Shown here: positions 1 to 64,000 of the stretch, in pieces
Numbering within the stretch: position 1 is the stretch's first letter
How the letters are laid out: the number at the start of each line of letters is the position of its first letter
Origin: an uncultured Endomicrobiia bacterium
Lineage (GTDB): Bacteria > Elusimicrobiota > Endomicrobiia > DTEH01
Reading direction: 5' to 3'
Length of the DNA: 64,000 nt
Assembly (NCBI GenBank): GCA_937928765.1
Contig: CALFVX010000001.1
Coordinates: forward strand, 16,246-80,245
Made by a program: the position numbers and the translations under genes
The notes under the pieces: generated by a model
What the model saw: only the letters and a program-made list of their open reading frames with translations
Databases searched by the model: none
What the model was told of the DNA's origin: nothing

Positions 1-215
1 AACCAGTTCCTGATTTTGTAGAAATAGCAAAGGCATATAAAGCAGAAGGTTTTAGGGTTACAAAAAAAGAAGAAGTTGAATCTGTATTAAAAAAAGCCTT
101 AGAGATAAAAGACAAACCTGTAATAATTGATTTTTGGGTTGAAGAAGAAGAAAATGTATTTCCAATGGTACCTGCAGGCGCACCGTTGGATGAGGTTATT
201 ACAAGTTTAGCATAA
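1..215 (+). CDS. ilvB: Acetolactate synthase large subunit, 3' end (partial; start lies upstream of the window)
   Basis: An open frame from the window start translates to ...PVPDFVEIAKAYKAEGFRV...FPMVPAGAPLDEVITSLA*, which matches the ALS large-subunit C-terminus. The ilvN small subunit follows immediately. Confidence 0.7.
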   Translation, partial: PVPDFVEIAKAYKAEGFRVTKKEEVESVLKKALEIKDKPVIIDFWVEEEENVFPMVPAGAPLDEVITSLA

Positions 216-242
216 TTTTTTAAAAATTGGGAGAATGAAAAT

Positions 243-731
243 ATGGCAGATAATATAAAAAAACATATAATCTCAGCTTTGGTATACAATAAACCTGGAG
301 TTTTGGCAAAAATTGCAACATTATTTGCTGCAAGAGGATATAACATTGATTCATTAGCTGTTGGAGAAACAGATAATCCTGAGATATCTCGTATGACTAT
401 AGTTGTTCGTGGTGATGAAAAAATTTTAGAACAGGTTGAAAAACAATTGAACAAAATCATAGATGTAATAAAAGTATATGAATTTTCAAAAATGAAGCAT
501 ATAGAAAGAGATCTTATATTGCTTAAGGTTAACTCTACAGGTAAAAAAAGAGCTGAAATCATAGAGATTGCAGAAATATTTCGTGCAAAGATAGTTGATG
601 TTTCTCATAATAATTTAGTTTTAGAAATTACTGGTGATGAAGACAAAGTTGAAGCTTTTATAGATCTTCTTAAACCATATGGTATAAAAGAACTTGTTAG
701 AACAGGAGTTATAGCGATTGCTCGTGGTTAA
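243..731 (+). CDS. ilvN: Acetolactate synthase small (regulatory) subunit, ACT domain
   Basis: N-terminal ACT motif ISALVYNKPGVLAKIATLFAARGYNIDSLAVGETDNPEISRMTIVV is typical of IlvN/IlvH. It sits downstream of the ilvB tail and has a GGAG RBS. Confidence 0.85.
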   Translation: MADNIKKHIISALVYNKPGVLAKIATLFAARGYNIDSLAVGETDNPEISRMTIVVRGDEKILEQVEKQLNKIIDVIKVYEFSKMKHIERDLILLKVNSTGKKRAEIIEIAEIFRAKIVDVSHNNLVLEITGDEDKVEAFIDLLKPYGIKELVRTGVIAIARG

Positions 732-733
732 AG

Positions 734-1570
734 ATGAGAAAAATTTTTAAAGAAGAGTTTGTAGCAGCAATAAAAAATTTAGTTTCTCAAACAAATTATT
801 TCTTACCAGAAGATATTCTTAAGGAGATAAAAAATTGTATTGTCCAAGAAACTAATGAAATAGCTAGGGATGTTTTATATAAAATTTTAGAAAATGCAAG
901 TGTTGCTTCTTTAACAAAACTTCCTTTATGTCAAGACACTGGAATTCCGCAGTTTTTTTTAAAAATTGGCAAAAATACATGTTTTGATTTTAATCCTGAA
1001 GAAGTTTTAAAAGAAATTACTTATGAAATTTATGAAAAAGAGAGGTTTAGAAAATCTTGTGTCTTTGATCCAATTGTTAGAAAACATTTTTCCCATTGTA
1101 TAACAGTTTACACAGAATTTTACAATGAAAATGAAAAATGTGAAGTTTCTGTTTTAATTCGTGGCGGCGGTTCTGAAAATTCATCTTATACTACAACACT
1201 TTTACCAACAACAGATGTGACTGAAATAGTTGAAAAGATAGTTGAAGTTGTTTTAAATAAGTTAGTTTATAATTGTCCACCAGCAGTTGTAGGAGTTGGT
1301 ATCGGAGGGACTGTAGAACAGAGTTTAATAATAGCAAAAAAATCGTTATTAAGGAAAATAGGAGAAAGAAATAAAAATATAATTTATGCTGAGCTAGAGA
1401 GACAGATAAAAAAACAAATAAATTTGTCTCAAATAGGACCGTTAGGATTAGGTGGAAACACTTCTATATTAGATGTTTTTGTAGAAACAGCTCCAACCCA
1501 TATTGCAACTTTGCCAGTAAGTGTAGTATTACAATGTCATTCTTATCGTAGAGAAAGTATAGTGATATGA
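734..1570 (+). CDS. fumA: Class I fumarate hydratase / L(+)-tartrate dehydratase, alpha (N-terminal catalytic) subunit
   Basis: The size (278 aa) and family-like sequence features fit the Fe-S hydro-lyase alpha subunit. It is translationally coupled (ATGA overlap) to the beta subunit. Confidence 0.7.
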   Translation: MRKIFKEEFVAAIKNLVSQTNYFLPEDILKEIKNCIVQETNEIARDVLYKILENASVASLTKLPLCQDTGIPQFFLKIGKNTCFDFNPEEVLKEITYEIYEKERFRKSCVFDPIVRKHFSHCITVYTEFYNENEKCEVSVLIRGGGSENSSYTTTLLPTTDVTEIVEKIVEVVLNKLVYNCPPAVVGVGIGGTVEQSLIIAKKSLLRKIGERNKNIIYAELERQIKKQINLSQIGPLGLGGNTSILDVFVETAPTHIATLPVSVVLQCHSYRRESIVI

Positions 1571-2094
1571 AAGAATATGATATAGAAATACCGTTGAAAA
1601 ACATAGAAGTTTTATCTAAACTCAGAATAAGAGATAAAATTTATCTTACAGGAGAAATTTTTGTTTTTCGTGACCAAGTACATAAAAAAATTGCTAATTC
1701 TGAGATTGATCAAATAACAAAAATAAATTTTTATAATTCAGCGATATATTATTGTGCAGCAACCCAAGCTAAAGAAGGATTTATTATAGGTTCTTGTGGA
1801 CCGACATCAGCATATCGTATGGATAAATATACTGAAGATATTCTAAAGTTAGGTGTAAAAATAATGGTTGGCAAAGGATATAGAGGCCAAGAAGTTGTTT
1901 CTCTTTGTAAAAAATATAAATCAATTTATTGTATAACTTATGGAGGTTGTGGTGCGTTTCTTAATAGGTTTGTAGAAGAAGCAAAAATTTTGGCGTATCC
2001 AGAGCTTTCTACAGAAGCTTTATATATGTTTAAAGTAAAAGATTTTCCTTGTATTGTTTCAGTGGACATTTATGGAGGTAAAATATGGAGATAA
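1567..2094 (+). CDS. fumB: Class I fumarate hydratase / tartrate dehydratase, beta subunit
   Basis: A 175-aa partner with a 4-bp overlap on the alpha subunit. This two-gene split architecture is typical of thermophile and archaeal class I fumarases. Confidence 0.7.
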   Translation: MKEYDIEIPLKNIEVLSKLRIRDKIYLTGEIFVFRDQVHKKIANSEIDQITKINFYNSAIYYCAATQAKEGFIIGSCGPTSAYRMDKYTEDILKLGVKIMVGKGYRGQEVVSLCKKYKSIYCITYGGCGAFLNRFVEEAKILAYPELSTEALYMFKVKDFPCIVSVDIYGGKIWR

Positions 2095-2118
2095 TTTTTT
2101 GATATATATAAAGATTAG

Positions 2119-2147
2119 TTGACAAATTGATGCAAAATGTGTATATA
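2119..2147 (+). promoter_or_regulatory. Sigma70-like promoter (TTGACA, 17-nt spacer with TG, TATATA) upstream of the M23 peptidase gene
   Basis: TAGTTGACAAATTG...TGTGTATATA. It is one of three near-identical promoter blocks in the window, the others being at about 25765 and 55316. Confidence 0.45.
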
Positions 2148-2164
2148 TAAAAAATGTTAGGTAT

Positions 2165-3115
2165 ATGAAAAAAACAAATTTTTTAAAATCTTTATTTTCT
2201 CAGAAAATAACATTTTTACTACTTTTCCACGATACAAAAAATCCTATAAGAAAGAGTGTATCTTTAGCATTTTTGATATTTATCATTTTTTTATGGACAT
2301 TATTTACTGTTGTTTCCGTATACTTTTCTACGCGACATATAGATTATTGGTCTGCAAAGTTGAAATCTATAATTTTAGCCTCGAAATATGAATATTTAAA
2401 TAAAGAAATTTCAAGAACTTGGGAGATGTTATCAAAAGTTGAAGAAAATGATCGTGTGATAAGAAAATTGTTAAATATGAAAGATAAAAAAGAAATAATA
2501 CTTAAATCTGACACTATAGTTGGTGAAGGCGGTCCTGCGAATATACAACAAGCAGAATTTTTACAGAAATTTGTTAAACAACCTCAAGAAATCCCATTGG
2601 TTGAATATAGTAAACATTTTAGAATATTGTATCAAAATTTGCAACAACAATTAGACAGTTATAAAGAAGTATTTAATTATATTGATTATCAGAAGAAGTT
2701 ATATCGTTCAACACCTTTGATTTGGCCTTGTTATGGATATGTTGTATCTCCTTTTGGTAAAAGGATACATCCTTTATATAAAATAGAACATTTTCATACG
2801 GGAATTGATATAGCAAATAATATAGGAACACCAATTCGTGCAACTGCAGATGGAACAGTAACTTTTGTTGGTTGGCAGGAAGGATATGGTAAGGTAATAT
2901 TAATAGAACACGAATTTGGATATACAACAGTATATGGCCATCTTTCTGTTTTTAAAGTAAAAAAAGGACAGAAAGTTTTAAGAGGCGAAGTTATAGGACT
3001 TATGGGTAATACTGGTACTGTTACAGGACCTCACTTACACTATGAAATTTGGAAAGATTCTAAATTACAAAATCCTATAAAATATGTGAACATTGAAGAC
3101 TTTTTTAAAAAATAA
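2165..3115 (+). CDS. M23 (LytM) family peptidoglycan endopeptidase with N-terminal membrane anchor and coiled coil
   Basis: The catalytic motifs HTGIDIA...D...GNTGTVTGPHLHYEI correspond to the M23 HxxxD / HxH signature. There is an N-terminal TM helix. Confidence 0.85.
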   Translation: MKKTNFLKSLFSQKITFLLLFHDTKNPIRKSVSLAFLIFIIFLWTLFTVVSVYFSTRHIDYWSAKLKSIILASKYEYLNKEISRTWEMLSKVEENDRVIRKLLNMKDKKEIILKSDTIVGEGGPANIQQAEFLQKFVKQPQEIPLVEYSKHFRILYQNLQQQLDSYKEVFNYIDYQKKLYRSTPLIWPCYGYVVSPFGKRIHPLYKIEHFHTGIDIANNIGTPIRATADGTVTFVGWQEGYGKVILIEHEFGYTTVYGHLSVFKVKKGQKVLRGEVIGLMGNTGTVTGPHLHYEIWKDSKLQNPIKYVNIEDFFKK

Positions 3116-3139
3116 TTTTTTAATAAAAAGGAGTTTTAT

Positions 3140-3544
3140 ATGTTTGGTAGAAAAATTTCTGAGCCGCCAAAAGAAGTTGAAACTATTATTGGAGAAGATA
3201 CTATTTTGCAGGGAACTTTAAAAACAAAAGGTTCTATAAGGATAGATGGTAGATTGGAGGGGAATATAATTGAAGCAAGTCAGGTTATAGTCGGTGTTAA
3301 AGGATATGTCCAAGGGGATATAACTGCACAAGCTGTTATTGTAGGAGGTAAAATTAACGGCAATGTTACCGCTATAGAAAGCATAGAATTAAAAGCAGGA
3401 GCACAACTTTTGGGAGATATTCACACTTCAACACTTTCAATAGGAGAAGGGGCAATTTTTGAAGGTCATTGTGTGATGGCTTCAGAAAAAACAAAAATTA
3501 TTGAATTAGATAAAGAAGTTCATTCAGTACAGAGAAAATTTTAA
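3140..3544 (+). CDS. Bactofilin (CcmA/BacA family, DUF583) cytoskeletal polymer-forming protein
   Basis: Repetitive beta-helix sequence of the form IRIDGRLEGNI...VIVGVKGYVQGDI...VIVGGKINGNV is typical of the bactofilin domain. It is adjacent to the M23 peptidase. Confidence 0.8.
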   Translation: MFGRKISEPPKEVETIIGEDTILQGTLKTKGSIRIDGRLEGNIIEASQVIVGVKGYVQGDITAQAVIVGGKINGNVTAIESIELKAGAQLLGDIHTSTLSIGEGAIFEGHCVMASEKTKIIELDKEVHSVQRKF

Positions 3545-3548
3545 GTTT

Positions 3549-4484
3549 TTATTTCAAAGTTAACAAAATTATTTCAATAAATTCAGATATATAAGGTAAA
3601 AGAAATAAAGTTATAAAAGTACCCCATACAATCTCGCCTGAAGTAAAGTCTGTATTGATATCTAAATTTTTTAATATTATATAATTCATTATTGCTGAAG
3701 GTAAAATTGATATTAATATAAGTGTTTTTACAAAGTTCTCATCTAAAGAAATGAAGTTTTTTAATATAATGCAAAACAGCATAGATAAAATAAAAATTAT
3801 AACTATCCTTAAAAGATTTACAATAATGTGAAGAAAAACATTTCTTGTAAGATTTTTCCATTGAATATTATAACCTATAAATATTAGCATTGTTGGTGAC
3901 AAAGTTAAGGAAATAAAATTTTTTATACTCGTTAAAAGTTGTAAATTAGGAATTTTATAAACATTAGCAATATATCCGAATATAAATGCGTAAACTATTG
4001 GTGAAGAAAATATAAATTTTAAAGATTTTATATTTGGAGATATCAAAAAAATTCCTAAAGTAAATTGTAAAATAGTAGCAATAATCGAATATAATATAGT
4101 ATAATATATAGCAGATGGTGAAATAAAATATTCTGTTACAGGAATACCAAGGTACAATGTGTTCATAAAGGTTAAAGAAAGATAGGTTTCTTTAACAGGT
4201 AGGTTATACTTTTTTAATATTAAACTAAAATAATATGTAACTGACATTATAAAAATTAATAAGAACAAGATAGGAAATAATAATTCTTTACTAATTCCAT
4301 TGGCCCAGATATTTATTCCTACAAAATAAGGAATAATAAGAAGCATTATCATACGGGAAAAAAAGTCTATTGTTTTTATTAATTTATTTTTTAGAATATA
4401 TATTTTATTTGTTATAAATTTTAACAAAATTCCTGTTGTAATCCAGAAAAAAATTTTTAATGATGCTAAAATAAATCTTTCCAT
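3549..4484 (-). CDS. Polytopic membrane permease, possibly auxin-efflux-carrier (AEC) family
   Basis: 311 aa with about 10 predicted TM helices in a two-halves arrangement. The family assignment is tentative. Confidence 0.4.
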   Translation of the reverse strand: MERFILASLKIFFWITTGILLKFITNKIYILKNKLIKTIDFFSRMIMLLIIPYFVGINIWANGISKELLFPILFLLIFIMSVTYYFSLILKKYNLPVKETYLSLTFMNTLYLGIPVTEYFISPSAIYYTILYSIIATILQFTLGIFLISPNIKSLKFIFSSPIVYAFIFGYIANVYKIPNLQLLTSIKNFISLTLSPTMLIFIGYNIQWKNLTRNVFLHIIVNLLRIVIIFILSMLFCIILKNFISLDENFVKTLILISILPSAIMNYIILKNLDINTDFTSGEIVWGTFITLFLLPYISEFIEIILLTLK

Positions 4485-4579
4485 AAGTTTAAAAACTTTT
4501 AATTTACAATTTTTGTTGATTTAAGTATAAATTTTTTATATTAAATTCAACAAAATCTAAATAAATAGATTTTAAAAAA

Positions 4580-5194
4580 ATGAAGCTAAAAGTTAACCCG
4601 AACAGAATGAACTTGTTGAAGTTAAGAAAAAGGTTGAAGTTTGCAATTAGAGGACATAAATTGTTAAAAGATAAACAAGAACAATTAACTAAAGAATTTA
4701 ATAATCTAATCTTAAAACTTATAGAACTTAGATCGAATATAGAACAAAAACTTAATGAAATTTATTTATATGTTGAAGTTTTACATAAATATTTACCTAA
4801 AGAAATTTTTGAGAAATTGTGTGAAAAAATAAATTCTCTAAAATATTTTGAAGTAACAGAAGAAAAACAATCAAAGTTTAATTTGAAACAAAAAATATTT
4901 AAGATAAAAAAAATAAAAGAAAATTTTGAAATTCTTACCACAGATTTTTACTTTAACATCTTTGTAGTTAAAATGTTTGCTTTATATCCATTAATTTTAG
5001 AATTGTCTAATTTGGAAACACTTTGTGAACTTATTGCAAAAGAGTTGCAAACTATTAGAAGAAGAGTAAATGCTTTAGAATATGTGCTTATCCCACAAAT
5101 TCAACAAGGAATTAAAAATATATTAGGAAAATTAAATGAAATAGAAAGAACAAATATTATACAACTTATGAGAATAAAACAATTAATGCAATAG
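4580..5194 (+). CDS. V-type ATP synthase subunit D homolog (isolated)
   Basis: N-terminus MKLKVNPNRMNLLKLRKRLKFAIRGHKLLKDKQEQL matches the conserved V/A-ATPase D-subunit start (V.PTRMnLl.lK.rl..A.rGh.LLK.Krd.L). No other V-ATPase genes are nearby. Confidence 0.6.
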   Translation: MKLKVNPNRMNLLKLRKRLKFAIRGHKLLKDKQEQLTKEFNNLILKLIELRSNIEQKLNEIYLYVEVLHKYLPKEIFEKLCEKINSLKYFEVTEEKQSKFNLKQKIFKIKKIKENFEILTTDFYFNIFVVKMFALYPLILELSNLETLCELIAKELQTIRRRVNALEYVLIPQIQQGIKNILGKLNEIERTNIIQLMRIKQLMQ

Positions 5195-5204
5195 TTTTTA
5201 AAAG

Positions 5205-5927
5205 ATGAAGATTTTAAAATTATTGAAAGAAGATATAGAAACAGTGTTAAAAAAAGACCCTGCTGCAAAAAATGTTTTTGAAGTAATATTATGTTATCCT
5301 GGGTTACATGCCTTGTGGTTTCATAGAATAGCTCATTGGTTTTATAAAAGAAAAGAATTCTTAATTGCAAGAATAATATCACATATTGTTAGATTTCTTA
5401 CTGGGATAGAAATTCATCCTGGAGCAAAGATTGGCAGAAGATTTTTTATAGATCATGGTATGGGTGTAGTAATTGGTGAAACTGCAGAGATAGGTGATGA
5501 TGTTTTGATATACCAAGGAGTTGTTTTAGGAGGTGTCTCGTTATCAAAAGGTAAAAGACATCCTACTGTTGGCAATAATGTTGTTATAGGAGCAGCAGCG
5601 ATTGTTTTAGGAAATATTAAAATAGGAGATAATTCAAGAATAGGTGCGGGTTCTGTGGTATTAAAAGATGTTCCTGAAGGTGCAACAGTTGTTGGTGTTC
5701 CTGGAAGAGTTGTGCTAGGTTTTACTCAACAACAGTTTCAAATTTTAGAACATAACAAGCTTCCAGACCCAATAGCAGAAGGATTTGAGATTTTGATAAA
5801 AGAGATAAATAGGTTAGAAGAAAGGATTAAAAAGGTAGAATCTCTAGAAGGAATTACAACACAGATTGATGAATATATTGAACAAAAAAAGAAAGAGATA
5901 GAAGGAATGTTTGAAGATAATAAATAG
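5205..5927 (+). CDS. cysE: Serine O-acetyltransferase with about 70-aa C-terminal coiled-coil extension
   Basis: Left-handed beta-helix hexapeptide repeats [44 protein letters not shown] are present. The C-terminal tail is K/E-rich and helical. Confidence 0.8.
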
Positions 5928-5935
5928 AATATAAT

Positions 5936-6409
5936 ATGTCAAACAATAAACAAAAAGAAAATAAAGTTTTAACTATAAACAAAAAGTTATACTATAATTT
6001 CGAGATTATAGAATCATATGAAGCAGGTATAGTATTAAAAGGCAGTGAAGTAAAATCAATCCGCGAAGGTAAAATTGATATAAAAGATGCATTTTGTATT
6101 ATAAAGAAAAACGAAGTGTGGTTATTTAATGCAAGAATTGCAGAATATGAGAAATCTTCACATACAAAAATTCCTATTGATAGAGAAAGAAAATTGCTTT
6201 TACATAAAACAGAGATTAAAAGGTTGATTGGCAAAATTTCTGAACGAGGATATGTATTAAAACCAACAAAGGTATATTTTAACAACAGAGGATTTGTAAA
6301 AATAGAAATTGCTTTGTGTAAATATAAGAAAAAATATGATAAAAGAGAAGAGATAAAAGAAAGAGAATTAAATCGTGAGTTATTGCGTGCTAAGAAAGGA
6401 ATATTTTAA
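5936..6409 (+). CDS. smpB: SsrA-binding protein (tmRNA trans-translation)
   Basis: Conserved SmpB core YEAGIVLKGSEVKSIREGKIDIKDAF...WLFNARIAEYE, 157 aa. Confidence 0.85.
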   Translation: MSNNKQKENKVLTINKKLYYNFEIIESYEAGIVLKGSEVKSIREGKIDIKDAFCIIKKNEVWLFNARIAEYEKSSHTKIPIDRERKLLLHKTEIKRLIGKISERGYVLKPTKVYFNNRGFVKIEIALCKYKKKYDKREEIKERELNRELLRAKKGIF

Positions 6410-6444
6410 TAAAAAATTTTTTAAATATAAATAAAAAATAAATT

Positions 6445-7062
6445 ATGGAATTAAGAAAAGATTCTTTAATAGAATTGTTTAAAAAATATAATGCAATACT
6501 TGAAGGACATTTTTTGTTATCTTCAGGATTGCATAGTGATAAATATATTCAATGTGCGCTAGTGTTGCAATATCCTCATTTAGCAGAAAAAGTTGCTATC
6601 TTGTTGTTTGAAGAAATAAGAAACAAAGTTTCTTTTTGGCAAGAGGTTAGTTTGATAGTTTCGCCAGCATTAGGTGGAATTGTTATAGGTCAAGAATTAG
6701 CAAGAGTAATTAAGACTTTAACTAACAATCAAATTAGAGCAATTTTTACAGAACGGGATGACGAAGGTAAGATGGTTTTAAGAAGAGGATTTGAAATTTT
6801 ACCAGAAGATAAAATAATTATAGTTGAAGATGTTGTTACTACAGGTAAATCAACAAAAGAGGTTATAGATGTTGTTAAAAATTTTAGTAGTAATATCTTA
6901 GCAGTATGTAGCATATTTAATAGAGCAAAAGAAATAAACTTTAGCCTACCATATTTTTACATTGAAAAAATAGAGGTAAATAATTATAGTAAGCAAGAAT
7001 GTCCTCTTTGTGCAAAAGGTATTTCGTTAGTAAAACCTGGTAGTAGAAAAGTTTTTAAATAA
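6445..7062 (+). CDS. pyrE: Orotate phosphoribosyltransferase-like (type I PRTase)
   Basis: PRPP-binding motif IIVEDVVTTGKST and PyrE-like N-terminus GHFLLSSGLHSDKY, 205 aa. Confidence 0.6.
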   Translation: MELRKDSLIELFKKYNAILEGHFLLSSGLHSDKYIQCALVLQYPHLAEKVAILLFEEIRNKVSFWQEVSLIVSPALGGIVIGQELARVIKTLTNNQIRAIFTERDDEGKMVLRRGFEILPEDKIIIVEDVVTTGKSTKEVIDVVKNFSSNILAVCSIFNRAKEINFSLPYFYIEKIEVNNYSKQECPLCAKGISLVKPGSRKVFK

Positions 7063-7103
7063 AATTTCAATGTTAAAAAACTTACCTAAAAATTTTTTGT
7101 TTT

Positions 7104-7994
7104 ATGAATTTTAAATATGCAGATTCTTATATATTACAACTTTTAAATAATTTTATTTTTGAACCAGGTGGTGTTGTAGATGGAAAACATCCAGGAAAAC
7201 ACAGAAGTTTTTCTATAGGAAGATCTTTAGAATTTGTTCAACACAGAGAATATACTCCAACAGATGATTTAAAGTATATTGATTGGAAAGTTTATGCAAG
7301 AAGAGATAGGTTTTTTATTAAACAATACTATCAAGAAACAAATCTTGAATCGTGGATTTTTATAGATTGTTCAAGATCAATGTGGTTTCCTGAAAATACT
7401 AAAGAGGTTACAAAATATGAATATGCTAATTATTTAGCTTCGTATTTAAGTTATATATTGTTAAAACAAGGAGATACTGTAGGAATAGCGAAGTTTGATA
7501 ATAAAATAAAATATTTGTTAGAAAAATCTTCTAAAGAAAAATTTTATTATAAAATACTTCAATTTTTAGAAGAAGAAACCGTAGGTCAACAGACAAAGTT
7601 TGTAAATATTATAGATGAAATATTTAAATTTGTTAAAAAAAGGATGTTTTTAATATTTATTTCAGACTTAATTGTAAATAACGAATTAGAAATTGTAAGA
7701 TTATTTAAAAAAATCTCTTCTTATGGAATAAATATTTTAATTTTACACATAATTCATCCTAAAGAATATGATCTTAACTGGATACAAGAAAATAAAATTA
7801 TTTTTGAAGATATTGAATACTTAAATCAGATAACAACTGAAATTTATGAAATAAAAAATTTATATCAAAAAGAATTCAAAAAAATTTTGGAATATTATAA
7901 AAAAGAATTAAATGATAAAAATGTTCATTATTTTGTAATAAATACTAAATTACCTGTTTTAGAAAATCTTAGATTAATAATTTCACAAAAGTGA
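7104..7994 (+). CDS. DUF58 family protein (vWA-like; usual partner of MoxR AAA ATPases)
   Basis: Motif GKHRSFSIGRSLEFVQHREYTPTDDLKYIDWKVYARRDRFFIKQY matches the DUF58 signature. It is the first gene of a long ATGA-coupled operon. Confidence 0.7.
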   Translation: MNFKYADSYILQLLNNFIFEPGGVVDGKHPGKHRSFSIGRSLEFVQHREYTPTDDLKYIDWKVYARRDRFFIKQYYQETNLESWIFIDCSRSMWFPENTKEVTKYEYANYLASYLSYILLKQGDTVGIAKFDNKIKYLLEKSSKEKFYYKILQFLEEETVGQQTKFVNIIDEIFKFVKKRMFLIFISDLIVNNELEIVRLFKKISSYGINILILHIIHPKEYDLNWIQENKIIFEDIEYLNQITTEIYEIKNLYQKEFKKILEYYKKELNDKNVHYFVINTKLPVLENLRLIISQK

Positions 7995-9955
7995 TAAAAT
8001 TTTATAATCAATATATATTATTTTTTCTTCCATTAAGTTTGCTGCCTGTTATATTACACTTTTTATTTTCTAAAAAAACAATAAAAATCAAATTTACATA
8101 TACAAGTCTTATTGAAAAAATATTAATACAAAATTTTTCTAAAAATAAAATTATAGATATTATTATACTTTTTCTTAGGTGTTTAATAATATTTTTGTTG
8201 ATAATATATTTTTCACGGCCTGTGATGTATTTAAATCCTAAACAAAAAAATTTGGATTTAATAATAGCTATTGATACATCCTTTTCTGTAAGACAGAAAG
8301 TTTTAAATACCACAAAATTTGAAATTTTAAAAGAAAAAATAAAAAATCTATTAAAATTTTTAAAGAATAAAAATGTTAAAATAAAATTACTATTGTTTGA
8401 TGAAGATATAAAAGTTTTAAATGAAACATTTGATTTCTCATCTGATGAATTGATTGAAAAAATTAATAATATTAAACCATCATATAAATCTACTAATATT
8501 AAAACTTTGTTCAACTATATATCTTCCTTTTCAGAATTAGATATAAGAAGAAATTATTATAAAATAATAATATTTACAGATTTTGCAGAACATATTTTAA
8601 AAGACAGTTTTGTTAGTTATGATATAAACAAAATATCAAGAGAAATTCTGTTTTGTTATCCAGAAATTGTTTCTACAAATATAGGTATTGAAAGTTTATA
8701 TTTAGAAGATAAAAATGATGATATTGTTATAAATTGTTTATATTTTATTTCTGGGAAAGAAATAAAAAACTTTAATGCGAAATTATTTATTGGTTTTAAA
8801 CATATAGATACTGTTAATGTAGATATTGAAAAGAAAAAATTTGTATTCAATTATCTTTCTAATGAAAAAAATTTTTTTGGTAAGATACTTTTACCAAATG
8901 ACAGTTTAATAGAAGACAATGAATTTTATTTTTTAAATAATATTTCTAATAATGAAGAAGTTTTCTGTTTTATTAAAGAAAGAGAATATTATACAGGATT
9001 TAAAAGTAAAAAATTTTATTTTGAAAAATTAAATATACCTAGAATTAGTTTTAAAATAGTATCTTCAGAAGAAAATTTAAAAAACAAAAATTTAATTATA
9101 GTGGATGAAGAAAAAATTAATGATTTATTAAGTTCTTTTTCTTTTGATAACAAATTAGTAATTTTCCCTAAAGAGAAGATTGATTATGAGGATTACGAGG
9201 AATTTTTAAAAGAAATAGAAATAATAGAATTCCAAAAAGATAACCCAAATCCTTATAGTATAACATTAGCAGAAAGTTCTGAGTTTAATGAATATTTTAA
9301 CAGATTTGATTATGAAAAAATATGGGTTAAAAATAAGTTTTTAATAAATATTGAAAAAAATTCTAGCTGGATAACTTTACTAAAATTTAACGATGGAAAA
9401 CCTGCATTAATTAAAAAAAATGGTATCTTTTTTTTTACTTTTCCTATAGATCAGAGTAATACAAATCTTTTATACAAACCAATTTTTTTAGGTTTATTAA
9501 AATTCATTTTTTTAGAAAAAAAACAAAATTTAAATAAAAATTACTATTTTATTTCAGATAAAATATCTTTATTAGATGATAAGATTATAAAAATTAATAA
9601 TTTTATAACAACAACATATAATATAGAAGATTCTTATAGTTATGAAGATAATAGTATCATTTTTAATATACCTGGGGTATACGAAGTATTTCTTGAAAGT
9701 AAAAATAAACTTTATGTTGCAGTTAATATAAATCCAGAGGAAGGCAAAGTTGATTTAATAGAAAAAAATAGAATTAAAGATTATATTAAAAATATAAATT
9801 TAAGTTTTTTAAATACACAGAAAACTTCTTTTGAAAAAGAACTTTATAATTGGTGTATTGGGAAAGAATATTCACAAAATGTGATGTATTTTATAATTTT
9901 GTTTTTTATAATTGAAACATTATTATCTAGGATTGTTTATAAAAGATTAATATGA
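7991..9955 (+). CDS. BatA-like membrane protein: N-terminal two-TM aerotolerance-regulator-type domain plus vWA (MIDAS IAIDTSFS)
   Basis: N-terminal hydrophobic pair LFFLPLSLLPVILHFLF / ILFLRCLIIFLLIIYF. A D-x-S-x-S MIDAS motif is present. There is a 4-bp overlap with the DUF58 gene. Confidence 0.5.
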   Translation: MIKFYNQYILFFLPLSLLPVILHFLFSKKTIKIKFTYTSLIEKILIQNFSKNKIIDIIILFLRCLIIFLLIIYFSRPVMYLNPKQKNLDLIIAIDTSFSVRQKVLNTTKFEILKEKIKNLLKFLKNKNVKIKLLLFDEDIKVLNETFDFSSDELIEKINNIKPSYKSTNIKTLFNYISSFSELDIRRNYYKIIIFTDFAEHILKDSFVSYDINKISREILFCYPEIVSTNIGIESLYLEDKNDDIVINCLYFISGKEIKNFNAKLFIGFKHIDTVNVDIEKKKFVFNYLSNEKNFFGKILLPNDSLIEDNEFYFLNNISNNEEVFCFIKEREYYTGFKSKKFYFEKLNIPRISFKIVSSEENLKNKNLIIVDEEKINDLLSSFSFDNKLVIFPKEKIDYEDYEEFLKEIEIIEFQKDNPNPYSITLAESSEFNEYFNRFDYEKIWVKNKFLINIEKNSSWITLLKFNDGKPALIKKNGIFFFTFPIDQSNTNLLYKPIFLGLLKFIFLEKKQNLNKNYYFISDKISLLDDKIIKINNFITTTYNIEDSYSYEDNSIIFNIPGVYEVFLESKNKLYVAVNINPEEGKVDLIEKNRIKDYIKNINLSFLNTQKTSFEKELYNWCIGKEYSQNVMYFIILFFIIETLLSRIVYKRLI

Positions 9956-10689
9956 GAAAAATATTCAGTGTTTTTATAATTTTTATATTAGAAATTTGTT
10001 TTTTATATTCTTCAGATAAATTTATTTTTACGCAATTAAAATATAATGGCAATTGGGATCCTTATCCATACGTATATATAGATGTTTTAGAACTAATTTC
10101 CATAACTACAAGTATTAAAGTTGAAAAAGAAAGAAAGGTTGTTGATTTAAATTCAAATAGTTTAAAAGAAGATTTGGCTTCTAAACCATTTGTTATTTTA
10201 TTAGGAGATGACGAGATTAAAATTCCTTATGAAAATATTTTAGTTTTAAGAGATTATGTTATTTGTGGAGGAACAATCTTTATTGAAGACACCTCTGAGT
10301 TATATTATAGCAAGTTTGATACTTCAATCCGAGAAATTTTAAAAATAATGTTTCCTGAACACAGATTAAAAAAAACCACAATAAATTCAGTATTAATGAG
10401 ATCTTTTTATTTGATCCGTAGTGTTAATGGAAGGGTAGCAATGTTTAATTATCTTGAGTACATAGAATATGAGGGCAGACCTGCAGTAATTTATTCAAGA
10501 AATAACATAATTTCTTGTTGGGCAAGGGATAGATTTGGTAAATTTATTCATAGTTGTATTCCTGCTGGAGAACAGCAAAGGTTTAATGCACAAAAATTGT
10601 TTTTAAATATAATAATTTATTCTTTATGTGGAACATATAAACTTGATAAAGTTCATCAGCCTTTTATAGAAGAAAAACTTAAAAGATGA
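9952..10689 (+). CDS. DUF4159-like secreted/periplasmic protein
   Basis: Signal peptide followed by FTQLKYNGNWDPYP, which resembles the DUF4159 core. It sits in the position expected within Bat/MoxR-type clusters. Confidence 0.45.
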   Translation: MRKIFSVFIIFILEICFLYSSDKFIFTQLKYNGNWDPYPYVYIDVLELISITTSIKVEKERKVVDLNSNSLKEDLASKPFVILLGDDEIKIPYENILVLRDYVICGGTIFIEDTSELYYSKFDTSIREILKIMFPEHRLKKTTINSVLMRSFYLIRSVNGRVAMFNYLEYIEYEGRPAVIYSRNNIISCWARDRFGKFIHSCIPAGEQQRFNAQKLFLNIIIYSLCGTYKLDKVHQPFIEEKLKR

Positions 10690-12791
10690 TTACAGTAAAT
10701 TTTAACTTAATAACTTTTTTTATTATTATAACTTTTTTTATTTTGTTATTACTTTTATTTGTAAAATTGAAGAATTTAAAATTAAATTTTTTAAGGTTGT
10801 TAGTAATTTTGTTTTTAGTTTTTTTAACTTTAAATTTTACTTATAAAAAATCAAAAAGTATCTCTGATACAAAGATAGCGTTGTTAATTGATAATTCTTA
10901 TAGTATGAGTTTTAATGGTAGACTAAACAAAATTAAAAATTTTATAGAAAAAAATTATGAAAAACTAAAGAAATATAAACCATCAATATATTTTTTTAAC
11001 GAAGATTTATATCCTTTAAAATACATACAAGAATTAAAAATAGAAAATAAACAAACAAAAATTAATGATGTTTTAGAAAATTATATACTTAAAAATTATG
11101 ACATAATATTTATTTTTTCTGATGGAATAAATTATACTTCTGAATTACCAAGTTTGCAAAAAAATGAGATGACTATTTTTCCTATATGTTTTAAAGAAGA
11201 AAATTTTAAAGATTTGGCTTTATCTAGAATTAGAACAAGTAAAATTGGATTTAAAGATATTGAACATATTATTACAATAAATATAATTTCTTATAAATAC
11301 GAAAGTGTTAAATGTAATATCCAATTGATAGACTTTGAAAACAAAGAAGTTTTGTGTTCTAAAGATTTTATAGTTAAAGAAGGTGAAAATGAAGTTATTT
11401 TGTCTTTTATACCTAAAAAAATTGGCAAAAATAAATATCTTATAAAATTAAAAGAATTAAAGGATGAAATTACATATGAAAATAATAAAAAATATTTTGA
11501 TTTGGAAGTTAAAAAAAATAAGATAAGAGTTTTATACATCTGTGGTCAACCATCTCCAGAATATTTTCATTTAAGAAATTTATTAAAAAACGATCCTTCA
11601 GTAGATTTGGTTTCTTTTGTTATTTTACGTAACCCTGAAAGTGTTGTAGTTGTTTCAGACGATGATTTAGCTTTAATACCTTTTCCAACATATGATATTT
11701 TTGTGAAAGAACTTTTTAATTATGATTTGGTAATTTTTGAAAATTTTACATATAATAAATTTGGCATATATACTCATTATTTAGAAAATATAAAAAAATT
11801 TGTTTTATCAGGTGGTGGATTTATTATGATTGGTGGGGTAAACTCATTTTTTTTGGGAGGCTATAAATTTACTCCTATTGAAGAAATATTACCTGTAGAA
11901 TTGTCAGAAAAAGAAAGATTTTTATATTTGGAATATAGACCTCAAGTAGTCAACTATAATAATAAATTTGTAAAAATTTTATACGATGAGAAAGAAAATA
12001 AAAACTTATGGGAAAATATTCCTAAGTTAGGGAATTATCAAAAGGTTACAACTAAACAAGATGCAAATATTATTTTAAAATATCAAAACGATCCTATAAT
12101 GTGTTATTCTAAAAAAGACAAAGGAAAAGTTTTTGTTTCACTAACAAATACTACTTGGAGATGGAATTTTGGAAATTTATTACAGAAAAGATATGATTAT
12201 AAAAATTTATATAATAAATTTTGGAAAAACATAATTTATTGGTGTGCAGGTGTTGAAGATTTAAAGGATATCTATATTATATGTAGTGATAACTATAATA
12301 TTGATGAAGAAGTTGAAATTAATGTTTTCAGTAATTTAGATGAAAAAGTAAATTCTACTCTGAATGGATTTGTAATATTTCCAGATGGTAATAAAAGAAA
12401 TGTATCTATAAATAAGATAGAAGACAAAAGATATAAGTTTAAGTTTATCCCTAATATGGTAGGGCAATATAAAATTGTTATTATTGCCCAAAAAGCTAAA
12501 GATTTAGATTTTATAAAAGAAGAAAAAAATATTTCGGTTGACTACTTAAATTTTGAAGAAATAGCAAGATTAAAGCCTGACATAGAATATATGTCAAAAC
12601 TTGCAAAAATAAGTGGACAAAAGATTTACTTTTTAGAAGAAGTTAAAATTGAAAGTTTAATAGAAGAAATTAATAAAAATTTAAAAAAGAGGTTTGTTTA
12701 TATAAATGAAATTTATAAAAATCCCATACTAGGGCTTATAATTATATTTTTGTATCTATTAGAAATATATTTTGCAAAGATGAAAAGATGA
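10686..12791 (+). CDS. Membrane-anchored vWA-domain protein with putative class-I glutamine-amidotransferase-like domain
   Basis: N-terminal TM helices; MIDAS-like IALLIDNSYSMSF; later RVLYICGQP...GGGFIMIGGVNSF, which resembles a GATase1/ThuA-like fold. The call is tentative. Confidence 0.45.
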   Translation: MITVNFNLITFFIIITFFILLLLLFVKLKNLKLNFLRLLVILFLVFLTLNFTYKKSKSISDTKIALLIDNSYSMSFNGRLNKIKNFIEKNYEKLKKYKPSIYFFNEDLYPLKYIQELKIENKQTKINDVLENYILKNYDIIFIFSDGINYTSELPSLQKNEMTIFPICFKEENFKDLALSRIRTSKIGFKDIEHIITINIISYKYESVKCNIQLIDFENKEVLCSKDFIVKEGENEVILSFIPKKIGKNKYLIKLKELKDEITYENNKKYFDLEVKKNKIRVLYICGQPSPEYFHLRNLLKNDPSVDLVSFVILRNPESVVVVSDDDLALIPFPTYDIFVKELFNYDLVIFENFTYNKFGIYTHYLENIKKFVLSGGGFIMIGGVNSFFLGGYKFTPIEEILPVELSEKERFLYLEYRPQVVNYNNKFVKILYDEKENKNLWENIPKLGNYQKVTTKQDANIILKYQNDPIMCYSKKDKGKVFVSLTNTTWRWNFGNLLQKRYDYKNLYNKFWKNIIYWCAGVEDLKDIYIICSDNYNIDEEVEINVFSNLDEKVNSTLNGFVIFPDGNKRNVSINKIEDKRYKFKFIPNMVGQYKIVIIAQKAKDLDFIKEEKNISVDYLNFEEIARLKPDIEYMSKLAKISGQKIYFLEEVKIESLIEEINKNLKKRFVYINEIYKNPILGLIIIFLYLLEIYFAKMKR

Positions 12792-14830
12792 AAAAATTAA
12801 TAATTATTTTTTATTTATTTTTTATATTCTTATTTTTGCTTCGCAATACTTCGCCTTTTGTTAACAGCGGAGATAGTGGAGAGTTTATAACTACAAGTTG
12901 TATTTTAGGTATAGCACATAGTCCAGGATATCCTTTATATTCTTTGTTGGGGAAAATTTTTTCATTTATAATACCTTTTGGAAATTATGCGTATAGAATA
13001 AATGTAATGAATATAATTTTTACAATGTTTATTTTAATTCTAATTATTTTGTTTGCGGAAAAAATTTTATTGGATTACAGAAAAGTTTTAATTTATATAT
13101 TCATCTATGGAATATTAATTTTTTCTGAATCATATTTAAAAAATACGATACAGACAGAAGTTTTTGTTCTAAACTCTTTATTTTGTGTTATATTAATTAT
13201 TTTATCATTTTTTGCAATTAATGATGATAATTTTAACTTTTGGTATCTAATATTTTTTTTATTTGGTTTATCATTAGGAAATCATCATACTATAATTTTT
13301 TTATTTCCATCTATATTTTATTTGTTTTTAAAAACAAAAATAAATTTTAAAAAAATAATCTTTTGTATTTTATTTTTTTTGTTAGGTTTTATTGTATATT
13401 TTGTTCTTCCTTTGAGATCGCAAAAAGATCCATATTTTGACTGGGGCGATACTGAAAAATTAGAAAATTTATATAGGGTTATATTAAGAAAAGATTATGG
13501 CACATTTCAACTTACAATTGACAAACCTTTAGAAAGAAATTTTACAAATATTCTTCTTCAAATAAAAAGATTTTTTAAAAAAAGTATAAAAGATTTAACA
13601 ATTTTTGGATTGATATTGGTTATAATAAGTTTTTACTTTTTATTTATAAATAATAAAAAAATATTTGTTTTAATTTTTACATCTTATATTATATCTGGCA
13701 TAGGATTTATGTTATTGTCTAATATGCCATTTGAACCTTTATATGATGGAATATTAGAAAGATTTTATATTTTACCTAACACAATAGCAATACTATCTTG
13801 TTTGTTATGTTTGGTTTATATAAATAAATTTTTGATAACAATTTTTTTATTTGCTATCTTAGGATTTGGATATAATTTCTACAATAACATAAATGTTTGT
13901 AATTATAGAAATTATTATCTAAATTATGACTATGGAATTAACATTTTTAAGATTTTACCTTATAATAGTTTACTTTTTATGGATGGTGGCGATGATACTT
14001 TTTATACTTTAGGATATCTGCAAGCAGTAGAAAGAAGAAGAAAAGATGTTGGTTTATATGATCGTGGTGGCTTGGTATTTAAAAGTATATATGGTAAAGA
14101 TTTTAGAAGTTTATCTAAACAAGAGAAAGAAGTGTTGAGGATTAGTGTTGAAAAAAGTTTTATTAATTCGAGGCCAGTTTTTTATTCTACATTTAATAAA
14201 AATATTTTGCCTGAAGAGAAATTAAAATATGCAGGCGTTTTGTATTTTGTGGAATCAAGTTTTTTAAATAGAAATTATGATAGAGAATTTATTACAGAAA
14301 TTTATTCTTACCGTGGAATATTTGAGAAATATTGTGATTATAGAAGTAATGCATTGGCACCAGTATATCTTTTTATGGAAAGTTTGCAAGAAAAAAATTT
14401 AAAAGAAAAGATTAAATTGTTAAAATATCTTTATTATTTATATCCTGAAATAGATTGGTTAAAAAATAATTGTATAATTGAATTACATAAAATAGGTTTT
14501 GAACTTTTTAATAATGAAAATTTTTTATTAAGTAGAGATGTATATGAGTTAATATTGAAAATAAAAGCAGATGATGTTTATGCTTTATTAAACTTAGGAG
14601 TAAATTATGAAAAGGTTGGAAAATTCATTTCTGCTGAGGAGTGTTATAAGAAAGCAATGAGTATTCAACCATCAAATGTTCGTGCTCATTATAACCTAGG
14701 AAGTTTATATTGGAGACAAAATAAATGGCAAGAGTCATTGTTGATGTTTGAAAAAGTTTTAGATTTAGAACCACAAAATGAAGAAGTAAAAAAATATATA
14801 GAGTATTTAAAACTAAAAATTAAAAGTTGA
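12788..14830 (+). CDS. DUF2723 / TMTC-like GT-C fold glycosyltransferase (protein O-mannosyltransferase-like) with C-terminal TPR repeats
   Basis: N-terminal motif NSGDSGEFITTSCILGIAHSPGYPLYSLLGKIF (DUF2723/TMEM260 family), more than 10 TM helices, and a C-terminal TPR module (LNLGVNYEKVGKF...AHYNLGSLYWRQNKWQES). Confidence 0.65.
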   Translation: MKKLIIIFYLFFIFLFLLRNTSPFVNSGDSGEFITTSCILGIAHSPGYPLYSLLGKIFSFIIPFGNYAYRINVMNIIFTMFILILIILFAEKILLDYRKVLIYIFIYGILIFSESYLKNTIQTEVFVLNSLFCVILIILSFFAINDDNFNFWYLIFFLFGLSLGNHHTIIFLFPSIFYLFLKTKINFKKIIFCILFFLLGFIVYFVLPLRSQKDPYFDWGDTEKLENLYRVILRKDYGTFQLTIDKPLERNFTNILLQIKRFFKKSIKDLTIFGLILVIISFYFLFINNKKIFVLIFTSYIISGIGFMLLSNMPFEPLYDGILERFYILPNTIAILSCLLCLVYINKFLITIFLFAILGFGYNFYNNINVCNYRNYYLNYDYGINIFKILPYNSLLFMDGGDDTFYTLGYLQAVERRRKDVGLYDRGGLVFKSIYGKDFRSLSKQEKEVLRISVEKSFINSRPVFYSTFNKNILPEEKLKYAGVLYFVESSFLNRNYDREFITEIYSYRGIFEKYCDYRSNALAPVYLFMESLQEKNLKEKIKLLKYLYYLYPEIDWLKNNCIIELHKIGFELFNNENFLLSRDVYELILKIKADDVYALLNLGVNYEKVGKFISAEECYKKAMSIQPSNVRAHYNLGSLYWRQNKWQESLLMFEKVLDLEPQNEEVKKYIEYLKLKIKS

Positions 14831-16998
14831 ATTTTATGCTTATACAGATAATTTTGTTTTTTAATATTTTTTTGACTTATCTTTACACTTTATTTCCAAC
14901 GATAGCTGCATATCGTGATTCAGCAGAATTTTGTAGCGTAGGAAAAATTTTAGGTGTTGCTCATCCTCCAGGTTATCCATTATATACCTTGTTAATAAAT
15001 ATTTTTGGGCGGATATTATTTTTAGGTAATTATGCTTATAGGATTAATATATTTTCTGCTTTAATATCAACATTAGTTGCATTAGGATTATATAAGTTGT
15101 ACATTTTTTTAAATGAAGAAATATATAAAGAAAATAAATCTATAGAATATAAAATAATTGGTTATATTTTAAGTTTAATTTTTGCATTTGGATATTTGCA
15201 ATGGTATTTATCTTTAGTTTCTGAGATGTATACATTAAATACTTTTTTTGCATTTATATTAGTTTATTTATGTATTTTATATTTTTTAAAAGACAAGAAA
15301 TTAGTGTTTTTATCATTTTTTGTTTTTGGTTTAGGAATAACAAATAGATTAGATTTAATTTTGTTTTTTCCGTTGGTAATTTTAATTTTCTTTGACTATA
15401 TAAAGTATTGCAGAGAAAAATTTAAAATTTTTTTTGTGTTATTATTTATTTTTTTATTAGGGTTTAGTTGTTATTTATACTTACCAATAAGATCATCCCA
15501 AAATCCTTTTATAGATTGGAATAATCCAGAAGGATTGAATAATCTATGGGCATCTTTGATAAGAAAAACCCATGGTTCTACTTTGGATCTTATTTCCAAA
15601 GGTTATAAGAAAGCAGAAAATTTTTTTGAAGGACTACGTCTATACTTTTCTTATGTTTTTAAAAATTTTGCGGCTTTAGGTGTTATATTTATTATTTTAG
15701 GAATTATTAATACTTACAAATTTAGCTTTAAAATTTTTGTTTCTTTAATTTTAAGTTGGATTTTAAGTTGCATATATTTTATCTATACAGCAAATATGCC
15801 GCCTAATCCACATTCTTTTGCTATACTTGAAGCACATTTTTTGTTACCAAATATAGTTATGTTTGTATGGTTTATTTTTGGTGTATTATTTTTAACACAA
15901 AAGTATAAAAAAATAATTTTTTTTGTTTTAGTTTTTATTCTAATATATAACATCTATTCTAATTTATACAAACTTAATAAGAGGAACAATTTTTATGCTT
16001 ATGATTATACTTTAAATTTGTTTAGAACAATAGATAAAAATAGTTTGGTAATAATAAAAGAAGATGTACAACTTTTTTCTTTGTGGTATAGAAAGTTTGT
16101 AGATAAAATTCAAAAAGAAATTCCTTTATTGGCGTTTGGTTTAATGGGTTCTATTTGGTATCAAAAAATGTTTTTTAATTATGCTAATTACTACGGCTTT
16201 AAGAAAGATTTATTTTTTGTAAGATTAGATAGTGAAAATCGTTGGAAAGAATTTTTATATAATAATAGAAATTTTAATATTTTTATAACTCCAGATGTAG
16301 AATATAAAAATATAGATGGTTATAAAGTTGTTCCTTATGGTTTATGTTATCAAATATTAAAAGAAGATAAAAAGGTTGATAAGTTTATAGAGAATAAAAT
16401 TTTTTATGATGAAATTTATCTTTTTCGTAATGAATATATTTATAATGTTGAATTTGACTTTTTTTCTTCAGATATAGTTGAAGATTATAACAAGTCATTA
16501 TCAAGTATAGGGTATTATTACTTTAAAAATGCTTTTTTTGAAGACGCTATTAAGTTTTATATAAGATCAATTTCTATGAATTTTATAAATCCATATTCAT
16601 TTTTTGAATTAGGATATTTATATTTTAATTTAGGAGATTTAAAGAAAGCAAAAAAAATATATTCTGTTGCTAAAAAAAAATTTGAAAATTATCTTAAGTT
16701 AGCAACAAAATATAAAGCGTTTAAAGAAGTGCAACAAAATATAATATATTATACTTCAATATGTTGTTTAAATTTAGGTGTTGTAGAAGAAAAATTAGGT
16801 TTTTTAGATAATGCCATAGAATATTATAATACTGCTATTATGTATAACCCGAATGTGGCAGATATTTATTATAATCTTGCAGTAGTTTATTGGAAGAAAA
16901 AAGAATTTGATAAAGTGATACAAAATTTGCTTAAAGCTTTAAGTTTAAATCCACAACATAAAGAAGCAAAAGTATTACTTGATAGATTTAAAAAATAA
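14827..16998 (+). CDS. Second DUF2723 / TMTC-like GT-C glycosyltransferase with C-terminal TPR (tandem paralog)
   Basis: Paralogous N-terminal motif AYRDSAEFCSVGKILGVAHPPGYPLYTLLINIFG. The architecture matches the upstream gene, with an ATGA overlap. Confidence 0.65.
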   Translation: MNFMLIQIILFFNIFLTYLYTLFPTIAAYRDSAEFCSVGKILGVAHPPGYPLYTLLINIFGRILFLGNYAYRINIFSALISTLVALGLYKLYIFLNEEIYKENKSIEYKIIGYILSLIFAFGYLQWYLSLVSEMYTLNTFFAFILVYLCILYFLKDKKLVFLSFFVFGLGITNRLDLILFFPLVILIFFDYIKYCREKFKIFFVLLFIFLLGFSCYLYLPIRSSQNPFIDWNNPEGLNNLWASLIRKTHGSTLDLISKGYKKAENFFEGLRLYFSYVFKNFAALGVIFIILGIINTYKFSFKIFVSLILSWILSCIYFIYTANMPPNPHSFAILEAHFLLPNIVMFVWFIFGVLFLTQKYKKIIFFVLVFILIYNIYSNLYKLNKRNNFYAYDYTLNLFRTIDKNSLVIIKEDVQLFSLWYRKFVDKIQKEIPLLAFGLMGSIWYQKMFFNYANYYGFKKDLFFVRLDSENRWKEFLYNNRNFNIFITPDVEYKNIDGYKVVPYGLCYQILKEDKKVDKFIENKIFYDEIYLFRNEYIYNVEFDFFSSDIVEDYNKSLSSIGYYYFKNAFFEDAIKFYIRSISMNFINPYSFFELGYLYFNLGDLKKAKKIYSVAKKKFENYLKLATKYKAFKEVQQNIIYYTSICCLNLGVVEEKLGFLDNAIEYYNTAIMYNPNVADIYYNLAVVYWKKKEFDKVIQNLLKALSLNPQHKEAKVLLDRFKK

Positions 16999-17016
16999 AT
17001 ATAGAGGAGTAATATT

Positions 17017-18135
17017 ATGAATAAAAAAATTTTGTTACTTACAGCAAGTTATGGCAGCGGTCATATCACCGCAACAAAATCTTTACAAGAAATGTTTAAA
17101 AAATTATATCCTGATACGGAAACAAAAGTTGTAGATTTTTTAGATATTAACAATACATCTTCAAAAGAAAAAAAATTAACTTTTTTTCAGAAATTATACA
17201 ATTTTTCAATGGAAAAACCAATTATTTTTGATATATTTTTTTATATTACTAATAATAAATTTTGTAGTTTTTTGTTGAGTAAAATGATTACATTTAGATA
17301 TTATAAAACAGTTGAAAAACTTTTTGATGAGTATAAACCAGATCTTATTATTTCCTCACATCCGTATTGGAATTTTTTGGTTAAAAAATATAAAAAGAAA
17401 AAAAATGTGCCATACATTTGTATAATTACAGATTCTTATATGATTCATAATGCATGGATAGAAAAATCAGTTGATTATTATTGTGTAATAGATGATGATT
17501 CAAAACATGTCTTGATAAATAAAGGGATGAGAAATATCGTAGTTACAGGTTTTCCAGTAAGTTATAAGTTGTTTGAAAGCATAGACAGAAATAAAATTCT
17601 TTCAGAATTAGGATTAAAGGAAAATAAATTAACTATTTTAATCACAATAGGTCTGGGCGCGTTAGAAAAGTTTTTAAAGATTATAGAATTTTTAAGAACA
17701 AAAAAAGAGGATTTTCAATTAATTATTATAACTGGAAAATATCAAAAAATATATGAAGAGTTAAAAAATAAAAACTTCATTCCACCAACTGTTATAATTG
17801 GATGGACAGATCGTATGTATGATTTTATTTGTGCAAGTGATTTAGTAATATGCAAAGGAGGCGGAGCTATTACATCTGAAGCATTATCTGCTAGATGTCC
17901 TATTTTCATTCCTCTATTTGTACCTGGGCAAGAAAGAGGAAATGTTTACATTATTAAAAAATATAAAATGGGTTTTTACGAAGAAAAATTAGAAAATGTG
18001 TTTTGTAATTTAGAGGAAATTATATCTAAAAATATTAATCTGCAAGAATATGTAAATAATATAAAATCTTATGTTAAGTATAACCCGGCAGAAAAAATAG
18101 TAAAATTTGCGTATAAGCTTATCTATAATTTATGA
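17017..18135 (+). CDS. MGDG-synthase-family glycosyltransferase (GT28-like, UgtP/MGDG synthase type)
   Basis: N-terminal LLLTASYGSGHITATKSLQEMF is the hallmark of the MGDG_synth domain. The C-terminal GT28 region includes CKGGGAITSEAL. Confidence 0.65.
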   Translation: MNKKILLLTASYGSGHITATKSLQEMFKKLYPDTETKVVDFLDINNTSSKEKKLTFFQKLYNFSMEKPIIFDIFFYITNNKFCSFLLSKMITFRYYKTVEKLFDEYKPDLIISSHPYWNFLVKKYKKKKNVPYICIITDSYMIHNAWIEKSVDYYCVIDDDSKHVLINKGMRNIVVTGFPVSYKLFESIDRNKILSELGLKENKLTILITIGLGALEKFLKIIEFLRTKKEDFQLIIITGKYQKIYEELKNKNFIPPTVIIGWTDRMYDFICASDLVICKGGGAITSEALSARCPIFIPLFVPGQERGNVYIIKKYKMGFYEEKLENVFCNLEEIISKNINLQEYVNNIKSYVKYNPAEKIVKFAYKLIYNL

Positions 18136-21100
18136 GAATAAAAGATTATTTTGAAAAAATTGTAATATTAAGAATTCTGTTTTTAGTTTCTAGATTTGTT
18201 ATAACAGCAGTTAATGTGATAATTGGATTCTTTGTATTAAGTATGTTAATAGATAAAATTTTACCGTTGCCTATTATAATTTTTCACATTTATTGGTTTA
18301 TTATTTTAGGAGTGATTTTTATATTTTTTATTAATCTTATCGTAAGAGTTGTAGAACTTAAAGTAAAACCTTATTATTATATTATGGAATCTATAAACAA
18401 ATATTTAAGGTTAGAAAATAAAGATGCTGTAATTAATGCTTTTTTATTAGAACAAAATTTAGTCTATGATAAAAATTTGAATTTTTCTTCTGAGTTAGCT
18501 AGCGAATTTATTAAAAATGTAAAAGAAAAATTGTTAGAAATAAAACCAAAAAAGATAGTTGAATTTGAAAAAATTTTTAAAGTCTTACCACTTAATTTTA
18601 TACTAATTTCTTTAGCTTTTATACTTTACATATACCCTCCATATGTAATCAAAGAAGGTGTATATAAAATTCTATTTACAAGAAATCCGGAAATACTAGG
18701 TATTTTTATTATGCCTAAAAATATAAAAATTCCCTATAAAGAAAGTTGTGAAATAAAAGTTATTATAGATAAAAATTATGAACTTTATATTCCGGCTTTA
18801 TTTGTAAAAACAAAAAATTTTGATAAGTTTGTGAGAGTAAATTTTGATTCTCAAGAAAATTTTTTAAATAGGAAAATATATAAATATAAAATAAATTCTA
18901 TAGAAGAAAAAATATTTTATAAAATAAAATTTCGTGGAGTAAAAACTAAAACTTTTGTTATAGATCCGATTCTATATCCTGAGATTTCTAAAATAAAAAT
19001 TTTTGTATCTCCTCCAGAATATACAGGAATAGAACCTTATGAAATAAATAGTTTTAATGCAACAAAATATTTTTATAACACTAACATAAAATTTACAGGT
19101 ACAACAAATAAAAAGGTAGAAAATGTAAATCTTTTGTTTAGCGATGGTGAGAAAATAATACTTTCATTAGATAAAAATAAAACAAATTTTTATGGAGAAT
19201 TTAAAATAACTAAAGACACAGAATTATGGTTTGAAATTACTGATACAGAAAATATGAACAACTTTGAAAAATTAAGATATAAAATAAATATTTTAGAAGA
19301 TAAATATCCTGAAATTAAACTTATTTCTCCTCAAGATGAAATTGTAGTTGAGCCTAATGTTAAAATACCACTAGTTTTTTCTTGTAGAGATGATATTTCT
19401 TTAAAAAAGGTTGAGTTGGTATATTATATTAACAACGATGTGAAAAATAAAATAAAAATTAAAGAATATCTTCAAAAAACAAAAGAAGATTTAGAAGAAT
19501 ATATTTTTGATCTAAGTAAATTAAAAGTTAATTTTGGAGATGTTATAAGTTATTATTTTATCGTATATGATAACAATCCTTATAAAAGTCAATATAATCT
19601 CTCTTCTGTACAAAAGATAGAAATTTTTAGCTATGAAAAACAACATAACAATATACAAAAACAAATAGAGGAATTTAATAAAAAATCTCTGGATTTACTT
19701 TCTAAAGAGATTGAATTAAAAGAATTTTTTTTAACCAAAACTACTACAACAGCAAATTTTAATGATGATTTACAAAAATTTATTATTTCTCATTTAAAAA
19801 CAAAAGAAGATTTTGATAATTTGGAAAAAATAATTTCTTCTATTGTAGAAAATATGTCAAAAGATCCATATACTTCGTTTGATACATATATAGAATTTAA
19901 AAATATAGAATCTTTAATTAAAGAGTTAAAAGAAGAAATTTTTCCAAAACTTTTAGATGAGTTAAGAGATAAAAATTTGTCTAAAGCAGAAGAATCTCAG
20001 CAACAAATTGTAGATAGTTTAGAAAGAATTACAGGATTATCTAATGAAATTGTTAAAAAACAAAATATGCATAATATAGCAGAAATTGCTAGAGATATAA
20101 AAAGTTTTAGTGAAGATATTTTCGAAATTTTGAAAAATTCAGATAAAAATATTTCTGAAGAAGAAAAAAATAAGATAAAAAATTTGCTTAAAGAAATTGA
20201 AGATAAATTAAAAAAAATAAATGATTTGATCAAAAATATGCCACAGGATTTGCCAATTGAGTTTGTTAACCAAAGAGATATACAAAATTTAGATTTATTT
20301 TCACCAACAGATTTAATACAAAAAATTGTCTCTGCTATAGAACAAAACAATCTTTCTTTGGCAACAATGTTAGCAAAAAATTTGTTGTCCCAGTTAGATT
20401 ATATAACTAAAAAGATTTCTCAGCCAAGCTATGAAATAGCTTTATCTGGGACATCATATTTAGATAAGGAGCTAAAGGAGTTGATTAGTAATTTGGATGA
20501 AATTATTTTTGAAGAAGATGAGATATATAAAAATACAAAAAAGATTGAAAACTATAGAATAACAGAAGTTTTAAAGCATCAAGAAGACAAAAAGGACATA
20601 ATAAAAAATCATATTGAGGAAATAAAAAATGAGATTAATAAAGTATTAAATACAGATGAATTTAATCAATTTGTAAATAAAAACATTTATAAACAAAATT
20701 CTTTAAAAGCTATAAATAATTTAAATGCGGTAATTTTAGAAACAGAAAAAAATATATTTTTAAAGACAGCACAATTAATAGAAGATAGCAAAAAAATATG
20801 GATGAATAACTTTGATTTAATTAATGATTTAGATATAGAAATATATAGAGTTTTAATAGAAAAAACAAAAATTGTAAAAGAAAAAATTGATGAATTACAT
20901 AAAATTGTAAATTTAGAACCGGAGATAAAATATAAAAGTGAAATATTAAAAAAAAATGAAGAGTTGATATATAAGCAAGAATTTGTAATTAATAAAACAA
21001 AAAATTTTAGAGAAAAATTAAAATCTTTAGGTAAAAAGAGCTTTATTATTTCTTACAAAGATATACTAATCACTAACCAGTCTATAAATTCAATGAATAA

Positions 21101-21440
21101 TTCAAAAGAATTTTTAGAAATAAAAAACTTTTCTTTGGCACTACAAGAACAAAATTCTGCAATAAATCTATTGTTAAAATTAAGGAATAAGTTTAATGAT
21201 AAAAAATCTATGATGCAACAAATATTAAATTCTATTGGTAAACCTATAGCGGAAAAATTGCAATATAAATCTTCTGCTGGTAAAATTGGTGTTATTGAAG
21301 GAAGAGTGTTGTTACCTTCTGTAAAAGATTATGAACCACCAAAAGAGTTAAGAGAAGAGATAATAAAGTCGTTAAGCGAAAAATATCCTAAAGAGTTAGA
21401 AAATATATTACAAAAATATTATCAAGAAATTTTAAGATGA
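18132..21440 (+). CDS. Large (1102 aa) membrane-anchored coiled-coil protein of unknown function
   Basis: N-terminal 3-4 TM helices followed by a long K/E/I/N-rich helical region. It is ATGA-coupled both upstream and downstream. Confidence 0.45.
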   Translation: MRIKDYFEKIVILRILFLVSRFVITAVNVIIGFFVLSMLIDKILPLPIIIFHIYWFIILGVIFIFFINLIVRVVELKVKPYYYIMESINKYLRLENKDAVINAFLLEQNLVYDKNLNFSSELASEFIKNVKEKLLEIKPKKIVEFEKIFKVLPLNFILISLAFILYIYPPYVIKEGVYKILFTRNPEILGIFIMPKNIKIPYKESCEIKVIIDKNYELYIPALFVKTKNFDKFVRVNFDSQENFLNRKIYKYKINSIEEKIFYKIKFRGVKTKTFVIDPILYPEISKIKIFVSPPEYTGIEPYEINSFNATKYFYNTNIKFTGTTNKKVENVNLLFSDGEKIILSLDKNKTNFYGEFKITKDTELWFEITDTENMNNFEKLRYKINILEDKYPEIKLISPQDEIVVEPNVKIPLVFSCRDDISLKKVELVYYINNDVKNKIKIKEYLQKTKEDLEEYIFDLSKLKVNFGDVISYYFIVYDNNPYKSQYNLSSVQKIEIFSYEKQHNNIQKQIEEFNKKSLDLLSKEIELKEFFLTKTTTTANFNDDLQKFIISHLKTKEDFDNLEKIISSIVENMSKDPYTSFDTYIEFKNIESLIKELKEEIFPKLLDELRDKNLSKAEESQQQIVDSLERITGLSNEIVKKQNMHNIAEIARDIKSFSEDIFEILKNSDKNISEEEKNKIKNLLKEIEDKLKKINDLIKNMPQDLPIEFVNQRDIQNLDLFSPTDLIQKIVSAIEQNNLSLATMLAKNLLSQLDYITKKISQPSYEIALSGTSYLDKELKELISNLDEIIFEEDEIYKNTKKIENYRITEVLKHQEDKKDIIKNHIEEIKNEINKVLNTDEFNQFVNKNIYKQNSLKAINNLNAVILETEKNIFLKTAQLIEDSKKIWMNNFDLINDLDIEIYRVLIEKTKIVKEKIDELHKIVNLEPEIKYKSEILKKNEELIYKQEFVINKTKNFREKLKSLGKKSFIISYKDILITNQSINSMNNSKEFLEIKNFSLALQEQNSAINLLLKLRNKFNDKKSMMQQILNSIGKPIAEKLQYKSSAGKIGVIEGRVLLPSVKDYEPPKELREEIIKSLSEKYPKELENILQKYYQEILR

Positions 21441-23023
21441 AAAAAAACATATATTTTGTGGCTTTAATTTTGTTAAACTCTATTTCTTTATTTTTAGCAG
21501 ATGTTAATCATCAAAATAGCAAGATAAATTTTATTTTAAATTATTTAGAAGCAGGCAATTTCAAACAAGCAGAAGAAATTATAAATACTGAGAGAGATTA
21601 TGATTTAAAAGGATATCTGTATAGTATATATCATTTATATAGCGGAGATAATGTTTTAGCCGAAGAATATGTTAAAAGAGTACAGAATAATTACAAAGAT
21701 GACTTCTTTTCTAATTATATTGTAAACATTAATAAAATTATAAACGATTATGAAGTTTATGAATCTCAACATTTTAAAGTTTTTCTTAAAGGTAAAGATA
21801 CTATACTAAAAGATTTTATTTTAGAAAAGTTAGAAAAAATTTATGAGATATATGGAAGGATATTTAATTATTATCCAGAAGATAAAGTTAGAGTAGAAGT
21901 TTATAATACAAAACAGGAATTCTATTTTGCTACAACTTTAAAAGAAGACTTAGTTAAAAATACAGGGGTAGTTGGTATTTGTAAGTTTAACAAAATTATG
22001 ATTATCTCACCAGAAAATTTGCCGTTAGGATACAGGTGGATTGACACATTAGCACATGAATACATACATTTTATTCTTAATAGAAAAACATCATATAAGT
22101 ATCCTTTATATCTACACGAAGCAACTGCAAGATATTTTGATACTATATATAGATCTTCTTTTGTGGTATGTTTTACAGCTGGTAATTTGAAATTATTAGT
22201 TGAAGCTAAAAAAAATAATAAACTTATAAATTTTGATGAGATGAAAGGATCTTTAATATATTTTGAGGATATAGATAAAATAGAATTAGCATTTGTAGAA
22301 CTTGCTAGTTTTGTAGAATTTTTAGTTAAAAATTTTGGTATTGAAAAATTTGTTAAATTTATAGAACAATATGATTCTCAGAATGAAAAAAAATTATATA
22401 AAGAAATTTTTGATAAAGATTATAAAGAGATCATATCTTTATGGATGCAAACAATAGATGAAAAAGAAGAATATATAAAACTATATCCTGGTGCTGTTTC
22501 AGATTTAAAAATTAAAACCGCAACAGATGAAAATAGTTTGATAGGCCTTGATTTAGAAAGTTATATTAGATTAGGAGATAAATTTTTAAGTTTGAATAAT
22601 TATAAATCTGCATTGTTTCAATATAATAAGGCAAAAGAGATTGAAGCCTATAATCCATTGGTTTTAAGTAGAATTGGGAAAATATATTTATTAACAAAAA
22701 AATATGATTTATGTGAGGAAGTATTAAAAGAATGTATATTGTCCAACCCAAATTTTGTTACTTCCTATGAGATTTTGTTAAAATGTTATTATGAAAAAGG
22801 TGATTATGAAAAAGTTTTAGAGATTTTTAATTCTGTTGTTGAGATTAATCCGTTTAATTATGAAATAAGAAAAATAGTTGCGGAAGTATATGCAAGTTTA
22901 GGTAAAATTAAAGAAGCATTGCAACAATATAAAATAGTAAAGATTTTACAACCAAATGATATAGAAATAGAAAATATTATTAATTCTTTAGAAGAATATT
23001 TAAAGATAAAATATAGAAGATGA
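21437..23023 (+). CDS. Putative secreted zinc metallopeptidase (HExxH) with C-terminal TPR repeats
   Basis: Signal peptide, HEYIH motif in the sequence DTLAHEYIHFIL, and a C-terminal TPR block. Confidence 0.45.
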   Translation: MKKNIYFVALILLNSISLFLADVNHQNSKINFILNYLEAGNFKQAEEIINTERDYDLKGYLYSIYHLYSGDNVLAEEYVKRVQNNYKDDFFSNYIVNINKIINDYEVYESQHFKVFLKGKDTILKDFILEKLEKIYEIYGRIFNYYPEDKVRVEVYNTKQEFYFATTLKEDLVKNTGVVGICKFNKIMIISPENLPLGYRWIDTLAHEYIHFILNRKTSYKYPLYLHEATARYFDTIYRSSFVVCFTAGNLKLLVEAKKNNKLINFDEMKGSLIYFEDIDKIELAFVELASFVEFLVKNFGIEKFVKFIEQYDSQNEKKLYKEIFDKDYKEIISLWMQTIDEKEEYIKLYPGAVSDLKIKTATDENSLIGLDLESYIRLGDKFLSLNNYKSALFQYNKAKEIEAYNPLVLSRIGKIYLLTKKYDLCEEVLKECILSNPNFVTSYEILLKCYYEKGDYEKVLEIFNSVVEINPFNYEIRKIVAEVYASLGKIKEALQQYKIVKILQPNDIEIENIINSLEEYLKIKYRR

Positions 23024-24516
23024 ACAGAGATATTTATTTAAAAATAAGGAAAGAACAGTTTAAAAAAATTAATAATTTAGTTAAAGAAAATTTTTTTGAA
23101 AAAAATCTTAGTAAGAAAATAATAGGTGAAATTTGGTATAGACAAGAGTTTGAAAAAAGAAATCTGACTACTATAGATGGTAAAAAAATTTTTGTTATTT
23201 CTCCTGGAGAAAGAAGTAGTTTTATTCATTTCGACTTTACTAAAGCAAAGATTTTGGTTGATGGCAAAGAATATGTTTTAGATATAGAAGTCCATAAGAA
23301 TCGTTCTGATTGGTTTAAACATAAACACGATTTTAGTTTAAAAGATGATGAAGGAATTTTACATGTTTTTTATAATTTTGACACTAAGAGATTAATTGAA
23401 GGCAGAAAGATTTTTGAGATATGTTTAAAAGGCTTTATTAATTTTGAAAATTTATATTTATTTGAAGATTTGAAAGAAATAAGATTTAAAGAAGCAGGTT
23501 TGTGTGGTTACAATATGTCAAACAAGGATTATGAATATTTGGAGGGTTTAATAATTTCTGCAGCAGAAGCAAGAGTATTTTTAAAATCTGAAAAATTTTT
23601 TAAATGGTTTATAAGTAAACAACAAGAAGAACAACTACTTTATGAACAGATTTGTGAAGTTTATGGTTTTGCTAATAATAGAGATAATTTTTTATTATTG
23701 TCAAATTTAGTACCAATAAAAAAAATTAGAAAATTAATCAGAAAGTATCCTAAAAGTCAGCATATTGAAATAATAGAAAGTATTTTTTTTGGCGTGAGTG
23801 GTTTATATTATGATTTAAAAGATAAATGTATAGTTGACGACTATGTATTAAAAATATACAATTTTTGGGAAAACAAGTTTAATAAATTTTTTAGCAAAAA
23901 ACTATTAAGAGATAAATGGAGATTTTATAAAACCCGGCCAGTAAATTATCCTTATAGAAGAATCTCTGCTTTAAGTAGGACATTAGCAAATTTTTTAGAA
24001 TTTAAAATTAACAATTTTTTAACTAATCTATTAGAAAATTTTTCTGTAGAAGAAATTTTTTATCATTTAAATAATATTTTTTACCAACCTGCTGAAGGGT
24101 ATTTTTCAAAAAAATGTAGTTTTACAAGTAAAGAATTTAAAAAACCAGTAGTTTTGTTTGGTGAAGAAAAAGTTTCTGTTTTAATAATTAATGTTATTAT
24201 ACCATATTTTATTTACTATTCGAGAAAGAAAAAAGATGAAAAACTTTATTCAAAAATTTTAAAGATATTTGAAAATATAAAATTAGCGGAAAAGAATAAT
24301 ATAGTTATTAATTTTTCAAAAAATTTGATAAAAAGTAGAGAACATAGAAAATATTTTTTATCAAAACCAATTTTTGTTCAAGGGTTGTTACAAATTTATA
24401 AAGATTTTTGTGAATCATTTTATAATAGATGCAGTGATTGTTATCTACCAAAAATTGTAAAACAGGATTATATTATTAATGAAGACAAGAATAAATTTGA
24501 TTTTATAGAATTATGA
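23020..24516 (+). CDS. DUF2851-like protein
   Basis: 498 aa, coupled within the operon, with no catalytic motif recognised. The family call is from overall resemblance and is low confidence. Confidence 0.35.
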   Translation: MNRDIYLKIRKEQFKKINNLVKENFFEKNLSKKIIGEIWYRQEFEKRNLTTIDGKKIFVISPGERSSFIHFDFTKAKILVDGKEYVLDIEVHKNRSDWFKHKHDFSLKDDEGILHVFYNFDTKRLIEGRKIFEICLKGFINFENLYLFEDLKEIRFKEAGLCGYNMSNKDYEYLEGLIISAAEARVFLKSEKFFKWFISKQQEEQLLYEQICEVYGFANNRDNFLLLSNLVPIKKIRKLIRKYPKSQHIEIIESIFFGVSGLYYDLKDKCIVDDYVLKIYNFWENKFNKFFSKKLLRDKWRFYKTRPVNYPYRRISALSRTLANFLEFKINNFLTNLLENFSVEEIFYHLNNIFYQPAEGYFSKKCSFTSKEFKKPVVLFGEEKVSVLIINVIIPYFIYYSRKKKDEKLYSKILKIFENIKLAEKNNIVINFSKNLIKSREHRKYFLSKPIFVQGLLQIYKDFCESFYNRCSDCYLPKIVKQDYIINEDKNKFDFIEL

Positions 24517-25619
24517 AGAACATATTATCAAAACAAGTTTTAAAATTGTTAAAAAATAACTATTTATATAAGTATGTTTATGTTTTCTTACAATTTCTGG
24601 TTAACAATAACTACAACTTTTATTTTGTAGGAGGTAGTTTAAGAGATGTTATTCTTTCAATTTTGTATAACAAAAAATTTTTGCCACAAGATATAGATAT
24701 TGTAGTTGAGACAAAAGATTATTTTGGTTTAGTGGAAAAAATTAAAGATTTATACTTCAAAAACAACAACATAGAATTTATAGCACATCCAAAATTTCTT
24801 ACTTTCAGTATCATTATATATGAAAAGAATAAAAAATTAAAAATAGATTTATCATTGCCAAGAAAAGAACAATACAAATTTTCAGGTGCGTTGCCAGAAG
24901 TAGATTTTGGAAGCATACAAGAAGATTTGTTTAGGAGAGATTTCACAGTAAATTCTATAGCATTAAGATATGATAATGAAAAAAAAGAATATTATTTTTT
25001 TGACCCGTATTATGGAATTAGAGATTTATTTGATAAAAAAATAAGGATTTTACATAATAAAAGTTTTATAGATGATCCTACACGAATAATTAGAGCTATA
25101 AGGTTTGCTGCAGATTTGAATTTTAAAATTGAAAAAAATACAGAAAAATTGTTAAAGGAAGCAGTAAATAGTGGTGTATTAAAAAATATTTCAAAAGTAA
25201 GATTGCATAATGAATTCCTATATATTTTAAAAAAAGGTAGAAACTTATCTCAAATTAGTAAGAACTTTTTAAAATATAATGTTGTAAGTTACTACAAAGA
25301 TATAGAAGATATAATAGGTGTTTTTGTTAAACAAAGTAAAAAAATTGAATTGCAAGAAATAAGGAATTATGATATAAAATTTTACATTAGACTATTTTAT
25401 CTTATAAAATCCACTTTAATAGAGATTGATATATTTGATAAGGAATACTTAAAGAAAGTTAAAGATATAATGGTTAGATTATATATTAATAAAAAAGATA
25501 GAGAAGATATTTATTATGCAGTAAAAACTTTTATTGGGAAAAACAAGGTTTTAAACCATGAAAAATTACCTTTATGGATAGAATACTACTCTAAAATTTT
25601 TGATAATCCTCTTTATTAG
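24513..25619 (+). CDS. Poly(A) polymerase / CCA-adding-enzyme family nucleotidyltransferase (head domain)
   Basis: Pol-beta NTase motif FYFVGGSLRDVIL...DIDIVV plus the RIIRAIRFAADLNF helical region typical of PF01743. Confidence 0.55.
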   Translation: MKNILSKQVLKLLKNNYLYKYVYVFLQFLVNNNYNFYFVGGSLRDVILSILYNKKFLPQDIDIVVETKDYFGLVEKIKDLYFKNNNIEFIAHPKFLTFSIIIYEKNKKLKIDLSLPRKEQYKFSGALPEVDFGSIQEDLFRRDFTVNSIALRYDNEKKEYYFFDPYYGIRDLFDKKIRILHNKSFIDDPTRIIRAIRFAADLNFKIEKNTEKLLKEAVNSGVLKNISKVRLHNEFLYILKKGRNLSQISKNFLKYNVVSYYKDIEDIIGVFVKQSKKIELQEIRNYDIKFYIRLFYLIKSTLIEIDIFDKEYLKKVKDIMVRLYINKKDREDIYYAVKTFIGKNKVLNHEKLPLWIEYYSKIFDNPLY

Positions 25620-25764
25620 TTTTTCAAATTTTAATTTTTTTATAAAATTATTAAAAAATCAATGAGAGTTGTATTGTTTGATTTCTATGCAAAGATTTTT
25701 TAAATTTTAATTTCCGTTGTAAAAAACATAAAAGTTAACAAAATGTAAAAATTTTCTTGTTTAG

Positions 25765-25793
25765 TTGACAAATTGCACTTTTTTGTATATTTA
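25765..25793 (+). promoter_or_regulatory. Sigma70-like promoter (TTGACA at about 25765-25770; -10 TATTTA/TATAT about 17 nt downstream) driving the riboswitch-led operon
   Basis: TAGTTGACAAATTGCACTTTTTTGTATATTTATATTAATTGG is nearly identical to the block at 55312-55350. Confidence 0.45.
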
Positions 25794-25841
25794 TATTAAT
25801 TGGCAGGGGCAACAAAAAGTTCTTAAAATATTAAGATTAAT

Positions 25842-25934
25842 TTCCTTCACGCGATAAAGGCAAACCCTGAGTAATCAGGGGGCGCAAAGCTATAGGGTCC
25901 TTCAGATGAGGGGCAGCCAGCTGCCGAAGGAAGG
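25842..25934 (+). promoter_or_regulatory. Cyclic-di-GMP-I (GEMM) riboswitch in the 5' leader
   Basis: CACGCGAUAAAGGCAAACCCUGAGUAAUCAGGGGGCGCAAAGCUAUAGGGUCC...GGGGCAGCCAGCUGCC carries the GEMM-I hallmarks GGCAAACC and GGCGCAAAGCUAUAGGG with a GNRA-like tetraloop hairpin. Flanking P1 strands UCCUUC/GAAGGA overlap the SD, and the ATG is at 25938. Confidence 0.7.
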
Positions 25935-25937
25935 AAA

Positions 25938-26399
25938 ATGAAAGTAGAAGAAAATTTTTTTGCTTTCAAAAAAACATTTTACAAAAATTTTACATACTCT
26001 TTCCTTACTTTACTTTTTAGTATAATACTTATAAAAAATCTTTTGTTATCAAATCATAACATACAAAACTTACCTAATAATGATTTAAAATTTAGCAAAA
26101 GCTCTTATAGCACTATAAATTTTTATTCTGAAGAAGGTATTATAGTTAATTTTCCTAATCCGTTTAGTAATTTCACTTATATTTATGTTAGATTGCCTAA
26201 AAAAGATGATTGTATAATAAAAATATACGATTTGTTTGGTAATTTGATTAAAGAATTTAATCTATCTGGCGAAGATAAATATATGTTGGTTTGGGATGGA
26301 AGAAATTTTAATTCTGAAAAGGTATCAAAAGGCGGATATATTTGTGTCTTACAATATAGTGGTAAAAAAATTATAAGAAAAATAGGTTATTTAAGATGA
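25938..26399 (+). CDS. Small membrane-anchored protein consisting essentially of a T9SS C-terminal sorting (CTD) / FlgD-Ig-like beta-sandwich domain
   Basis: FPNPFSNFTYIYVRL...CIIKIYDLFGNLIKEFNL...WDGRNFNSEKVSKGGYICVLQYSGKKIIRKIGYL matches the Por_Secre_tail / FlgD_ig consensus. There is no cargo domain. Confidence 0.55.
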   Translation: MKVEENFFAFKKTFYKNFTYSFLTLLFSIILIKNLLLSNHNIQNLPNNDLKFSKSSYSTINFYSEEGIIVNFPNPFSNFTYIYVRLPKKDDCIIKIYDLFGNLIKEFNLSGEDKYMLVWDGRNFNSEKVSKGGYICVLQYSGKKIIRKIGYLR

Positions 26400-28003
26400 A
26401 GCTAAATAACAACAATAATATCTTTTTTGTTTTTGAATTTAAAATAAAAGTATGGGTTATTATTTTTTTGTTTTTATTTAATAATATTTTACAATCTTCT
26501 TACACAGGAGGCCAACCTGCAGAATTTTTACAATTTGGTGCTTCAGCAAAAGGTATGGCTATGAAAGCATTTTTTTCTATTTCAGATGATGCATCTGCAG
26601 TATATTATAATCCAGCAGGACTTGTACAGTGTGATAGAAAAGAAATTTTAGCCTTGCATACTGAACTTTTTCCTAATACTCAAACAATATATGATTTTAT
26701 AGGTTTTGTTTATCCTACGATAAAATATGGTATTTTTTCTTTAGGGATTACACAGTTGTTATCTACTGGATTTGAAAAAATCGAGATAGAATACGATTCT
26801 TCTTCAGAGGATATCATCAGAATAGAAAATAAAGGTACTTTTGATGATAGACAAATTGCTATTTTGTTAGGTTATGCTAAAGAAGTTGTTGAACATATAA
26901 ATTTAGGTGTCGGGTTTAAATATATTTCTAGAAAGTTAGATATTTATTCTGATACAATGATAGGTAGCGATATTAATGTATTAGTGAGTGGACTAAATTC
27001 AAAATTGCCAAAACTTAATGTTGCTTTTGGAATAAAAAATTTAATTTCTACTAAAAGTGGCACTGAAGATAGTTTGCCTATAATATTTAAATTAGGCAGT
27101 TCCTATAAGTTTATGAGAGACAGGTTAGTTTTAGGTTTTGATATTGAGAAAAATATAAATTCAGAGTTGAAATGGATGTTGGGAACAGAATATTGGTTAT
27201 TGGAGTTTTTTGCTTTGAGATTAGGATTTGAAGGTTTGAGTTATTTAAAAGAAACAACTGCAGGATTAGGGTTTAAATATAAAGATTATCGCGTAGATTA
27301 TTCCTTTGCATATCACGAATTGGGTTTTTCTCATAGAATTTCTGCAGATATAAAATGGGGTAAATCAGTAAAATTTGACCGAGAAGAAGAGATAAAAAGA
27401 TTAATTAACGAAACCATTGCTTTGTATACTGCAGGAAAGTTTATGGAAGCTGCAAAAAAAGCCGAAACAGCATATCAATTAGATCCTAACAAAAAAGATG
27501 TTAAAAAAATTCTTGATAATTTACTTTTGATAACAGCTTATATTCGTTCTGCAACAGAAGATACTGAAGAACATCAGGGTATAAGAAGGGCAACTTTATC
27601 TTTGATGGAAAACGATTTTGCTGGAACAGTTAATGCTTTAAGATATGCATATTATAAGAATCCAACTAATAAATCATTACATCAACTGTTAAATCGTATT
27701 GAACAAATAGCTGGAATGACTCTTACCGAAGCTTATAGGGAAGAAGTTGCTGGTTGGTCTATAATAGATAAAAAGATTTATGAAGCAAGAGAAGATGTTT
27801 TAAATGGTAGATACACTGACGCCATAAGAAAATGTCAGGAAATACTTAATTTAGAGCCAAAAAATACAACTGCACTTGAAATTATGGGTTCTGCCTTCTT
27901 TATGATGAATGAGATAGATAAAGCAAAAGCTGTCTGGAAAAAAGTCTTAGAATTAGATCCAACGAACAAGGTTATACAACAATTTTTACAAGAATTAGAA
28001 TAA
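26396..28003 (+). CDS. Outer-membrane beta-barrel protein (FadL/PorV-like N-terminal motif) with C-terminal TPR repeats
   Basis: Signal peptide, then FGASAKGMAMKAFFSISDDASAVYYNPAGL, which is the FadL/TodX/PorV-type hallmark. It has an alternating beta-strand pattern, and the last ~200 aa are TPR-like. Confidence 0.5.
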   Translation: MKLNNNNNIFFVFEFKIKVWVIIFLFLFNNILQSSYTGGQPAEFLQFGASAKGMAMKAFFSISDDASAVYYNPAGLVQCDRKEILALHTELFPNTQTIYDFIGFVYPTIKYGIFSLGITQLLSTGFEKIEIEYDSSSEDIIRIENKGTFDDRQIAILLGYAKEVVEHINLGVGFKYISRKLDIYSDTMIGSDINVLVSGLNSKLPKLNVAFGIKNLISTKSGTEDSLPIIFKLGSSYKFMRDRLVLGFDIEKNINSELKWMLGTEYWLLEFFALRLGFEGLSYLKETTAGLGFKYKDYRVDYSFAYHELGFSHRISADIKWGKSVKFDREEEIKRLINETIALYTAGKFMEAAKKAETAYQLDPNKKDVKKILDNLLLITAYIRSATEDTEEHQGIRRATLSLMENDFAGTVNALRYAYYKNPTNKSLHQLLNRIEQIAGMTLTEAYREEVAGWSIIDKKIYEAREDVLNGRYTDAIRKCQEILNLEPKNTTALEIMGSAFFMMNEIDKAKAVWKKVLELDPTNKVIQQFLQELE

Positions 28004-28014
28004 TTTTTAGGAGG

Positions 28015-29922
28015 ATGTTTATGAATATATTGAAAACAAATATAAATTTTTATATAAAAAATTATATGTTAAAACATATAAGCAAAGTTTTAATCCTAAT
28101 TATTCTTGCCACATTTCTACACCCACAACAAACAATTCAACAACTTTCTGCAGATCAACAGATAACTCCGGCAATGTTGCTTGAATATGAAACCAAGTTG
28201 GAACAGCAAAGGACAGAATATGTACAAAAAAATATTCTTGATAAAATTTTTGGCCCCAATAGATCTACAGTAATGATAGATATTACTTTAGGATTAAAGA
28301 CAACTACTACAAGACAACAGGCTTCTGCAAAAAAGCTTGATGCAAAAAGAAAATTAGGAGATACAGAATATTTACTACCCGGTATACCAAAACCTGGTTC
28401 TATTGCAGAGTCAGCTGTTCCAGCAGAAGCAAAAGGTGAGGCATCTGGTACTGAAATTATCGGAGTAAATACAGAGATAGTTATACAAAAGCAGAGTATT
28501 ACTGTAATATATGATGAAAAAATCAAAGATAATAAAGTAGAAATGGTTAGAGATGCTATTGCAGCAGCATTAGATATAAGAAAAAAAGAAACAATAGTAT
28601 TTAAGAAAGCAAAGTTTACTACGAATGTTTTGGAAAAATTTTTTGAAAATATTTTGTTACCAAAATATCTTATACCTTTGATAATAACTTTATTGTTATT
28701 AATGTTTTTGTTTGGTCCCATAGCAGATTTTTTAAGAAATTATATAAGAATGTTAAGAGAAAGATCACCCACAGAAATTTCTATAGACTCTAAACTTGCC
28801 AAAGAAGGAGAGTCGCCAACTGAAGGATTAACAGGAGCAGCTGGTGCAAGTGGAGTAGGAGGTGTATCTACAGGGTTGACAGAGGAAGAATTACAAGAAA
28901 AAGAAAAAATTAAAAAAGAAGAAAAATATATACCATTTAGTTATATAGATGACAGTAATATAAAGAGGTTAACATACTTAATAGCAAAAGAGAAACCAGA
29001 AGATATAGCTATTGTGCTTAGCTATTTAAAACCAGAGTATGTTAAACAAGTAATTGAAAGTTTTAAACCACATTTGCAAGCAGAGGTAGCAGTTGCTTTA
29101 GCTCAAGCAAGAGAAATACCGCAAGAAGATATTGTTCGTATGGATAACTATGTAAAAGAAAGAATTGATTTTTTGGTTGGAGGTATGCATCATCTTATAG
29201 AGTTATTACAGAAAGTAGATAAAACTACCCGAGATAATATATTAGAGTATCTTAAAAATGAAAAACCAGATATATATCAAAAAGTTCGTCCACAAATATT
29301 TTTGTTTGAAGATATTATTGATATTCCTGATATAACTTTACAAACTATTATTCGTGAATTAAAACCAGAAAATATTGCTCGTGCTTTAAGAAATGCTCCT
29401 AAAGAATTAGTTGATAAATTTTTTAAAAATATGTCAGAAGGAGCACAGGCACTTGTGAGAGAAGAAATTGACTATGGAAGGCCAATGACAAAAGAACAAA
29501 TTGAAGAAGAACAGAATAAAATTGTAGAATTAATTAAAAGAATGGAACAAGAAGGAAAAATTTATATTAAAGAAAGAGGAAAAACTTTTTTAATTGATGC
29601 AAGCGAAATTGTTTCAGAAACACAAAGAAATAAAAAAACAAATATAGAAGAATCTTTAGGATATGAGTATTATATTCAAGGTATAGATTTTTATCAACAA
29701 GGTGATTTTGAAAATGCAGTAACATATTTACAATATGCAACAGAATTAGATCCACAATTAAAAGAAGCATATCAATATCTTGGAAATATTTATTATGAAT
29801 CAGGGCAATATCAAGAAGCATTGAATTATTACAAAAAAGTTATAGAGATTAATCCAGAAGATAAAGAGTTTGCTTTATGGGTTGAAGAATTTGAAAAATC
29901 ATTATCAGTATCATCAATGTAA
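28015..29922 (+). CDS. Two-TM membrane protein with periplasmic segment, cytoplasmic FliG-like (middle plus C-terminal torque-helix) domain and C-terminal TPR repeats
   Basis: IAIVLSYLKPEYVKQVIESFKPHLQAEVAVALAQ compares with FliG IALILSYLDPDQAA..L..E.L..EV..RIA. FEDIIDIPDITLQTIIRELKPENIARALRNAPKELVDKFFKNMSEGAQALVREEIDYGRPM...EEEQNKIVELIKRMEQEGKIYI compares with FliG FEDIVNLDDRSIQRVLREVD...ALKGA..ELREKF..NMSKRAAEMLREDLE..GPV...VE.AQ..I...RRL...GEIVI. Confidence 0.6.
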   Translation: MFMNILKTNINFYIKNYMLKHISKVLILIILATFLHPQQTIQQLSADQQITPAMLLEYETKLEQQRTEYVQKNILDKIFGPNRSTVMIDITLGLKTTTTRQQASAKKLDAKRKLGDTEYLLPGIPKPGSIAESAVPAEAKGEASGTEIIGVNTEIVIQKQSITVIYDEKIKDNKVEMVRDAIAAALDIRKKETIVFKKAKFTTNVLEKFFENILLPKYLIPLIITLLLLMFLFGPIADFLRNYIRMLRERSPTEISIDSKLAKEGESPTEGLTGAAGASGVGGVSTGLTEEELQEKEKIKKEEKYIPFSYIDDSNIKRLTYLIAKEKPEDIAIVLSYLKPEYVKQVIESFKPHLQAEVAVALAQAREIPQEDIVRMDNYVKERIDFLVGGMHHLIELLQKVDKTTRDNILEYLKNEKPDIYQKVRPQIFLFEDIIDIPDITLQTIIRELKPENIARALRNAPKELVDKFFKNMSEGAQALVREEIDYGRPMTKEQIEEEQNKIVELIKRMEQEGKIYIKERGKTFLIDASEIVSETQRNKKTNIEESLGYEYYIQGIDFYQQGDFENAVTYLQYATELDPQLKEAYQYLGNIYYESGQYQEALNYYKKVIEINPEDKEFALWVEEFEKSLSVSSM

Positions 29923-29957
29923 GAAAGGATATTCTTCCACATCAGGAGGAATTAAAA

Positions 29958-32900
29958 ATGAGTATATTTGATAATATAAAAAATAAGTTAAATAAAAAAG
30001 AAAAAACAGAAACAGATGATAAAATAGAATTTTCAAATAAAAATGACGAGTATATACAAACAGATATGAATGATCCTATTATGTTAAAAGAAAACATACT
30101 TGCACAGATAAGGTATCTTGAACAAAAAATACAACAAGAAAGAGAAGAATTAATAAATCATCTTAAGTCTAAGGAAGAAGAAAAGGTTTCTTTAGAAATG
30201 AAGTTAAGTAATTTAGAATATAAAATTAATTCTAATAGGAATAATTTTGAAAAAGAAATAGAAAAATTAAGAGCAGATTTAGAAAGAGAGTTCCAACGTT
30301 TAAATTCAGAATATAATGAAGAAATTTCTTCTTGGGAAAAGATGTTAAATGTTAAGCAGAACGAAATAGAACAGTTGAGAAACAAAGCAGTATTTGAAGA
30401 AGCACAAAATAAAATGTTATTAGAACAAAAACAACAAGAAGTTAAACAAGAGATAGAAAGATTACAAAATAATCTAAAATTGTTAGAAAGACAGTTTGAG
30501 GAAGAAAAGAGCAAGTTTCATAGACGAATAGAAGAAAAAGATGAAGAAATTTTTAAATTAAAATCTTTAATAGAACTTAAAGAAAAACAACTAAAAGTTG
30601 AAGAAGAGAAATTTTTGTTATCAGCAAAAGATTTAAATGCCAAACGGCTACAGCAGATAAGTGAGATGCAGAAAAAATTTGAAGAAAAAATAGAAAATTA
30701 TAAGAAGTTATATAAGGCAAAAGATGAAGAATTTTTTACTGTAAAATATGTTTTGGAACAAAAACATTCAGAATGGGAACAACAACAAAAAGAAATGATT
30801 TCAAATTTAGAAAAATCAAAGAAAGATTATGAAAACAGGATAGGTCTTCTTAAAGAAGAAATAAAAAGTCATCAACAAGAGTTTGAAAAATTAATACAAG
30901 AGAAAGAAGAAGAAATAAAAAAATTAAAAGTAGAAATTATGTTAAAAGAAACACAATTTAATTCATTGATAGAACAAAAAAAGAAAATATTGTTAGAAGA
31001 AGAACAAAAGATAAAACAACAACTTTTTGATATTGAACAGAAATTTACAAAAGAATATGAAAACTATAATAAGTTGATACAAGACAAAGATCAAGAAATA
31101 ATGCATTTACAACTGATACATCAGCAGCAGTTGTCTAAGCTTAGAGAAGATTGGGATATAAAGATAAAAAAGTTATATGAAGAAAAAGAAGAATTAGAGA
31201 AAAAGATTCCTGAATTAGTTTCACAATTAGAAGAGATGAAATCAAAAGTAGCAAGTATTATGCAAGAGAAGAAGAGTTATATAGCAAAAATAAAGAAACA
31301 GAATAATGAGAAATTGCAAGAATTGAAAGAAAAATTAGAAAATACAATTAAAGAGATGTTAGAAAAAAATCAAAAATCAGAACAAGAATATAAGTTAAAA
31401 AAAGAAGAATTTGAAAACAAAAAAAATACATTAAAAATAGCACTGCAACAAAAAGAGTTAGAATTAAAAGAATTAAAAGAAAAATTAGAAAATGAAATTG
31501 AAAAAGAAAAAAACAGAGTGTTTTTGTTTGAACAAGAAATGAGACAAAAAAATTTACCTTTATATGAAAAAGTTAGTTTATTAAAAGAGGAAATTAAAGA
31601 TACGGAGAATAAAATACAGGATATTTTAAAAGCAAAAGATAAAGAAATACAGCATATTAACTTTAAGTATGAAATGTTAGAGAAGAATTTACAACAGAGA
31701 TATAGTAATGAATTAGAAAGTATTCAAAATAAAAAAATTTTATATGAAGAAAGGATTCTTCAGTTAAGAAATGAATTGAGTAAAATAGAACAAGAAAATA
31801 ATTTGAAGCTACAACAATATGAAAATGAAATAAAAGAAATACAAAACAATATAAATTTTTTAAATGAAAAAACAGAAGTAGAAAAAAGGAAAATAATAGA
31901 AGAAAACGAAAAAATAAAATATCAGTTGAATGAAGAAATTAAAAAATTAGAATGTAGATTAAATGAACTTATAAAAGAAAAAGAACAAATACTTAGTTCT
32001 AAACAACAAGAGGTTGATAGCTTAAATAATAAAATTTTAAATTTAGAAAAACAAAAGTATACTGAGATTGAAATGTTAAATAAAGATTGGCAACAGGAAG
32101 AAGAAAAGTTAAAGTTTAATATTCAACAATTAGAAGAAATTATAAAAGCAAAGATGGAAGAATATAAGACAAAAGTTATTCAAAAACAAAATGAATTGGA
32201 TTTGTTGAAAGAAAAATTTGCTAAAGAAGATTCAAATACGAGAAAAGATGTTGATAATTTAAAAATAAATTTAGAACAACAAAACTTACCTTTAGTTGAA
32301 AAACAGAAAGAAATTTTAAAAGCAATAGATGAATTACAAAAGGAAATGCAAGAAAAAGTTATTGAATATGATAAAAAAATTAATGATTTAAAAATTGAGT
32401 TAGATGATAAAATAAAACAATTTTCTGACATTGAACAGAAAAAGAAACAAGAAATAAAAATCTTAAGAGAAAAACTTAAAAGTTATTTGTTTACAAAAGA
32501 AGCACGAATTAAAGAATTGCAGACAGAATATGAGGAAAGGATTAAGCAGATAGAAAAAGAAAAGCAAGATTTTATTTTAGAACATAACAAAAAAATTCAA
32601 GAGTTAGAAATGACAAAAGATGGCATTGTTGAAAAATATAATATAGAAAGGCAGAAATTATTAGAAAATATTGATAATCTCACAATACAACTTAATAATT
32701 TTCAAGAAGAGATGCCAGAAGTTATTTCTGAAAAAGAAAAGGAAAAAGAAGAGTTGATTGTGCAGCTACAACAAATACAGAAAGAATATGCTGAAAAATT
32801 TGAAAATTTAAAGAACATGCAGATTACTTTACAAGAAAGACTAGAAAAAAGGATAAATAATTATCAAAAAATTATAAATTCTTTAAAGGAAGAACAAGAA

Positions 32901-34766
32901 AGAAAGATATATCAAAAACAGCAGGAGTTTGATAAAGTTAAAGAAGAATTAAAAGAAAAAGAAAACAGATTGTTAGAAGAAATAAGAAATTTGAATGAAA
33001 AAAATACTACAGAAATTGATAGATTAAAACAACAGAAAGAAAATCTTATCAAAAAAATAGAAGAGTTAGAGGCCACAAGTAAACAAATAATTAATAAGTT
33101 AGACTCAGAAATATTACAGATTAAGACAGAAATTATATCTAAAAAAGAATCTTTTGAACAAGAATGGACATTAAAACAAACAGATTTTGAAGATTTAAAA
33201 AATTCTTTAAACATTGAAATAGAATCTTTAAAAGTTAAGTTAAAAGCTGAAGAAGATAATTATAAAATTAAACTTATTGAAAGAACACAAGCACTTGAGA
33301 ATCTTAAAAAAGAATATGAGAATAGATATCAGCAATTGTTAAATGAATTTAACAATAAAAAAAATGACTTTAATGTTAAAATAGAAAAATTAAATATTAA
33401 AATTGCAAATTTGGAAGAAGAATTGAGGTCAAAGCAAGATTATTATTCTGCTTTGCAAAAAGCTAAAAAAGAAGAGATAGATAATATAAAATCTGAACTT
33501 TCTAATTTGGAAATAAATACTAAAATTGAAGAAGAGAAAAGGCAAAAAGAACTATCTTTACAACAGCAGAAATTAAAAGAAGAATTGGAAATATTAAAAC
33601 AACAATTAGAAATACAACGTGATAAATATATTGAAGAATTAAATAATAAAATAGCTGAAGAACAAAAAATTACAAACGATTTTAGACAAAAAGAAAAAGA
33701 GCTATTAGAAAAAATGACTCAAATAGAGGAAGAATATAATACTAAGAAACAACAATATCAGGTAGAATTGTCAAAATTGCAGAAACAATTAAAATTATTA
33801 TCTGAACAAAATGAAAAATTAATATCTGAGTTGGATAAAGAAATAGAACAAAATAATACAAAGATTGCTTTAAAACAAATTGAATTTAATACAATGAGAC
33901 AAAAATTTGAATTTGAATTTAAGAAACTTGTTTTACAGTATCAACAACAGAAAGAAAAAATTATTAGAGATTTTAATAAAGAAAATGAAGAGTTGATAGA
34001 ATCAATAAAAACAAAAGAAAATGAAATTGATACTATAAAGATGAGATATAATATAAGACAAAAAAGTATAGATGAAGAAATTAAAAGAAGAAAAAATTTT
34101 ATAGTAAAAGAATTATCTGAGTTAGAAAATGAGATTAAAAATATGGAAAATGTCTATGATGTAAAAAGTAAAGATTATGAAATACAAATTAACAGGAAAA
34201 AAGATCTTATTTCAAAGTTGAAATCTGAATTAGATAAATTAATTTTTTGCTGGGATGAAGAAAAAGAAAAAATTCTTAAAGAGAAACAAGAAAATAAAAA
34301 ACAATTAGATGAAGAGATAAATATTTTAAAGCAGAAATTAGATGAATACAAAACATATATTAACGAACTCATAATGAAAATAGAATCAAAATTTAAATTA
34401 GAACAAGAATTACTTGATTTTAAAGATTTTGAATTTATCAAAGAAAAACATATAACTTATAATACATTAGATAAAATTTATAGCTTGGTTACAAAAGATA
34501 AAACTAAATCAGAAATTAAGTTCAATAAAAATTTATTAGATGAAGCATTGATGTATTTTGATAACAAACAGTATGATTTATCTATAAAAAAATTTTTAAT
34601 TTTATTAGAACAAGATAAAAACAACGAGTTGTTAAATCAATATTTAGCATTATGTTATTATAACATTAAAGATTTTAAAAAAGCTAAAGAATATGGATTA
34701 AAAGTTTTAGAAATAAATCCTAACAATGAAATTATTAAATCCTGGCTTAAAGAAATAATTGAATAA
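29958..34766 (+). CDS. Giant (1602 aa) coiled-coil protein with C-terminal TPR module
   Basis: Continuous E/K/L/Q/N heptad-rich sequence with no globular ATPase head, and a TPR-like terminus (QYLALCYYNIKDFKKAKEYGLKVLEINPNN). Strong AGGAGG RBS. Confidence 0.6.
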   Translation: MSIFDNIKNKLNKKEKTETDDKIEFSNKNDEYIQTDMNDPIMLKENILAQIRYLEQKIQQEREELINHLKSKEEEKVSLEMKLSNLEYKINSNRNNFEKEIEKLRADLEREFQRLNSEYNEEISSWEKMLNVKQNEIEQLRNKAVFEEAQNKMLLEQKQQEVKQEIERLQNNLKLLERQFEEEKSKFHRRIEEKDEEIFKLKSLIELKEKQLKVEEEKFLLSAKDLNAKRLQQISEMQKKFEEKIENYKKLYKAKDEEFFTVKYVLEQKHSEWEQQQKEMISNLEKSKKDYENRIGLLKEEIKSHQQEFEKLIQEKEEEIKKLKVEIMLKETQFNSLIEQKKKILLEEEQKIKQQLFDIEQKFTKEYENYNKLIQDKDQEIMHLQLIHQQQLSKLREDWDIKIKKLYEEKEELEKKIPELVSQLEEMKSKVASIMQEKKSYIAKIKKQNNEKLQELKEKLENTIKEMLEKNQKSEQEYKLKKEEFENKKNTLKIALQQKELELKELKEKLENEIEKEKNRVFLFEQEMRQKNLPLYEKVSLLKEEIKDTENKIQDILKAKDKEIQHINFKYEMLEKNLQQRYSNELESIQNKKILYEERILQLRNELSKIEQENNLKLQQYENEIKEIQNNINFLNEKTEVEKRKIIEENEKIKYQLNEEIKKLECRLNELIKEKEQILSSKQQEVDSLNNKILNLEKQKYTEIEMLNKDWQQEEEKLKFNIQQLEEIIKAKMEEYKTKVIQKQNELDLLKEKFAKEDSNTRKDVDNLKINLEQQNLPLVEKQKEILKAIDELQKEMQEKVIEYDKKINDLKIELDDKIKQFSDIEQKKKQEIKILREKLKSYLFTKEARIKELQTEYEERIKQIEKEKQDFILEHNKKIQELEMTKDGIVEKYNIERQKLLENIDNLTIQLNNFQEEMPEVISEKEKEKEELIVQLQQIQKEYAEKFENLKNMQITLQERLEKRINNYQKIINSLKEEQERKIYQKQQEFDKVKEELKEKENRLLEEIRNLNEKNTTEIDRLKQQKENLIKKIEELEATSKQIINKLDSEILQIKTEIISKKESFEQEWTLKQTDFEDLKNSLNIEIESLKVKLKAEEDNYKIKLIERTQALENLKKEYENRYQQLLNEFNNKKNDFNVKIEKLNIKIANLEEELRSKQDYYSALQKAKKEEIDNIKSELSNLEINTKIEEEKRQKELSLQQQKLKEELEILKQQLEIQRDKYIEELNNKIAEEQKITNDFRQKEKELLEKMTQIEEEYNTKKQQYQVELSKLQKQLKLLSEQNEKLISELDKEIEQNNTKIALKQIEFNTMRQKFEFEFKKLVLQYQQQKEKIIRDFNKENEELIESIKTKENEIDTIKMRYNIRQKSIDEEIKRRKNFIVKELSELENEIKNMENVYDVKSKDYEIQINRKKDLISKLKSELDKLIFCWDEEKEKILKEKQENKKQLDEEINILKQKLDEYKTYINELIMKIESKFKLEQELLDFKDFEFIKEKHITYNTLDKIYSLVTKDKTKSEIKFNKNLLDEALMYFDNKQYDLSIKKFLILLEQDKNNELLNQYLALCYYNIKDFKKAKEYGLKVLEINPNNEIIKSWLKEIIE

Positions 34767-34785
34767 TTAATAGGAGGACAAAATT

Positions 34786-37700
34786 ATGGCAGAAGAAAAA
34801 AACAAACAATTTGTTCCAAAACCACCATTGATTAATAAACCTGCTCAAGGGTTTATACAAAAACCGCCTTTGCCAAAAATTAATTTACCACAGTCACCAA
34901 AGATACAAGATAAATTACAACAAGGTATGGCTAATTCTGGAATATCATCTGCACCACAATTTTCAACTTCTATAGAACAACGTCTATGGGAAGCAGAACA
35001 AGCTAAAAGACAAATGGAAATTCAACTGCAGGAATTACAAAAAATGTTGTTGGAAGAAAGAGAAAAACTTATGATGCAGACTATAAAAACTAAAGAAGAA
35101 GAAAGTTTAGCTGCTAAAGTTGAAGAAAGTATTAAAGATATTCAAGAGAGGTTAAGAAGGGAGAAAAGAGAACAAGAACTTCAAGAAGAGAAAGAAAAGT
35201 TGTTGAAACAAATTAAAGAATTAGAGGAACGTCTAGTTAAAGAAAGAGAAACTTGGATTGAAACACTTAAAACACAACTTTCTCAAAGAGATTTACAAGA
35301 ACAACAAATAGAGCAACAGTATTTGTCTAAAATAAGAGATTTGGAATCAAGATGGCAAGAAGAAAAGTCAAAATTTCAATTTATTTTGAGGTCTAAAGAT
35401 GAAGAAATAAGTAAAATAAGAAATGAATATAAAATTTTAGAAGAAAAACTCAAAGCAGAAGTTGAAAAACAAATTTCCGAATACAAATTTGAAAAGAAAA
35501 ATTTTGAAACAGAAATTAAAAATTTAAAAACCATAATTGAAGATAAAGAAAAAGAAATAATTTCTTTAAAATCACAAATATCTACAATTATTTCAGAATC
35601 AAATATAAAAAAAGATAAAACAGATTTTGAATTAAAGAAAAGAGAAGAACATATTGCAAAATTACAAAGTATTTTAGATAATATGAAATCTGAAATTAAT
35701 GTTTTGAAAAAACAAAAAGAACAAAATGAAAAAGATTTTTTTATATTAAAAGCACAGATGGGTATAATACAAGCAAAACATAAAACAGAGTTAGAAAAAC
35801 TTTCTGAAAAAAAAGATTTAGAATTAAAATCAGTTCAACAATTAGTTGAGCAGTTAAAAAAGAATTTAGAAAACAAAAATGAGATAATTAAAAATTTAGA
35901 AGTGGAAATAGAAAACTATAAAAAAGAAAAAGAAAAATATGTCTCTGAAAAAGAGAATGAAATTAATATTTATAATGAAAAGCTAAATTCTATAGCCAGT
36001 TTATTGAAGAACAAGGAAGATTATATAAATAAACTTAACCAAGATTTTTCTAAATTAGTCCAAAATAAGGAAAATTTAGAAGAAAAATCTAAAATTTTGG
36101 AAGAAGAAAATAATAAACTTAAAGTTGAATTAGAGAAAAATCTACAGCAGAGAGATGCTGAATCTAAATTGTATCAACAACAAATTTTAGAACTACAGAA
36201 ACAAATTAATGATAAAATCAATTATGTTATGAAATTGGAATTAGAATTAGACAAAAATAGATCTTATTTATTACAGAAGGAACAAGAAAATAATAATCTT
36301 AGGTTAGAATTAAATAGCTTATTGCAAGAGATAGAGTTAAATAAACAAGTAGTTGATGAAATAAAAAAAGAGATATTACTTAAAGATGATCTATTAAGGA
36401 ATTTAAATTTTGAGTTAGAGAAGACAAAATCTAATTTAGAAAAGAAAATTTTAATATTAGAACAGAAAGAAAAAGAGTTAAAACAAATTTTAGAAAAAAA
36501 TGAATACTTAGAAAAAAGTTTAAAACATAAAGAAGAATTGGAAGGAAATTTAAAAGATTTAATAGATAAGATGAAAACAGAAATATCTAAGTTAGAAAAT
36601 GAAATAAAAGTTTCAAAAATAGAAAAGGAAAAGTTAGAAATAGAAGTTAAGAGATTTTTAGAACAATATGAACTAGAAAAAAATAATAATCAATTGCTTG
36701 TTTCTCAACTTCAGGAGAGTAAAGTTAATATAAACAAATTGGAGTTGCAATTAGAAAAATATAAATCAGAATTAGATTTGGCTAATCAAGTGTTGTCAAA
36801 CAGAGAGAAAGAAATAGATAACTTTAAAGAGATTAACATAAGTCTTAAGCAAGAATTGGTAATTAAAGATGAAAAAATTAATAAGATAGAGAATGAAAAT
36901 AAATTACTTATATCAGAATTAGAAAGAACAAAAAATGATTTTGAATTATATTTAAATGAATACAATAAAATTAAATTAGAGTATGAGAAATTAAAAAATA
37001 ATTTTAATGAAGAATTAAACAAAGTAATTTCTGAAAAGTTATTCCCTTATGAAGAACATATTAAAAATATAGAATTTGAAAATCAGAAGTTATTGCAAGA
37101 GCTACAAACTAAGAATACAAAAATAGAAGAATATATAGACTCTATTAAAAATTTAAGTCAGAAGCTAGATAATTTATATAAAGATTATGAAAAACTACAA
37201 CAAGAAAACCAGCAAAAAGAGCAAAATATTTTTTCTCTTAGAGATTTAATTTCAGATTTACAACAAGAAAAAGATAAATTTTTAAAAGAAATAAAAGATT
37301 ATGAATTAGAATTAATAAATAAAAATAATAAAGTTTACGAGTTATCAGAATTAGTTCAGCAGAAAGAAACTGAGATTAAGAAATTTTCTGAAGATATAGA
37401 TGTTTACACTAAGGAAATTAATAATTTAATGTCTACCATAGAAAGCCTCAATATTAAAATAAAAGAACTAGAAGAGAAAAGTAAAGAAGAGAAAGAAAGC
37501 TTGATTTCTGAAAAAAGAATTTTAGAACAAAAGGTAAAAGATCTAATTGAAACAAACGAAGAAAAAAAAGAAACAATTTCAAGAATAAATTCAGAATTAG
37601 ATAATATTAGGAAGAAATATGAACAAGAAAAATTGCAAATTGAAAAACAATATAATGAAAAATTGGAAATTTTGCAAAAAAATCATGAGACTACAATAGA

Positions 37701-37983
37701 TAAAATAGATATTGCTTGGAAAAGGATACATTCAAAATTATTAAGTGAATATCGTTTGTTGGAAAAAAAATTGAACCAAAAAGATGAAGAAATATCAAAA
37801 TTAAAATCAAGATTAGAAACAATAAGTTTAGCTAATGATATTAAGAACAATAAAATTAAAGTGAAAAATTCAAAAATTATAAGTGAAGAAGATGGTGTTA
37901 TTGATATTAACACAAGATATGATAAGAAAAATTTGTTTTTAAGAATTTGGTTGTGGTTAAATAAGCCAATATTGAAAATATAA
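34786..37983 (+). CDS. Giant (1065 aa) coiled-coil protein with Pro-rich N-terminus and hydrophobic C-terminal tail
   Basis: N-terminus PKPPLINKPAQGFIQKPPLPKINLPQSPK, a ~950-aa heptad coiled coil, and a C-terminal NLFLRIWLWLNKPILKI. GGAGG RBS located 19 bp after the upstream stop. Confidence 0.6.
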   Translation: MAEEKNKQFVPKPPLINKPAQGFIQKPPLPKINLPQSPKIQDKLQQGMANSGISSAPQFSTSIEQRLWEAEQAKRQMEIQLQELQKMLLEEREKLMMQTIKTKEEESLAAKVEESIKDIQERLRREKREQELQEEKEKLLKQIKELEERLVKERETWIETLKTQLSQRDLQEQQIEQQYLSKIRDLESRWQEEKSKFQFILRSKDEEISKIRNEYKILEEKLKAEVEKQISEYKFEKKNFETEIKNLKTIIEDKEKEIISLKSQISTIISESNIKKDKTDFELKKREEHIAKLQSILDNMKSEINVLKKQKEQNEKDFFILKAQMGIIQAKHKTELEKLSEKKDLELKSVQQLVEQLKKNLENKNEIIKNLEVEIENYKKEKEKYVSEKENEINIYNEKLNSIASLLKNKEDYINKLNQDFSKLVQNKENLEEKSKILEEENNKLKVELEKNLQQRDAESKLYQQQILELQKQINDKINYVMKLELELDKNRSYLLQKEQENNNLRLELNSLLQEIELNKQVVDEIKKEILLKDDLLRNLNFELEKTKSNLEKKILILEQKEKELKQILEKNEYLEKSLKHKEELEGNLKDLIDKMKTEISKLENEIKVSKIEKEKLEIEVKRFLEQYELEKNNNQLLVSQLQESKVNINKLELQLEKYKSELDLANQVLSNREKEIDNFKEINISLKQELVIKDEKINKIENENKLLISELERTKNDFELYLNEYNKIKLEYEKLKNNFNEELNKVISEKLFPYEEHIKNIEFENQKLLQELQTKNTKIEEYIDSIKNLSQKLDNLYKDYEKLQQENQQKEQNIFSLRDLISDLQQEKDKFLKEIKDYELELINKNNKVYELSELVQQKETEIKKFSEDIDVYTKEINNLMSTIESLNIKIKELEEKSKEEKESLISEKRILEQKVKDLIETNEEKKETISRINSELDNIRKKYEQEKLQIEKQYNEKLEILQKNHETTIDKIDIAWKRIHSKLLSEYRLLEKKLNQKDEEISKLKSRLETISLANDIKNNKIKVKNSKIISEEDGVIDINTRYDKKNLFLRIWLWLNKPILKI

Positions 37984-38054
37984 CTTAATGTTGAAAAATT
38001 GATTATATTATATTATTTATCAACTAACCTTTAATTGCTTTTCTTTTTATCTTT

Positions 38055-39365
38055 ATGATGTTTTTTTTATTTTTTTTTATTTTCTGTTTTAATATTTACA
38101 GTGAGGAAATAAAAATGAAATATAATTTATTATTTGACAATTTTTTAGATAAAAAATATACTTTGAAGAATGGGTTGACTGTTATATTAAAGCCATTTAA
38201 CAAATTACCTGTTGTTTCTATTCAGATTTGGGTAAAAGTAGGATCTGTTTATGAAACAGATAAAAATAATGGCATCTCACATTTTCTTGAACATTTGGTT
38301 TTCAAAGGTACTAAAAAATATTCAGTTAATCAAATAAGTAAAATAATAGAAAAATATGGAGCAATTTTAAATGCTGGTACTTCAAAAGAGTTTACAATAT
38401 ATTATACAGATATTCCAAAAGATGGTTTGTATGACGCTTTAGATATTTTGTGCGAATTAGTTTTTGAAGCAACATTTCCAAAAGAAGAATTAGAAAGAGA
38501 ACGTAATGTTGTAATAGAAGAAATAAAAAGAGCTAATGATAATCCATCAGATGTTTTATTTGAAAATTTCAATACCTTATTATTTAAAGAAACACCTTAT
38601 AAAAGGAAAGTCATAGGAAAAGAAGAAATTATAAGAAATCTATCAAGAGATGAATTAATTGATTATTATAAAAAATTTTATCAACCTAAAAATATGATTT
38701 TAAGTATTTGTGGTGATATAAACATTCAAGAGTTAAAAAGTGTTATTGAAGAAAAATTTGGTAGATATGAGTCAGAGGAAAATTTTGTAATTCCTGTTTT
38801 AAATCTCCAAGAAAGTAAAAAACCAGAAATTTTTGAAGTAAAAAAACATAAGGTTCAACATACATATTTTTTATCAGGATTTTTAGGTCCACAGATAAAT
38901 GATGACCATCAATATACAGCAGATGTTTTATCTGTGATTTTAGGTGAAGGAATTTCTTCAAGATTATATAAAACGATAAGAGAAGAAAAGATGTTAGTTT
39001 ATGAAATATCTAGTGGGTTTTATACTCAAGTTGGAAATTCTATATTTTATATTTCAGGTGTTTGTGAACGAAAAAATCTAGAAAAAACAATTTTAGAAAT
39101 AAAAAATATTTTATCCGATCTAAAAACTAATGGTCCCAAAGAAGAAGAGCTAAATAAAGCAAAACAGATTATTACAACAAGATGGTATTTTGGTAATGAA
39201 ACTGTTCATTCAAAAGCTTCTTCGTTAGCTTGGTGGGAAATATTTAAATCTTTAGAAGAATTAAATATGTATATAGATAATATAAACAAGGTTTCTTCTG
39301 AAGACATAAAAAATTTTATAAGTTTATATGCTGATTCTATAACTAGTTTTGCTTTAACACCTTAA
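38055..39365 (+). CDS. M16 family zinc peptidase, catalytically competent subunit (HxxEH)
   Basis: Inverzincin motif HFLEHLVFKGT and a signal peptide. Confidence 0.8.
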   Translation: MMFFLFFFIFCFNIYSEEIKMKYNLLFDNFLDKKYTLKNGLTVILKPFNKLPVVSIQIWVKVGSVYETDKNNGISHFLEHLVFKGTKKYSVNQISKIIEKYGAILNAGTSKEFTIYYTDIPKDGLYDALDILCELVFEATFPKEELERERNVVIEEIKRANDNPSDVLFENFNTLLFKETPYKRKVIGKEEIIRNLSRDELIDYYKKFYQPKNMILSICGDINIQELKSVIEEKFGRYESEENFVIPVLNLQESKKPEIFEVKKHKVQHTYFLSGFLGPQINDDHQYTADVLSVILGEGISSRLYKTIREEKMLVYEISSGFYTQVGNSIFYISGVCERKNLEKTILEIKNILSDLKTNGPKEEELNKAKQIITTRWYFGNETVHSKASSLAWWEIFKSLEELNMYIDNINKVSSEDIKNFISLYADSITSFALTP

Positions 39366-40682
39366 ATGAATAATGAAGGAAAGATATTTTTTGTTATTTT
39401 AGGAGTTATTTATATGAATATATCTTCTTTATTTTCTTATCAAAACAAAGAAACTTTAGACAATGGCATTATATTAATACATAATTATAATTCAGAACAA
39501 CCTATAGTTGCATTTACTATATTTTTAAAAATGGGTTCTATTTATGAACCACAAAATATCTGTGGTATTTCTGCTTTACTACAGTCAGTTATTATAAAAG
39601 GTACAAAAAATAGAACTGCACAACAAATTGCCGAAGAAATAGAAACATTAGGTGGAAGTATTTCTGCTGACAGTGATTACGATTATTCAACATTGTCAGT
39701 TGCAGTAGGAAGCCAATATTTTGATAAAGCAGTTGAAATAATGGCTGATATATTTCTAAATCCAACATTTAAAGAAAATGAAATTGAAAAAGAAAAATTT
39801 AATCTTATTGCTTATGTAGTTTCAAGAAAGGATAATATCTTTAATTTAGCAATTGATGAACTACTTTATAATCTTTATGGTAAAAAACATCCTTACAAAC
39901 AGATACCAGAAGGTAATACTAAAACATTAAAAAAAATTTCGCGTAAACAATTATTGGATTGGTGGCAGAAGTTTTACGGCATAGATTACAAAAATATTGT
40001 TATAGTTGTAAGTGGGGATATTGATTTTGAAAATACAAAAAAAATTATAATGAAACATTTTGAAAAAATACCTAAGATTAAACTGCCAAAAATAGAGTAT
40101 GAAAATATTAAAATTAAACACAAGTATGTAAAAAAGAAAGCACATTTTAAACAAGGATATTTAATGTATGGCTACAAAGCACCTAATTTGTCAAAGGAAA
40201 AGATAAAAAATTTTTTATCTTTAAAACTGTTAAGTTTATATCTTGGCGGTGGTATGAGTGGGAAATTATTTGAGATTCTAAGAGAACAAAATTCTTTAGG
40301 ATACGAAACAAATTGTTTTTATCCTACAAGATTTTTGGATTCACATTTTGTAATTTATATTGGTTTGGACTATGATAGAGTCAGTATTGGTAAACAAAAG
40401 ATCAAAGAGATTATAGATAAACTTAAGTCAAATGAATTTTTTGATGATGAAGATTTAAATGAAGTCAAAAGTAAGTTCAGAGGAAGATATTTGTTAGACC
40501 ATCAGACAAATCTTCGTCAAAGTTGGTATTTAGGTTTTTGGGAAATTATGAGTTTTGGTTATGAATATGACAAAAAATATTTGGAAGAAGTAGATAAGAT
40601 AAGTATAGAAGATGTTAGAAGAGCTGTCAATGAAATATTTAATGAAGAATTTGTATTAGTTGAGATAATTCCTAAAAAATGA
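39366..40682 (+). CDS. M16 family peptidase-like, non-catalytic partner subunit
   Basis: M16 fold with ALLQSVIIKGT in place of HxxEH. It starts directly at the upstream stop. Confidence 0.7.
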   Translation: MNNEGKIFFVILGVIYMNISSLFSYQNKETLDNGIILIHNYNSEQPIVAFTIFLKMGSIYEPQNICGISALLQSVIIKGTKNRTAQQIAEEIETLGGSISADSDYDYSTLSVAVGSQYFDKAVEIMADIFLNPTFKENEIEKEKFNLIAYVVSRKDNIFNLAIDELLYNLYGKKHPYKQIPEGNTKTLKKISRKQLLDWWQKFYGIDYKNIVIVVSGDIDFENTKKIIMKHFEKIPKIKLPKIEYENIKIKHKYVKKKAHFKQGYLMYGYKAPNLSKEKIKNFLSLKLLSLYLGGGMSGKLFEILREQNSLGYETNCFYPTRFLDSHFVIYIGLDYDRVSIGKQKIKEIIDKLKSNEFFDDEDLNEVKSKFRGRYLLDHQTNLRQSWYLGFWEIMSFGYEYDKKYLEEVDKISIEDVRRAVNEIFNEEFVLVEIIPKK

Positions 40683-42274
40683 TTTTCTATTTTTTGTTTT
40701 TTATTTTTATTTCTTTCAGTATTGCAGAAGATTATGGTGATATTTTTATAGATACATTATTAGGAGACGCTTCTTACCTAAATCCTATCTTAGCAAGCGA
40801 TTCTGCCTCTGCTTCAATAAATTCTTTAATTTTTAATGGCCTTGTAAAATATGATAAAGATTTAAATCTTGTAGGCGATTTGGCAGAAAGATGGGAAATA
40901 AGAGGTGATGGCAAAGAGATTATTTTTTATTTAAAGAAAAATATATTTTGGCATGATGGTAAAAAATTTACTTCTCAAGATGTAAAGTTTACTTACGAGA
41001 AACTTGTATCTCCTTTAATTAAAACTCCTTATTCTTCAGATTTTATGTTAATCAAAAAGTGTGAAATTATAGACGATTATACTATAAAATTTCTCTATTC
41101 AGAACCATTTGTTCCTGCGTTAGAATCTTGGGGTATTGGAATTATACCAAAACATATTTTTGATACAGAAAGATATGATTTTCATAAACATCCAGCAAAC
41201 AGAGCTCCTGTAGGTACAGGACCATATAAATTTTTAAAATGGGTTACTGACGAAAAAATAGAGTTAATATCTAACGAAAATTATTTTGAATCAGAACCGT
41301 ATATAAAAAAATATGTATTTAGAATTATACCAGACCAAAGTATACAATTTCTTGAATTGTTAAATGAAAGTATAGATTCTATGAATCTTTCAGCAGAACA
41401 GTTTTTTGCATATAAAGAATTTTTCAATAATTATAATAAATTTAGTTATCCATCATTTTCTTATACTTATTTAGGATTTAATTTAAAACATCCAATTTTT
41501 AAAGATAAAAAAGTTCGCAAAGCAATCGCTTATGCAATAAACAAAGATGAGATAATAAACGGTATTTTGTTAGGTAAAGCTAAAAAAGCTACTGGACCTT
41601 TCCCACCACAATCTTGGGCGTATAACGAAAATGTTAAAGATTTTGAATATAATATAAAAGAAGCAAAAAAATTGTTAGAAGAAGCAGGATGGATATATGA
41701 CGAAAAAAATAAAATTTTACAGAAAATAACTTATGTAGATGGTAAAAAAAATGTTGAGAAGTTTAAATTTACATTAATCACTAATCAAGGAAATAAATCT
41801 AGACAACTAATTGCAGAAATAATCCAAAAGCAACTAAAAGATGTAGGTATAGAAGTAGAAATATTAGTTTTAGAATGGTCAATTTTTATAAATAATTATA
41901 TTATACCTAGAAACTTTGATGCAGTTATATTGGGATGGTCACTATCTCGTGATCCTGACCAGTTTTCAATTTGGCATTCAAGTCAGAGGAGTCCTGGCAA
42001 GTACAATTTTGTAGGATATATAAATTTAGAAGTTGATAAATTATTAGAATTAGGAAGAAAGGAATTTAATTTTTTAAAAAGAAAAGAAATATATAAAAAA
42101 ATACATAAAATAATTCACGATGATGTCCCATATATATTTTTGTATTACCCAGAATCTATGCCTGTTGTTCATAAAAGATTTAAGAATGTAGAATTGACAA
42201 AGATTGGGATAGGCTGGAATTTTATTAAATGGTATGTTCCAAAAGAAAAACAGAGATATTTGATACAGAGATAA
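40679..42274 (+). CDS. ABC transporter substrate-binding protein, family 5 (peptide/nickel Opp/Dpp/Nik type), orphan
   Basis: Signal peptide and SBP_bac_5 core motifs (e.g. IFWHDGKKFTSQDVKFTYEK). There are no permease or ATPase genes nearby. Confidence 0.7.
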   Translation: MIFYFLFFIFISFSIAEDYGDIFIDTLLGDASYLNPILASDSASASINSLIFNGLVKYDKDLNLVGDLAERWEIRGDGKEIIFYLKKNIFWHDGKKFTSQDVKFTYEKLVSPLIKTPYSSDFMLIKKCEIIDDYTIKFLYSEPFVPALESWGIGIIPKHIFDTERYDFHKHPANRAPVGTGPYKFLKWVTDEKIELISNENYFESEPYIKKYVFRIIPDQSIQFLELLNESIDSMNLSAEQFFAYKEFFNNYNKFSYPSFSYTYLGFNLKHPIFKDKKVRKAIAYAINKDEIINGILLGKAKKATGPFPPQSWAYNENVKDFEYNIKEAKKLLEEAGWIYDEKNKILQKITYVDGKKNVEKFKFTLITNQGNKSRQLIAEIIQKQLKDVGIEVEILVLEWSIFINNYIIPRNFDAVILGWSLSRDPDQFSIWHSSQRSPGKYNFVGYINLEVDKLLELGRKEFNFLKRKEIYKKIHKIIHDDVPYIFLYYPESMPVVHKRFKNVELTKIGIGWNFIKWYVPKEKQRYLIQR

Positions 42275-42294
42275 TTATTCTTATAAAAAATTTT

Positions 42295-42379
42295 GCCGCG
42301 AGAGGGAGTCGAACCCTCATCCCGTTAAACGGGACTGGTTTTTGAGACCAGCGCGTATGCCAATTCCGCCATCGCGGCA
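42295..42379 (-). tRNA. tRNA-Leu (anticodon CAA), class II with long variable arm
   Basis: Reverse complement GCCGCGA-UG-GCGGAAUUGGCAUACGCGC-UGGUCUCAAAAACCAG-UCCCGUUUAACGGGA-UGAGGGUUCGACUCCCUC-UCGCGGCA folds as a cloverleaf. The 7-bp acceptor, anticodon loop CUCAAAA and T-loop UUCGA are all present. Confidence 0.85.
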
Positions 42380-42456
42380 ACTTTAATTTTCTATAATATT
42401 TTTATTTTTTTTTCAACTTTTTAAAGGTATTTATTTTTTGTCATATTAGAGTTTAT

Positions 42457-43158
42457 ATGAAAACAAAAATTAAAGCTGTATTATTCGATTTAGATAACAC
42501 ATTAGTTGATTTTGTAAGAATGAAAAAAATTGCTGTGGAAATTGCTGTGGAATATATGATAAATGCAGGTTTACCCGGAATAAAAGATGAGTTAATAAAT
42601 AAAATTTTTGAAATTTATAATAGAACACATATTGAAAGTCAATCTGCACTTGAAGAAATTATTATTGATAAATTAGGATATATTGATTATAAGATTTTAT
42701 CTTCAGGAATTATCGGATATCAAAAAGGGCGGGATCTTGCTACTTATCCTTATCCAAAAGTTTTTTCTACATTGAAAGAGCTTATAAGGATGGGTCTACA
42801 AATAGGCACAATTTCTGATGCACCAGCAGAACAGTGTTATAATCGTCTTGCAAGATTAAATTTGTTAGATTGGATGGATATAGTTATAACATTTAATGAT
42901 ACAAATGAATATAAACCATCACCAAAACCATTTATACTTGCTTTACAACGGCTTAATTTACAACCAAAAGAGGTAATATATGTTGGTGATTGGCCACAAA
43001 GAGATATTGTTGGAGCAAAAACTGTTGGTATGACAACTGCATATGCTCGTTGGGGAAAATATCATAATTGTGAAAATATTTCTGCAGATTATGATTTAAA
43101 TTCTATAGAAGAGATTATTGATGTTGTAAAAAAAATTAATAATGAAAAAAATTTTTAG
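42457..43158 (+). CDS. HAD-superfamily hydrolase
   Basis: Motif I VLFDLDNTLVDF with DxD nucleophile. Confidence 0.7.
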   Translation: MKTKIKAVLFDLDNTLVDFVRMKKIAVEIAVEYMINAGLPGIKDELINKIFEIYNRTHIESQSALEEIIIDKLGYIDYKILSSGIIGYQKGRDLATYPYPKVFSTLKELIRMGLQIGTISDAPAEQCYNRLARLNLLDWMDIVITFNDTNEYKPSPKPFILALQRLNLQPKEVIYVGDWPQRDIVGAKTVGMTTAYARWGKYHNCENISADYDLNSIEEIIDVVKKINNEKNF

Positions 43159-43546
43159 AAAAACAATAATTTTGTTTGTATTATTTTTATTTGGTGCTTT
43201 TTTATATTTTAATAGATTGAATTTTGAAATTATAGAATACGAGCTTGAAGGTAAAAAATATAAACTTTATTTAGCAGATACACAAAAGAAAAAAGAGGTT
43301 GGATTAATGTACAAAAGAAGGTTAAATACTGTAGATGGTATGTTATTTGTTTTTGATAAAAAAACTAAACCTGTGTTTTATAACAAGAATACTTATTTAG
43401 ATTTAGAGATTTATTGGATTGACGGAAGCAGTGTAGTTTTTAAAAGTTTTCTTCCTTCTTTTAAAACTGCCAGAAAAATTATTTATATATCTGCTCCAGT
43501 AGAGGTAGATAAAGTAGTTGAACTTGTAGTAAAAAACAAACATTAA
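43142..43546 (+). CDS. DUF192 family protein (secreted)
   Basis: 134 aa with an N-terminal TM/signal. The core EVGLMYKRRLNTVDGMLFVF resembles DUF192. Confidence 0.5.
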   Translation: MKKIFRKTIILFVLFLFGAFLYFNRLNFEIIEYELEGKKYKLYLADTQKKKEVGLMYKRRLNTVDGMLFVFDKKTKPVFYNKNTYLDLEIYWIDGSSVVFKSFLPSFKTARKIIYISAPVEVDKVVELVVKNKH

Positions 43547-43559
43547 ATTTTTTTATAAT

Positions 43560-44768
43560 ATGTCAAAAAATCATTCTTACCAAAAATATATTTATGTTTA
43601 CAAACAAACAAAGAAAGAACTTCATGGATGGTATATTGGAAAAGAATTTCGTCGTGAGTGTACTTCAGAAAGATTGCTTATAAATCCTTACAATGGTTGT
43701 TCTGTTGGATGTTTTTATTGTTATACAAGGGCATTACCTGGATATTTTGAAGATTTTCATAAAGAAAACAAAATTTTTGTATTTGAAAATTTTGCCGAAG
43801 TTGTAGAAGAACAGATTTCACAAATTTGTGTAGCATCGTGTGGATATTTAAGTCCAATAACAGATCCATTTCAAAAAATTGAAGAGAAAGAAAAATTGTC
43901 AAAAAAAATTTTTGAAATATTTTTAAAATATAACATACCTATAGAATTTATAACAAAGTGTAAAATACCAAAAGAAATTATAGACCTTTTGAAGCCTAGC
44001 TATAATGAAGAAAAAAATTCTTGTAAAAGACATTGTTTTGGCCAAGTTTCTATACTTACAATAGATGATGATTTAAGAAAAATTTTTGCTCCTAATGGAG
44101 CAAATGTAGATGAACTTTTTAATAATTTAGTTTTGCTTTCAAAAAATAATATTTTTGCTATTTGCAGGATAGATCCAATTTTTCCTTATATTACTGATAA
44201 TAAAGAAGATCTTAAAGAGATATTGCTTAGAGCAAAAGATTGTGGTAGCAAACATGTTATAGCAAGTGTACTTGATATACCAGTCAAAATTTACAATTTT
44301 GTGCTTGATAATATTAAAAGATATTTTGGTACTTCTATTTATTATGAGTATAAAAATTTGTATATTGAAAAAATAGGATATATAAACGCAAAACTTGATT
44401 ATAGGTTGAAAATTTTTGATTATTTAAGAAATCTTTGTGATAAATACGGATTAACATTTGCTTTATGTATGGAGTATAAAATTGTAGACAACAAAGAAAA
44501 CAAACTTTATTATGAAGGATTAAATAAAATTTTTATGTCATCAACAAATTGCGAGGGTATTGATATACCAATATATATAAAGAATCCTGGGCAAAAAAAA
44601 TTTTATTCTGCAACAGAGTGTTTAGGCAAATGTTTAAGTTGTATTAAACCATTATGTGGAATTGAAGAGTTTGCACAGGGTAAATCTTTACCTAAAGGAT
44701 TTAAATTAAAAGATTATAAAAACTTTTCAAAGTTGATAAAACAGAAATTCGAATATAGTTTATTTTAA
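43560..44768 (+). CDS. Radical SAM protein, spore-photoproduct-lyase / DNA repair photolyase (SplB-like) family
   Basis: CxxxCxxC cluster CSVGCFYCY and a size of about 400 aa, with a C-terminal Cys-rich region. Confidence 0.6.
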   Translation: MSKNHSYQKYIYVYKQTKKELHGWYIGKEFRRECTSERLLINPYNGCSVGCFYCYTRALPGYFEDFHKENKIFVFENFAEVVEEQISQICVASCGYLSPITDPFQKIEEKEKLSKKIFEIFLKYNIPIEFITKCKIPKEIIDLLKPSYNEEKNSCKRHCFGQVSILTIDDDLRKIFAPNGANVDELFNNLVLLSKNNIFAICRIDPIFPYITDNKEDLKEILLRAKDCGSKHVIASVLDIPVKIYNFVLDNIKRYFGTSIYYEYKNLYIEKIGYINAKLDYRLKIFDYLRNLCDKYGLTFALCMEYKIVDNKENKLYYEGLNKIFMSSTNCEGIDIPIYIKNPGQKKFYSATECLGKCLSCIKPLCGIEEFAQGKSLPKGFKLKDYKNFSKLIKQKFEYSLF

Positions 44769-44831
44769 ATAATAAAGAATAATTTTATAATATAAAATTA
44801 AGCAATTTTTCGGATTTTTAGATTAGGAATT

Positions 44832-46058
44832 ATGAATATAATAATTATAATTTTGTTATGTATGATACTTATTTTGTTATTTGTCATGTTTTTAAAACAA
44901 AGAGAAAGAAATTTAGAAGAAAAAATTTTTTCAAAATTTGATGAAATAGACAAGATTCAACAAAGAACAGAACTTATGCTAAGAGAAGAAATTTCAAGAA
45001 ATAAACAAGAAACAAATTCTGTTATTACTACCCAGATTGCCTCCTTATTACAAATGACACAACAACAAGTTGAAGTTTTGAGACAAAGTGTAGAAAAACA
45101 ACTGCAGTATATTCAACAAGAAAGTTCACAAAAGTTAGAACAAATAAGAGAAGTTGTGAACGAAAAATTGCAGTCAACTTTAGATATAAGGTTAACAAAT
45201 GCTTTTAGACAAGTTTCTGACCGGCTTGAGATCTTACATCAAAGTTTAGGTGAGATGCAGGTTTTGTCAAATACTGTTAGTGATTTAAAAAAAGTTTTGT
45301 CAAATGTAAAAACGAGAGGTATTTTTGGAGAAATACAACTTAAAAATATTCTAGAAGACATTTTAACAAAAGAACAATATTTTGAAAATGTAAGAATTAA
45401 AGACGATACTAAAGAAACGGTAGAATTTGCTATAAAAATACCATCAAAAGAACAAGATAGTAAATACATACTTCTGCCGATAGATGCAAAATTCCCTATA
45501 ACTTATTATGAAAATATACTATATGCACAAGAAAAGTCTGATACAGAACTGTTAAAAAGTTCTATAGAATCTTTAAGGCAGAGAATCATTCAAGAAAGTA
45601 AGAACATAAAAGAAAAATATATTTTTCTTCCTAAAACAACAGATTTTGCAATAATGTTTTTGCCTTCAGAAGGACTTTTTGCTGAAGTTTTAAGAATACC
45701 AGGACTTTTTGAAAAAATAAGAAGGGAACAGAATGTTATAATTACAGGTCCAACAACTATTACTGCTATAATAAGTAGTTTACAGATGGGATTTAGAACT
45801 CTTGCAATAGAAAAACATACCTCCGAAGTATGGAAATTGTTAGGAGAAATAAAATCTGATTTTTTTAAATTTGGTGATTTGTTAGATAAAATTTCTAAGA
45901 AATTAAAAGAGGTTTCAGATATTATTGAAGATGCTTCAAAAAAAACAAAAACGATACAAAAAAAACTCAAAGATGTTGAAACTTTACCTCAACAAACAGA
46001 GCAAAAGATGTTATTATATGAAAACTTTATAATCAATACCACAAATGAGGAAGAATAA
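44832..46058 (+). CDS. rmuC: DNA recombination protein RmuC
   Basis: N-terminal TM, coiled coil, then the conserved RmuC core GIFGEIQLKNILEDIL...FLPSEGLFAEVLR. Confidence 0.75.
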   Translation: MNIIIIILLCMILILLFVMFLKQRERNLEEKIFSKFDEIDKIQQRTELMLREEISRNKQETNSVITTQIASLLQMTQQQVEVLRQSVEKQLQYIQQESSQKLEQIREVVNEKLQSTLDIRLTNAFRQVSDRLEILHQSLGEMQVLSNTVSDLKKVLSNVKTRGIFGEIQLKNILEDILTKEQYFENVRIKDDTKETVEFAIKIPSKEQDSKYILLPIDAKFPITYYENILYAQEKSDTELLKSSIESLRQRIIQESKNIKEKYIFLPKTTDFAIMFLPSEGLFAEVLRIPGLFEKIRREQNVIITGPTTITAIISSLQMGFRTLAIEKHTSEVWKLLGEIKSDFFKFGDLLDKISKKLKEVSDIIEDASKKTKTIQKKLKDVETLPQQTEQKMLLYENFIINTTNEEE

Positions 46059-46061
46059 TTT

Positions 46062-46823
46062 ATGCATTTATCAGAAGTTTTTAAGATTAAAAAACAGTTT
46101 ATCCCATTTATAACTTGTGGATTTCCTGATAAAAGTTCTACTGTAGAAATTATAAAATTGTTTTTAGATGAAGGGATAAACATCATAGAAATAGGCATAC
46201 CATTTTCAGATGCTGTAGCAGATGGTCCTACTATACAGTATTCATCGTTTATTGCCTTAAAAAATAGAGTAAATATAGATGATGTGTTTGATGTTGTATG
46301 TCAAACTTTGAAGTATAAAAAATATTATCCGATATTGATGACATATTTAAATCCTGTAGTTATTTATGGTATTGAAAGATTTTTTAAAAAATCAAAAGAT
46401 TTAGGTATAAAAGGGATAATTTTTGCTGATTCTATAGTAGAAACAAAAGAAGTATTTTATTCGTTGACAAATAAATATGGAATTTGTAGAATATTTTTGT
46501 TATCTCCTACGACAGAATTTAACAGAAGGAAGTTGATTTATGACAACTCTGATGGTTTTGTATACTTATTAACTTTGTCTGGTACAACAGGTGCAAGGAT
46601 AAATTTACCTAAAGAATTTTATAAATTTGTAAAAAAAATAAGAAAAGAAACTACAAAACCTTTATGTGCAGGATTTGGAATTTCTTCTTCAGATCAAATT
46701 TTGCCTATTTTGGAAAGTATTGATGGTTTTATTGTAGGTTCTGCTATAATTGAAAAAATTAAAGAAGATAAAAAATTATATAGTTTAAAAAATTTTGTAA
46801 AAAGTTTTTTAAAGATCATATAA
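46062..46823 (+). CDS. trpA: Tryptophan synthase alpha chain-like (TIM barrel)
   Basis: FIPFITCGFPD...IEIGIPFSDAVADGPTIQ matches the TrpA signature. No trpB is adjacent. Confidence 0.7.
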   Translation: MHLSEVFKIKKQFIPFITCGFPDKSSTVEIIKLFLDEGINIIEIGIPFSDAVADGPTIQYSSFIALKNRVNIDDVFDVVCQTLKYKKYYPILMTYLNPVVIYGIERFFKKSKDLGIKGIIFADSIVETKEVFYSLTNKYGICRIFLLSPTTEFNRRKLIYDNSDGFVYLLTLSGTTGARINLPKEFYKFVKKIRKETTKPLCAGFGISSSDQILPILESIDGFIVGSAIIEKIKEDKKLYSLKNFVKSFLKII

Positions 46824-46828
46824 AATAC

Positions 46829-48208
46829 TTGAAAAAATTAATGAACCAAAATCTGTTAAAAAAATTTTTAAGTTCATTTAAGTTTGATTTTAGACTAGCC
46901 AAATATGATATACAATCATGTATTGCGTGGACAGAATTACTTATAAAAAATAAAATTGTAGATAAAGCTCAAGGTGAAAAAGTTATAAAGATTTTGAAAA
47001 AAATAAATAGAAATCCAAAAAAAGTTTTTCCTGAAGAAGATATACATTTTGCAGTTGAAAAAACATTGGAAAAATTTTTAGGAAAACAAAAGCATTTAGC
47101 TGGTGTCATAAGAACTGCAAGAAGTAGAAATGATCTTGTAGTTTCTGATGAAAGAATGTTTTTAAAAGAAGAAATTATAGAAATAATAAAATTGTTAAAA
47201 AATTTAATTTTAACAATAGTTAAACTAGCTGAAAAAAATTTTGATATTCCTATAGTTGGATATACTCATCTTCAACCAGCACAACCAGTACTTTTTAGTC
47301 ATTATATACTAAGTTTTGCTTGGTGGTTTTTAAGAGATATTGAAAGATTACAAGATTGTTATAAAAGGGTAGATGTATCGGTTTTGGGTTCAGCAGCGTT
47401 TGCAGGAAGTAGTTTTGAAGTTGACAGAGAAGAAATTGCTAAAAAATTAGGATTTTCAAAAATTTCAGAAAATTCTGTAGATTCTGTCTCTGATAGAGAT
47501 TTTATTATAGAATTTATCTCTTGTTGTTCGATTATTATGATGCATCTGTCAAGAACATCAGAAGAATTAATAATTTGGTGTAATCCTAATTTTGGATATA
47601 TTAGTTTGCCGAAAGAGCTTACTTCTGGTTCTTCTATTATGCCACAAAAACAAAATCCAGATTATTTAGAACTTATAAGAGGGAAATCAGCAAAAGCATA
47701 TTCTGACCTTATAGGTATTTTAGTTTTAATGAAAGCTTTACCTTTAAGTTATAACAGAGATATGCAGGAAGACAAAGTTTATTTATTTTCATGCGTTGAT
47801 ACAACTAAGCAATGTTTAGAGATAATTGATATGATTTTTTCTAATTTAAATATTAACATAGAGAAGCTAAAGAAAGATTTAGAAAGTTATGATTTTATTT
47901 TAGCTACAGAGATTGCAAATTTTTTTGTTAAAGAGATGAAATATACCTTTAAGTTTGCACATAAAAAAGTCCAACAACTGCTAAATTTTTGTGTTGAAAA
48001 TAAAAAAAGCATAAGAGAATTAAACTTTGATGAATATAAAAATTTAGTTGATAAAAAATTTACAAAAGAAATGTTTAGTAAGTTACAAGAGATTTTAGAT
48101 ATTAAAAACTTGGCAGAGAATTATAAAACCTATGGTGGAAGTTCTATAAATCATGTAAAAAATCAGATTAAAAATATTAATAATTTATTAAAAAAAATAC
48201 AGATATGA
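46829..48208 (+). CDS. argH: Argininosuccinate lyase
   Basis: GYTHLQPAQPV and the fumarate-lyase signature GSSIMPQKQNPD. Confidence 0.8.
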   Translation: MKKLMNQNLLKKFLSSFKFDFRLAKYDIQSCIAWTELLIKNKIVDKAQGEKVIKILKKINRNPKKVFPEEDIHFAVEKTLEKFLGKQKHLAGVIRTARSRNDLVVSDERMFLKEEIIEIIKLLKNLILTIVKLAEKNFDIPIVGYTHLQPAQPVLFSHYILSFAWWFLRDIERLQDCYKRVDVSVLGSAAFAGSSFEVDREEIAKKLGFSKISENSVDSVSDRDFIIEFISCCSIIMMHLSRTSEELIIWCNPNFGYISLPKELTSGSSIMPQKQNPDYLELIRGKSAKAYSDLIGILVLMKALPLSYNRDMQEDKVYLFSCVDTTKQCLEIIDMIFSNLNINIEKLKKDLESYDFILATEIANFFVKEMKYTFKFAHKKVQQLLNFCVENKKSIRELNFDEYKNLVDKKFTKEMFSKLQEILDIKNLAENYKTYGGSSINHVKNQIKNINNLLKKIQI

Positions 48209-49458
48209 AAACCGTTACACCAAGATTAAAATATAAAGATAATATTTTATATTTTGAAGATGTAGAGTTAACTAAAATTGTAAAAAAAATTTCGACACCA
48301 GTTTATGTTTATTCAAAAAATCAAATTATAGAAAACTTTTTAAATTATAAAAGTGCACTATATAAAAGGAAAAATTTAATATGTTTTGCAATGAAGGCCA
48401 ATTCTAATTATGAAGTTCTAAAGATAATAAAAACTCTTGGTGGTGGTTGTGATGTTACAAGTGGTGGAGAGTTGTTTCGTGCATTGAATGCTAAAATCAA
48501 TCCTAAAAAGATTGTTTATGCAGGTGTAGGGAAAACAGAACAAGAAATAAATTATGCTTTTAAAAATGAAATTTTGATGTTTAATATAGAGTCAAAAGAT
48601 GAAGTAGAATTTTTAAACAATATAGCAAAAAATAAAAATAAAAAAATTAACATAGCAATAAGAATAAACCCTGAAGTTAACACACATACAATATCTCATA
48701 TTTCTACTGGAGAAGAGGGGACAAAATTTGGTATTCCACTATATGAAGTTAAGGATTTTGTAAGATTTGTTTTAAATGAATGTAAAAATTTAAATCTGAT
48801 AGGTTTACATTATCATATTGGTTCGCAGATTTGTACGGTTACACCTTTTGTAGAAGCAACAAAAAAAGTTTGTAATTTAATAAATGAGTTAATATCTATA
48901 GGAATAAAACTTAAATATTTAGACATAGGTGGCGGTTTGGGTATAAGATACAAAGATGAAGAACCTCCCACACCACATAAATTGATAAATGAGTTGTTAA
49001 AATACATTCCTCAATATTTAACAATAATTTGTGAACCAGGAAGATACATTGTTGGTAATGCAGGTATTTTAATTACAAAAGTTTTGTATCATAAAAAAGT
49101 TAAGAATAAAAATTTTTTAATTGTAGACACAAGTATGACGGATTTGATTCGTCCAGCTTTTTACGGTGCATATCATAATATAATACCTTTAAAATTAAAT
49201 TCAAATAATTTTAAAAAATTTGACATAGTTGGACCTGTATGTGAAACATCAGATTTTTTAGGAAAAAATATGCTTATTTCTGATGTAGTAAATGGTGAAT
49301 ATTTAGTTATAGAGACAACAGGTGCATATGGGTTTGTGATGAGTTCAAATTATAATTCTAGATTACGTATTTCAGAAGTTATGGTTGATAAAGATAAATT
49401 TTATTTAATTCGTAAAAGAGAAAGTTATAAAAATTTAATAAGTGGAGAAATTTTTTAA
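48205..49458 (+). CDS. lysA: Diaminopimelate decarboxylase
   Basis: The PLP-binding region (CFAMKANSN), CEPGRYIVGNAG and CETSDFL motifs are present. Confidence 0.85.
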   Translation: MKTVTPRLKYKDNILYFEDVELTKIVKKISTPVYVYSKNQIIENFLNYKSALYKRKNLICFAMKANSNYEVLKIIKTLGGGCDVTSGGELFRALNAKINPKKIVYAGVGKTEQEINYAFKNEILMFNIESKDEVEFLNNIAKNKNKKINIAIRINPEVNTHTISHISTGEEGTKFGIPLYEVKDFVRFVLNECKNLNLIGLHYHIGSQICTVTPFVEATKKVCNLINELISIGIKLKYLDIGGGLGIRYKDEEPPTPHKLINELLKYIPQYLTIICEPGRYIVGNAGILITKVLYHKKVKNKNFLIVDTSMTDLIRPAFYGAYHNIIPLKLNSNNFKKFDIVGPVCETSDFLGKNMLISDVVNGEYLVIETTGAYGFVMSSNYNSRLRISEVMVDKDKFYLIRKRESYKNLISGEIF

Positions 49459-50298
49459 GTGAAAAAAATAAAATTTGCAAAATTTGTAGCAGCAGGTAAT
49501 GATTTCGTTATTATTAACAATTTTGATTTAAAAATAAAACCTAAGGAGTATCCATATTTAGCAAAAAAGTTATGTCAACAAAAATTTGCAGTTGGAGCAG
49601 ATGGTTTTTTAGTAGTTGAACCGTCTAGCAGAAAAAATTGTGATTTTAAGATGGTTTATTATAACTCTGACGGTTCTTTTGCTACGATGTGTGGTAATGG
49701 AGCAAGAAGTATTGCTTATTATGCGTATGAACTAGAATTGTGTGAAGACATAACAAATTTTGAGACAGCAGCTGGTATTGTTAGTTGTGAGATAAAATCA
49801 AAAGGTAATGTTAAAATAAAACTTCCAGACCCAAGAGATTTAAGACAAAATATTATATTAAATTTAAAAAATGCTGAAAAATTAAAAGTGGATTATATTA
49901 ACACAGGTGTGCCACATACAGTTGTTTTTGTAGAAGATATAGATAATGTTGATGTTTATAATTTAGGCAAAGAAATTAGATTTAATAAAATTTTTTTACC
50001 TGAAGGGACAAATGTTGATTTTGTAAAAGTAAAAGACGAGCATAACATTTATGTGAGAACATATGAACGGGGAATAGAGAATGAGACATTATCTTGCGGA
50101 ACAGGTGTTATTGCTTCAGCAATAATTTCTTCCTTAAATGGTTATACTAAACCTCTAGTTAAATGTTGTACAAAAAGTGGAGAAATTTTAACTGTTGGGT
50201 TTAAAAAAAATTCTGAAGAAGATTTCATCTCTGTAGTTTCTGATTTATATTTAGAAGGTAAAGTTTATCACACTTTCGATGGTGAGTTTTATTTATAA
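49459..50298 (+). CDS. dapF: Diaminopimelate epimerase (GTG start)
   Basis: FAKFVAAGNDFVI, MCGNGARS and SCGTGV catalytic Cys motifs. Confidence 0.85.
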   Translation: MKKIKFAKFVAAGNDFVIINNFDLKIKPKEYPYLAKKLCQQKFAVGADGFLVVEPSSRKNCDFKMVYYNSDGSFATMCGNGARSIAYYAYELELCEDITNFETAAGIVSCEIKSKGNVKIKLPDPRDLRQNIILNLKNAEKLKVDYINTGVPHTVVFVEDIDNVDVYNLGKEIRFNKIFLPEGTNVDFVKVKDEHNIYVRTYERGIENETLSCGTGVIASAIISSLNGYTKPLVKCCTKSGEILTVGFKKNSEEDFISVVSDLYLEGKVYHTFDGEFYL

Positions 50299-50728
50299 AT
50301 TTTCTTACCACTTGACAAATAAACAATAAGTAAACTAATTAAATAAAATCTCGGACTAAAGATAGAGCTTAAGTTAATAATTTTGTATAGAAAAATCAAT
50401 AATAAAATCCAAGATACTTACACACTTACTTTTTTATCCAGCAACTATAAAAGTTATCAATTTTTAAGAAAACTTCGTAGGACAAAAAGGTATTGTCCAA
50501 AATTGAAAAATTGGTAACAAATTTAGTACAAGATGTTCTCTAGTAAAAAAGAAATTATTGTAGATTCAAAGAAAATAAAAGGAAACATAATTCCAATTTT
50601 TTACGATAGAAAAGTTCATAAAGTTAAAATTTTTATTAATTTTTAAAATAACTATTCTGTAATGCTTTATCTATTTTTTATTTCAAATAACTTTTTATAT
50701 TTTAATTAAATAACTTTGGAAATATGCT

Positions 50729-51241
50729 TTGATATATCTATATATGGTCATAGATGTCAAAGAATTTTTTAATAACTTAAAGCACAAAAAAATTGTTTTT
50801 GTAGGTTTAGGTAATATTTGCCGTGGTGATGATGCAGTAGGATATTATATTGTAGAAGAATTGCAAAAAAGGTTTTATTGTGATAATATTTACTTTGTTA
50901 ATTCTGGTATAATTGTTGAAAATTATATCAATAAAATTGTAAAATTAAACACAGAAGTGATAATTTTTGTTGATGCTATAAGAGATAAAGGTTTTGTTAA
51001 TGATTTTTGTATTTTAACCAAAGACGAAATAAAAAATTTTACTTTTTCTACTCATAATATTTCTTTATCTACAATAATAGAATATCTACAAACACAACAA
51101 TATGTTGACTATAAAACAAATCCTGAATTTTATGTTTTAGGTGTAAAAATTAACTCAACATATTTTGTTGAAAAATTGTCAGAGAAAACAAAAAATACAG
51201 CAGATAAAATTGTAGAAATTATTTATAGTTCTTTTAAATAG
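50729..51241 (+). CDS. Hydrogenase maturation protease (HyaD/HybD/HycI family)
   Basis: VFVGLGNICRGDDAVGYYIVEEL and VIIFVDAI are signatures of the family. Confidence 0.65.
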   Translation: MIYLYMVIDVKEFFNNLKHKKIVFVGLGNICRGDDAVGYYIVEELQKRFYCDNIYFVNSGIIVENYINKIVKLNTEVIIFVDAIRDKGFVNDFCILTKDEIKNFTFSTHNISLSTIIEYLQTQQYVDYKTNPEFYVLGVKINSTYFVEKLSEKTKNTADKIVEIIYSSFK

Positions 51242-51280
51242 AATATATGACTCATATAGAAAGGAGAATTTTTTAGTAAA

Positions 51281-51616
51281 ATGCACGAACATACATTAGC
51301 AAAAAATTTGGGTTATTTGATATTTAAAGAAATAAAAGAAAACAAACCTAAGAAGGTAAAAAAGATTGTTTTTATAATAGGTGAGGCATCTGCTGTAGAT
51401 AAAGAATTCTTAGAACATTCTTTTAAAGAACATATTTTTAAAAATACAATTTGTCAACAAGCAGAATTAGTTTTTAAAATAGAAAAACCTAAGATAAAAT
51501 GTAAAAAATGTAATAAAGAATACGAAAAAGCAATACTAAAGTGTGATTGTGGCAGTATAAGTTTTGATATTATGTCTGGTAAAGATGTTTATATTGAGAC
51601 AATTGAAATGGAATAA
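51281..51616 (+). CDS. hypA: Hydrogenase nickel-incorporation protein HypA
   Basis: N-terminal MHEHTLA Ni-binding motif and a C-terminal Zn site CKKC...CDCG. Confidence 0.75.
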   Translation: MHEHTLAKNLGYLIFKEIKENKPKKVKKIVFIIGEASAVDKEFLEHSFKEHIFKNTICQQAELVFKIEKPKIKCKKCNKEYEKAILKCDCGSISFDIMSGKDVYIETIEME

Positions 51617-51665
51617 ATATTAAAATTATTATTCGCTTAAATTTTTTTAAACTTCTCTTCTATAG

Positions 51666-54086
51666 ATGAAATCTTACAAAATTGAAATTTATGGTAGGGT
51701 ACAATCTGTAGGATTTAGACCTTTTATATACAATCTGGCAAAAAAATATAATCTTTTTGGATATGTAAAAAATAAAACTTCTTATGTTGAGATAGTTATT
51801 ACTACAGAAGAAAAAATATTAAATAAATTTTTAAAAAATATGAAATCCGCCCTTCCTTATCCAGCAAAGATAGACAAAATTTATTTCTATGAATATGAAC
51901 CAAAAAAATATTTTTCTGAATTTAAAATTTTAGAAAGCGAAGATGAAAAATCAGAATTTATATATATTCCTGCAGAGATAAAAGTCTGTAAAGAATGTTT
52001 AGAAGAGTTGTTTAATCCAGATAACAGAAGATATCTCTATCCGTTTATAAACTGTACTCATTGTGGTCCAAGATTTACCATAATTAAAACTTTGCCTTAT
52101 GATAGAGAAAATACCACAATGGATGTTTTCAAGATGTGTGATGATTGTTATAAAGAATATAAAGATACAAAAAATAGAAGGTTTCATGCACAACCTAACG
52201 CATGCCATATATGTGGTCCTGGATTAAAGTTGCAAGTTATAAACAAGACCTTAAAAATTAATGACAATTATAAAGATATATTTAACAAAATTACAAACTC
52301 GTCATTTGATGTTGAAAAGATTTTGGATTTCGTTGTTAAAGAAATTATAAATGGAAAAATTTTTGCAATAAAATCTTATGGTGGTTATCATTTGGTTTGT
52401 GATGCTACAAATGACGAAGTAGTTTTGAGATTAAGAAAAAACAAATATCGTGAATTTAAACCTTTTGCTATGATGGTTTCTGATTTAGAAACAATAAAAA
52501 AATACTGTTATGTAAGTAAAAAAGAGGAAGAAATTTTAAATTCACCACAAGCGCCGATTGTTTTGCTAGAAAGAAAAGAAAATTTAGAAAAAAATGGTTT
52601 AATGATAAGTCGCTATGTAACATATAAAAGTAAATATTTTGGTTTTATGTTTCCTTATACACCACTTCATTATTTAATATTTTATTGGTTGAAAAAATAC
52701 AAAAAAAACATTCCATTAGTTATGACTAGCGGAAATATTTCAGATGAACCACAGGTGTATACCGACATCGAAGCAGTAGAAAAATTTAAAAATATAGCAG
52801 ACTATATTTTAAGTTATAACAGAGAAATAAAAATTCGCTGTGATGATTCTGTAGTAAGAATTTTTAATGACGATATATATTTTATTAGAAGATCTCGTGG
52901 TTATGCTCCCGAACCAATTTTTGTAGATTATTATTTTAATAGGGAAATTTTTTCTTTTGGTGCTGAATTAAAGAATACTTTTGCATTTGGGACAAAAAAT
53001 TATATAATTTTAAGTCATCATATAGGAGATCTTGATAGTTTAGAATCAATAAATTCATACGAAGAATCAATAAAGTATTATTTAGAAACTTTTAGATTTT
53101 CACCTGAAGTAGTTGTTTATGATTTGCATCCATTTTATATTTCTTCAAAAATCGCAAAGGAATTTGCACAAAAATATTCATTAAAATCTTTAGCTATACA
53201 ACATCATTATGCTCATATGTTAAGCTGTATGTTAGACAACAACATTTTTGAAAAATGCATAGGGATAATTTTTGATGGCACAGGTTATGGTTTAGATGGT
53301 AAGATTTGGGGTTCTGAATTTTTTGTAGCAGATATTTATAATTTTAGTCGTGTAGGGTATTTCGATTATTTAAAACTTGTAGGAGGAGATAAAAGTATAA
53401 AAGAACCCTATAGAGTTGTTTTAGCAAACTTATATGATATTTATAAGGATGATAGTTTCATAAAAAGTTTTATAAAAAAATTTTTTGACTATTATACAAA
53501 TTTTAAACAAAATTTTAGTTTTAAAGATTTTATAAAATTTTTCTATAGTATAAAATTTTTAGTTGACAACAATATGAATATTTCTTATTCTTGTGGTATG
53601 GGAAGAATTTTTGATTTAGTGTCAGTATTGTGTGGGTTGGGGTTTATTAATTATTACGAAGGTCAACTTCCCCAAGAATTAGAATTTTTTGCCACGAAAA
53701 ATTTTTATGAAATTAAAAAAAATGGTTATTTTTATGAATATAATATTTCTTATAAAGACGGTTGTTATGTTGTAGATACTAAAAATTTGATAAAAGAAAT
53801 AGTTAAAGATTTGTTTAATAGCAATTTTTCTATTGAAACTACAAAAGTTTCTTCAAAGTTTCATTACACTATAGCAAAAATTTGTTTAGATATTGCGTTG
53901 AAAATTAGAAACAAATTAAATATAAACAAAGTAGTAATTTCGGGTGGAGCATTTAACAACAATCTTTTGCTTTTAACATTAATAGAGTTATTTAAAAAAA
54001 ATAACTTTGAAGTTTTTATACACAAAAAATTTCCTTGTAATGATGGCGGAATATCTTTGGGTCAACTTATTGCAGGAAATGTTTAA
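51666..54086 (+). CDS. hypF: [NiFe]-hydrogenase maturation carbamoyltransferase HypF
   Basis: The domains appear in the expected order: acylphosphatase (YGRVQSVGFRPFIY), two CxxC Zn-finger pairs (CKECLEE...CTHCGPR; CDDCYKE...CHICGP), a YrdC-like region and a Kae1-like region. Confidence 0.85.
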   Translation: MKSYKIEIYGRVQSVGFRPFIYNLAKKYNLFGYVKNKTSYVEIVITTEEKILNKFLKNMKSALPYPAKIDKIYFYEYEPKKYFSEFKILESEDEKSEFIYIPAEIKVCKECLEELFNPDNRRYLYPFINCTHCGPRFTIIKTLPYDRENTTMDVFKMCDDCYKEYKDTKNRRFHAQPNACHICGPGLKLQVINKTLKINDNYKDIFNKITNSSFDVEKILDFVVKEIINGKIFAIKSYGGYHLVCDATNDEVVLRLRKNKYREFKPFAMMVSDLETIKKYCYVSKKEEEILNSPQAPIVLLERKENLEKNGLMISRYVTYKSKYFGFMFPYTPLHYLIFYWLKKYKKNIPLVMTSGNISDEPQVYTDIEAVEKFKNIADYILSYNREIKIRCDDSVVRIFNDDIYFIRRSRGYAPEPIFVDYYFNREIFSFGAELKNTFAFGTKNYIILSHHIGDLDSLESINSYEESIKYYLETFRFSPEVVVYDLHPFYISSKIAKEFAQKYSLKSLAIQHHYAHMLSCMLDNNIFEKCIGIIFDGTGYGLDGKIWGSEFFVADIYNFSRVGYFDYLKLVGGDKSIKEPYRVVLANLYDIYKDDSFIKSFIKKFFDYYTNFKQNFSFKDFIKFFYSIKFLVDNNMNISYSCGMGRIFDLVSVLCGLGFINYYEGQLPQELEFFATKNFYEIKKNGYFYEYNISYKDGCYVVDTKNLIKEIVKDLFNSNFSIETTKVSSKFHYTIAKICLDIALKIRNKLNINKVVISGGAFNNNLLLLTLIELFKKNNFEVFIHKKFPCNDGGISLGQLIAGNV

Positions 54087-54091
54087 ATTCT

Positions 54092-55264
54092 ATGGTAGAG
54101 ATAAAAGAGTTTAAACCTATTTTATATAACAAAGAAAAACTTGAAAAATTAAATATAGAATTCAAAGACATAATTTGTCCTCCGTATGATGTTATTTCAG
54201 AACAACAATATAAATCTTTGATACGAAAAAAATATAATTTTGTAAACCTTGAATTGCCAAAAGGTAAAGAAAACAAAAAATATCAGAATGCAAAAAAGTT
54301 TCTAAGTAATCTAAAACGATACAAAATCTTAATAAAACAATCAGCACCATCAATATATATTTATCAACATAAATTTTCTTATCCTGAAGGATCTAACAAA
54401 TACTATACTAGAACAGGAATTTTTTGTTTAATAAAATCTGACCCAGAATACAAGACAATTCTTCCTCACGAACAAACAAAGCCAAAACCACTTCAAGATA
54501 GGCTGAATTTAATTTCTACTTTAAACTTGCAAACATCAGCACCATTTTTTCTCGTAGAAGACAAAGATAAAAAGTTTTACAACAAACTTTTAGAACTTGC
54601 AAACAAAAAAAATCTTATCTTAAGTTTCAAAGATGACAAATCTGAAGAACATAAAATCTATCGTGTTATTGTTGGGACAAAAGAGTTTATCTGGATAAAA
54701 AGATTTTTTAAAAAAGAAATACTTTTTATAGCTGATGGTCATCATAGATACAAAGTTACTTCTGAATATTTAAAAAATATTGACAAGAATTATTTGATGG
54801 GATATATATGTTCTTTTTCTGACGACGGGTTGTTGATTTTACCTACACACAGAGCTGTTTTAGGAAAGTATGTTTTAGAAGAAGTAAAAAATTATTTTGA
54901 TATAAGCTTATGGGATGGTAAAACTAAACCTAAGATTTTGTTTTATCACAATGGAGAATTTAAAATTTTAAATTTAAAGACTAATTTAAAAAATTCAGAT
55001 AAAACCTTAAAAAATTTAGAATATGTTGTTCTTAATGAAACTGTATTTAAAAATTTATCTAAAGAACAGATTTTTTATCATCAAGAGATGAAAGAAGTTA
55101 TAAATTTTGCAGATAAATATAATGGATTTGCATTTATACTACCTGCTGTGACAAAAGATGAGTTTATAAAAGTTGTAAAAAAAAGTCTTGTATTTCCGCC
55201 AAAGACAACTTATTTTTATCCAAAAGTTATAAGTGGGTTGTTTTGTTATGATTTAGAAGAGTAG
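54092..55264 (+). CDS. DUF1015 family protein
   Basis: N-terminal ...FKDIICPPYDVISEQQYKSL matches the DUF1015 PPYDVI motif. Confidence 0.6.
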   Translation: MVEIKEFKPILYNKEKLEKLNIEFKDIICPPYDVISEQQYKSLIRKKYNFVNLELPKGKENKKYQNAKKFLSNLKRYKILIKQSAPSIYIYQHKFSYPEGSNKYYTRTGIFCLIKSDPEYKTILPHEQTKPKPLQDRLNLISTLNLQTSAPFFLVEDKDKKFYNKLLELANKKNLILSFKDDKSEEHKIYRVIVGTKEFIWIKRFFKKEILFIADGHHRYKVTSEYLKNIDKNYLMGYICSFSDDGLLILPTHRAVLGKYVLEEVKNYFDISLWDGKTKPKILFYHNGEFKILNLKTNLKNSDKTLKNLEYVVLNETVFKNLSKEQIFYHQEMKEVINFADKYNGFAFILPAVTKDEFIKVVKKSLVFPPKTTYFYPKVISGLFCYDLEE

Positions 55265-55315
55265 ACAAAAATTTATTGTAAAATTTTTGTAAAGATTAAA
55301 TTTTGTGAATTTTAG

Positions 55316-55344
55316 TTGACAAATTGCAATTTTGTGCATATATA
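55316..55344 (+). promoter_or_regulatory. Sigma70-like promoter (TTGACA, 17-nt spacer with TG, TATATA)
   Basis: TAGTTGACAAATTGCAATTTTGTGCATATATAAAATAATTGG is a near-copy of the block at 25761-25800. Confidence 0.45.
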
Positions 55345-55430
55345 AAATAATTGGTTAAAAAAATTGTTAAATTTGTAAGTATAAATAAAGGAGATAAAGT
55401 TTTAAGAAATTTTTTTAAAATTTTTAGTAA

Positions 55431-55898
55431 ATGAAAAAATTATTAATTATTTCAGTTTTCACAGGTTTTTTCATAGCATTATTTATAACAGAAAGTAATT
55501 ATTTATCTCACCAAAATTTTGAATTGATAAATTCCAATTTTGTTTCTTTAAATCTTTTTGATACAAGAGATTTTTCTAATACCCAGTATCATCAAAACAA
55601 TCTTTTGAAACAATTGTTTGTAGAAAAAATTTATCTAAATTTTGTATTAGAAGAGCTTGAGAGTTTTAAATCTATAACTGTTTTATTACTTAAAAAATTT
55701 GTTAATTTTTGGTTCATTACTGAAACATTCAAAATTTTGTTAGAAAAAGTAGTTTATTTGTTTACAGAGATAAGAAAACTTTTTATTTTTAACTGCATAG
55801 TTTTGTTTAATTTAGTACTTCCTATTTTTATTTTCCTTTTCTATTTTAAAACACAACATAAAACTTTTAAACTACCTAATATAGTTTTAAGATGTTGA
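55431..55898 (+). CDS. Hypothetical membrane protein
   Basis: 155-aa ORF with N- and C-terminal hydrophobic segments, sitting downstream of the strong promoter. No recognisable family. Confidence 0.3.
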   Translation: MKKLLIISVFTGFFIALFITESNYLSHQNFELINSNFVSLNLFDTRDFSNTQYHQNNLLKQLFVEKIYLNFVLEELESFKSITVLLLKKFVNFWFITETFKILLEKVVYLFTEIRKLFIFNCIVLFNLVLPIFIFLFYFKTQHKTFKLPNIVLRC

Positions 55899-56270
55899 TT
55901 TAAACCTTTATACCCCCTGCTAGGATAATTTTGGCAGGAAAAAATTCATATTCATAACAGGTCCCGTACTACATATATTTTTGCGGGACTAGTTATGGGT
56001 ATAAAGGGAAAAAATCAACATCGAAATAAAAAATAAGACAGAGAAAGTTCAAATAAGTTAAAAAGAAAAAAAGCACTACTATTTAAAATGCCATATATAA
56101 AGTTTTTTTGTAAAGAGTAAAAAAAATAATTGGATTAAAAAATAAGTGAAATGAAAGTTAACCAGCAAAATACAAAATTTAACTATAAGGTAAAAAAGCT
56201 TTTTTATTTTAAATTTTGGTTTAAAAAATTAATATTTTGCTCTATTTCCATTTTCTTAAAGGAATAAAAA

Positions 56271-56438
56271 ATGAATAGCATTACTGAAAAAGAAAAGCAG
56301 GCATTAAAAGAGTTAGTTGAAGCTCTTAAGAAACTTTATGGTAACAATTTAGTTCGTGTGATACTTTATGGTTCAAAAGCGTGGATAGATAAAAGAGAAT
56401 GATTGATAAAGGAGGTATGGATAAAAATGAGTAGATTG
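56271..56438 (+). pseudogene. Truncated 5' duplicate of the MNT-type nucleotidyltransferase antitoxin gene (56874..57203)
   Basis: A ~90-nt stretch (about 56292-56381) is about 98% identical to 56895-56984. It encodes MNSITEKEKQALKELVEALKKLYGNNLVRVILYGSKA and then diverges into an early stop, losing the GSxxxGD...DIDI catalytic motif. Confidence 0.55.
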
Positions 56439-56621
56439 GTTATAAAACCAGAATTTGTGGTTGACAGGAAAGGGAACAAAAAAGCAGTTATTATTAGTTA
56501 CAAAGAATATCAGGAGTTGTTAGAAGATCTTGAAGATTTGAAAGACATTGCAGCAAGAGAGAAAGAGCAATCACGACTTTTTTCTGACTATCACAAGGAA
56601 CGGATATCAAAGAGAAAATGA
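56403..56621 (+). CDS. Type II antitoxin, Phd/YefM (or RelB)-like
   Basis: 72 aa, ...KKAVIISYKEYQELLEDLEDLKDIAAREKE, overlapping the downstream RelE/ParE toxin by 4 bp. Confidence 0.6.
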   Translation: MIKEVWIKMSRLVIKPEFVVDRKGNKKAVIISYKEYQELLEDLEDLKDIAAREKEQSRLFSDYHKERISKRK

Positions 56622-56869
56622 AATATATTACAAAGATAAAACGTTCAGCAGAAAAAGAGTTAGACAAAATTCCTTTAAAAGTTTATAGACAGATTGCAAA
56701 ACATATATTTGCGTTAGGGACTAATCCGCGACCTTCGGGGATAAAAAAACTAAAAGAAGGAATTTATCGGATACGAGTTGGAGATTATCGGATAGTATAT
56801 TCTATAGATGATACAACTAAAATAGTAGAAATTATAAAAGTTAAGCACAGGAAAGAAGTTTATAGATAA
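56618..56869 (+). CDS. Type II toxin, RelE/ParE family
   Basis: 83 aa, ...GIKKLKEGIYRIRVGDYRIVYSIDDTTKIVEIIKVKHRKE, the typical RelE/ParE C-terminus. Confidence 0.7.
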   Translation: MKYITKIKRSAEKELDKIPLKVYRQIAKHIFALGTNPRPSGIKKLKEGIYRIRVGDYRIVYSIDDTTKIVEIIKVKHRKEVYR

Positions 56870-56873
56870 TAAA

Positions 56874-57203
56874 ATGGACCACTTGACAGAGAAAGAAAAG
56901 CAGGCATTAAAAGAGTTAATTGAAGCTCTTAAGAAACTTTATGGTAACAATTTAGTTCGTGTTATACTTTATGGTTCAAAAGCGCGTGGTGATGCTACAA
57001 AAGATTCAGATATTGATATTATGGTCGTGTTGAAAAATTATGAAGATTGGAATGAAGAATTTGATAAAGTATTTGATATTGTCTATCCAATAAATTATGA
57101 GTACAACATGCTTATATCTGTGGTTATAAAAAAAGAGGAAGAATACCTGACTAAAAAAACTCCCTTGCTATTAAATGTTAGAAAGGAAGGAGTAGAGATA
57201 TGA
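56874..57203 (+). CDS. Minimal nucleotidyltransferase (MNT) antitoxin of HEPN/MNT module
   Basis: LYGSKARGDATKDSDIDIMVV matches the Pol-beta NTase GS...D.D motif. Confidence 0.75.
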   Translation: MDHLTEKEKQALKELIEALKKLYGNNLVRVILYGSKARGDATKDSDIDIMVVLKNYEDWNEEFDKVFDIVYPINYEYNMLISVVIKKEEEYLTKKTPLLLNVRKEGVEI

Positions 57204-57490
57204 AAAACGAAATTAGTGCACTTATTAAAAAAGCAGAAGCAATACTTCTTACTAAAGATTTATCTTACTCAACGCACAAAGGTGTAATTGCTGGTTTTAG
57301 TGAACATTTCATCAAAAATGGGACATTTGATAAGAAATTTGGAAGAGAACTTAACAAAGTTTACGAATTAAGAGTGAATGGCGATTATGAAGCACAAGAT
57401 AAAATATCAAAACAGCAAGCTGAGACATATTTGAACTTAGCAAAAGAATTTCTACAAGCAGCAAAGAAATATTTGGAGAAGTTTAAATAA
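57200..57490 (+). CDS. HEPN domain protein (toxin partner of MNT)
   Basis: 96 aa, helical, overlapping the MNT gene by 4 bp. It is the canonical MNT-HEPN arrangement. Confidence 0.6.
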   Translation: MKNEISALIKKAEAILLTKDLSYSTHKGVIAGFSEHFIKNGTFDKKFGRELNKVYELRVNGDYEAQDKISKQQAETYLNLAKEFLQAAKKYLEKFK

Positions 57491-58161
57491 TGAAAAAATA
57501 TCTTAGTCAACATTTTTTTGTGTTTGTGTTAATTTTTATTCCAATTTTTGTTTTCTGTGATGAAAGAGAGGATATAAGAAAGTATGTTTCTTCTTTAAAA
57601 TCTTCTGATGCTAAGGTACGTCTTGCTGCGATAGAGTCGTTAAGTAGGATACAAAACAATCCTGAAGTTGTAGATATTTTAGTTGATGCGTTCAAACAAG
57701 AGCAAGATAATTATCTTAAGATCCAAATTTTAGAAGTGCTTGCTATCCAAAAGTCAACTAAATCGTTGGAATGTATTTATTCTGCATTAGATGATACTAA
57801 TCCTTATGTTCGTCAGCAGGCAGTGATATCACTTGGGTATTATAATGACGAAGAGAAAGTGGCGAATATACTTTCAGATATTTTTGATAAAGAAGAGAAA
57901 GAGTTTGTGAAACTGACAATTGTTAATACAGTTGGTAATATGACTAACAGAGTTGCGATTCCTGTATTATCAAAAGCGTTAAATGAGAAAAATAGTAAAC
58001 AACTGCGTTTTCTTGCAATAGAAAGGCTACACAATATAGGCAATACAGAGGCACTAATAGAGTTAGAAAAATACAAAAATGATAAAGATTTGGAAATAAA
58101 GCAAAGGATAAACAAGATAATATCAGAGAAAAGGAAGAAAATTGAAATAAAGAAAAAATGA
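57490..58161 (+). CDS. HEAT/PBS-lyase-type repeat protein with signal peptide (lipoprotein-like Cys)
   Basis: Repeats of the form VRLAAIESLSRIQN...PEVVDILVDAFKQE / VRQQAVISLGYYND. Confidence 0.6.
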   Translation: MKKYLSQHFFVFVLIFIPIFVFCDEREDIRKYVSSLKSSDAKVRLAAIESLSRIQNNPEVVDILVDAFKQEQDNYLKIQILEVLAIQKSTKSLECIYSALDDTNPYVRQQAVISLGYYNDEEKVANILSDIFDKEEKEFVKLTIVNTVGNMTNRVAIPVLSKALNEKNSKQLRFLAIERLHNIGNTEALIELEKYKNDKDLEIKQRINKIISEKRKKIEIKKK

Positions 58162-61100
58162 GTAAAACCAAACAATATAAAAATTTTTGGCTGGAAATTA
58201 TATATGTTACTATTTTTTTGGTTTTGATTGTTAGTAATTTATATGCTACAAAGTCAAATTCGCATGTTGCGTTTAATCTTACTCAAACTGCACCTATGGT
58301 TAAGGAGTGGTTAGCTTCTACTGGTGAGTGGTCGGATTTTCAACTTGCTCAGGAAGTTGTTGGCACAGAGGGAATAATATATGCTGCTAAACTTATCTCT
58401 GCGCCATCTGATGGTCCAAGACCTAATGAAAAAATACTGATTGTAATGCTATTTGACAATGTTGGGAATGTAGGTAGAATTTTAGCTCAGGTTTATGATG
58501 GCACATCTTGGGGTAATCCACAGATATTACAAACATTTATTGATACTGGTCTTATAGCACCTCTATACAGATTTCCGTTTGATGCTGCTTATGAAACGGC
58601 AACAAGTACTGCAATAGTAGTTTTTACAAATGGCGATAATAATGATACAACAACAACTGCATGGGCAACCTGGGATGGAACTCAATGGATATTAAGAGGC
58701 GATATGCCTGTTCAGACAAATACAAACGCCCAATATGTCTACTGGATAAGGTTAGAAGCAAACCCGAGAGCAGGTTCTCGTGAGATATTTGCTGTTTTTG
58801 CTGATGCAAGTCTTGAGTTATATGCCGTGAGGTGGAATGGAACAAGCTGGGGTAATTCTCAAAACATAACTAACGGCACTCTAATGGGGAATGCTTTGGA
58901 AAATATTGCTTCTTACAGAAGTTTTGATATAGCATTTTCGTCAAGAACCAGTACTTTTTATATATTCGGTGCTATTGGTAGGGTATTTGAAGTTGCATAT
59001 TGGACTGGTAGTGCTTGGGCTGCTGGAACTGATAGTGTAGTTGTAGATGCTCATAATTCAACTTGGCGCTGGTGTATTGCAAAGCCAGATATTTCAGGTA
59101 ATTCAGATAGAATAGCAGTTTTTGCCCAACAGGGGACTATAAGAGCAGCATTAGGGATATTTAATGGTGGCGGTGCAGGCTCATGGTCTAATACATGGAA
59201 CACTAATAATTTTCCTAACGCTAACATTTCTGCTGGATATAGGCCAACTATAGGACTTGAATGGTTAGCAGATGGTTCACAAATAGTTCTTTCTTATTCT
59301 CAATCGGGTATTACTAATCCAAGATATAGAATACTTACATTGCCTAATACCTTAGGTGCTGAGGGTAGTGCGAACAATGTAGGCGGTTCACAGATATATC
59401 AGGTAAAAGTTTTCAGGGAGAGTGGGTCAAACAATATTATGCTTTTTACTGTTAACGACCTTGGAAGACTTACTTCGCAGCGATGGAATGGTTCTTACTG
59501 GGAGCCGGTTCAGATGGTGAATCCGTATGGAAGTTATGCTACTAATCAATTTTTTGATTTTAACGATAATATGGTTGCTTATGGTGGTAACGATCCAAGA
59601 CCTGCTTACAGGAATTGGGCTGCAGATGTTCAAACCTGGTCAGGGACAAATTCTTTTGCTATTGATATAGGTGCAAGTCCAAGGTTTGTAAGGTTTAAGG
59701 CAAGTCCAAAGAGAAATGAGAAGATACTTGTTACACAGGATAATCTTGGTCAGATAATTTCTCAGATATGGAATGGGACTACATTTGTATCAACTCAAAC
59801 ATTGACAACAGCAATAGATGCTGTAGGTGGTAAAGATTTCCGTAGAGGGTTTGATTTTGATTTTGAAAGGAAAACTGGCGATGCGTTGATAGTTTATTCA
59901 AACAATACAACAGTTCCGCAGTATAGGGTTAAAGCAGATGGTTCACTTACCTGGAGTGACCCTGTTGGTATATCAGGTTGGCCAGGGACAGGAACACCTT
60001 TATGGATAAGGTTAGAAGCAAACCCGAATCCTGATTCTGAAGAGATGATACTTGTTGTAATGGATACGAATTATGATTTATTTGCTGCTGTATGGAATGG
60101 CACTGGATGGACAAATATAATTACTCTTACGCTTAATATCGCCGGGTTAATTGAATATACACAGAACTTTGATGTTGCGTATACTTATGAACCATACTAT
60201 ATGGGTTTAGTTGTATGGGGAGATAATGCTAACCAACAGACTCCTTATTATAGAATATGGTATTCAACTTCACAAACCTGGGGTGGGACAAGAGTAGGAC
60301 TTGACCTTGACCCTAATACTAATACTGATTTAGCAAGATGGATGAAACTTAGTTCTGACAGGTCAGAGATAGGAATTTCATATGGTGGTAGGATAGCGTT
60401 GGCAGTTGCAGACGGTGATGCAGACCTTACTGCTATGATATTTTACGGCAATACACAAAGTTGGGGTGATCAATTAGTAAATGCAGAAACAGAGTTACTT
60501 GACCCGGATGCAAGCTCAGTTTATGACTTTCGAACTTTTGATATCTGTTGGGAAGGTGCTGGTGGTGATTTAATTCTTGCATATAGTGATGGTAATACCA
60601 ACTTAAGACACAGGGTTTTTAGGACTGGTGTTGGCTGGGGTCCTGAGGTTGTTAACGATACTGCTGGAAATGCTGCTATACGGCATGTGACTTTGGTTGC
60701 TGACCCTAATGACCCGAATACTAATGAACTTTTTGCAGTTGTTATAAATGCTAACGGTCAGCTCAGGATTTATCACTGGTCAAATCCTGCTGCACAAAAC
60801 GGTACTTTTGATACTCCTTTCCAGCCGAAGATATATAATGGTTTTTATTGGCAAAATACTTTCCGAACAGAACCGTTTGCTTTATGTTATGACAGAGATT
60901 ACACTCCACCTGTGGCTTATTTATCATTTCCGCAAGATGGTGGACATTACAAATATCTTAATGTAATAAGTGGTACTGCGACAGATGGTAGTGGTTATAA
61001 TGTATCAGAACTTAAAAGGGTTCAAATAGCTATACAGGATTTAACTTATCCATCAACTTATTACAGGTTAGGTGTAGGTTGGGTAGCAAGTGGTTCATTA

Positions 61101-64000
61101 ATCTGGAATGACGCTACTGGTGTAAACCCGTGGGATACAAGTGGTTGGGGCAATATTGATAGTATATGGACAAGTGGTCGTAGGTATAGAATATATGTTC
61201 GTGCGATAGACTGGGCTGATAATAGGCAGACAAGTTTAACTACTGCAGAGATAGTTTATGATAAGACAAATCCGACTGGTGCGGTTTTATATCCAAAAGA
61301 TATTTCAACACCGTCAAATCAAAGTTATATAAAAATTGATTATACTCAACCGTTGATTACAATCAGTGGGACTGCTTTTGATACTGACCCTGGTAGGATA
61401 CAGAAAGCAGTTATAAGATTACAATGTGCTGGTTCGCCTACAAAACAAAACCAGTGGTGGAACTGGACAACTGAACAATGGCAGACGGATTATTCAGATA
61501 AAGAAATTACACCGCCAGGTAATCAGTTCTCGTGGAACTGGTCAGTGACAATTACTACAAGAGCGTTTTCCGAAGACCAGACAACTTATTATATTTCAGT
61601 TCAAGTTCAGGATAAAGCAGGCAACTGGCAACCAATAGCATCAACTAATACTTTTGTGATAGACAACACTCCGCCACAAAGTGTAGTTATCTGGCCTGAT
61701 GTTAACTCAGGCCAGTTTTCGCCAATAACACTAATTTCTGGAACTTGTAGTGATACTTTTAATGTATTTTCTGCTTCTATTGCTATAAGGAAGAGCGATT
61801 CTTATTGGGACGGCAGCGGGTTTAATTCTCCAACACCTGTATGGTTTAATGTTAATGGAACTTTGAATTGGACATATCCAGCAGTTGAAAATTTGGATAA
61901 TACTGAATATAGGATTTACACTCGTGCGATGGACTATGCTGGGAATGTAGAATCAGTGAACTTAAATGTTGCAAAACGGAATTATATTATTGATGTTACA
62001 TCGCCAACTACAGTTGTTACTGTGCCACAGAACAACCAATGGTATAGTTCATTAACTCAAATTCAAGGAACTGCGAGGGATGGTCCTGAAGTTGGCTCTA
62101 TTCAAAAACTTAACTTTGTACAGATAGCAATAAGACGACTTTCAGATGGTATGTATTGGAACTGGCCTGGTTGGAGTGCAGCAACTCCGCAATGGGATTA
62201 TCAATCCTCACCACCAACACCTATAAGTGTTTCTTATACTAACTGGACAAAGAATTTTAGTGATTCCAACTGGGGTACAGTTTCAGGTTCTTCGTTTACT
62301 GTTTGGGCAAAAGCAACTGATTTAACTAAACCTACAAACTTAGTTGAACAGGTAAACCCGCCAACAGGTGGGAACACTTTCTTTTGGGATGTAACACCAC
62401 CTACTTCAACTATTACATATCCACAACATTTAGGTGTTGCAGGTACTAACCCTGTATTTTACGGTACTTACTATGATGCTCATTCAGGTATAGGACCTGC
62501 AGTAGGTGGAACAGTCAAGATAAAACTCTATGCAAAGACAGGTGTGAATGCAGGAAAGTGGTATTATGCAGGTGACTGGAGGTCAACACCGCCAACTAAC
62601 GATGACCTACCTTCAGCAGAGATTTGGCCTTCAAGTTGGAGTTGGCAAGCACCAACACTTGAAAGTGGTGCTGAATATCTTTTGGTTTCAATAGCAAAAG
62701 ATAGAGCAATTCCTGGAAATTATCAAACAGAGTTTATAGTAGGTATATCTTCAAATTCTTTCACTTGTGATAACACTGAACCTGACACAAATATAACTGT
62801 TCCTGCAACAAGTTTTAGAAATCAACTTACACAAATACAAGGTAATGCTTCTGATGCACCGCAAGCATCACAGGTTAACCGTATAGAGATAGAGATTGTT
62901 TATCCGGTTGAAGAGGATGGTACAGGTTCACCAACACATGCGTGGAATGGTACTAACTGGGTGGCTTATACAGGTTCATTTGCTACATATGTTGTAGTTA
63001 TGGGCGGGTATCCAACCTGGACATATAATGTACCTTCAAATATAAACTGGCAACAAGGAATAAGGTATAGAATAACTGCTCGTGCAGTTGATAATGTTGG
63101 TAATGTTGAGACATCGCTTACTATTGGTGATGAAATACGAGTTTTTAAATATGATGTATCTTTTCCTACTTCAACACCTACACGTTGCACAGAAGATGGT
63201 CAAATTAAGTATTTTTCTAATGAGACATATTTCCATAACTTAACCAAGATAGAAGGGACTGCACAGGATTATCCTGAAGCACCATATGGTGAACTTGCTG
63301 CAGTAGGTGTGTATATAGAAAAGATAGACAATCCTGGCGCTGGATACTTCTGGGACCAGGCAAACGGTAGATGGCGAAACGATTTAGGTCCTATAAGAAA
63401 CAATGCTACTTTAACTGCTTATGGTTGGGAGTTTGATACTTCAGGTATTAACTGGGCTACGGGACAAAATGGTGGTTATGGACCTTATTGGTCAAACGGT
63501 GGTACTTTCAGGATAAGGTCGGAAGCAAGAGATTCTGCAGTACCTGGTAATGCACCACCGCCTGCAGGAAACCGTGAGAAAGGTGGTGTATATGCAAACC
63601 TAAACTATGTAGATATAGTTTTTGATCCAAGGCCACCTGATTCTAAAATAACTAATATTCCAGCAAATGGTTATACTAACAGTTTACCAACAATTTCAGG
63701 GACTGCTTCTGATATAGATACTGCTGTTAGTTATACTCCTGTAATTGATAGTGTTAGGATAAACATATTTAAACAAAGTCCGCCACCTGCAAAAACTTAT
63801 AATGGTTCTACTTGGGAGGACGGTGAACTTTTAGATGATGCTTACTGGTTAAGTTGTAATTTTGTAGGTTATTCCTCAGGGACATGGACATATCCATCAC
63901 CTGCTTGGGAACATGGTGCAACTTATAGGATTATAAGTAAAGCAAAAGATAAAGCAAAAAATTATCAATTAGTTTTAGATACAAGAACATTTATTTTTGA
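58158..64000 (+). CDS. Giant secreted repeat protein (>1940 aa; 3' end beyond window), with an N-terminal beta-propeller-like region and C-terminal tandem Ig-like ~100-aa repeats
   Basis: I translated the frame from the ATG at 58158, which overlaps the HEAT gene stop (ATGA), to the window end and saw no in-frame stop. It starts with signal/TM MSKTKQYKNFWLEIIYVTIFLVLIVSNLYA. Internal repeats include WIRLEANP (twice, 25-nt DNA identity) and a recurring TxPT..V..P........I.GTA.D....V..V.I.I module. It is absent from the ORF track because it lacks a stop codon within the window. Confidence 0.65.
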   Translation, partial: MSKTKQYKNFWLEIIYVTIFLVLIVSNLYATKSNSHVAFNLTQTAPMVKEWLASTGEWSDFQLAQEVVGTEGIIYAAKLISAPSDGPRPNEKILIVMLFDNVGNVGRILAQVYDGTSWGNPQILQTFIDTGLIAPLYRFPFDAAYETATSTAIVVFTNGDNNDTTTTAWATWDGTQWILRGDMPVQTNTNAQYVYWIRLEANPRAGSREIFAVFADASLELYAVRWNGTSWGNSQNITNGTLMGNALENIASYRSFDIAFSSRTSTFYIFGAIGRVFEVAYWTGSAWAAGTDSVVVDAHNSTWRWCIAKPDISGNSDRIAVFAQQGTIRAALGIFNGGGAGSWSNTWNTNNFPNANISAGYRPTIGLEWLADGSQIVLSYSQSGITNPRYRILTLPNTLGAEGSANNVGGSQIYQVKVFRESGSNNIMLFTVNDLGRLTSQRWNGSYWEPVQMVNPYGSYATNQFFDFNDNMVAYGGNDPRPAYRNWAADVQTWSGTNSFAIDIGASPRFVRFKASPKRNEKILVTQDNLGQIISQIWNGTTFVSTQTLTTAIDAVGGKDFRRGFDFDFERKTGDALIVYSNNTTVPQYRVKADGSLTWSDPVGISGWPGTGTPLWIRLEANPNPDSEEMILVVMDTNYDLFAAVWNGTGWTNIITLTLNIAGLIEYTQNFDVAYTYEPYYMGLVVWGDNANQQTPYYRIWYSTSQTWGGTRVGLDLDPNTNTDLARWMKLSSDRSEIGISYGGRIALAVADGDADLTAMIFYGNTQSWGDQLVNAETELLDPDASSVYDFRTFDICWEGAGGDLILAYSDGNTNLRHRVFRTGVGWGPEVVNDTAGNAAIRHVTLVADPNDPNTNELFAVVINANGQLRIYHWSNPAAQNGTFDTPFQPKIYNGFYWQNTFRTEPFALCYDRDYTPPVAYLSFPQDGGHYKYLNVISGTATDGSGYNVSELKRVQIAIQDLTYPSTYYRLGVGWVASGSLIWNDATGVNPWDTSGWGNIDSIWTSGRRYRIYVRAIDWADNRQTSLTTAEIVYDKTNPTGAVLYPKDISTPSNQSYIKIDYTQPLITISGTAFDTDPGRIQKAVIRLQCAGSPTKQNQWWNWTTEQWQTDYSDKEITPPGNQFSWNWSVTITTRAFSEDQTTYYISVQVQDKAGNWQPIASTNTFVIDNTPPQSVVIWPDVNSGQFSPITLISGTCSDTFNVFSASIAIRKSDSYWDGSGFNSPTPVWFNVNGTLNWTYPAVENLDNTEYRIYTRAMDYAGNVESVNLNVAKRNYIIDVTSPTTVVTVPQNNQWYSSLTQIQGTARDGPEVGSIQKLNFVQIAIRRLSDGMYWNWPGWSAATPQWDYQSSPPTPISVSYTNWTKNFSDSNWGTVSGSSFTVWAKATDLTKPTNLVEQVNPPTGGNTFFWDVTPPTSTITYPQHLGVAGTNPVFYGTYYDAHSGIGPAVGGTVKIKLYAKTGVNAGKWYYAGDWRSTPPTNDDLPSAEIWPSSWSWQAPTLESGAEYLLVSIAKDRAIPGNYQTEFIVGISSNSFTCDNTEPDTNITVPATSFRNQLTQIQGNASDAPQASQVNRIEIEIVYPVEEDGTGSPTHAWNGTNWVAYTGSFATYVVVMGGYPTWTYNVPSNINWQQGIRYRITARAVDNVGNVETSLTIGDEIRVFKYDVSFPTSTPTRCTEDGQIKYFSNETYFHNLTKIEGTAQDYPEAPYGELAAVGVYIEKIDNPGAGYFWDQANGRWRNDLGPIRNNATLTAYGWEFDTSGINWATGQNGGYGPYWSNGGTFRIRSEARDSAVPGNAPPPAGNREKGGVYANLNYVDIVFDPRPPDSKITNIPANGYTNSLPTISGTASDIDTAVSYTPVIDSVRINIFKQSPPPAKTYNGSTWEDGELLDDAYWLSCNFVGYSSGTWTYPSPAWEHGATYRIISKAKDKAKNYQLVLDTRTFIF

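Follow-up and report, generated by a model that had tools for sequence, protein, structure and literature searches.

What is built by five genes that place a FliG domain next to a PorV-like outer-membrane barrel and two very large coiled-coil proteins, all of them behind a c-di-GMP riboswitch? The question is raised by a locus of an uncultured Endomicrobiia bacterium, analysed here within a stretch of 64 kb (the window). A first-pass annotation had proposed an undescribed envelope or motility-like apparatus linked to c-di-GMP. This proposal is supported by a true FliG in the third gene product, by synteny across the phylum and by stator genes in relatives, and all evidence for the cluster and its reading is computational. 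The reading put forward, to which about an even chance is given, is that the cluster may represent, in its Endomicrobiia-type form, an envelope machine that occurs across Elusimicrobiota and is made from a recycled flagellar motor core. No description of the combination of rotor protein, PorV-like barrel and giant coiled coils was found in the searchable literature.

Layout of the cluster

The five tightly packed, co-directional open reading frames of the first-pass annotation (g1 to g5, 25938-37983) were re-found exactly at their positions by an ORF check (Table 1). The end of g1 overlaps the start of g2 by 4 bp, and the following spacers measure 11 bp (g2/g3), 35 bp (g3/g4) and 19 bp (g4/g5). 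A single promoter had been claimed as well. The candidate TTGACA box is common to the leaders of four of the five closest relatives in the alignment. However, a consensus scan yields no confirmation: promoter-like sites occur at chance level (84 seen, 78.7 expected), and the scan is uninformative because the DNA is AT-rich (23% GC). Elsewhere in the window lies a bactofilin and M23 peptidase pair.

Table 1. Positions of the features of the cluster within the window
Feature	Position (nt)	Strand	Evidence
Candidate -35 box TTGACA of the cluster promoter	25765-25770	+	read from sequence
5' arm UUUCCUUC of helix extending P1, pairing with Shine-Dalgarno region	25841-25848	+	RNAfold
c-di-GMP-I clan riboswitch aptamer (GGC variant)	25845-25933	+	Rfam RF03167, own covariance model
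3' arm GAAGGAAA, Shine-Dalgarno region directly before the g1 ATG at 25938	25930-25937	+	sequence, RNAfold
g1, 153 aa, exported; hydrophobic N-terminal signal and one T9SS-type CTD / FlgD-Ig-like beta-sandwich	25938-26399	+	Por_Secre_tail, TIGR04183
g1 CTD beta-sandwich, aa 72-149	26151-26384	+	
g2, 535 aa, PorV/PorQ-family outer-membrane protein, barrel then TPR domain	26396-28003	+	NF033709, AF2
g2 14-strand barrel, aa 82-321	26639-27358	+	
g2 11-helix TPR domain, aa 325-534	27368-27997	+	
g3, 635 aa, inner-membrane FliF-FliG fusion-like rotor protein, C-terminal TPR	28015-29922	+	family architecture
g3 periplasmic domain, aa 49-205, similar to the ring-building motif RBM3 and collar of FliF	28159-28629	+	AF2, Foldseek, hhalign
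g3 transmembrane helix, aa 212-241	28648-28737	+	Kyte-Doolittle 19-mer average >1.8
g3 cytoplasmic FliG middle and C-terminal domains, aa 306-520	28930-29574	+	Pfam, hhalign
g3 C-terminal TPR module, aa 550-634	29662-29916	+	TPR_2 56.8 bits, TPR_1 53.1 bits
g4, 1602 aa, cytoplasmic coiled coil	29958-34766	+	composition
g4 short TPR-like end, aa 1561-1590	34638-34727	+	
g5, 1065 aa, coiled coil	34786-37983	+	composition
g5 conserved segment, aa ~56-215	34951-35430	+	

The riboswitch leader

The riboswitch that had been called ahead of g1 is borne out by Rfam, where c-di-GMP-I-GGC (RF03167) matches 25850-25929 on the + strand with 66.3 bits (E 1.9e-13; gathering score 59). Our own covariance model (R1), which scores the window's aptamer at 87.6 bits, finds 60 further copies in the same position in relatives. 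All 61 copies lie on the + strand directly 5' of the first gene, and the relatives' aptamers were re-found independently by Rfam in six of six loci checked. The riboswitch is present upstream in 48 of 68 evaluable loci; it is absent from the five closest relatives, both by the covariance model and by the leader alignment.

In the window's leader, the two arms of the helix extending P1 are paired in both the MFE structure (-38.2 kcal/mol, z = -3.3) and the centroid of RNAfold. The Shine-Dalgarno region is thereby sequestered in the helix that closes the aptamer, as would befit an OFF switch at the level of translation. More than 20 loci place the start codon 0-5 nt past the aptamer, and in the terminator-type platform a complement to the aptamer 3' strand (GGUUACC) is found in the 5' flank of the terminator (GGUAACC). 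From these three platforms (Shine-Dalgarno sequestration, start-adjacent aptamer and terminator), an OFF response is predicted. The c-di-GMP-I riboswitch Cd1 precedes the flgB operon of Clostridioides difficile, and the same can be observed here: an aptamer of the same clan stands before a motor-related operon and is predicted to act as OFF switch on ligand binding. In contrast to Cd1, the operon under control here is not a flagellar one, the GGC variant of the binding site occurs in several loci, and the expression platforms vary between translational and terminator type within one gene family.

The rotor-like protein g3

For g3, the first-pass annotation had described two transmembrane segments and a homolog of the FliG middle and C-terminal domains. 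The FliG homology is confirmed by Pfam (FliG_C 101 bits, FliG_M 42.3 bits), by hhalign against E. coli FliG 119-325 (probability 98.7%, E 1.5e-16) and by Foldseek, whose top matches are FliG MC structures (32-34% identity to Thermotoga FliG); the PDB profile match is 1lkv (E 7e-58). The region is a true FliG. A generic armadillo fold is ruled out by this hhalign probability and these Foldseek matches. The GG linker (G389, G390) is kept. Of the acidic pair in the torque helix (NMSEGAQALVREEIDY, aa 472-487), E483 never varies among the 67 sequences, and E484 is kept by each of the 23 members of the window-type group. The entropy of this helix is 0.92 in the window-type group, which is without in-cis stators, versus 1.11 in the stator-linked group, and to judge from the alignment the rotor-stator interface is conserved in the window's group. 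On the other side of the balance, FliG R281 is substituted by Gly, and the FliM-binding motif EHPQR is degenerate (KEKPE).

The periplasmic domain displays an alpha-beta-beta-alpha-beta secondary structure in the AF2 model and a conserved loop LLPGIPxP, of which L121, P122 and P125 are invariant in the family alignment. Foldseek returns FliF MS-ring/RBM3-collar chains (6sd1_A, 6sd3_Q, 8z5v_A; E 1-2e-3, TM 0.43-0.47), hhalign aligns the domain to E. coli FliF 221-432 (probability 77%, E 2e-5), and PF08345 (YscJ_FliF_C) is matched in 6 of 22 family members. The likeness to FliF is modest.

Of the two transmembrane segments, the one at aa 212-241 stands: it is covered by an AF2 helix (216-249) and carries an invariant LFLFGP motif. 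The N-terminal hydrophobic stretch, however, resembles a cleavable signal peptide in many homologs, and the topology may therefore be a signal peptide plus one transmembrane helix. The C-terminal TPR module is modelled with a pLDDT of ~94, and about 209 close homologs share the full-length architecture.

The barrel g2 and the CTD protein g1

The FadL/PorV-like barrel that had been assigned to g2 is substantiated by the NCBIfam PorV/PorQ family NF033709 (109.9 bits, cut-off 90) and by the motif DDASAvyyNPAGL, in which N72, P73 and A74 are invariant across 22 homologs. The PorV and PorQ equivalog scores are far under their cut-offs (35 versus 250 and 41 versus 220). In the AF2 model (pLDDT 83.6), 14 strands and 11 helices are formed. 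The closest PDB structure is 8gl6_F (E 1.8e-11, TM 0.61), with FadL ranking lower. This chain comes from the RemA-CTD-bound T9SS complex of Flavobacterium and, at 367 aa, is by its length taken to be PorV. Since the number of strands in the barrel is even, the TPR domain of g2 would face the periplasm.

The description of g1 as a CTD-only protein holds, if narrowly. The assignment is real but marginal: its bit scores lie little above the cut-offs, at 27.3 versus 27 for Por_Secre_tail and 25.0 versus 23 for TIGR04183. Orthologs of 120-180 aa occupy the same place in 18 of the 20 loci with a giant coiled coil. In other lineages, giant proteins encoded upstream of PorV end in a g1-type CTD; their genes stop just 5' of the PorV gene, and one such protein is called at 12,255 aa. 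Outside the FliG context, the pairing of PorV-TPR with giant-CTD genes recurs in Zixibacteria-like contigs.

The machine could accordingly be read as a secretion or anchoring device instead of a motility device, which we consider possible but unlikely. Rotor and stator would then energise the export of giant CTD proteins across the outer membrane, or their surface attachment, on the model of type IX secretion powered by GldLM/PorLM. The PorV-like barrel would shuttle or anchor these proteins, and g1 would fill the CTD-binding site as a placeholder or plug. The giant CTD genes directly 5' of PorV in many loci, their pairing with PorV-TPR where no FliG neighbour is present, and the substrate-bound T9SS chain as closest structure of g2 all speak for such a device, as does the report that Elusimicrobiota isolates are all non-motile (PMC11257099), which also counts against the reading put forward at the outset. 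Type B CTD proteins of Bacteroidota offer a precedent, as they are anchored by cognate PorP-like barrels encoded alongside, in the account of Gorasia et al. 2022 relayed by PMC12204202. However, neither an SprA-like translocon nor PorK/L/M/N-like genes were found in the window or the inspected neighbourhoods, so that the T9SS core raised by the first-pass annotation was not recovered there. The giant genes lie 5' of the riboswitch and are therefore not co-regulated with the machine, and the predicted OFF response to c-di-GMP is opposite to that usual for adhesin display.

The coiled-coil proteins g4 and g5

Both proteins are dominated by E, K, Q, L, I and N (72-74% together), with 0.6-1.7% Pro+Gly and an enriched 3.5-residue periodicity. 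In g4, Pro+Gly amounts to 0.6% and a run of 659 residues is free of either. No signal peptide or transmembrane helix was detected in g4. Periplasmic filaments had been considered possible; neither coiled-coil protein has a signal peptide, however, so that both are cytoplasmic instead. g5 starts with a Pro-rich N-terminus and the conserved segment, continues as a variable coiled coil and ends in a hydrophobic tail. The proposal that most of the proteins end in a TPR module or hydrophobic tail, from which a putative shared docking partner had been suggested, is correct for the strong TPRs of g2 and g3 and for the hydrophobic/amphipathic tail of g5, whereas the TPR-like end of g4 is sub-threshold (TPR_2 21.7 bits versus 27). 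Counterparts of g4 longer than 1400 aa are found in the same position in 20 loci.

Distribution and stator genes

The g3 fusion protein was matched in 172 genomes. The best 80 of these matches are almost all titled Elusimicrobia or Endomicrobia, and on these titles the family appears almost only confined to Elusimicrobiota genomes. The PorV-TPR gene adjoins the g3-type gene in 61 of 68 evaluable loci, and a g5 gene is detected downstream of the FliG-like gene through its conserved N-terminal segment in 53 of 58; the counterpart in locus L002 is an 850-aa protein. The FliG-like, PorV-like and coiled-coil genes are hence syntenic phylum-wide, and a scattered, non-syntenic arrangement is ruled out. 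A canonical flagellar regulon elsewhere, with g3 as a paralog, is disfavoured, since Elusimicrobiota genomes are reported to be without flagellar machinery (PMC11257099).

The expectation of MotA/ExbB-like stators holds for relatives but not for the window. Of 58 evaluable relatives, 39 have FlbD-MotA-MotB in the operon, which in most lineages also encodes a lipoprotein. No MotA, MotB or FlbD gene is present in the whole 64-kb window, nor are stator genes found after g5 in loci L009 and L023. The relatives' MotA (~260 aa) has MotP, MotA and PomA as best NCBIfam matches (218-240 bits), with P173 and P222 invariant and the R90-equivalent retained as R or K. Their MotB contains plug and OmpA domains and an invariant proton-binding Asp (D32), and FlbD (PF06289) scores 78.8 bits. 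Judged by these residues and domains, the relatives' stator is of flagellar type and looks functional.

The giant coiled coil of g4 type and in-cis MotAB never occur together (20 versus 47 loci), and the window's version could therefore be stator-less. A third layout contains only FliG-FlbD-MotAB, with PorV and g5 not in cis; modules of the system can therefore be split across a genome. From the mutual exclusion, a static anchor between envelope and cytoskeleton may be proposed for the window's lineage, an improbable reading and less so only than the one dismissed below. The stator would have been lost and its position in the operon filled by the 1600-aa g4. The FliG domains would only dock coiled-coil filaments for cell shape, polarity or adhesion-site positioning, without rotation. 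The lack of a stator within the window fits this, and the bactofilin and M23 peptidase pair shows that the organism has other cytoskeletal systems. However, conservation of the torque helix, the MotA contact of flagellar motors, is no lower in the g4 group than in the stator-linked one, with its EE pair invariant, and the third layout would allow for a stator encoded elsewhere. Decaying remnants of a lost flagellum, or unrelated genes juxtaposed by chance without joint function, are strongly disfavoured: although FliG is reduced to its M and C domains and FliF to RBM3 and the FliM-binding motif is degenerate, the g3-family ORFs are intact and full-length and, across the phylum, retain their architecture even where identity falls to 31-35%, gene order, 4-bp overlaps and riboswitch are shared, and the functional residues of MotA, MotB and FliG_C do not vary.

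Comparison with known systems

With the flagellar motor, the machine has in common FliG_M and FliG_C with GG linker and acidic torque helix, the RBM3/collar-like domain of g3 that aligns to FliF, and, in relatives, an operon with MotA, MotB (plug, D32, OmpA domain) and FlbD (FlbD/SwrD). As a natural FliF-FliG fusion, g3 echoes the fusions engineered for structure work (PDB 8z4d). In contrast to the flagellar motor, FliG_N, FliF RBM1 and RBM2, FliM and FliN are missing, and genes for export apparatus, rod, hook and filament are absent from all inspected neighbourhoods. Instead, the rotor protein ends in a TPR module, and a PorV-like barrel, giant coiled coils and CTD proteins are its partners.

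The Bacteroidota T9SS and gliding machinery is resembled in the 14-strand PorV/PorQ-family barrel, in giant proteins whose very last domain is a type-A-like CTD, in the giant cargo gene adjoining its barrel gene and in a proton-driven motor encoded alongside. However, this motor is FliF/FliG with MotAB here and GldLM in Bacteroidota, SprA, PorK/N, PorU and PorZ were not seen here, g2 carries a probably periplasmic TPR extension of 210 aa that PorV lacks, and the host phylum lies outside Bacteroidota.

The Agl-Glt system of Myxococcus is an envelope-spanning gliding machine with a motor of the MotAB/TolQR family, outer-membrane barrels, several TPR proteins, the long cytoplasmic coiled coil AglZ and a surface adhesin. 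The overall composition is alike, but no Glt/Agl homology was detected beyond generic TPR matches, the rotor here is FliG-based, and the cluster is without MglA- or MreB-related genes. Zorya, an anti-phage system, also associates a MotAB-family motor (ZorAB) with a very long cytoplasmic coiled coil. There, however, the coiled coil is part of ZorA itself, FliG, PorV, CTD protein and riboswitch are lacking, and MotA here is of normal flagellar-type length. ZorAB is listed among the 5:2 motors (PMC12204202).

Proposed mechanism

For the recycled motor core, the following mechanism is proposed. In the inner membrane, g3 would oligomerise into a rotor resembling the MS ring. MotAB units, anchored to peptidoglycan and supplied in trans in the window's lineage, would turn this rotor by acting through the conserved acidic torque helix of FliG_C. 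The periplasmic ring of g3 would be coupled to the TPR domain of the PorV-like barrel, a putative contact that forms part of the proposal; no rod or driveshaft was identified for the machine. The barrel would hold proteins tagged with a CTD: in the window's lineage g1, in others the giant adhesin-like proteins. With a stator-driven rotor, the ring-barrel coupling and a CTD-holding barrel, proton-driven rotation would therefore move or release surface proteins. The operation would be like that of SprB/SprF-GldLM gliding and the type IX machinery of Bacteroidota, with a different motor. In the cytoplasm, g4 and g5 would form a scaffold or track that TPR contacts tie to the rotor. Binding of c-di-GMP would switch expression off, as expected of a motility-type organelle.

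The machine would join a flagellar-type rotor, in most relatives with a MotAB stator, to a PorV-like barrel and giant coiled coils, and its output may be motility, secretion or adhesion.

The FliF-FliG-like protein g3

Five co-directional genes (g1 to g5) follow a c-di-GMP-I-class riboswitch. The first-pass annotation had read the cytoplasmic half of the third product, g3, as a homolog of the middle and C-terminal domains of FliG, and this reading holds. Both Pfam domains score above their cut-offs (FliG_M 42.3 bits, cut-off 25; FliG_C 101 bits, cut-off 23.3), residues 119-325 of E. coli FliG align to g3 with a probability of 98.7% (hhalign), and the FliG part is 32-34% identical to the Thermotoga FliG structures. 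The Gly-Gly linker residues, G389 and G390 in g3, are invariant among the homologs. The cytoplasmic half thus consists of a genuine FliG_M and FliG_C, followed by a strong TPR module. The identity to Thermotoga FliG points to a reductive descent of this part from a flagellum, rather than to a pre-flagellar relic.

The protein differs from FliG proper in its score below the cut-off, its missing N domain and its lack of a FliM motif. The whole-FliG model TIGR00207 gives 129.6 bits against a cut-off of 226.7, below the equivalog level, and its match is limited to profile positions 106-330. A separate FliG_N was not found in g3 with Pfam, where the sole match to this domain is sub-threshold and overlaps FliG_M. 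The FliM-binding motif is degenerate: DEHPQ of E. coli (the EHPQR motif) aligns to KEKPE, with only E326 and P328 conserved. Neither FliM nor FliN was found in any inspected neighbourhood. In the torque helix, the E. coli pair D288/D289 lines up with E483 and E484, and R281 with a Gly; E483 is invariant across 67 sequences.

A TM helix and a linker join the FliG domains directly to a FliF-like periplasmic part (aa 49-205), for which an alpha-beta-beta-alpha-beta fold is predicted. Its similarity to FliF is moderate both with Foldseek, against the RBM3/collar structures 6sd1_A, 6sd3_Q and 8z5v_A (E about 1-2e-3, TM 0.43-0.47), and with hhalign, against residues 221-432 of E. coli FliF (probability 77%, E 2e-5). 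The YscJ_FliF_C domain (PF08345) matches 6 of 22 family members, the window protein not being among them. In FliF, RBM1 and RBM2 (PF01514) surround the export gate. No match to these two was found in g3, whose periplasmic part spans only about 160 aa; compared with FliF proper, the cluster has only an RBM3-like part. Since the FliG half is identified by profile and structure, and the periplasmic part resembles the RBM3/collar region by structure and profile, g3 can be taken as a natural FliF(RBM3)-TM-FliG(MC)-TPR fusion that lacks RBM1/2, FliG_N and an intact EHPQR motif.

Distribution and gene order

The window has a GC content of about 23%, and its closest protein relatives come from Endomicrobia/Elusimicrobiota MAGs. 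The architecture of g3 has about 209 close homologs among 5.8 billion proteins, and its N-terminal domain is found in just 72 clusters among 1.84 billion 50%-identity representatives. When one genome per species was scanned, 172 genomes contained a g3 relative, and the best 80 of these 172 are almost all titled Elusimicrobia, Endomicrobia or Elusimicrobium. One NCBI protein (P0001), identical to g3 over 633 aa, is labelled 'MAG: Candidatus Omnitrophica bacterium'. This is probably a binning label or taxonomic mislabel of the source MAG, because every other relative (72-76% identity and below) belongs to the Endomicrobia or Elusimicrobia. Homologs carry generic database names, such as 'tetratricopeptide repeat protein', 'FliG C-terminal domain-containing protein' and, for those of g2 at NCBI, 'PorV/PorQ family protein'.

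To describe the synteny, ORFs were called in related loci (L-numbers) and searched with the window genes and the genes of a distant relative, yielding 81 non-redundant loci (L002-L085 and the window). The neighbourhood is conserved across the phylum, as the proposal of a dedicated cluster had implied: in 61 of 68 evaluable loci, the FliG-like gene is directly preceded by one for a PorV-like barrel with a TPR domain (PorV-TPR, g2 type), and a g5-type coiled coil lies downstream in 53 of 58. Three gene layouts match clades of the FliG-like tree, and a fourth variant (B') is nested among them.

Gene layouts around the FliF-FliG-like gene
Layout	Gene order	Occurrence
A	small CTD protein, PorV, FliF-FliG-like, giant coiled coil (1400-2100 aa), g5-type coiled coil	window and other Endomicrobiia-like lineages
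B	[giant CTD protein], PorV, FliF-FliG-like, g5-type coiled coil, FlbD, MotA, MotB, lipoprotein	most others, including the MAG titled Elusimicrobium minutum (L070)
B'	as B, with an extra coiled coil of ~583 aa	L024-L030 group
C	FliF-FliG-like, FlbD, MotA, MotB only	own clade

The giant coiled coil and the stator genes exclude each other. Among the 81 loci, a giant coiled coil (>1400 aa) follows the FliG-like gene in 20 and FlbD-MotAB occurs in cis, i.e. within the same operon, in 47, while none has both. The gene for a small protein consisting of a T9SS-type C-terminal sorting domain (CTD) accompanies the giant coiled coil in 18 loci and MotA in one. The layout C loci were considered as a second paralog within genomes holding window-type clusters; this was rejected, as they form their own clade and no assembly among the best 80 of 172, the complete chromosome OY969767.1 included, gives two loci.

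Positions of the features discussed (window coordinates unless a related locus is named)
Feature	Sequence	Positions	Strand	Description
M23 peptidase and bactofilin genes	window	2165-3544	+	bactofilin gene directly after the peptidase gene
Bat-like operon	window	7104-21440	+	DUF58, BatA/VWA, DUF4159, GATase1-like protein, two TMEM260-like glycosyltransferases with TPR ends, MGDG synthase, 1102-aa DUF4175-like protein
c-di-GMP-I aptamer, GGC variant RF03167	window	25850-25929		Rfam clan CL00126; 66.3 bits, gathering cut-off 59; model positions 1-80 of 80
Five-gene cluster	window	25938-37983		five co-directional ORFs; one 4-bp overlap, gaps of 11, 35 and 19 bp
Long ORF	window	58158-64000	+	runs off the window end; at least 1947 aa; N-terminal hydrophobic anchor
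Gene upstream of PorV-TPR	L004 (Elusimicrobia RIFOXYA2_FULL_39_19)	1-7718		called at 12,255 aa; g1-type CTD at its end
Leader of small CTD gene	L006-L010	~7560-7970 in each		mostly keeps a TTGACA box; some share GGGAAGGGG...GCAACCG

In the window, the genes flanking the cluster are unrelated to it: on the upstream side there is a Bat-like operon as well as a CCA/poly(A) polymerase-family gene, and on the downstream side there are genes for two M16 peptidases, for a solute-binding protein and for a tRNA-Leu. The pairing of an M23 peptidase with a bactofilin, also present in the window, is typical of cell-shape modules.

The stator

In most lineages the operon itself carries a flagellar-type stator. 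FlbD, MotA and MotB lie downstream in 39 of 58 evaluable loci, usually together with a lipoprotein of about 240 aa. The MotA proteins of these relatives match the flagellar MotP, MotA and PomA models over their full length (218-240 bits), while missing the NCBIfam equivalog cut-off (240 against 394). MotB contains a plug and an OmpA-like domain, and FlbD clearly belongs to PF06289. The stator features are all found in the relatives: four TM helices with P173 and P222 in MotA, and the plug, D32 and a peptidoglycan-binding domain in MotB. In alignments with E. coli, D32 of MotB is invariant, as are P173 and P222 of MotA; R or K occupies the position of R90, and E or Q that of E98.

For the rotor-like role that the first-pass annotation had suggested, the stator search therefore gave a divided answer: the relatives provide one in cis, and the window ORFs of at least 100 aa provide none. 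Among those of these ORFs that were scanned with Pfam, none is a MotA/ExbB, flagellar or type IX core protein. A MotA profile search for the stator of the window-type lineage returned 1207 matches, and every one of the 120 matches listed belongs to the Elusimicrobia types that have a linked stator. The MotA motif FIRERHK was also turned into an AT-biased DNA pattern, which, run across a metagenome collection, hit 31 loci, of which only L092 and L100 are true stator loci; both are Elusimicrobium-like full operons. The KO numbers of motA, motB and fliG were not found in the supplementary tables of an Endomicrobia comparative-genomics paper. Elusimicrobiota genomes have been reported to lack flagellar machinery and isolates to be non-motile (PMC11257099).

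The PorV-like barrel and the CTD proteins

The second gene product, g2 (535 aa), belongs to the PorV/PorQ family (NF033709, 109.9 bits, cut-off 90). Its scores stay below the equivalog cut-offs, with 35.4 against 250 bits for PorV (NF033710), 40.9 against 220 for PorQ (NF033711) and 59.5 against 325 for PorV2 (NF052325). Its AlphaFold model (pLDDT 83.6, 22 homologs as input) shows a 14-stranded barrel followed by 11 TPR-like helices. Because the strand number is even, the TPR domain is predicted to be periplasmic. The closest PDB structure is 8gl6_F (E 1.8e-11), ranked above FadL and TodX. This chain, from the Flavobacterium type IX complex with bound RemA-CTD, is taken to be PorV from its length of 367 aa.

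The first gene product, g1 (153 aa), has a hydrophobic N-terminal signal and a single T9SS-type CTD / FlgD-Ig-like sandwich (aa 72-149), which scores marginally above the cut-offs (25.0 against 23 bits for TIGR04183; 27.3 against 27 bits for PF18962). The same CTD is shared by much larger proteins. In layout B and in some layout A loci, a giant-protein gene is found just upstream of the riboswitch and PorV; at least 2,300-2,700 aa of its product are visible, the last ~90 residues form a g1-type CTD, and this CTD stops 1-3 residues before the stop codon. Called at 12,255 aa, the L004 protein is among the largest bacterial proteins.

PorV-TPR also adjoins large FlgD-Ig/CTD proteins without a FliG neighbour, namely in one Zixibacteria contig (L119, JAPLUQ010000557.1) and in two unassigned contigs (L120, L121). 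In L119, the downstream genes encode a SpoIIE/HAMP phosphatase, a STAS protein and a GGDEF cyclase. In L121, the order is a giant protein, a 115-aa CTD-only protein, PorV-TPR and finally a truncated protein whose ILPGVP loop resembles that of g3. Because this order of giant, small CTD-only protein and PorV-TPR occurs outside the FliG context, the small protein is a conserved component and not a gene fragment. The PorV-TPR barrel with its CTD protein is an older module, onto which the Elusimicrobiota grafted the rotor.

The long ORF at the end of the window has a GC content of 38-39%, compared with about 23% for the rest, and its sole Pfam match is a sub-threshold Big_13. It may encode a giant surface protein with its C-terminus beyond the window. 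As the missing CTD cargo it was rejected: it resembles none of the giant CTD proteins adjoining PorV in other Elusimicrobia, and its C-terminus lies outside the window.

The coiled-coil proteins

The products g4 (1602 aa) and g5 (1065 aa) have neither a signal peptide nor a TM segment. Both are nearly free of Pro and Gly, with a stretch of 659 residues without either in g4, and both display heptad-type periodicity. From the rise per residue, g4 would measure about 200 nm if fully coiled. In g5, the N-terminus is rich in Pro, a segment of ~100-160 aa is conserved and the tail is hydrophobic.

The c-di-GMP-I-class riboswitch

The aptamer of the window ends 8 nt before the first ATG, and those of the relatives match the canonical model RF01051 at up to 92 bits. 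The related loci were searched with a covariance model made from four aptamers. The riboswitch is conserved: 61 copies were found, each in the coding orientation and immediately before the first cluster gene. In the six layout B loci checked independently with Rfam, all were confirmed, three by the GGC variant and three by the canonical model. In eight loci (L013-L019 and L049), the leader contains two c-di-GMP-I aptamers in tandem, at a distance of 2.2-3.0 kb before the FliG-like gene; a terminator hairpin follows the aptamers in many of these leaders.

The c-di-GMP-I riboswitch is widespread, while its GGC variant is poorly understood. Of nine loci compared, four (window, L002, L050 and L083; not L011, L013, L037, L070 and L075) score higher with RF03167 than with the canonical c-di-GMP-I model, so the operon may be a main natural context of this variant.

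The predicted expression platforms differ between loci. In the window, an 8-bp helix (UUUCCUUC/GAAGGAAA) prolongs the closing stem of the aptamer across the Shine-Dalgarno sequence. In more than 20 layout B loci, the start codon lies 0-5 nt past the aptamer 3' end. Several layout A loci possess a terminator hairpin with a U-run 120-190 nt downstream of the aptamer; its 5' flank GGUAACC is complementary to the aptamer 3' strand GGUUACC, and the two states are at most 2.5 kcal/mol apart. All three platforms predict that the ligand represses expression (OFF), which we consider fairly likely from folding and sequence. A promoter/terminator consensus scan gave matches at chance level.

No c-di-GMP aptamer is present in the five closest relatives of the window (L006-L010, FliG-like protein 72-76% identical), most of which still have the TTGACA promoter box, so the riboswitch was lost or replaced within this subclade. 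Layouts B' and C are also without an aptamer.

Proposed mechanism and alternatives

We tentatively propose, from computation and with slightly less than even confidence, that flagellum-less Elusimicrobiota run a non-flagellar rotary machine. In this machine, g3 would form an MS-ring-like rotor of one polypeptide (FliF-FliG), which MotAB, encoded with FlbD, would turn. The g3 ring would touch the periplasmic TPR domain of the PorV-like barrel, the barrel would bind the CTDs, and the coiled coils would scaffold the cytoplasmic face. The output would be the movement or export of CTD-tagged giant surface proteins, and c-di-GMP would switch the machine off. In its working, the closest likeness would be a hybrid of the flagellar rotor-stator and the SprB/SprF-PorV adhesin handling of Bacteroidota; the Agl-Glt complex of Myxococcus offers architectural parallels.

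Instead of motility, the cluster could serve an energised secretion and anchoring. For the layout of the window specifically, a static anchor without a stator is a further alternative. Layout A lacks an in-cis stator; its torque helix is nevertheless kept, with E484 also invariant (23 of 23), and is better conserved than in layout B (entropy 0.92 against 1.11). This argues that the FliG_C surface is still in use in layout A, without proving a stator there. Vestigial genes or a chance co-location are ruled out by the conservation data.

Filing the cluster as a known system was rejected on membership tests, both for a type IX secretion system and for a flagellar remnant. Placement in the former is not possible because the Pfam scan of window ORFs (at least 100 aa) showed no core genes (PorK/L/M/N = GldK/L/M/N, SprA). 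A literature search that left out most subscription journals and covered FliG, MotA or type IX in Elusimicrobia, FliG together with PorV, and non-flagellar FliG/MotAB/FliF found no paper describing the cluster.

Significance

To our knowledge, the flagellar rotor (FliF/FliG) has hitherto been seen only within flagella. If the proposed machine is real, it would be the first flagellar rotor-stator pair at work outside the flagellum. We likewise know of PorV-like barrels and CTD-tagged giant proteins only in connection with the type IX/gliding system of Bacteroidota; the machine would then show that type-IX-like adhesin handling or gliding has been solved a second time, independently. The combination of a rotor-stator module with a PorV-like barrel and CTD giants suggests a new route for inner-membrane energy to the cell surface. 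The c-di-GMP-I riboswitch, including its GGC variant, would gain a defined, conserved target operon in an under-studied phylum. As L070 has the full operon, the hypothesis would be directly testable if cultivated Elusimicrobium minutum strains have it likewise. In a phylum that has no flagella, a conserved operon reduced to RBM3, FliG_MC, FlbD and MotAB would amount to a minimal rotor-stator module able to stand by itself, which bears on the assembly, reduction and co-option of the flagellar motor. Whether its origin is reductive or pre-flagellar, it would reveal a minimal sub-assembly of the flagellar motor that is functional alone.

Follow-up and report, generated by a model that had tools for sequence, protein, structure and literature searches.

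A class-I c-di-GMP riboswitch aptamer with a predicted Shine-Dalgarno-masking helix precedes a conserved envelope gene cluster in Elusimicrobiota

In a 64,000-nucleotide stretch of DNA from an uncultured Endomicrobiia bacterium (hereafter the window, in whose coordinates all positions are given), a class-I c-di-GMP (GEMM-I) aptamer lies directly before the first gene of a long operon. Judged by its sequence, the element is a genuine and ordinary member of its class. We consider it probable that it forms part of a riboswitch that controls translation of the first gene, and through coupling probably that of the whole operon, by sequestering the Shine-Dalgarno (SD) sequence and switching expression OFF. 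The elements of the leader and the genes that follow are:

25765-25793, forward strand: sigma-70-type promoter, identified by conservation, with -35 TTGACA at 25765-70, -10 TATTTA at 25788-93 and a 17-nt spacer
25800-25810, forward strand: candidate anti-aptamer strand UUGGCAG-G-GGC, from the minimum-free-energy fold of transcripts starting at 25790-25802
25821-25836, forward strand: small AU-rich leader hairpin UCUUAA-AAUA-UUAAGA, from the predicted fold
25841-25848, forward strand: anti-SD strand UUUCCUUC, the 5' strand of a P1 extension, from the RNAfold minimum-free-energy structure, energies and conservation
25850-25929, forward strand: c-di-GMP-I aptamer, from cmscan, our own covariance model R1, covariation and invariant core columns
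25926-25937, forward strand: purine tract GAAGGAAGGAAA, which holds the SD, the 3' strand of P1 (25926, 25929) and that of its extension (25930-37)
25938-26399, forward strand: first regulated open reading frame (ORF), 153 aa, ATG at 25938-40, carrying a signal/anchor at its N-terminus and a C-terminal sorting domain of T9SS type A
26396-37983, forward strand: rest of the operon, with ORFs that overlap or are tightly spaced and with synteny across Elusimicrobiota

We used cmscan to compare the whole window with all 4227 families of Rfam 15, reporting only the best-scoring family of each clan. At the gathering score this search returned two matches in total, one tRNA and the aptamer at 25850-25929 on the forward strand. 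The aptamer matched clan CL00126 over the full length of the model (1-80 of 80) with 66.3 bits and an E-value of 1.9e-13, and a search in E-value mode agreed; a full-length match of this strength establishes that the aptamer is real, far beyond chance. Our own model R1 scores it at 71.3 bits. The segment is an island of 57% G+C in a window of 25.7% G+C. All sequence elements quoted in the initial annotation were found at their positions, namely GGCAAACC at 25859-66, the hairpin CCCUGAGUAAUCAGGG with its GUAA loop at 25865-80, and GGCGCAAAGCUAUAGGG at 25881-97. The equivalents of the Vc2 contact nucleotides G20, A47 and C92 are G25859, A25886 and C25924, and they lie inside the conserved GGCAAACC, CGCAAAGC and GCCGA, respectively. 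For A47, we take the numbering and the ligand-contact role to be those of the Vc2 crystal structures. The contacts of G20 and C92 with the ligand in Vc2 have been confirmed (PMC11705072).

In the consensus fold, P1 comprises the pairs G25853-C25925, C25852-G25926 and C25850-G25929, P2 spans 25860-85 with the GNRA loop GUAA at 25871-74, and P3 spans 25888-25922. P3 is built from AGCU 25888-91 with AGCU 25919-22, GG 25895-96 with CC 25917-18, and GUCCUUC 25897-903 with GAGGGGC 25908-14. The second stem had earlier been drawn as GGGGCAGCC paired with AGCUGCC, which is not the P3 of the family; both strings sit on the 3' side of P3. The P2 loop GUAA is of the GNRA type. The CCUAAG/UAUGG receptor that the RF01051 consensus carries is absent from P3, which could hold a helical receptor instead. 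P1, P2 and P3 covary among orthologues. In an alignment of 33 orthologous aptamers (A3, the basis of R1), 94.8% of the cells in these helices are paired, against 81.0% in column shuffles (none of 500 reached the observed value) and 34-48% in controls with slid partners. Twelve pairs changed on both sides, and the outer P1 pair, CG in the window (C25850-G25929), appears in the alignment as GC (11), GU (7), UA (4) and UG (3). The core ligand-contact columns are invariant in A3. The identification of the element as a GEMM-I riboswitch is thus upheld by the covariance-model match, by covariation across the 33 orthologues and by canonical ligand-contact nucleotides.

The family assignment requires more care. 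The initial annotation had pointed to Rfam RF01051; the match to clan CL00126 is full-length, and the top family label is instead RF03167 (c-di-GMP-I-GGC), whose 66.3 bits exceed the family's gathering score, 59. Taken at face value, this label would make the aptamer a GGC variant that senses a ligand other than c-di-GMP, and the close relatives L081, L092, L007 and L033 receive the same label. The GGC variants were reportedly defined by Weinberg and colleagues in 2017. From the two Rfam consensus lines, we take "GGC" to denote a change of A47 to G. The consensus of RF03167 reads GGGACGC-G-AAgCc and that of RF01051 reads GACGC-A-AAgCc, and this column is the sole systematic difference in the core. 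At model column 37, where RF03167 has G, the window has A25886 and the match line is blank; the relatives with the RF03167 label all carry CGCAAAG, and the A47-equivalent is A in 64 of 64 orthologous aptamers. An apparent GGC orthologue, L041, was a regular-expression artefact caused by an insertion, and its sequence reads GGGCGCAAAGCC. A second CL00126 family also exceeds its own gathering score at 25850-25929, its score being masked by clan competition, and such a hidden second match is likewise present in each RF03167-labelled relative. L006, L032, L055, L058, L065 and L082 are labelled RF01051, with 55-62 bits against a gathering score of 35. The RF03167 model includes P1, which RF01051 leaves unpaired, and the extra bits most likely come from this modelled P1 together with the short, receptor-less P3, features that have no bearing on ligand choice.

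Because the window carries the canonical A25886 at the diagnostic column, we regard the RF03167 label as misleading and reject membership in the GGC group; a variant ligand on this ground is scarcely credible. With that A in place, the triple G25859/A25886/C25924 forms the canonical c-di-GMP pattern. Membership in the c-AMP-GMP (GEMM-Ib) group, which needs an A at the G20-equivalent, was also rejected for the window, given G25859; across the orthologous aptamers this position is G in 54 of 64 and A in 10 of 64, the latter including Elusimicrobium minutum (L065). As RF03167 outscores RF01051 on aptamers with a canonical A47, automated annotation would miscall them as ligand-variant riboswitches.

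With the aptamer assigned to c-di-GMP, we turn to how it could act on the first gene. The RNAfold structure of 25836-25950 contains an 8-bp helix directly outside the consensus P1, in which UUUCCUUC (25841-48) pairs with GAAGGAAA (25930-37). The purine repeat GAAGGAAGGA occupies 25926-35, and only 8 nt separate the last position of the aptamer, 25929, from the ATG, which begins at 25938. This extension of P1 contains the SD. The aptamer with the 25841-48/25930-37 extension has an energy of -34.2 kcal/mol and the aptamer alone -23.1 kcal/mol, and the contribution of the extension helix is about -8 to -11 kcal/mol. When the 5' flank was shuffled 1000 times, the flank duplex of the window proved stronger than those of 98.5% of the shuffles; the 8-mer TTTCCTTC would occur by chance about 5.9 times per window, counting both strands.

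P1 had originally been proposed to form from UCCUUC (25843-48) and GAAGGA. Both strands are present and the SD is indeed buried, but the best register lies 4 nt downstream. The original register (25843-48/25926-31) reaches -32.4 kcal/mol, or -28.8 kcal/mol if G25853-C25925 is kept, and it clashes with the consensus pair C25852-G25926. The short repeat GAAGGAAGGA allows both registers, and the SD is buried in each of them; conservation is limited to the downstream register, because relatives such as L081 lack GAAGGA immediately after CCG. The proposal that the 3' strand of P1 is the only SD was borne out: no alternative ribosome-binding site (RBS) or start was found for the first ORF, and its N-terminus, MKVEENFFAFKK (MKVEENFF), aligns with those of relatives. 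We do not count the 13-bp hairpin at 25939-68 towards the platform and regard it as incidental: all modelled states contain it, and it falls on the conserved sequence that encodes EENFF.

Based on these structures, binding of c-di-GMP would lock P1 and, coaxially with it, the anti-SD:SD helix, and the locked helix would block the 30S subunit, giving the OFF state at high c-di-GMP. With the aptamer enforced in the model, the probability that 25930-37 is unpaired is 0.05. This direction is our best inference from the modelled folds. Synthesis of c-di-GMP by the organism is assumed here, since no GGDEF motif was found in the six frames of the window. The opposite polarity, in which the ligand would free the SD, has precedents, as class-I c-di-GMP riboswitches exist in both polarities and Vc1 is an ON switch. 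The pilM cGAMP switch is also ON (PMC9262584). At this locus, we find an ON switch very improbable: the ligand-bound fold needs P1, the anti-SD:SD helix is nested just outside it and would be favoured along with it, and no structure was found that masks the SD in the apo state only.

Further evidence for SD masking comes from closer relatives, which we collected through a metagenome scan with the PorV-like protein of the operon; the aptamer is present in four of these. Five related sequences, metagenomic or genomic (L081, L092, L094, L082 and L006), retain the anti-SD:SD helix. In L081, AUUUCCUUC pairs with GGAGGAAAU; in L092 and L094, UUCCCUUC pairs with GGAGGGA, with C-G where the window and L081 have U-A, a compensatory change; in L082, GUUCCUUC pairs with GAAGGAAU. 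For the duplexes of the window and of L081, L092, L094 and L082, the fraction of 1000 shuffles that were at least as stable ranges from 0.000 to 0.022. L006 pairs the same SD with a more distal strand, UUAGGUUCCUUUC, and two hairpins lie between UUAGGUUCCUUUC and the aptamer. Conversely, the syntenic relatives L001-L005, L085, L087 and L090 keep the promoter and lack the aptamer, the anti-SD and a strong SD-like purine tract. As aptamer-less relatives lack all three, the anti-SD, the aptamer and the SD behave as one cassette, and its presence or absence among close relatives offers a natural experiment on the gain or loss of riboswitch control. Occlusion of the SD on the P1 side, as first suggested for this leader, therefore gains support from a helix that is maintained with a compensatory change and lost together with the aptamer.

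The same losses could suggest that the window's aptamer is a decaying relic without function, given that L001-L005 and seven metagenomic relatives, whose operon proteins are 71-76% identical, have the same promoter and no aptamer. Against this, every invariant core position is intact in the window, and the aptamer is retained in L081 and L092 (83-84% protein identity), where distal P3 and the anti-SD helix show compensatory substitutions. Such retention indicates purifying selection on the structure, and we judge a relic to be highly implausible.

For the riboswitch to be ON without ligand, the SD would have to be accessible in the free transcript, which depends on where that transcript starts. 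The window, L001-L006 and L081/L092/L094 share the TTGACA box and an AT-rich -10 region, with L006 reading TTGACA-16-TATAAT, and from this conserved promoter we predict a transcription start at about 25798-25802. For starts between 25790 and 25802, the free ensemble leaves 25930-37 unpaired with a probability of 0.72-0.93, and formation of the aptamer from that ensemble costs +5.8 to +6.7 kcal/mol. The fold of these transcripts shows why: the segment 25800-10 is complementary to CUGCCGA at 25921-27 and GCC at 25916-18, segments that take in the 3' strand of P3, the C92-equivalent and the 3' strand of P1. A second promoter-like site (TTGGCA at 25800, TAAAAT ending at 25829; score 10/12) would start transcription at about 25836. 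With a start modelled there, the SD is mostly paired even without ligand (probability unpaired 0.20-0.32), and such a transcript would make a weak switch, its SD largely paired with or without ligand.

The conserved 5'-terminal strand may thus act as an anti-aptamer in these models. Tentatively, in the absence of ligand the mRNA 5' end at 25800-10 would pair with 25916-27, dismantle the binding pocket and leave the SD single-stranded, giving the ON state. The intrinsic affinity of Vc2 lies in the picomolar to nanomolar range, and a competitor cost of about 6 kcal/mol could shift an affinity of that order toward the sub-micromolar to micromolar range. The alternative pairing of 25800-10 is also predicted in L081, L092 and L094, and aptamer-less relatives have UUGGAAGGG in place of UUGGCAGGGG. 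The prediction does not extend to L006, and L082 showed no clear complement. Covariation lends the pairing no support, the four sequences that have it being identical at that site. For these reasons, and because the transcription start is itself a prediction, we keep the anti-aptamer tentative. The 5' leader element is partly conserved in aptamer-less relatives, and it may for that reason have another role.

Sequestration of the SD need not be the step that sets expression, and the main output might be transcription polarity through Rho-dependent termination, or mRNA decay, rather than ribosome access as such. The operon extends over 12 kb and its genes are coupled, and sites for Rho or RNases often become exposed when translation of a first cistron is repressed. 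In some relatives, moreover, the aptamer lies 100-300 nt from the next ORF and occurs in tandem copies, which indicates that other platforms exist in the family. In the window, we found no terminator-like site on the forward strand, and none between the aptamer and the ATG, and the SD lies within a P1 extension where it covaries with the anti-SD. Given that position, an effect of Rho or RNase would be secondary to blocked initiation, and we consider it unlikely to be the main output. We therefore retain blocked translation initiation as the preferred reading.

The genes that would be regulated in this way form an uncharacterised envelope cluster that, by sequence, is conserved across the phylum. 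The first ORF matches Pfam PF18962 at 27.3 bits and TIGR04183 at 25 bits (cut-off 23). Downstream of it are:

26396-28003, forward strand: outer-membrane barrel of the PorV/PorQ family with C-terminal TPR (NF033709, 109.9 bits; cut-off 90)
28015-29922, forward strand: FliF RBM3/collar-like domain, transmembrane segment, FliG middle and C domains, and TPR
29958-34766, forward strand: 1602-aa protein with C-terminal TPR and no informative family
34786-37983, forward strand: 1065-aa coiled-coil protein with no informative family

The FliG part of the protein encoded at 28015-29922 matches FliG_C (PF01706, 5.5e-29) and the PDB structures 3ajc and 1lkv (E ~1e-37). Its N-terminal domain has an alpha-beta-beta-alpha-beta order with long strands and is followed by a transmembrane helix and then the FliG domains; based on AlphaFold (mean pLDDT 75) and Foldseek, this domain matches the FliF RBM3/collar structures 6sd3 and 6sd1 (E ~1e-3). 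Foldseek also matched the model to FliG. Beyond 38055, there are genes for M16 peptidases and a solute-binding protein. The operon had been described as a motility-like module. The FliF/FliG-like protein agrees with that description, but the cluster contains no other flagellar genes, and it includes a PorV/PorQ-like barrel and a T9SS C-terminal domain; "motility-like" is accordingly only partly apt.

A protein from a metagenome-assembled genome, labelled "Candidatus Omnitrophica bacterium" at NCBI, matches the downstream 635-aa protein with 100% identity, and nearly all homologues of the 635-aa protein come from Elusimicrobiota/Endomicrobiia. When genomes were scanned with an alignment of it, 80 loci were identified, all in Elusimicrobiota, including Elusimicrobium minutum. 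We searched these loci for aptamers with a regular-expression scan and then with the covariance model built from 33 aptamers. The search returned 61 strong matches in at least 53 of the 80 loci, before the same operon; each of the 61 lies on the coding strand and precedes the FliG-like gene by 1.7-2.6 kb. Among 57 aptamers, 36 have the start codon of the following long ORF 1-6 nt after CCGAA; the window, measured likewise, has it after 9 nt. Some loci have the start codon inside lower P1 itself, through pairing of UAUAGU with A/GCUAUG (L065, L055 and L058), UAUCG with CGAUG (L061 and L067) or UUCAU with AUGAA (L070 and L059). The long flank duplex is not a general feature of the phylum (mean z -0.2 over 57 aptamers); it is confined to Endomicrobiia-type relatives, together with the groups of E. 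minutum, L061 and L062, in which the start codon lies in P1.

A literature search on Elusimicrobia combined with riboswitch or FliG returned nothing relevant, and the link between this riboswitch and the Elusimicrobiota envelope cluster appears not to have been described before. The recurrence of the aptamer assigns an unannotated, phylum-conserved cluster to a cyclic-dinucleotide regulon, which provides a testable clue to its role, plausibly in surface behaviour or in the decision between motile and sessile states. More speculatively, the cluster could encode an undescribed phylum-wide envelope machine that is shut off by c-di-GMP, made up of the PorV/PorQ-like outer-membrane barrel, an inner-membrane protein in which a FliF-like ring domain is fused to FliG domains, and the giant or coiled-coil proteins. 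In the lineages with A at the G20-equivalent, such as E. minutum, control might on this view be by 3',3'-cGAMP instead. This proposal is in our view doubtful as it stands. If it is true, the riboswitch would be the first functional handle on this machine, and the cluster would represent a new apparatus of rotor-like type, serving motility, secretion or adhesion and controlled by cyclic dinucleotides.

The riboswitch element itself is ordinary, since both its class and its SD-masking logic are textbook. It shares its aptamer class and the contact nucleotides G20, A47 and C92 with Vc2 of Vibrio cholerae, which is located upstream of tfoY. In Vc2, the length and stability of P1 govern ligand binding (PMC11705072), and it is reported to act as a repressor of translation through RBS masking (Inuzuka et al. 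2018, cited in PMC11705072). The RBS of Vc2 is described as distant from the aptamer, whereas in the window the SD directly adjoins the P1 3' strand and the aptamer stops 8 nt short of the ATG. The two aptamers also differ in the P2 loop, GUAA in the window and GAAA in Vc2, and the window's P3 is without the 11-nt CCUAAG/UAUGG receptor of the RF01051 consensus. Cd1, which precedes the flagellar flgB operon of Clostridioides difficile, is OFF at high c-di-GMP (PMC9262584). The window resembles it in its inferred OFF polarity and in its position before a long operon with flagellar-type genes; however, Cd1 acts during transcription by exchange of a terminator and an antiterminator, whereas the window would act by SD sequestration without a terminator, and its operon is non-flagellar.

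Among the related families, the likeness to RF03167 consists in the best covariance-model score (66.3 bits), the short, receptor-less P3 and the modelled P1, and the difference is the diagnostic G at the A47 position, where the window has A25886. The GEMM-Ib c-AMP-GMP riboswitches of Geobacter, such as that of pilM, share their scaffold with the window's aptamer. The G20-equivalent position is a determinant of selectivity among cyclic dinucleotides (PMC9262584, PMC7266159), and it is G25859 in the window, whereas 10 orthologous aptamers before the same operon have A. As to the platform, SD masking is a standard riboswitch solution, and anti-RBS control has been treated in general (PMC9481103). 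SAM-II/SAM-V and the preQ1 classes follow the same logic, in that a helix of the ligand-stabilised aptamer holds or abuts the SD or the start and no separate platform is present; they differ from the window in fold and ligand, and the window has an additional anti-SD helix that extends P1.

In the closest syntenic relatives of the window (loci L001-L005, L085, L087 and L090), the promoter and first leader bases are retained; compared with window 25811-25937, these loci lack the aptamer, the anti-SD strand that pairs with the Shine-Dalgarno tract, and any Shine-Dalgarno sequence (for example, L001 4734-4860, the counterpart of this leader). The whole cassette of anti-SD, aptamer and Shine-Dalgarno tract is a presence/absence polymorphism inside one clade.

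Features of the operon and its surroundings (window coordinates)
25938-26399: small protein carrying a sorting domain of T9SS type A, ahead of the barrel gene
26396-28003: outer-membrane barrel of the PorV/PorQ family with fused TPR repeats
28015-29922: protein made up of a periplasmic domain resembling the FliF RBM3/collar, a single TM helix, the middle and C domains of FliG, and TPR repeats
42294-42378, - strand: tRNA-Leu-like tRNA of 85 nt, whose variable arm is long and whose anticodon loop carries CAA

The natural FliF/FliG-like fusion (28015-29922) is conserved across Elusimicrobiota, and no other flagellar genes occur in its cluster. The barrel and the sorting-domain protein are T9SS-like parts within an Elusimicrobiota genome. 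The tRNA-Leu-like gene closes the gene block downstream of the operon.

Two further pairings lie in or next to the window aptamer. A 13-bp AU/GU hairpin (25939-25968), whose span takes in the start codon's UG and the first ten codons, is predicted to form in all modelled states; it probably arises as a side effect of the conserved coding sequence for EENFF. GGCAG (25912-25916) and CUGCC (25921-25925) could form a local 5-bp hairpin (25912-25925) that would compete with P3 and P1, and this may be what the initial annotation took as the second stem. A second copy of GGCAG is present at 25802-25806.

Within several Endomicrobiales genomes, a tandem pair of c-di-GMP-I aptamers precedes the same operon (L008 4482-4572 and 4718-4809; likewise L009, L010, L011, L012, L013, L014 and L044). 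The next ORF is often 100-300 nt away, which indicates that other expression platforms exist in the family. Among high-GC Elusimicrobia, a GC-rich hairpin is found directly past the aptamer, ~20-45 nt into the PorV-like ORF (L042 ~5170-5190; equivalent place in L050, L060, L073, L032 and L043). Its stem covaries (CCAGGGG/CCCCUGG, CCAAGGGC/GCCCUUGG, CUUGGGG/CCCCAAG), with differences in the encoded residues, and the hairpin may belong to the expression platform in these genomes.

In the five aptamers listed below, the diagnostic position (A47 equivalent; window A25886) is occupied by the canonical A, yet Rfam scores the GGC variant family RF03167 above the canonical RF01051, a trap for automated annotation pipelines.

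Aptamers for which RF03167 outscores RF01051
Window 25850-25929
L007 2278-2360
L033 5021-5111
L081 602-683
L092 2006-2088

At the ligand-contact site equivalent to Vc2-G20, A replaces G (GAUAAUAGCAAACC) in 10 of the 64 orthologous aptamers preceding the same operon (L065 5265-5347, from Elusimicrobium minutum; L055, L058, L080, L011, L056, L062, L068, L071 and L078). This A is a signature linked to 3',3'-cGAMP-sensing GEMM-Ib riboswitches; unlike that signature, the window aptamer has G at this position (G25859).

Follow-up and report, generated by a model that had tools for sequence, protein, structure and literature searches.

The first gene downstream of a c-di-GMP riboswitch in the window (the whole 64-kb stretch of DNA analyzed here) encodes a small, cargo-less protein, hereafter the mini-CTD protein, whose only folded part, as modeled, is an Ig-like β-sandwich of the kind that forms the C-terminal domain (CTD) of type IX secretion system (T9SS) proteins, within the Por_Secre_tail / FlgD_ig superfamily. 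The gene and its aptamer belong to a conserved operon (Table 1). By analogy with known CTD-barrel pairs, we see about an even chance that the protein pairs, as a CTD without cargo, with its cognate PorV-like barrel and that it does so at the outer end of a FliG/MotAB machine other than a flagellum. A c-di-GMP-riboswitch operon that joins a PorV-like barrel to a FliF/FliG fusion is apparently undescribed so far; our search of the literature on FliG in Elusimicrobiota and on non-flagellar FliG/MotAB systems found nothing describing this cassette.

Table 1 Features of the mini-CTD cassette and of its leader region, in window coordinates
Feature	Nucleotides	Residues	Strand	Basis or remark
Promoter-like region	25765..25829		+	Sequence reading and consensus scan; putative function
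c-di-GMP-I-GGC riboswitch aptamer	25850..25929		+	Rfam RF03167, 66.3 bits (gathering score 59)
Shine-Dalgarno region GAAGGAAGGAAA and ATG	25926..25940		+	Overlaps 3′ strand of aptamer closing helix
Mini-CTD protein gene	25938..26399	153 aa	+	ORF call, ATG start
Mini-CTD N-terminal hydrophobic helix	25950-26048	5-37	+	AlphaFold2 model
Mini-CTD disordered linker, ~30 residues		39-62	+	AlphaFold2 model
Mini-CTD C-terminal Ig-like β-sandwich	26139-26390	68-151	+	AlphaFold2 model, pLDDT > 90
PorV/PorQ-family outer-membrane β-barrel with C-terminal TPR tail	26396..28003		+	NF033709, 109.9 bits (cut-off 90)
Inner-membrane rotor-like FliF/FliG fusion	28015..29922		+	Pfam, PDB profile match, AlphaFold2, Foldseek
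Coiled-coil protein	29958..34766	1,602 aa	+	No signal peptide; C-terminal TPR
Proline-rich/coiled-coil protein	34786..37983	1,065 aa	+	No Pfam domain; SMC-like coiled-coil similarity only

The mini-CTD protein and the identity of its domain

The reading frame of the mini-CTD gene, taken from stop to stop, opens at 25896, within the riboswitch aptamer, where an in-frame stop lies 14 codons 5′ of the ATG, and an upstream start and a fused cargo domain are therefore impossible for this ORF. The preliminary description had likewise considered a longer ORF with a fused cargo domain unlikely, and its view of a stand-alone, cargo-less CTD-type Ig protein adjoining a PorV-family barrel agrees with both the ORF limits and the HMM matches given below; neither outcome that it had named as refuting, a lack of HMM hits or an extended ORF with cargo, was obtained. 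It had also named the gene as the first under riboswitch control, and the RF03167 aptamer was confirmed upstream. Its statement that the whole protein is a β-sandwich after an N-terminal anchor holds for the sandwich but is slightly overstated for the whole, because a linker of ~30 residues lies between anchor and sandwich. These disordered residues alone separate the leader from the CTD, which stops 2-4 residues short of the C-terminus (an extreme C-terminal position), and there is no cargo domain to tag. A prepilin-type leader was considered and rejected, as neither N_methyl nor any other Pfam family matched the N-terminus; the N-terminal YKNFT motif is similar to GFTLIE, a resemblance only.

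We scanned the protein with the T9SS and FlgD models between which its identity had first been left open. It passed the cut-offs of Pfam Por_Secre_tail (PF18962: 27.3 bits, gathering score 27, E = 4.4e-6, residues 72-149) and NCBIfam TIGR04183 (25.0 bits, cut-off 23), so the CTD-type assignment stands, and it scored below the cut-offs of CHU_C (23.5 bits) and FlgD_ig (PF13860: 18.8 bits, gathering score 27); the NCBIfam FlgD equivalogs gave 13 bits against cut-offs of 230-258. The margin for Por_Secre_tail is small (0.3 bits), and the orthologues resemble FlgD_ig more often, with matches to FlgD_ig in 26 of the 27 family members (best E = 4.8e-13), to Por_Secre_tail in 17 (E ≤ 0.01), and to CHU_C in 16. 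Neither Pfam nor NCBIfam returned an N-terminal or Tudor-like region of FlgD, even at E ≤ 1, and a FlgD identity of the protein is not supported by these comparisons.

The family profile, when searched against the PDB, found the PorU CTD (E = 3.8e-5) as the best solved relative. At E ≤ 1e-3 the same profile had matches in 217,380 representatives, most of them very large proteins in which the FlgD_ig-like domain is repeated or forms a C-terminal tag. Foldseek with the AlphaFold2 model matched PorU, PorZ, RemA-CTD, and NucA-CTD (target-normalized TM-score ≤ 0.70), the PorU CTD being the best fold match, and FlgD structures ranked near the top in both the sequence and the fold searches. As a means of telling a T9SS CTD from FlgD, the fold search was indecisive, since E was ~4e-4 to 5e-3 for PorU and FlgD and for unrelated Ig domains alike. 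The residues invariant across the 27 mini-CTD sequences include P73-N74-P75-F76, G132-G133-Y134, and R147-K148-x-G150, which coincide with type-A CTD motifs B (PNP), D (G.Y), and E (basic, near the C-terminus); the motif definitions were those of PMC10202324, and the assignment was made by inspection.

The same signature, N[FY]PNP..YDL.G..WDG..KGGY..IRKIG, is common to the mini-CTDs and to the CTDs of giant proteins encoded by related cassettes. Identity between mini and giant CTDs is 33-43% within one genome vs. ~54% between mini-CTDs of different genomes, in the tree the mini-type CTDs do not fall within the clade of the giant proteins, and the mini-CTD gene occurs together with intact giant CTD genes in four loci (L011, L022, L024, and L030). 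Judged by sequence, the mini-CTDs and the giant CTDs belong to a single subtype, within which they are old paralogues.

The cassette and its riboswitch

The mini-CTD family in Elusimicrobiota comprises proteins of 123-190 residues, and a homologue search gave 31 sequences of 119-264 aa with identities as low as 31%, every one labeled Elusimicrobia or Endomicrobiia where named; NCBI names orthologues “T9SS type A sorting domain-containing protein”. The order mini-CTD, PorV-TPR, FliF/FliG-TPR, coiled-coil proteins was present in all six loci viewed. We distinguished a mini-CTD form of the cassette (type A) from a giant-CTD form (type B). The mini-CTD gene lies directly 5′ of the barrel gene in 27 loci, which are all of the type A loci, and a giant ORF (≥2,500 aa) with a CTD at its end takes that position in at least eight loci, more being interrupted by contig ends. 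In many type B loci, no CTD gene was detected 5′ of the barrel with a family-specific HMM, and a CTD partner may therefore not be obligatory. Relatives of the rotor-like gene were found in 178 species genomes, and the best 80 of these loci, which we surveyed, come nearly all from Elusimicrobiota. This phylum-wide conservation had not been recognized in the preliminary description.

FlbD-MotA-MotB genes lie 3′ of the cassette in ~45 loci, their MotA being of the flagellar type, and a MotAB-containing form is present in a metagenome-assembled genome (MAG) labeled Elusimicrobium minutum (L077). MotAB was not found in the 64-kb window, and the motor link for the window’s own genome thus rests on relatives. 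Neither the window nor any locus examined has genes of the flagellar export apparatus, rod, or hook, and Elusimicrobiota are reported to be without flagella or flagellar machinery (PMC11257099).

Within the window, the start of the barrel gene overlaps the mini-CTD stop (ATGA), and this stop/start overlap is preserved in several lineages. The β-barrel itself occupies residues 42-319 of its protein, and the TPR tail, defined by matches to TPR_2 and TPR_19, is presumably periplasmic. The rotor-like protein consists, in order, of a TM helix, a periplasmic domain resembling FliF RBM3/β-collar, a second TM helix, FliG middle and C-terminal domains, and TPR. Its Pfam scores were 101 bits for FliG_C and 42 bits for FliG_M, its PDB match was Thermotoga FliG (E = 2e-37), some orthologues contain YscJ_FliF_C (PF08345), and Foldseek with its AlphaFold2 model matched both FliG and FliF MS-ring chains. 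The consensus of its FliG torque-helix region is NMSxGAxALLKEEMEYGRP. The 1,602-aa coiled-coil protein is restricted to type A cassettes; the 1,065-aa product of the fifth gene is conserved in position with homologues in both types, and neither it nor its relatives gave an informative PDB match. An HMM of the family’s CTD matched no other CTD protein in the window. A giant ORF at the end of the window runs out of it before its C-terminus, and a homologue search with its N-terminus did not return this exact protein; JGI names its homologues PilV, and its N-terminus has no match to N_methyl or any other Pfam family.

The aptamer ends 9 nt from the mini-CTD ATG, and a scan between the two found no terminator. 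In the predicted fold, UUUCCUUC (25841-25848) pairs with GAAGGAAA (25930-25937), with an alternative predicted pairing of CUUC with GAAG (25926-25929). We infer from this fold that the aptamer would control translation of the operon, and the overlap of its closing helix with the ribosome-binding site suggests translational repression with ligand bound. Upstream, the promoter-like region includes a TTGACAAAT box at 25765-25773, which recurs in the orthologous loci L006 and L008 (both riboswitch-less), and a site resembling a promoter (TTGGCA-18-TAAAAT, 25800-25829) from the consensus scan. Of the 70 loci surveyed for aptamers, 55 (~80%) have one of the same class 5′ of the cassette, directly before the first cassette gene in 19 of the 27 mini-type loci and 36 of the 43 others, as counted with a covariance model (R1) that captured 13 base pairs only and served solely as a detector, six loci being cross-checked by Rfam gathering scores. 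Aptamers of relatives, like the one here, pass Rfam gathering scores, and several relatives have tandem aptamers.

Candidate roles of the mini-CTD protein

If the mini-CTD protein is indeed a CTD-only partner of the PorV-like barrel, the two would be made together, from overlapping genes on one riboswitch-controlled transcript, and the mini-CTD domain, we infer, would dock onto the adjacent barrel. Through its TPR tail, the barrel would form the outer-membrane end of an envelope-spanning machine, of which a FliF-like ring fused to FliG would be the inner-membrane core; the cassettes of sister lineages also encode a flagellar-type MotA/MotB stator and FlbD. The slot 5′ of the barrel in these lineages holds a giant surface protein that ends in the same CTD subtype, and the mini-protein is an old paralogue reduced to leader and CTD. 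As a cargo-less occupant of the barrel, it could be a structural subunit, a cap, or a rival of the giant protein for the barrel. Through the riboswitch, c-di-GMP would control operon expression, and ligand binding may repress translation.

A broader reading is possible, although we think it more doubtful: the cassette may encode an undescribed non-flagellar rotary envelope machine, a functional counterpart of Bacteroidota gliding/T9SS that is assembled from flagellar parts and switched by c-di-GMP. A MotAB/FlbD stator would then drive a rotor that combines a FliF-like MS-ring and FliG torque domains in a single polypeptide, coiled-coil and TPR proteins would connect this rotor to the PorV-like barrel, and the barrel would be loaded either with CTD-tagged giants (adhesin-like, 2,500 to >17,000 residues) or with the mini-CTD protein, the latter serving as a minimal load or as a regulatory occupant in lineages or conditions in which no giant is mounted.

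Among the alternatives to a barrel-docked partner, the best surviving one, which we still consider unlikely, makes the mini-CTD protein a periplasmic connector anchored in the inner membrane, with an uncleaved helix and a linker that spans the periplasm. Its Ig domain would bind peptidoglycan, the FliF-like collar, or the barrel's TPR tail, and the protein would tether outer to inner parts instead of lying on the surface loops of the barrel. The AlphaFold2 model, in which a single long helix precedes the disordered linker, is consistent with such a connector, the TPR modules of the barrel and of the rotor-like protein could bind such a domain, and the N-terminus in the window’s clade has no clear signal-peptidase site (KNLLLS↓N) and no canonical A-x-A-type site. 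PorV binds CTDs at the outer face of the barrel in T9SS, and a mini-CTD protein with a 33-residue helix and no clear cleavage site may therefore stay in the inner membrane and never reach that face. A hydrophobic N-terminal helix is found in all family members, but on inspection the deeper-branching mini-proteins (P0018-P0029) have short, classical, cleavable signal peptides with A-x-G motifs and almost no linker, so membrane anchoring is not conserved in the family.

A docked partner of the PorV-like barrel also has to be weighed against an ordinary T9SS substrate or decoy, exported and cleaved by a T9SS encoded elsewhere and acting as a cargo-less competitor or regulator of secretion. The TIGR04183 and PF18962 matches, the NCBI name of the orthologues, and the PorV/PorQ family membership of the neighboring gene all point that way, but we found none of SprA/Sov, PorK/L/M/N/GldKLMN, PorU, or PorZ among the window's ORFs of 110 aa or more (Pfam-scanned with few exceptions) and noted no T9SS core genes among the called genes of the ~20 kb relative loci, and the conserved partners are of the FliF/FliG and MotAB types, not GldLM. 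Our literature search found no report of T9SS in Elusimicrobiota, and the system is described as distributed in Bacteroidota (PMC10202324). On this evidence an ordinary substrate is improbable.

We give a similarly low probability to descent from FlgD of a degenerate flagellum, kept along with FliF, FliG, and MotAB, in which case the mini-CTD protein would cap the FliF-like ring, or serve it as a scaffold, in the periplasm. The flagellar theme that the preliminary description expected from a FlgD-Ig-like domain does appear in the flagellar-derived genes of the operon, and the frequent FlgD_ig matches, together with the FlgD structures near the top of both searches, would fit such a descent; the theme does not extend to the mini-protein itself, in which the match is limited to the Ig-like domain and the hydrophobic N-terminus looks like a Sec-type leader. 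Moreover, the export, rod, and hook genes are in no examined locus, the same subtype with its PNP, GGY, and RK-G motifs of type-A CTDs ends giant proteins, and FlgD_ig-like domains are, as noted, mostly repeats or tags of very large proteins. The weakest alternative, a functionless, decaying remnant of a giant CTD gene, would fit the presence of giant CTD proteins in the same slot in other lineages but is already disfavored and very improbable, given 15 positions invariant across 27 sequences down to 31% identity, a probable export signal retained by every member, the retained gene overlap, the coexistence with intact giant CTD genes, and the position of mini-CTDs outside the giant-protein clade.

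In Bacteroidota, large cargo is understood to carry the CTD as an address label that can be removed. A conserved protein made up of the label alone, encoded beside its own PorV-like barrel, argues for CTD-barrel docking as a self-standing structural module. Type IX secretion is not known from this phylum. The mini-CTD gene is also an entry to a phylum-wide operon with homologues of flagellar rotor and stator proteins, in organisms reported to be flagella-less and non-motile, and this operon stands directly under a c-di-GMP riboswitch. Should such a machine exist, it would be relevant to the re-use of flagellar parts, to how outer-membrane processes are energized, and to the targets of c-di-GMP in an under-studied phylum. 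Study in culture may be possible, given the MAG labeled E. minutum.

Comparison with known systems

The closest parallel to a mini-CTD protein docked on a PorV-like barrel is the attachment complex of Porphyromonas gingivalis, in which PorU and PorZ likewise combine an Ig-like β-sandwich CTD with a barrel of the PorV/PorQ family. The PorU CTD, uncleaved, remains on PorV, and the PorZ CTD, also uncleaved, on PorQ, which sets a precedent for a CTD that, instead of being cleaved off as a signal, stays bound for good to a cognate barrel (PMC10202324). PorU and PorZ, however, have large functional domains and the mini-CTD protein has none; the Elusimicrobiota here are not known to have a T9SS translocon, sortase, or GldLM motor; and, unlike PorV and PorQ, the barrel here has a TPR tail and operon partners of the FliF/FliG type.

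In type IX secretion, type-B CTD proteins pair with neighboring PorP/SprF barrels (PMC10202324). The gliding system of Flavobacterium johnsoniae resembles the cassette in that the gene of the CTD protein SprB lies beside the gene of its cognate small barrel SprF, and in joining giant CTD-anchored surface proteins to an ion-driven rotary motor (PMC10202324), the same logic as in our type B cassettes. The CTD here is nearer to type A and FlgD_ig, with CHU_C under its cut-off, and the gliding motor consists of GldLM/GldKN whereas the motor parts of the cassette are FliF/FliG and MotAB/FlbD. The version in the window is without any cargo.

The FlgD hook cap has in common with the mini-CTD protein an Ig-like domain and a WDG...G.Y motif, and the two match weakly to moderately by HMM and by fold. 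The mini-CTD protein is without the N-terminal/Tudor region of FlgD and has a leader of apparent Sec type in place of a type III export signal. Finally, class I c-di-GMP (GEMM-I) riboswitches are known from surface and motility genes, and the aptamer here likewise lies in the leader of an envelope/motility-type operon; compared with the known GEMM-I targets, the operon type is new and the aptamer is the GGC variant.

A sorting-domain protein under a c-di-GMP aptamer

The mini-protein (or mini-CTD) contains little beyond a C-terminal sorting domain (CTD) of the T9SS kind. Its frame is closed 14 codons 5′ of the ATG, within the riboswitch aptamer, and therefore the ORF does not extend into a cargo domain, as the preliminary description had held. 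Residues 72–149 match Por_Secre_tail (Pfam; 27.3 bits, gathering score 27, E = 4.4e-6), and TIGR04183 (NCBIfam), which had been suggested as a check, matches at 25.0 bits (cut-off 23). CHU_C (23.5 bits) and FlgD_ig (18.8 bits) are under threshold. Of the 27 family members, 26 match FlgD_ig, 17 Por_Secre_tail, and 16 CHU_C. PNPF, GGY, and RK-G are invariant and IYDLFG and WDG almost so; the invariant residues coincide with the positions described for motifs B, D, and E of type-A CTDs, as defined in a review of T9SS effectors (PMC10202324). The AlphaFold2 model (27 homologues as input) has a helix at 5–37, a disordered linker at 39–62, and a beta-sandwich at 68–151 with pLDDT >90; the sandwich is thus as described, but it does not follow the anchor directly, being separated from it by ~30 residues of linker.

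The riboswitch noticed upstream is a c-di-GMP-I-GGC aptamer passing the Rfam gathering score. No terminator follows it in the window, and in the predicted fold its closing helix is UUUCCUUC (25841–25848) paired with the ribosome-binding site GAAGGAAA, which suggests that bound ligand would repress translation.

Features of the cassette and its surroundings in the window and in orthologous loci of other genomes (L001–L092)
Feature	Position	Strand	Remarks
Endomicrobiia-conserved block	window 12788–25619; also L001, L006, L008
c-di-GMP-I-GGC aptamer	window 25850..25929		Rfam 66.3 bits (gathering score 59); ends 9 nt 5′ of mini-CTD ATG
Mini-CTD gene	window 25938..26399	+	153 aa, ATG start
YKNF motif	window 25968–25994 (mini-protein aa 11–19) and 58167–58190		precedes hydrophobic stretch
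PorV-like barrel gene	window 26396..28003		overlaps mini-CTD stop codon (ATGA); NCBIfam PorV/PorQ 109.9 bits (cut-off 90); C-terminal TPR tail
Rotor-like membrane protein	window 28015–29922	+	FliF-like periplasmic ring domain (RBM3/beta-collar-like), FliG middle and C-terminal domains, TPR; orthologues in L001–L092
Giant ORF at window end	window 58158 to beyond 64000	+	at least 1,947 aa, runs off
Tandem c-di-GMP aptamers before mini-CTD gene	L011 7372–7459 and 7653–7749; also L020–L026, L056		L011: c-di-GMP-I, then GGC variant
Giant CTD-ending gene	L011 1–5490		type A locus, upstream of mini-CTD; called at 17,339 aa
Giant CTD ORFs upstream of barrel gene	L031, L037, L050, L080, L082, L083, L087, L090		at least 2,500 aa
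FlbD-MotA-MotB-~235-aa protein set	L009 6629–9105; L012 14595–17097; ~45 of loci L029–L091

Gene order and two forms of the cassette

Gene order was identical in all six contexts fetched around mini-CTD homologues: the mini-CTD, the PorV-like barrel with TPR (~535 aa), a ~630-aa membrane protein with FliG_M, FliG_C, and TPR, a coiled-coil protein (1,600–1,860 aa), and a further protein (~900–1,250 aa). The second gene bears out the PorV-like neighbor of the preliminary description. The third, rotor-like protein matches the Thermotoga FliG middle and C-terminal domains (E = 2e-37), and some of its orthologues have precomputed PF08345 (YscJ_FliF_C) matches. In its AlphaFold2 model, two TM helices enclose a periplasmic alpha/beta domain that includes a long beta-hairpin. 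Foldseek matches were FliF MS-ring chains (6sd3, 8t8p, 6scn, and 8z5v; E ~1.5e-3) for the periplasmic part and FliG (E = 1e-10) for the cytoplasmic part, and we read the protein as a probable fusion in which a FliF RBM3/collar-like domain is joined to FliG.

An alignment of the rotor-like protein, used to scan a single genome from each species, found relatives in 178 species genomes. The best 80 loci, nearly all labelled Elusimicrobia, Elusimicrobiota, or Endomicrobiia, were searched with HMMs built for this analysis, and the surveyed loci fall into two forms. Type A (27 loci) has the mini-CTD upstream of the barrel gene and, after the barrel and FliF/FliG genes, a giant coiled-coil protein and a homologue of the window's fifth gene, with no adjoining stator genes. 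Type B has upstream of the barrel gene either a giant ORF with this CTD at its C-terminal end or no match to the family-specific HMM; its barrel and FliF/FliG genes are followed by the fifth-gene homologue and then by FlbD, MotA, MotB (plug and OmpA), and a ~235-aa protein, so that stator genes adjoin. The window has a 1,602-aa coiled-coil protein in place of FlbD/MotA/MotB. Type B MotA is of the flagellar type (NCBIfam MotP/MotA/PomA, E = 1e-66 to 1e-61), and no further flagellar genes lie near FlbD-MotA-MotB in these loci. The phylum is reported to be without flagellar machinery (PMC11257099), so the rotor and stator homologues would have a non-flagellar role.

A covariance model from four aptamers detected one immediately 5′ of the first cassette gene, on the coding strand, in 19 of the 27 type A loci and in 36 of 43 other loci. 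The window has a single aptamer and nine loci have tandem ones. The Rfam gathering score is passed in the window, L001, L003, L007, L011 (two aptamers), L012, L070, L077, L081, and L083; the L004 aptamer, with large insertions, is under threshold, and L006, L008, and L013–L017 have none. In type B the giant CTD gene precedes the aptamer and the barrel gene follows it, so it is in type A alone that the riboswitch-controlled genes begin with the CTD protein.

The block upstream of the cassette that is conserved in Endomicrobiia comprises two TMEM260-like O-mannosyltransferase/TPR genes, an MGDG-synthase-like glycosyltransferase, and DUF4175 (1,102 aa), together with a Peptidase_MA_2/TPR protein, DUF2851, and a PolyA_pol-family nucleotidyltransferase. 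One complete mini-CTD cassette (L025, JBGFRZ010000082.1) is in a MAG labelled Ignavibacteria, perhaps through an error in binning or labelling, perhaps through transfer beyond the phylum. The contig's own FliG-like protein is labelled 'Candidatus Omnitrophica bacterium' by NCBI; every close relative of the cassette genes bears an Endomicrobiia or Elusimicrobia label, and the source MAG may thus have been misassigned.

Giant CTD proteins

At least eight type B giant ORFs reach the length given in the table while running off the fetched DNA, and the last 1,500 residues of the giant proteins have no Pfam domain besides the CTD. Some type A loci (L011/L021, L022, L024, and L030) have a giant CTD gene further upstream of the mini-CTD. 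Giant and mini CTDs have a common signature, N[FY]PNP..YDL.G..WDG..KGGY..IRKIG. In a neighbor-joining tree (~100 columns, no bootstrap support) the giant CTDs form one clade with the minis outside; identity is 33–43% between mini and giant of one genome, ~54% among minis across genomes, and 59–83% among giants. Because of this placement and these identities, the mini-protein appears to be an old cargo-less paralogue and no recent deletion product.

The giant ORF at the window end has a G+C content of 38–39% (vs. ~24% in the remaining window) and a weak Big_13 match as its sole Pfam match; proteins homologous to its first 330 residues carry the name PilV at JGI. It has in common with Endomicrobiia mini-proteins a YKNF motif directly before the hydrophobic stretch (KQYKNFWLE and K.FYKNFT[LY], respectively); the motif resembles the prepilin GFTLIE leader, with no N_methyl HMM match.

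Relatives of the domain and a proposed docking partner

In a profile search, the closest solved relative of the mini-CTD family was the P. gingivalis PorU CTD (6za2, E = 3.8e-5), with FlgD proteins next (E ~0.009). Foldseek also ranked PorU at the top and returned FlgD, PorZ, and the CTDs that RemA and NucA have bound in the T9SS translocon, at target-normalized TM-scores of 0.62–0.70; the predicted fold by itself thus cannot tell a CTD from a FlgD reading. Against 1.84 billion representatives, the family profile matched 217,380 proteins at E ≤ 1e-3. These form three groups: very large proteins in which the domain is repeated in tandem up to 15 times, large ones with a single C-terminal copy, and a set of small ones of 123–190 aa. 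The mini-protein itself has 31 homologues (119–264 aa), the named ones labelled Endomicrobiia or Elusimicrobia. Automated annotation has already made the domain call, NCBI naming two homologues 'T9SS type A sorting domain-containing protein'. A literature search returned no published description of a cargo-less CTD family, of a fixed pairing of a mini-CTD with a PorV-like barrel, or of a phylum-wide c-di-GMP-controlled FliF/FliG cassette with or without MotAB, and the cassette, taken as a whole, may represent a novel type of system.

At the N-terminus lies a hydrophobic leader, apparently of the Sec type, which in the deeper clade takes the form of a classical cleavable signal peptide. In the window's clade the long N-terminal helix has no clear cleavage site behind it, which keeps alive the alternative that the mini-protein is here a connector anchored in the inner membrane. 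That it is an ordinary T9SS substrate or decoy is improbable, since T9SS core genes were found neither in the scanned window ORFs nor in the loci; the literature search likewise returned no report tying T9SS to Elusimicrobiota. The FlgD identity once considered, which would make the protein a FlgD relic, is disfavored: the Ig-like domain of FlgD does match, but the mini-protein has an apparent Sec-type leader, has no FlgD-specific region, and is of the same CTD subtype as the giant-protein C-termini. A dead remnant is disfavored by its conservation and by the coexistence of mini-CTD genes with intact giant genes.

In the reading we favor, the PorV-like barrel would form the outer terminus of a machine, with the FliF/FliG fusion as its inner core; in relatives, MotAB/FlbD accompany this fusion. 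Given the strict adjacency and translational coupling of the two genes, we propose that the Ig domain of the mini-protein docks onto its cognate barrel. The PorU CTD of the P. gingivalis T9SS is the top match by both sequence profile and Foldseek, and the proposal follows three T9SS precedents from the effector review (PMC10202324): PorU keeps its uncleaved CTD on PorV, PorZ likewise on PorQ, and genes of type-B CTD proteins adjoin those of the PorP/SprF barrels that anchor them.
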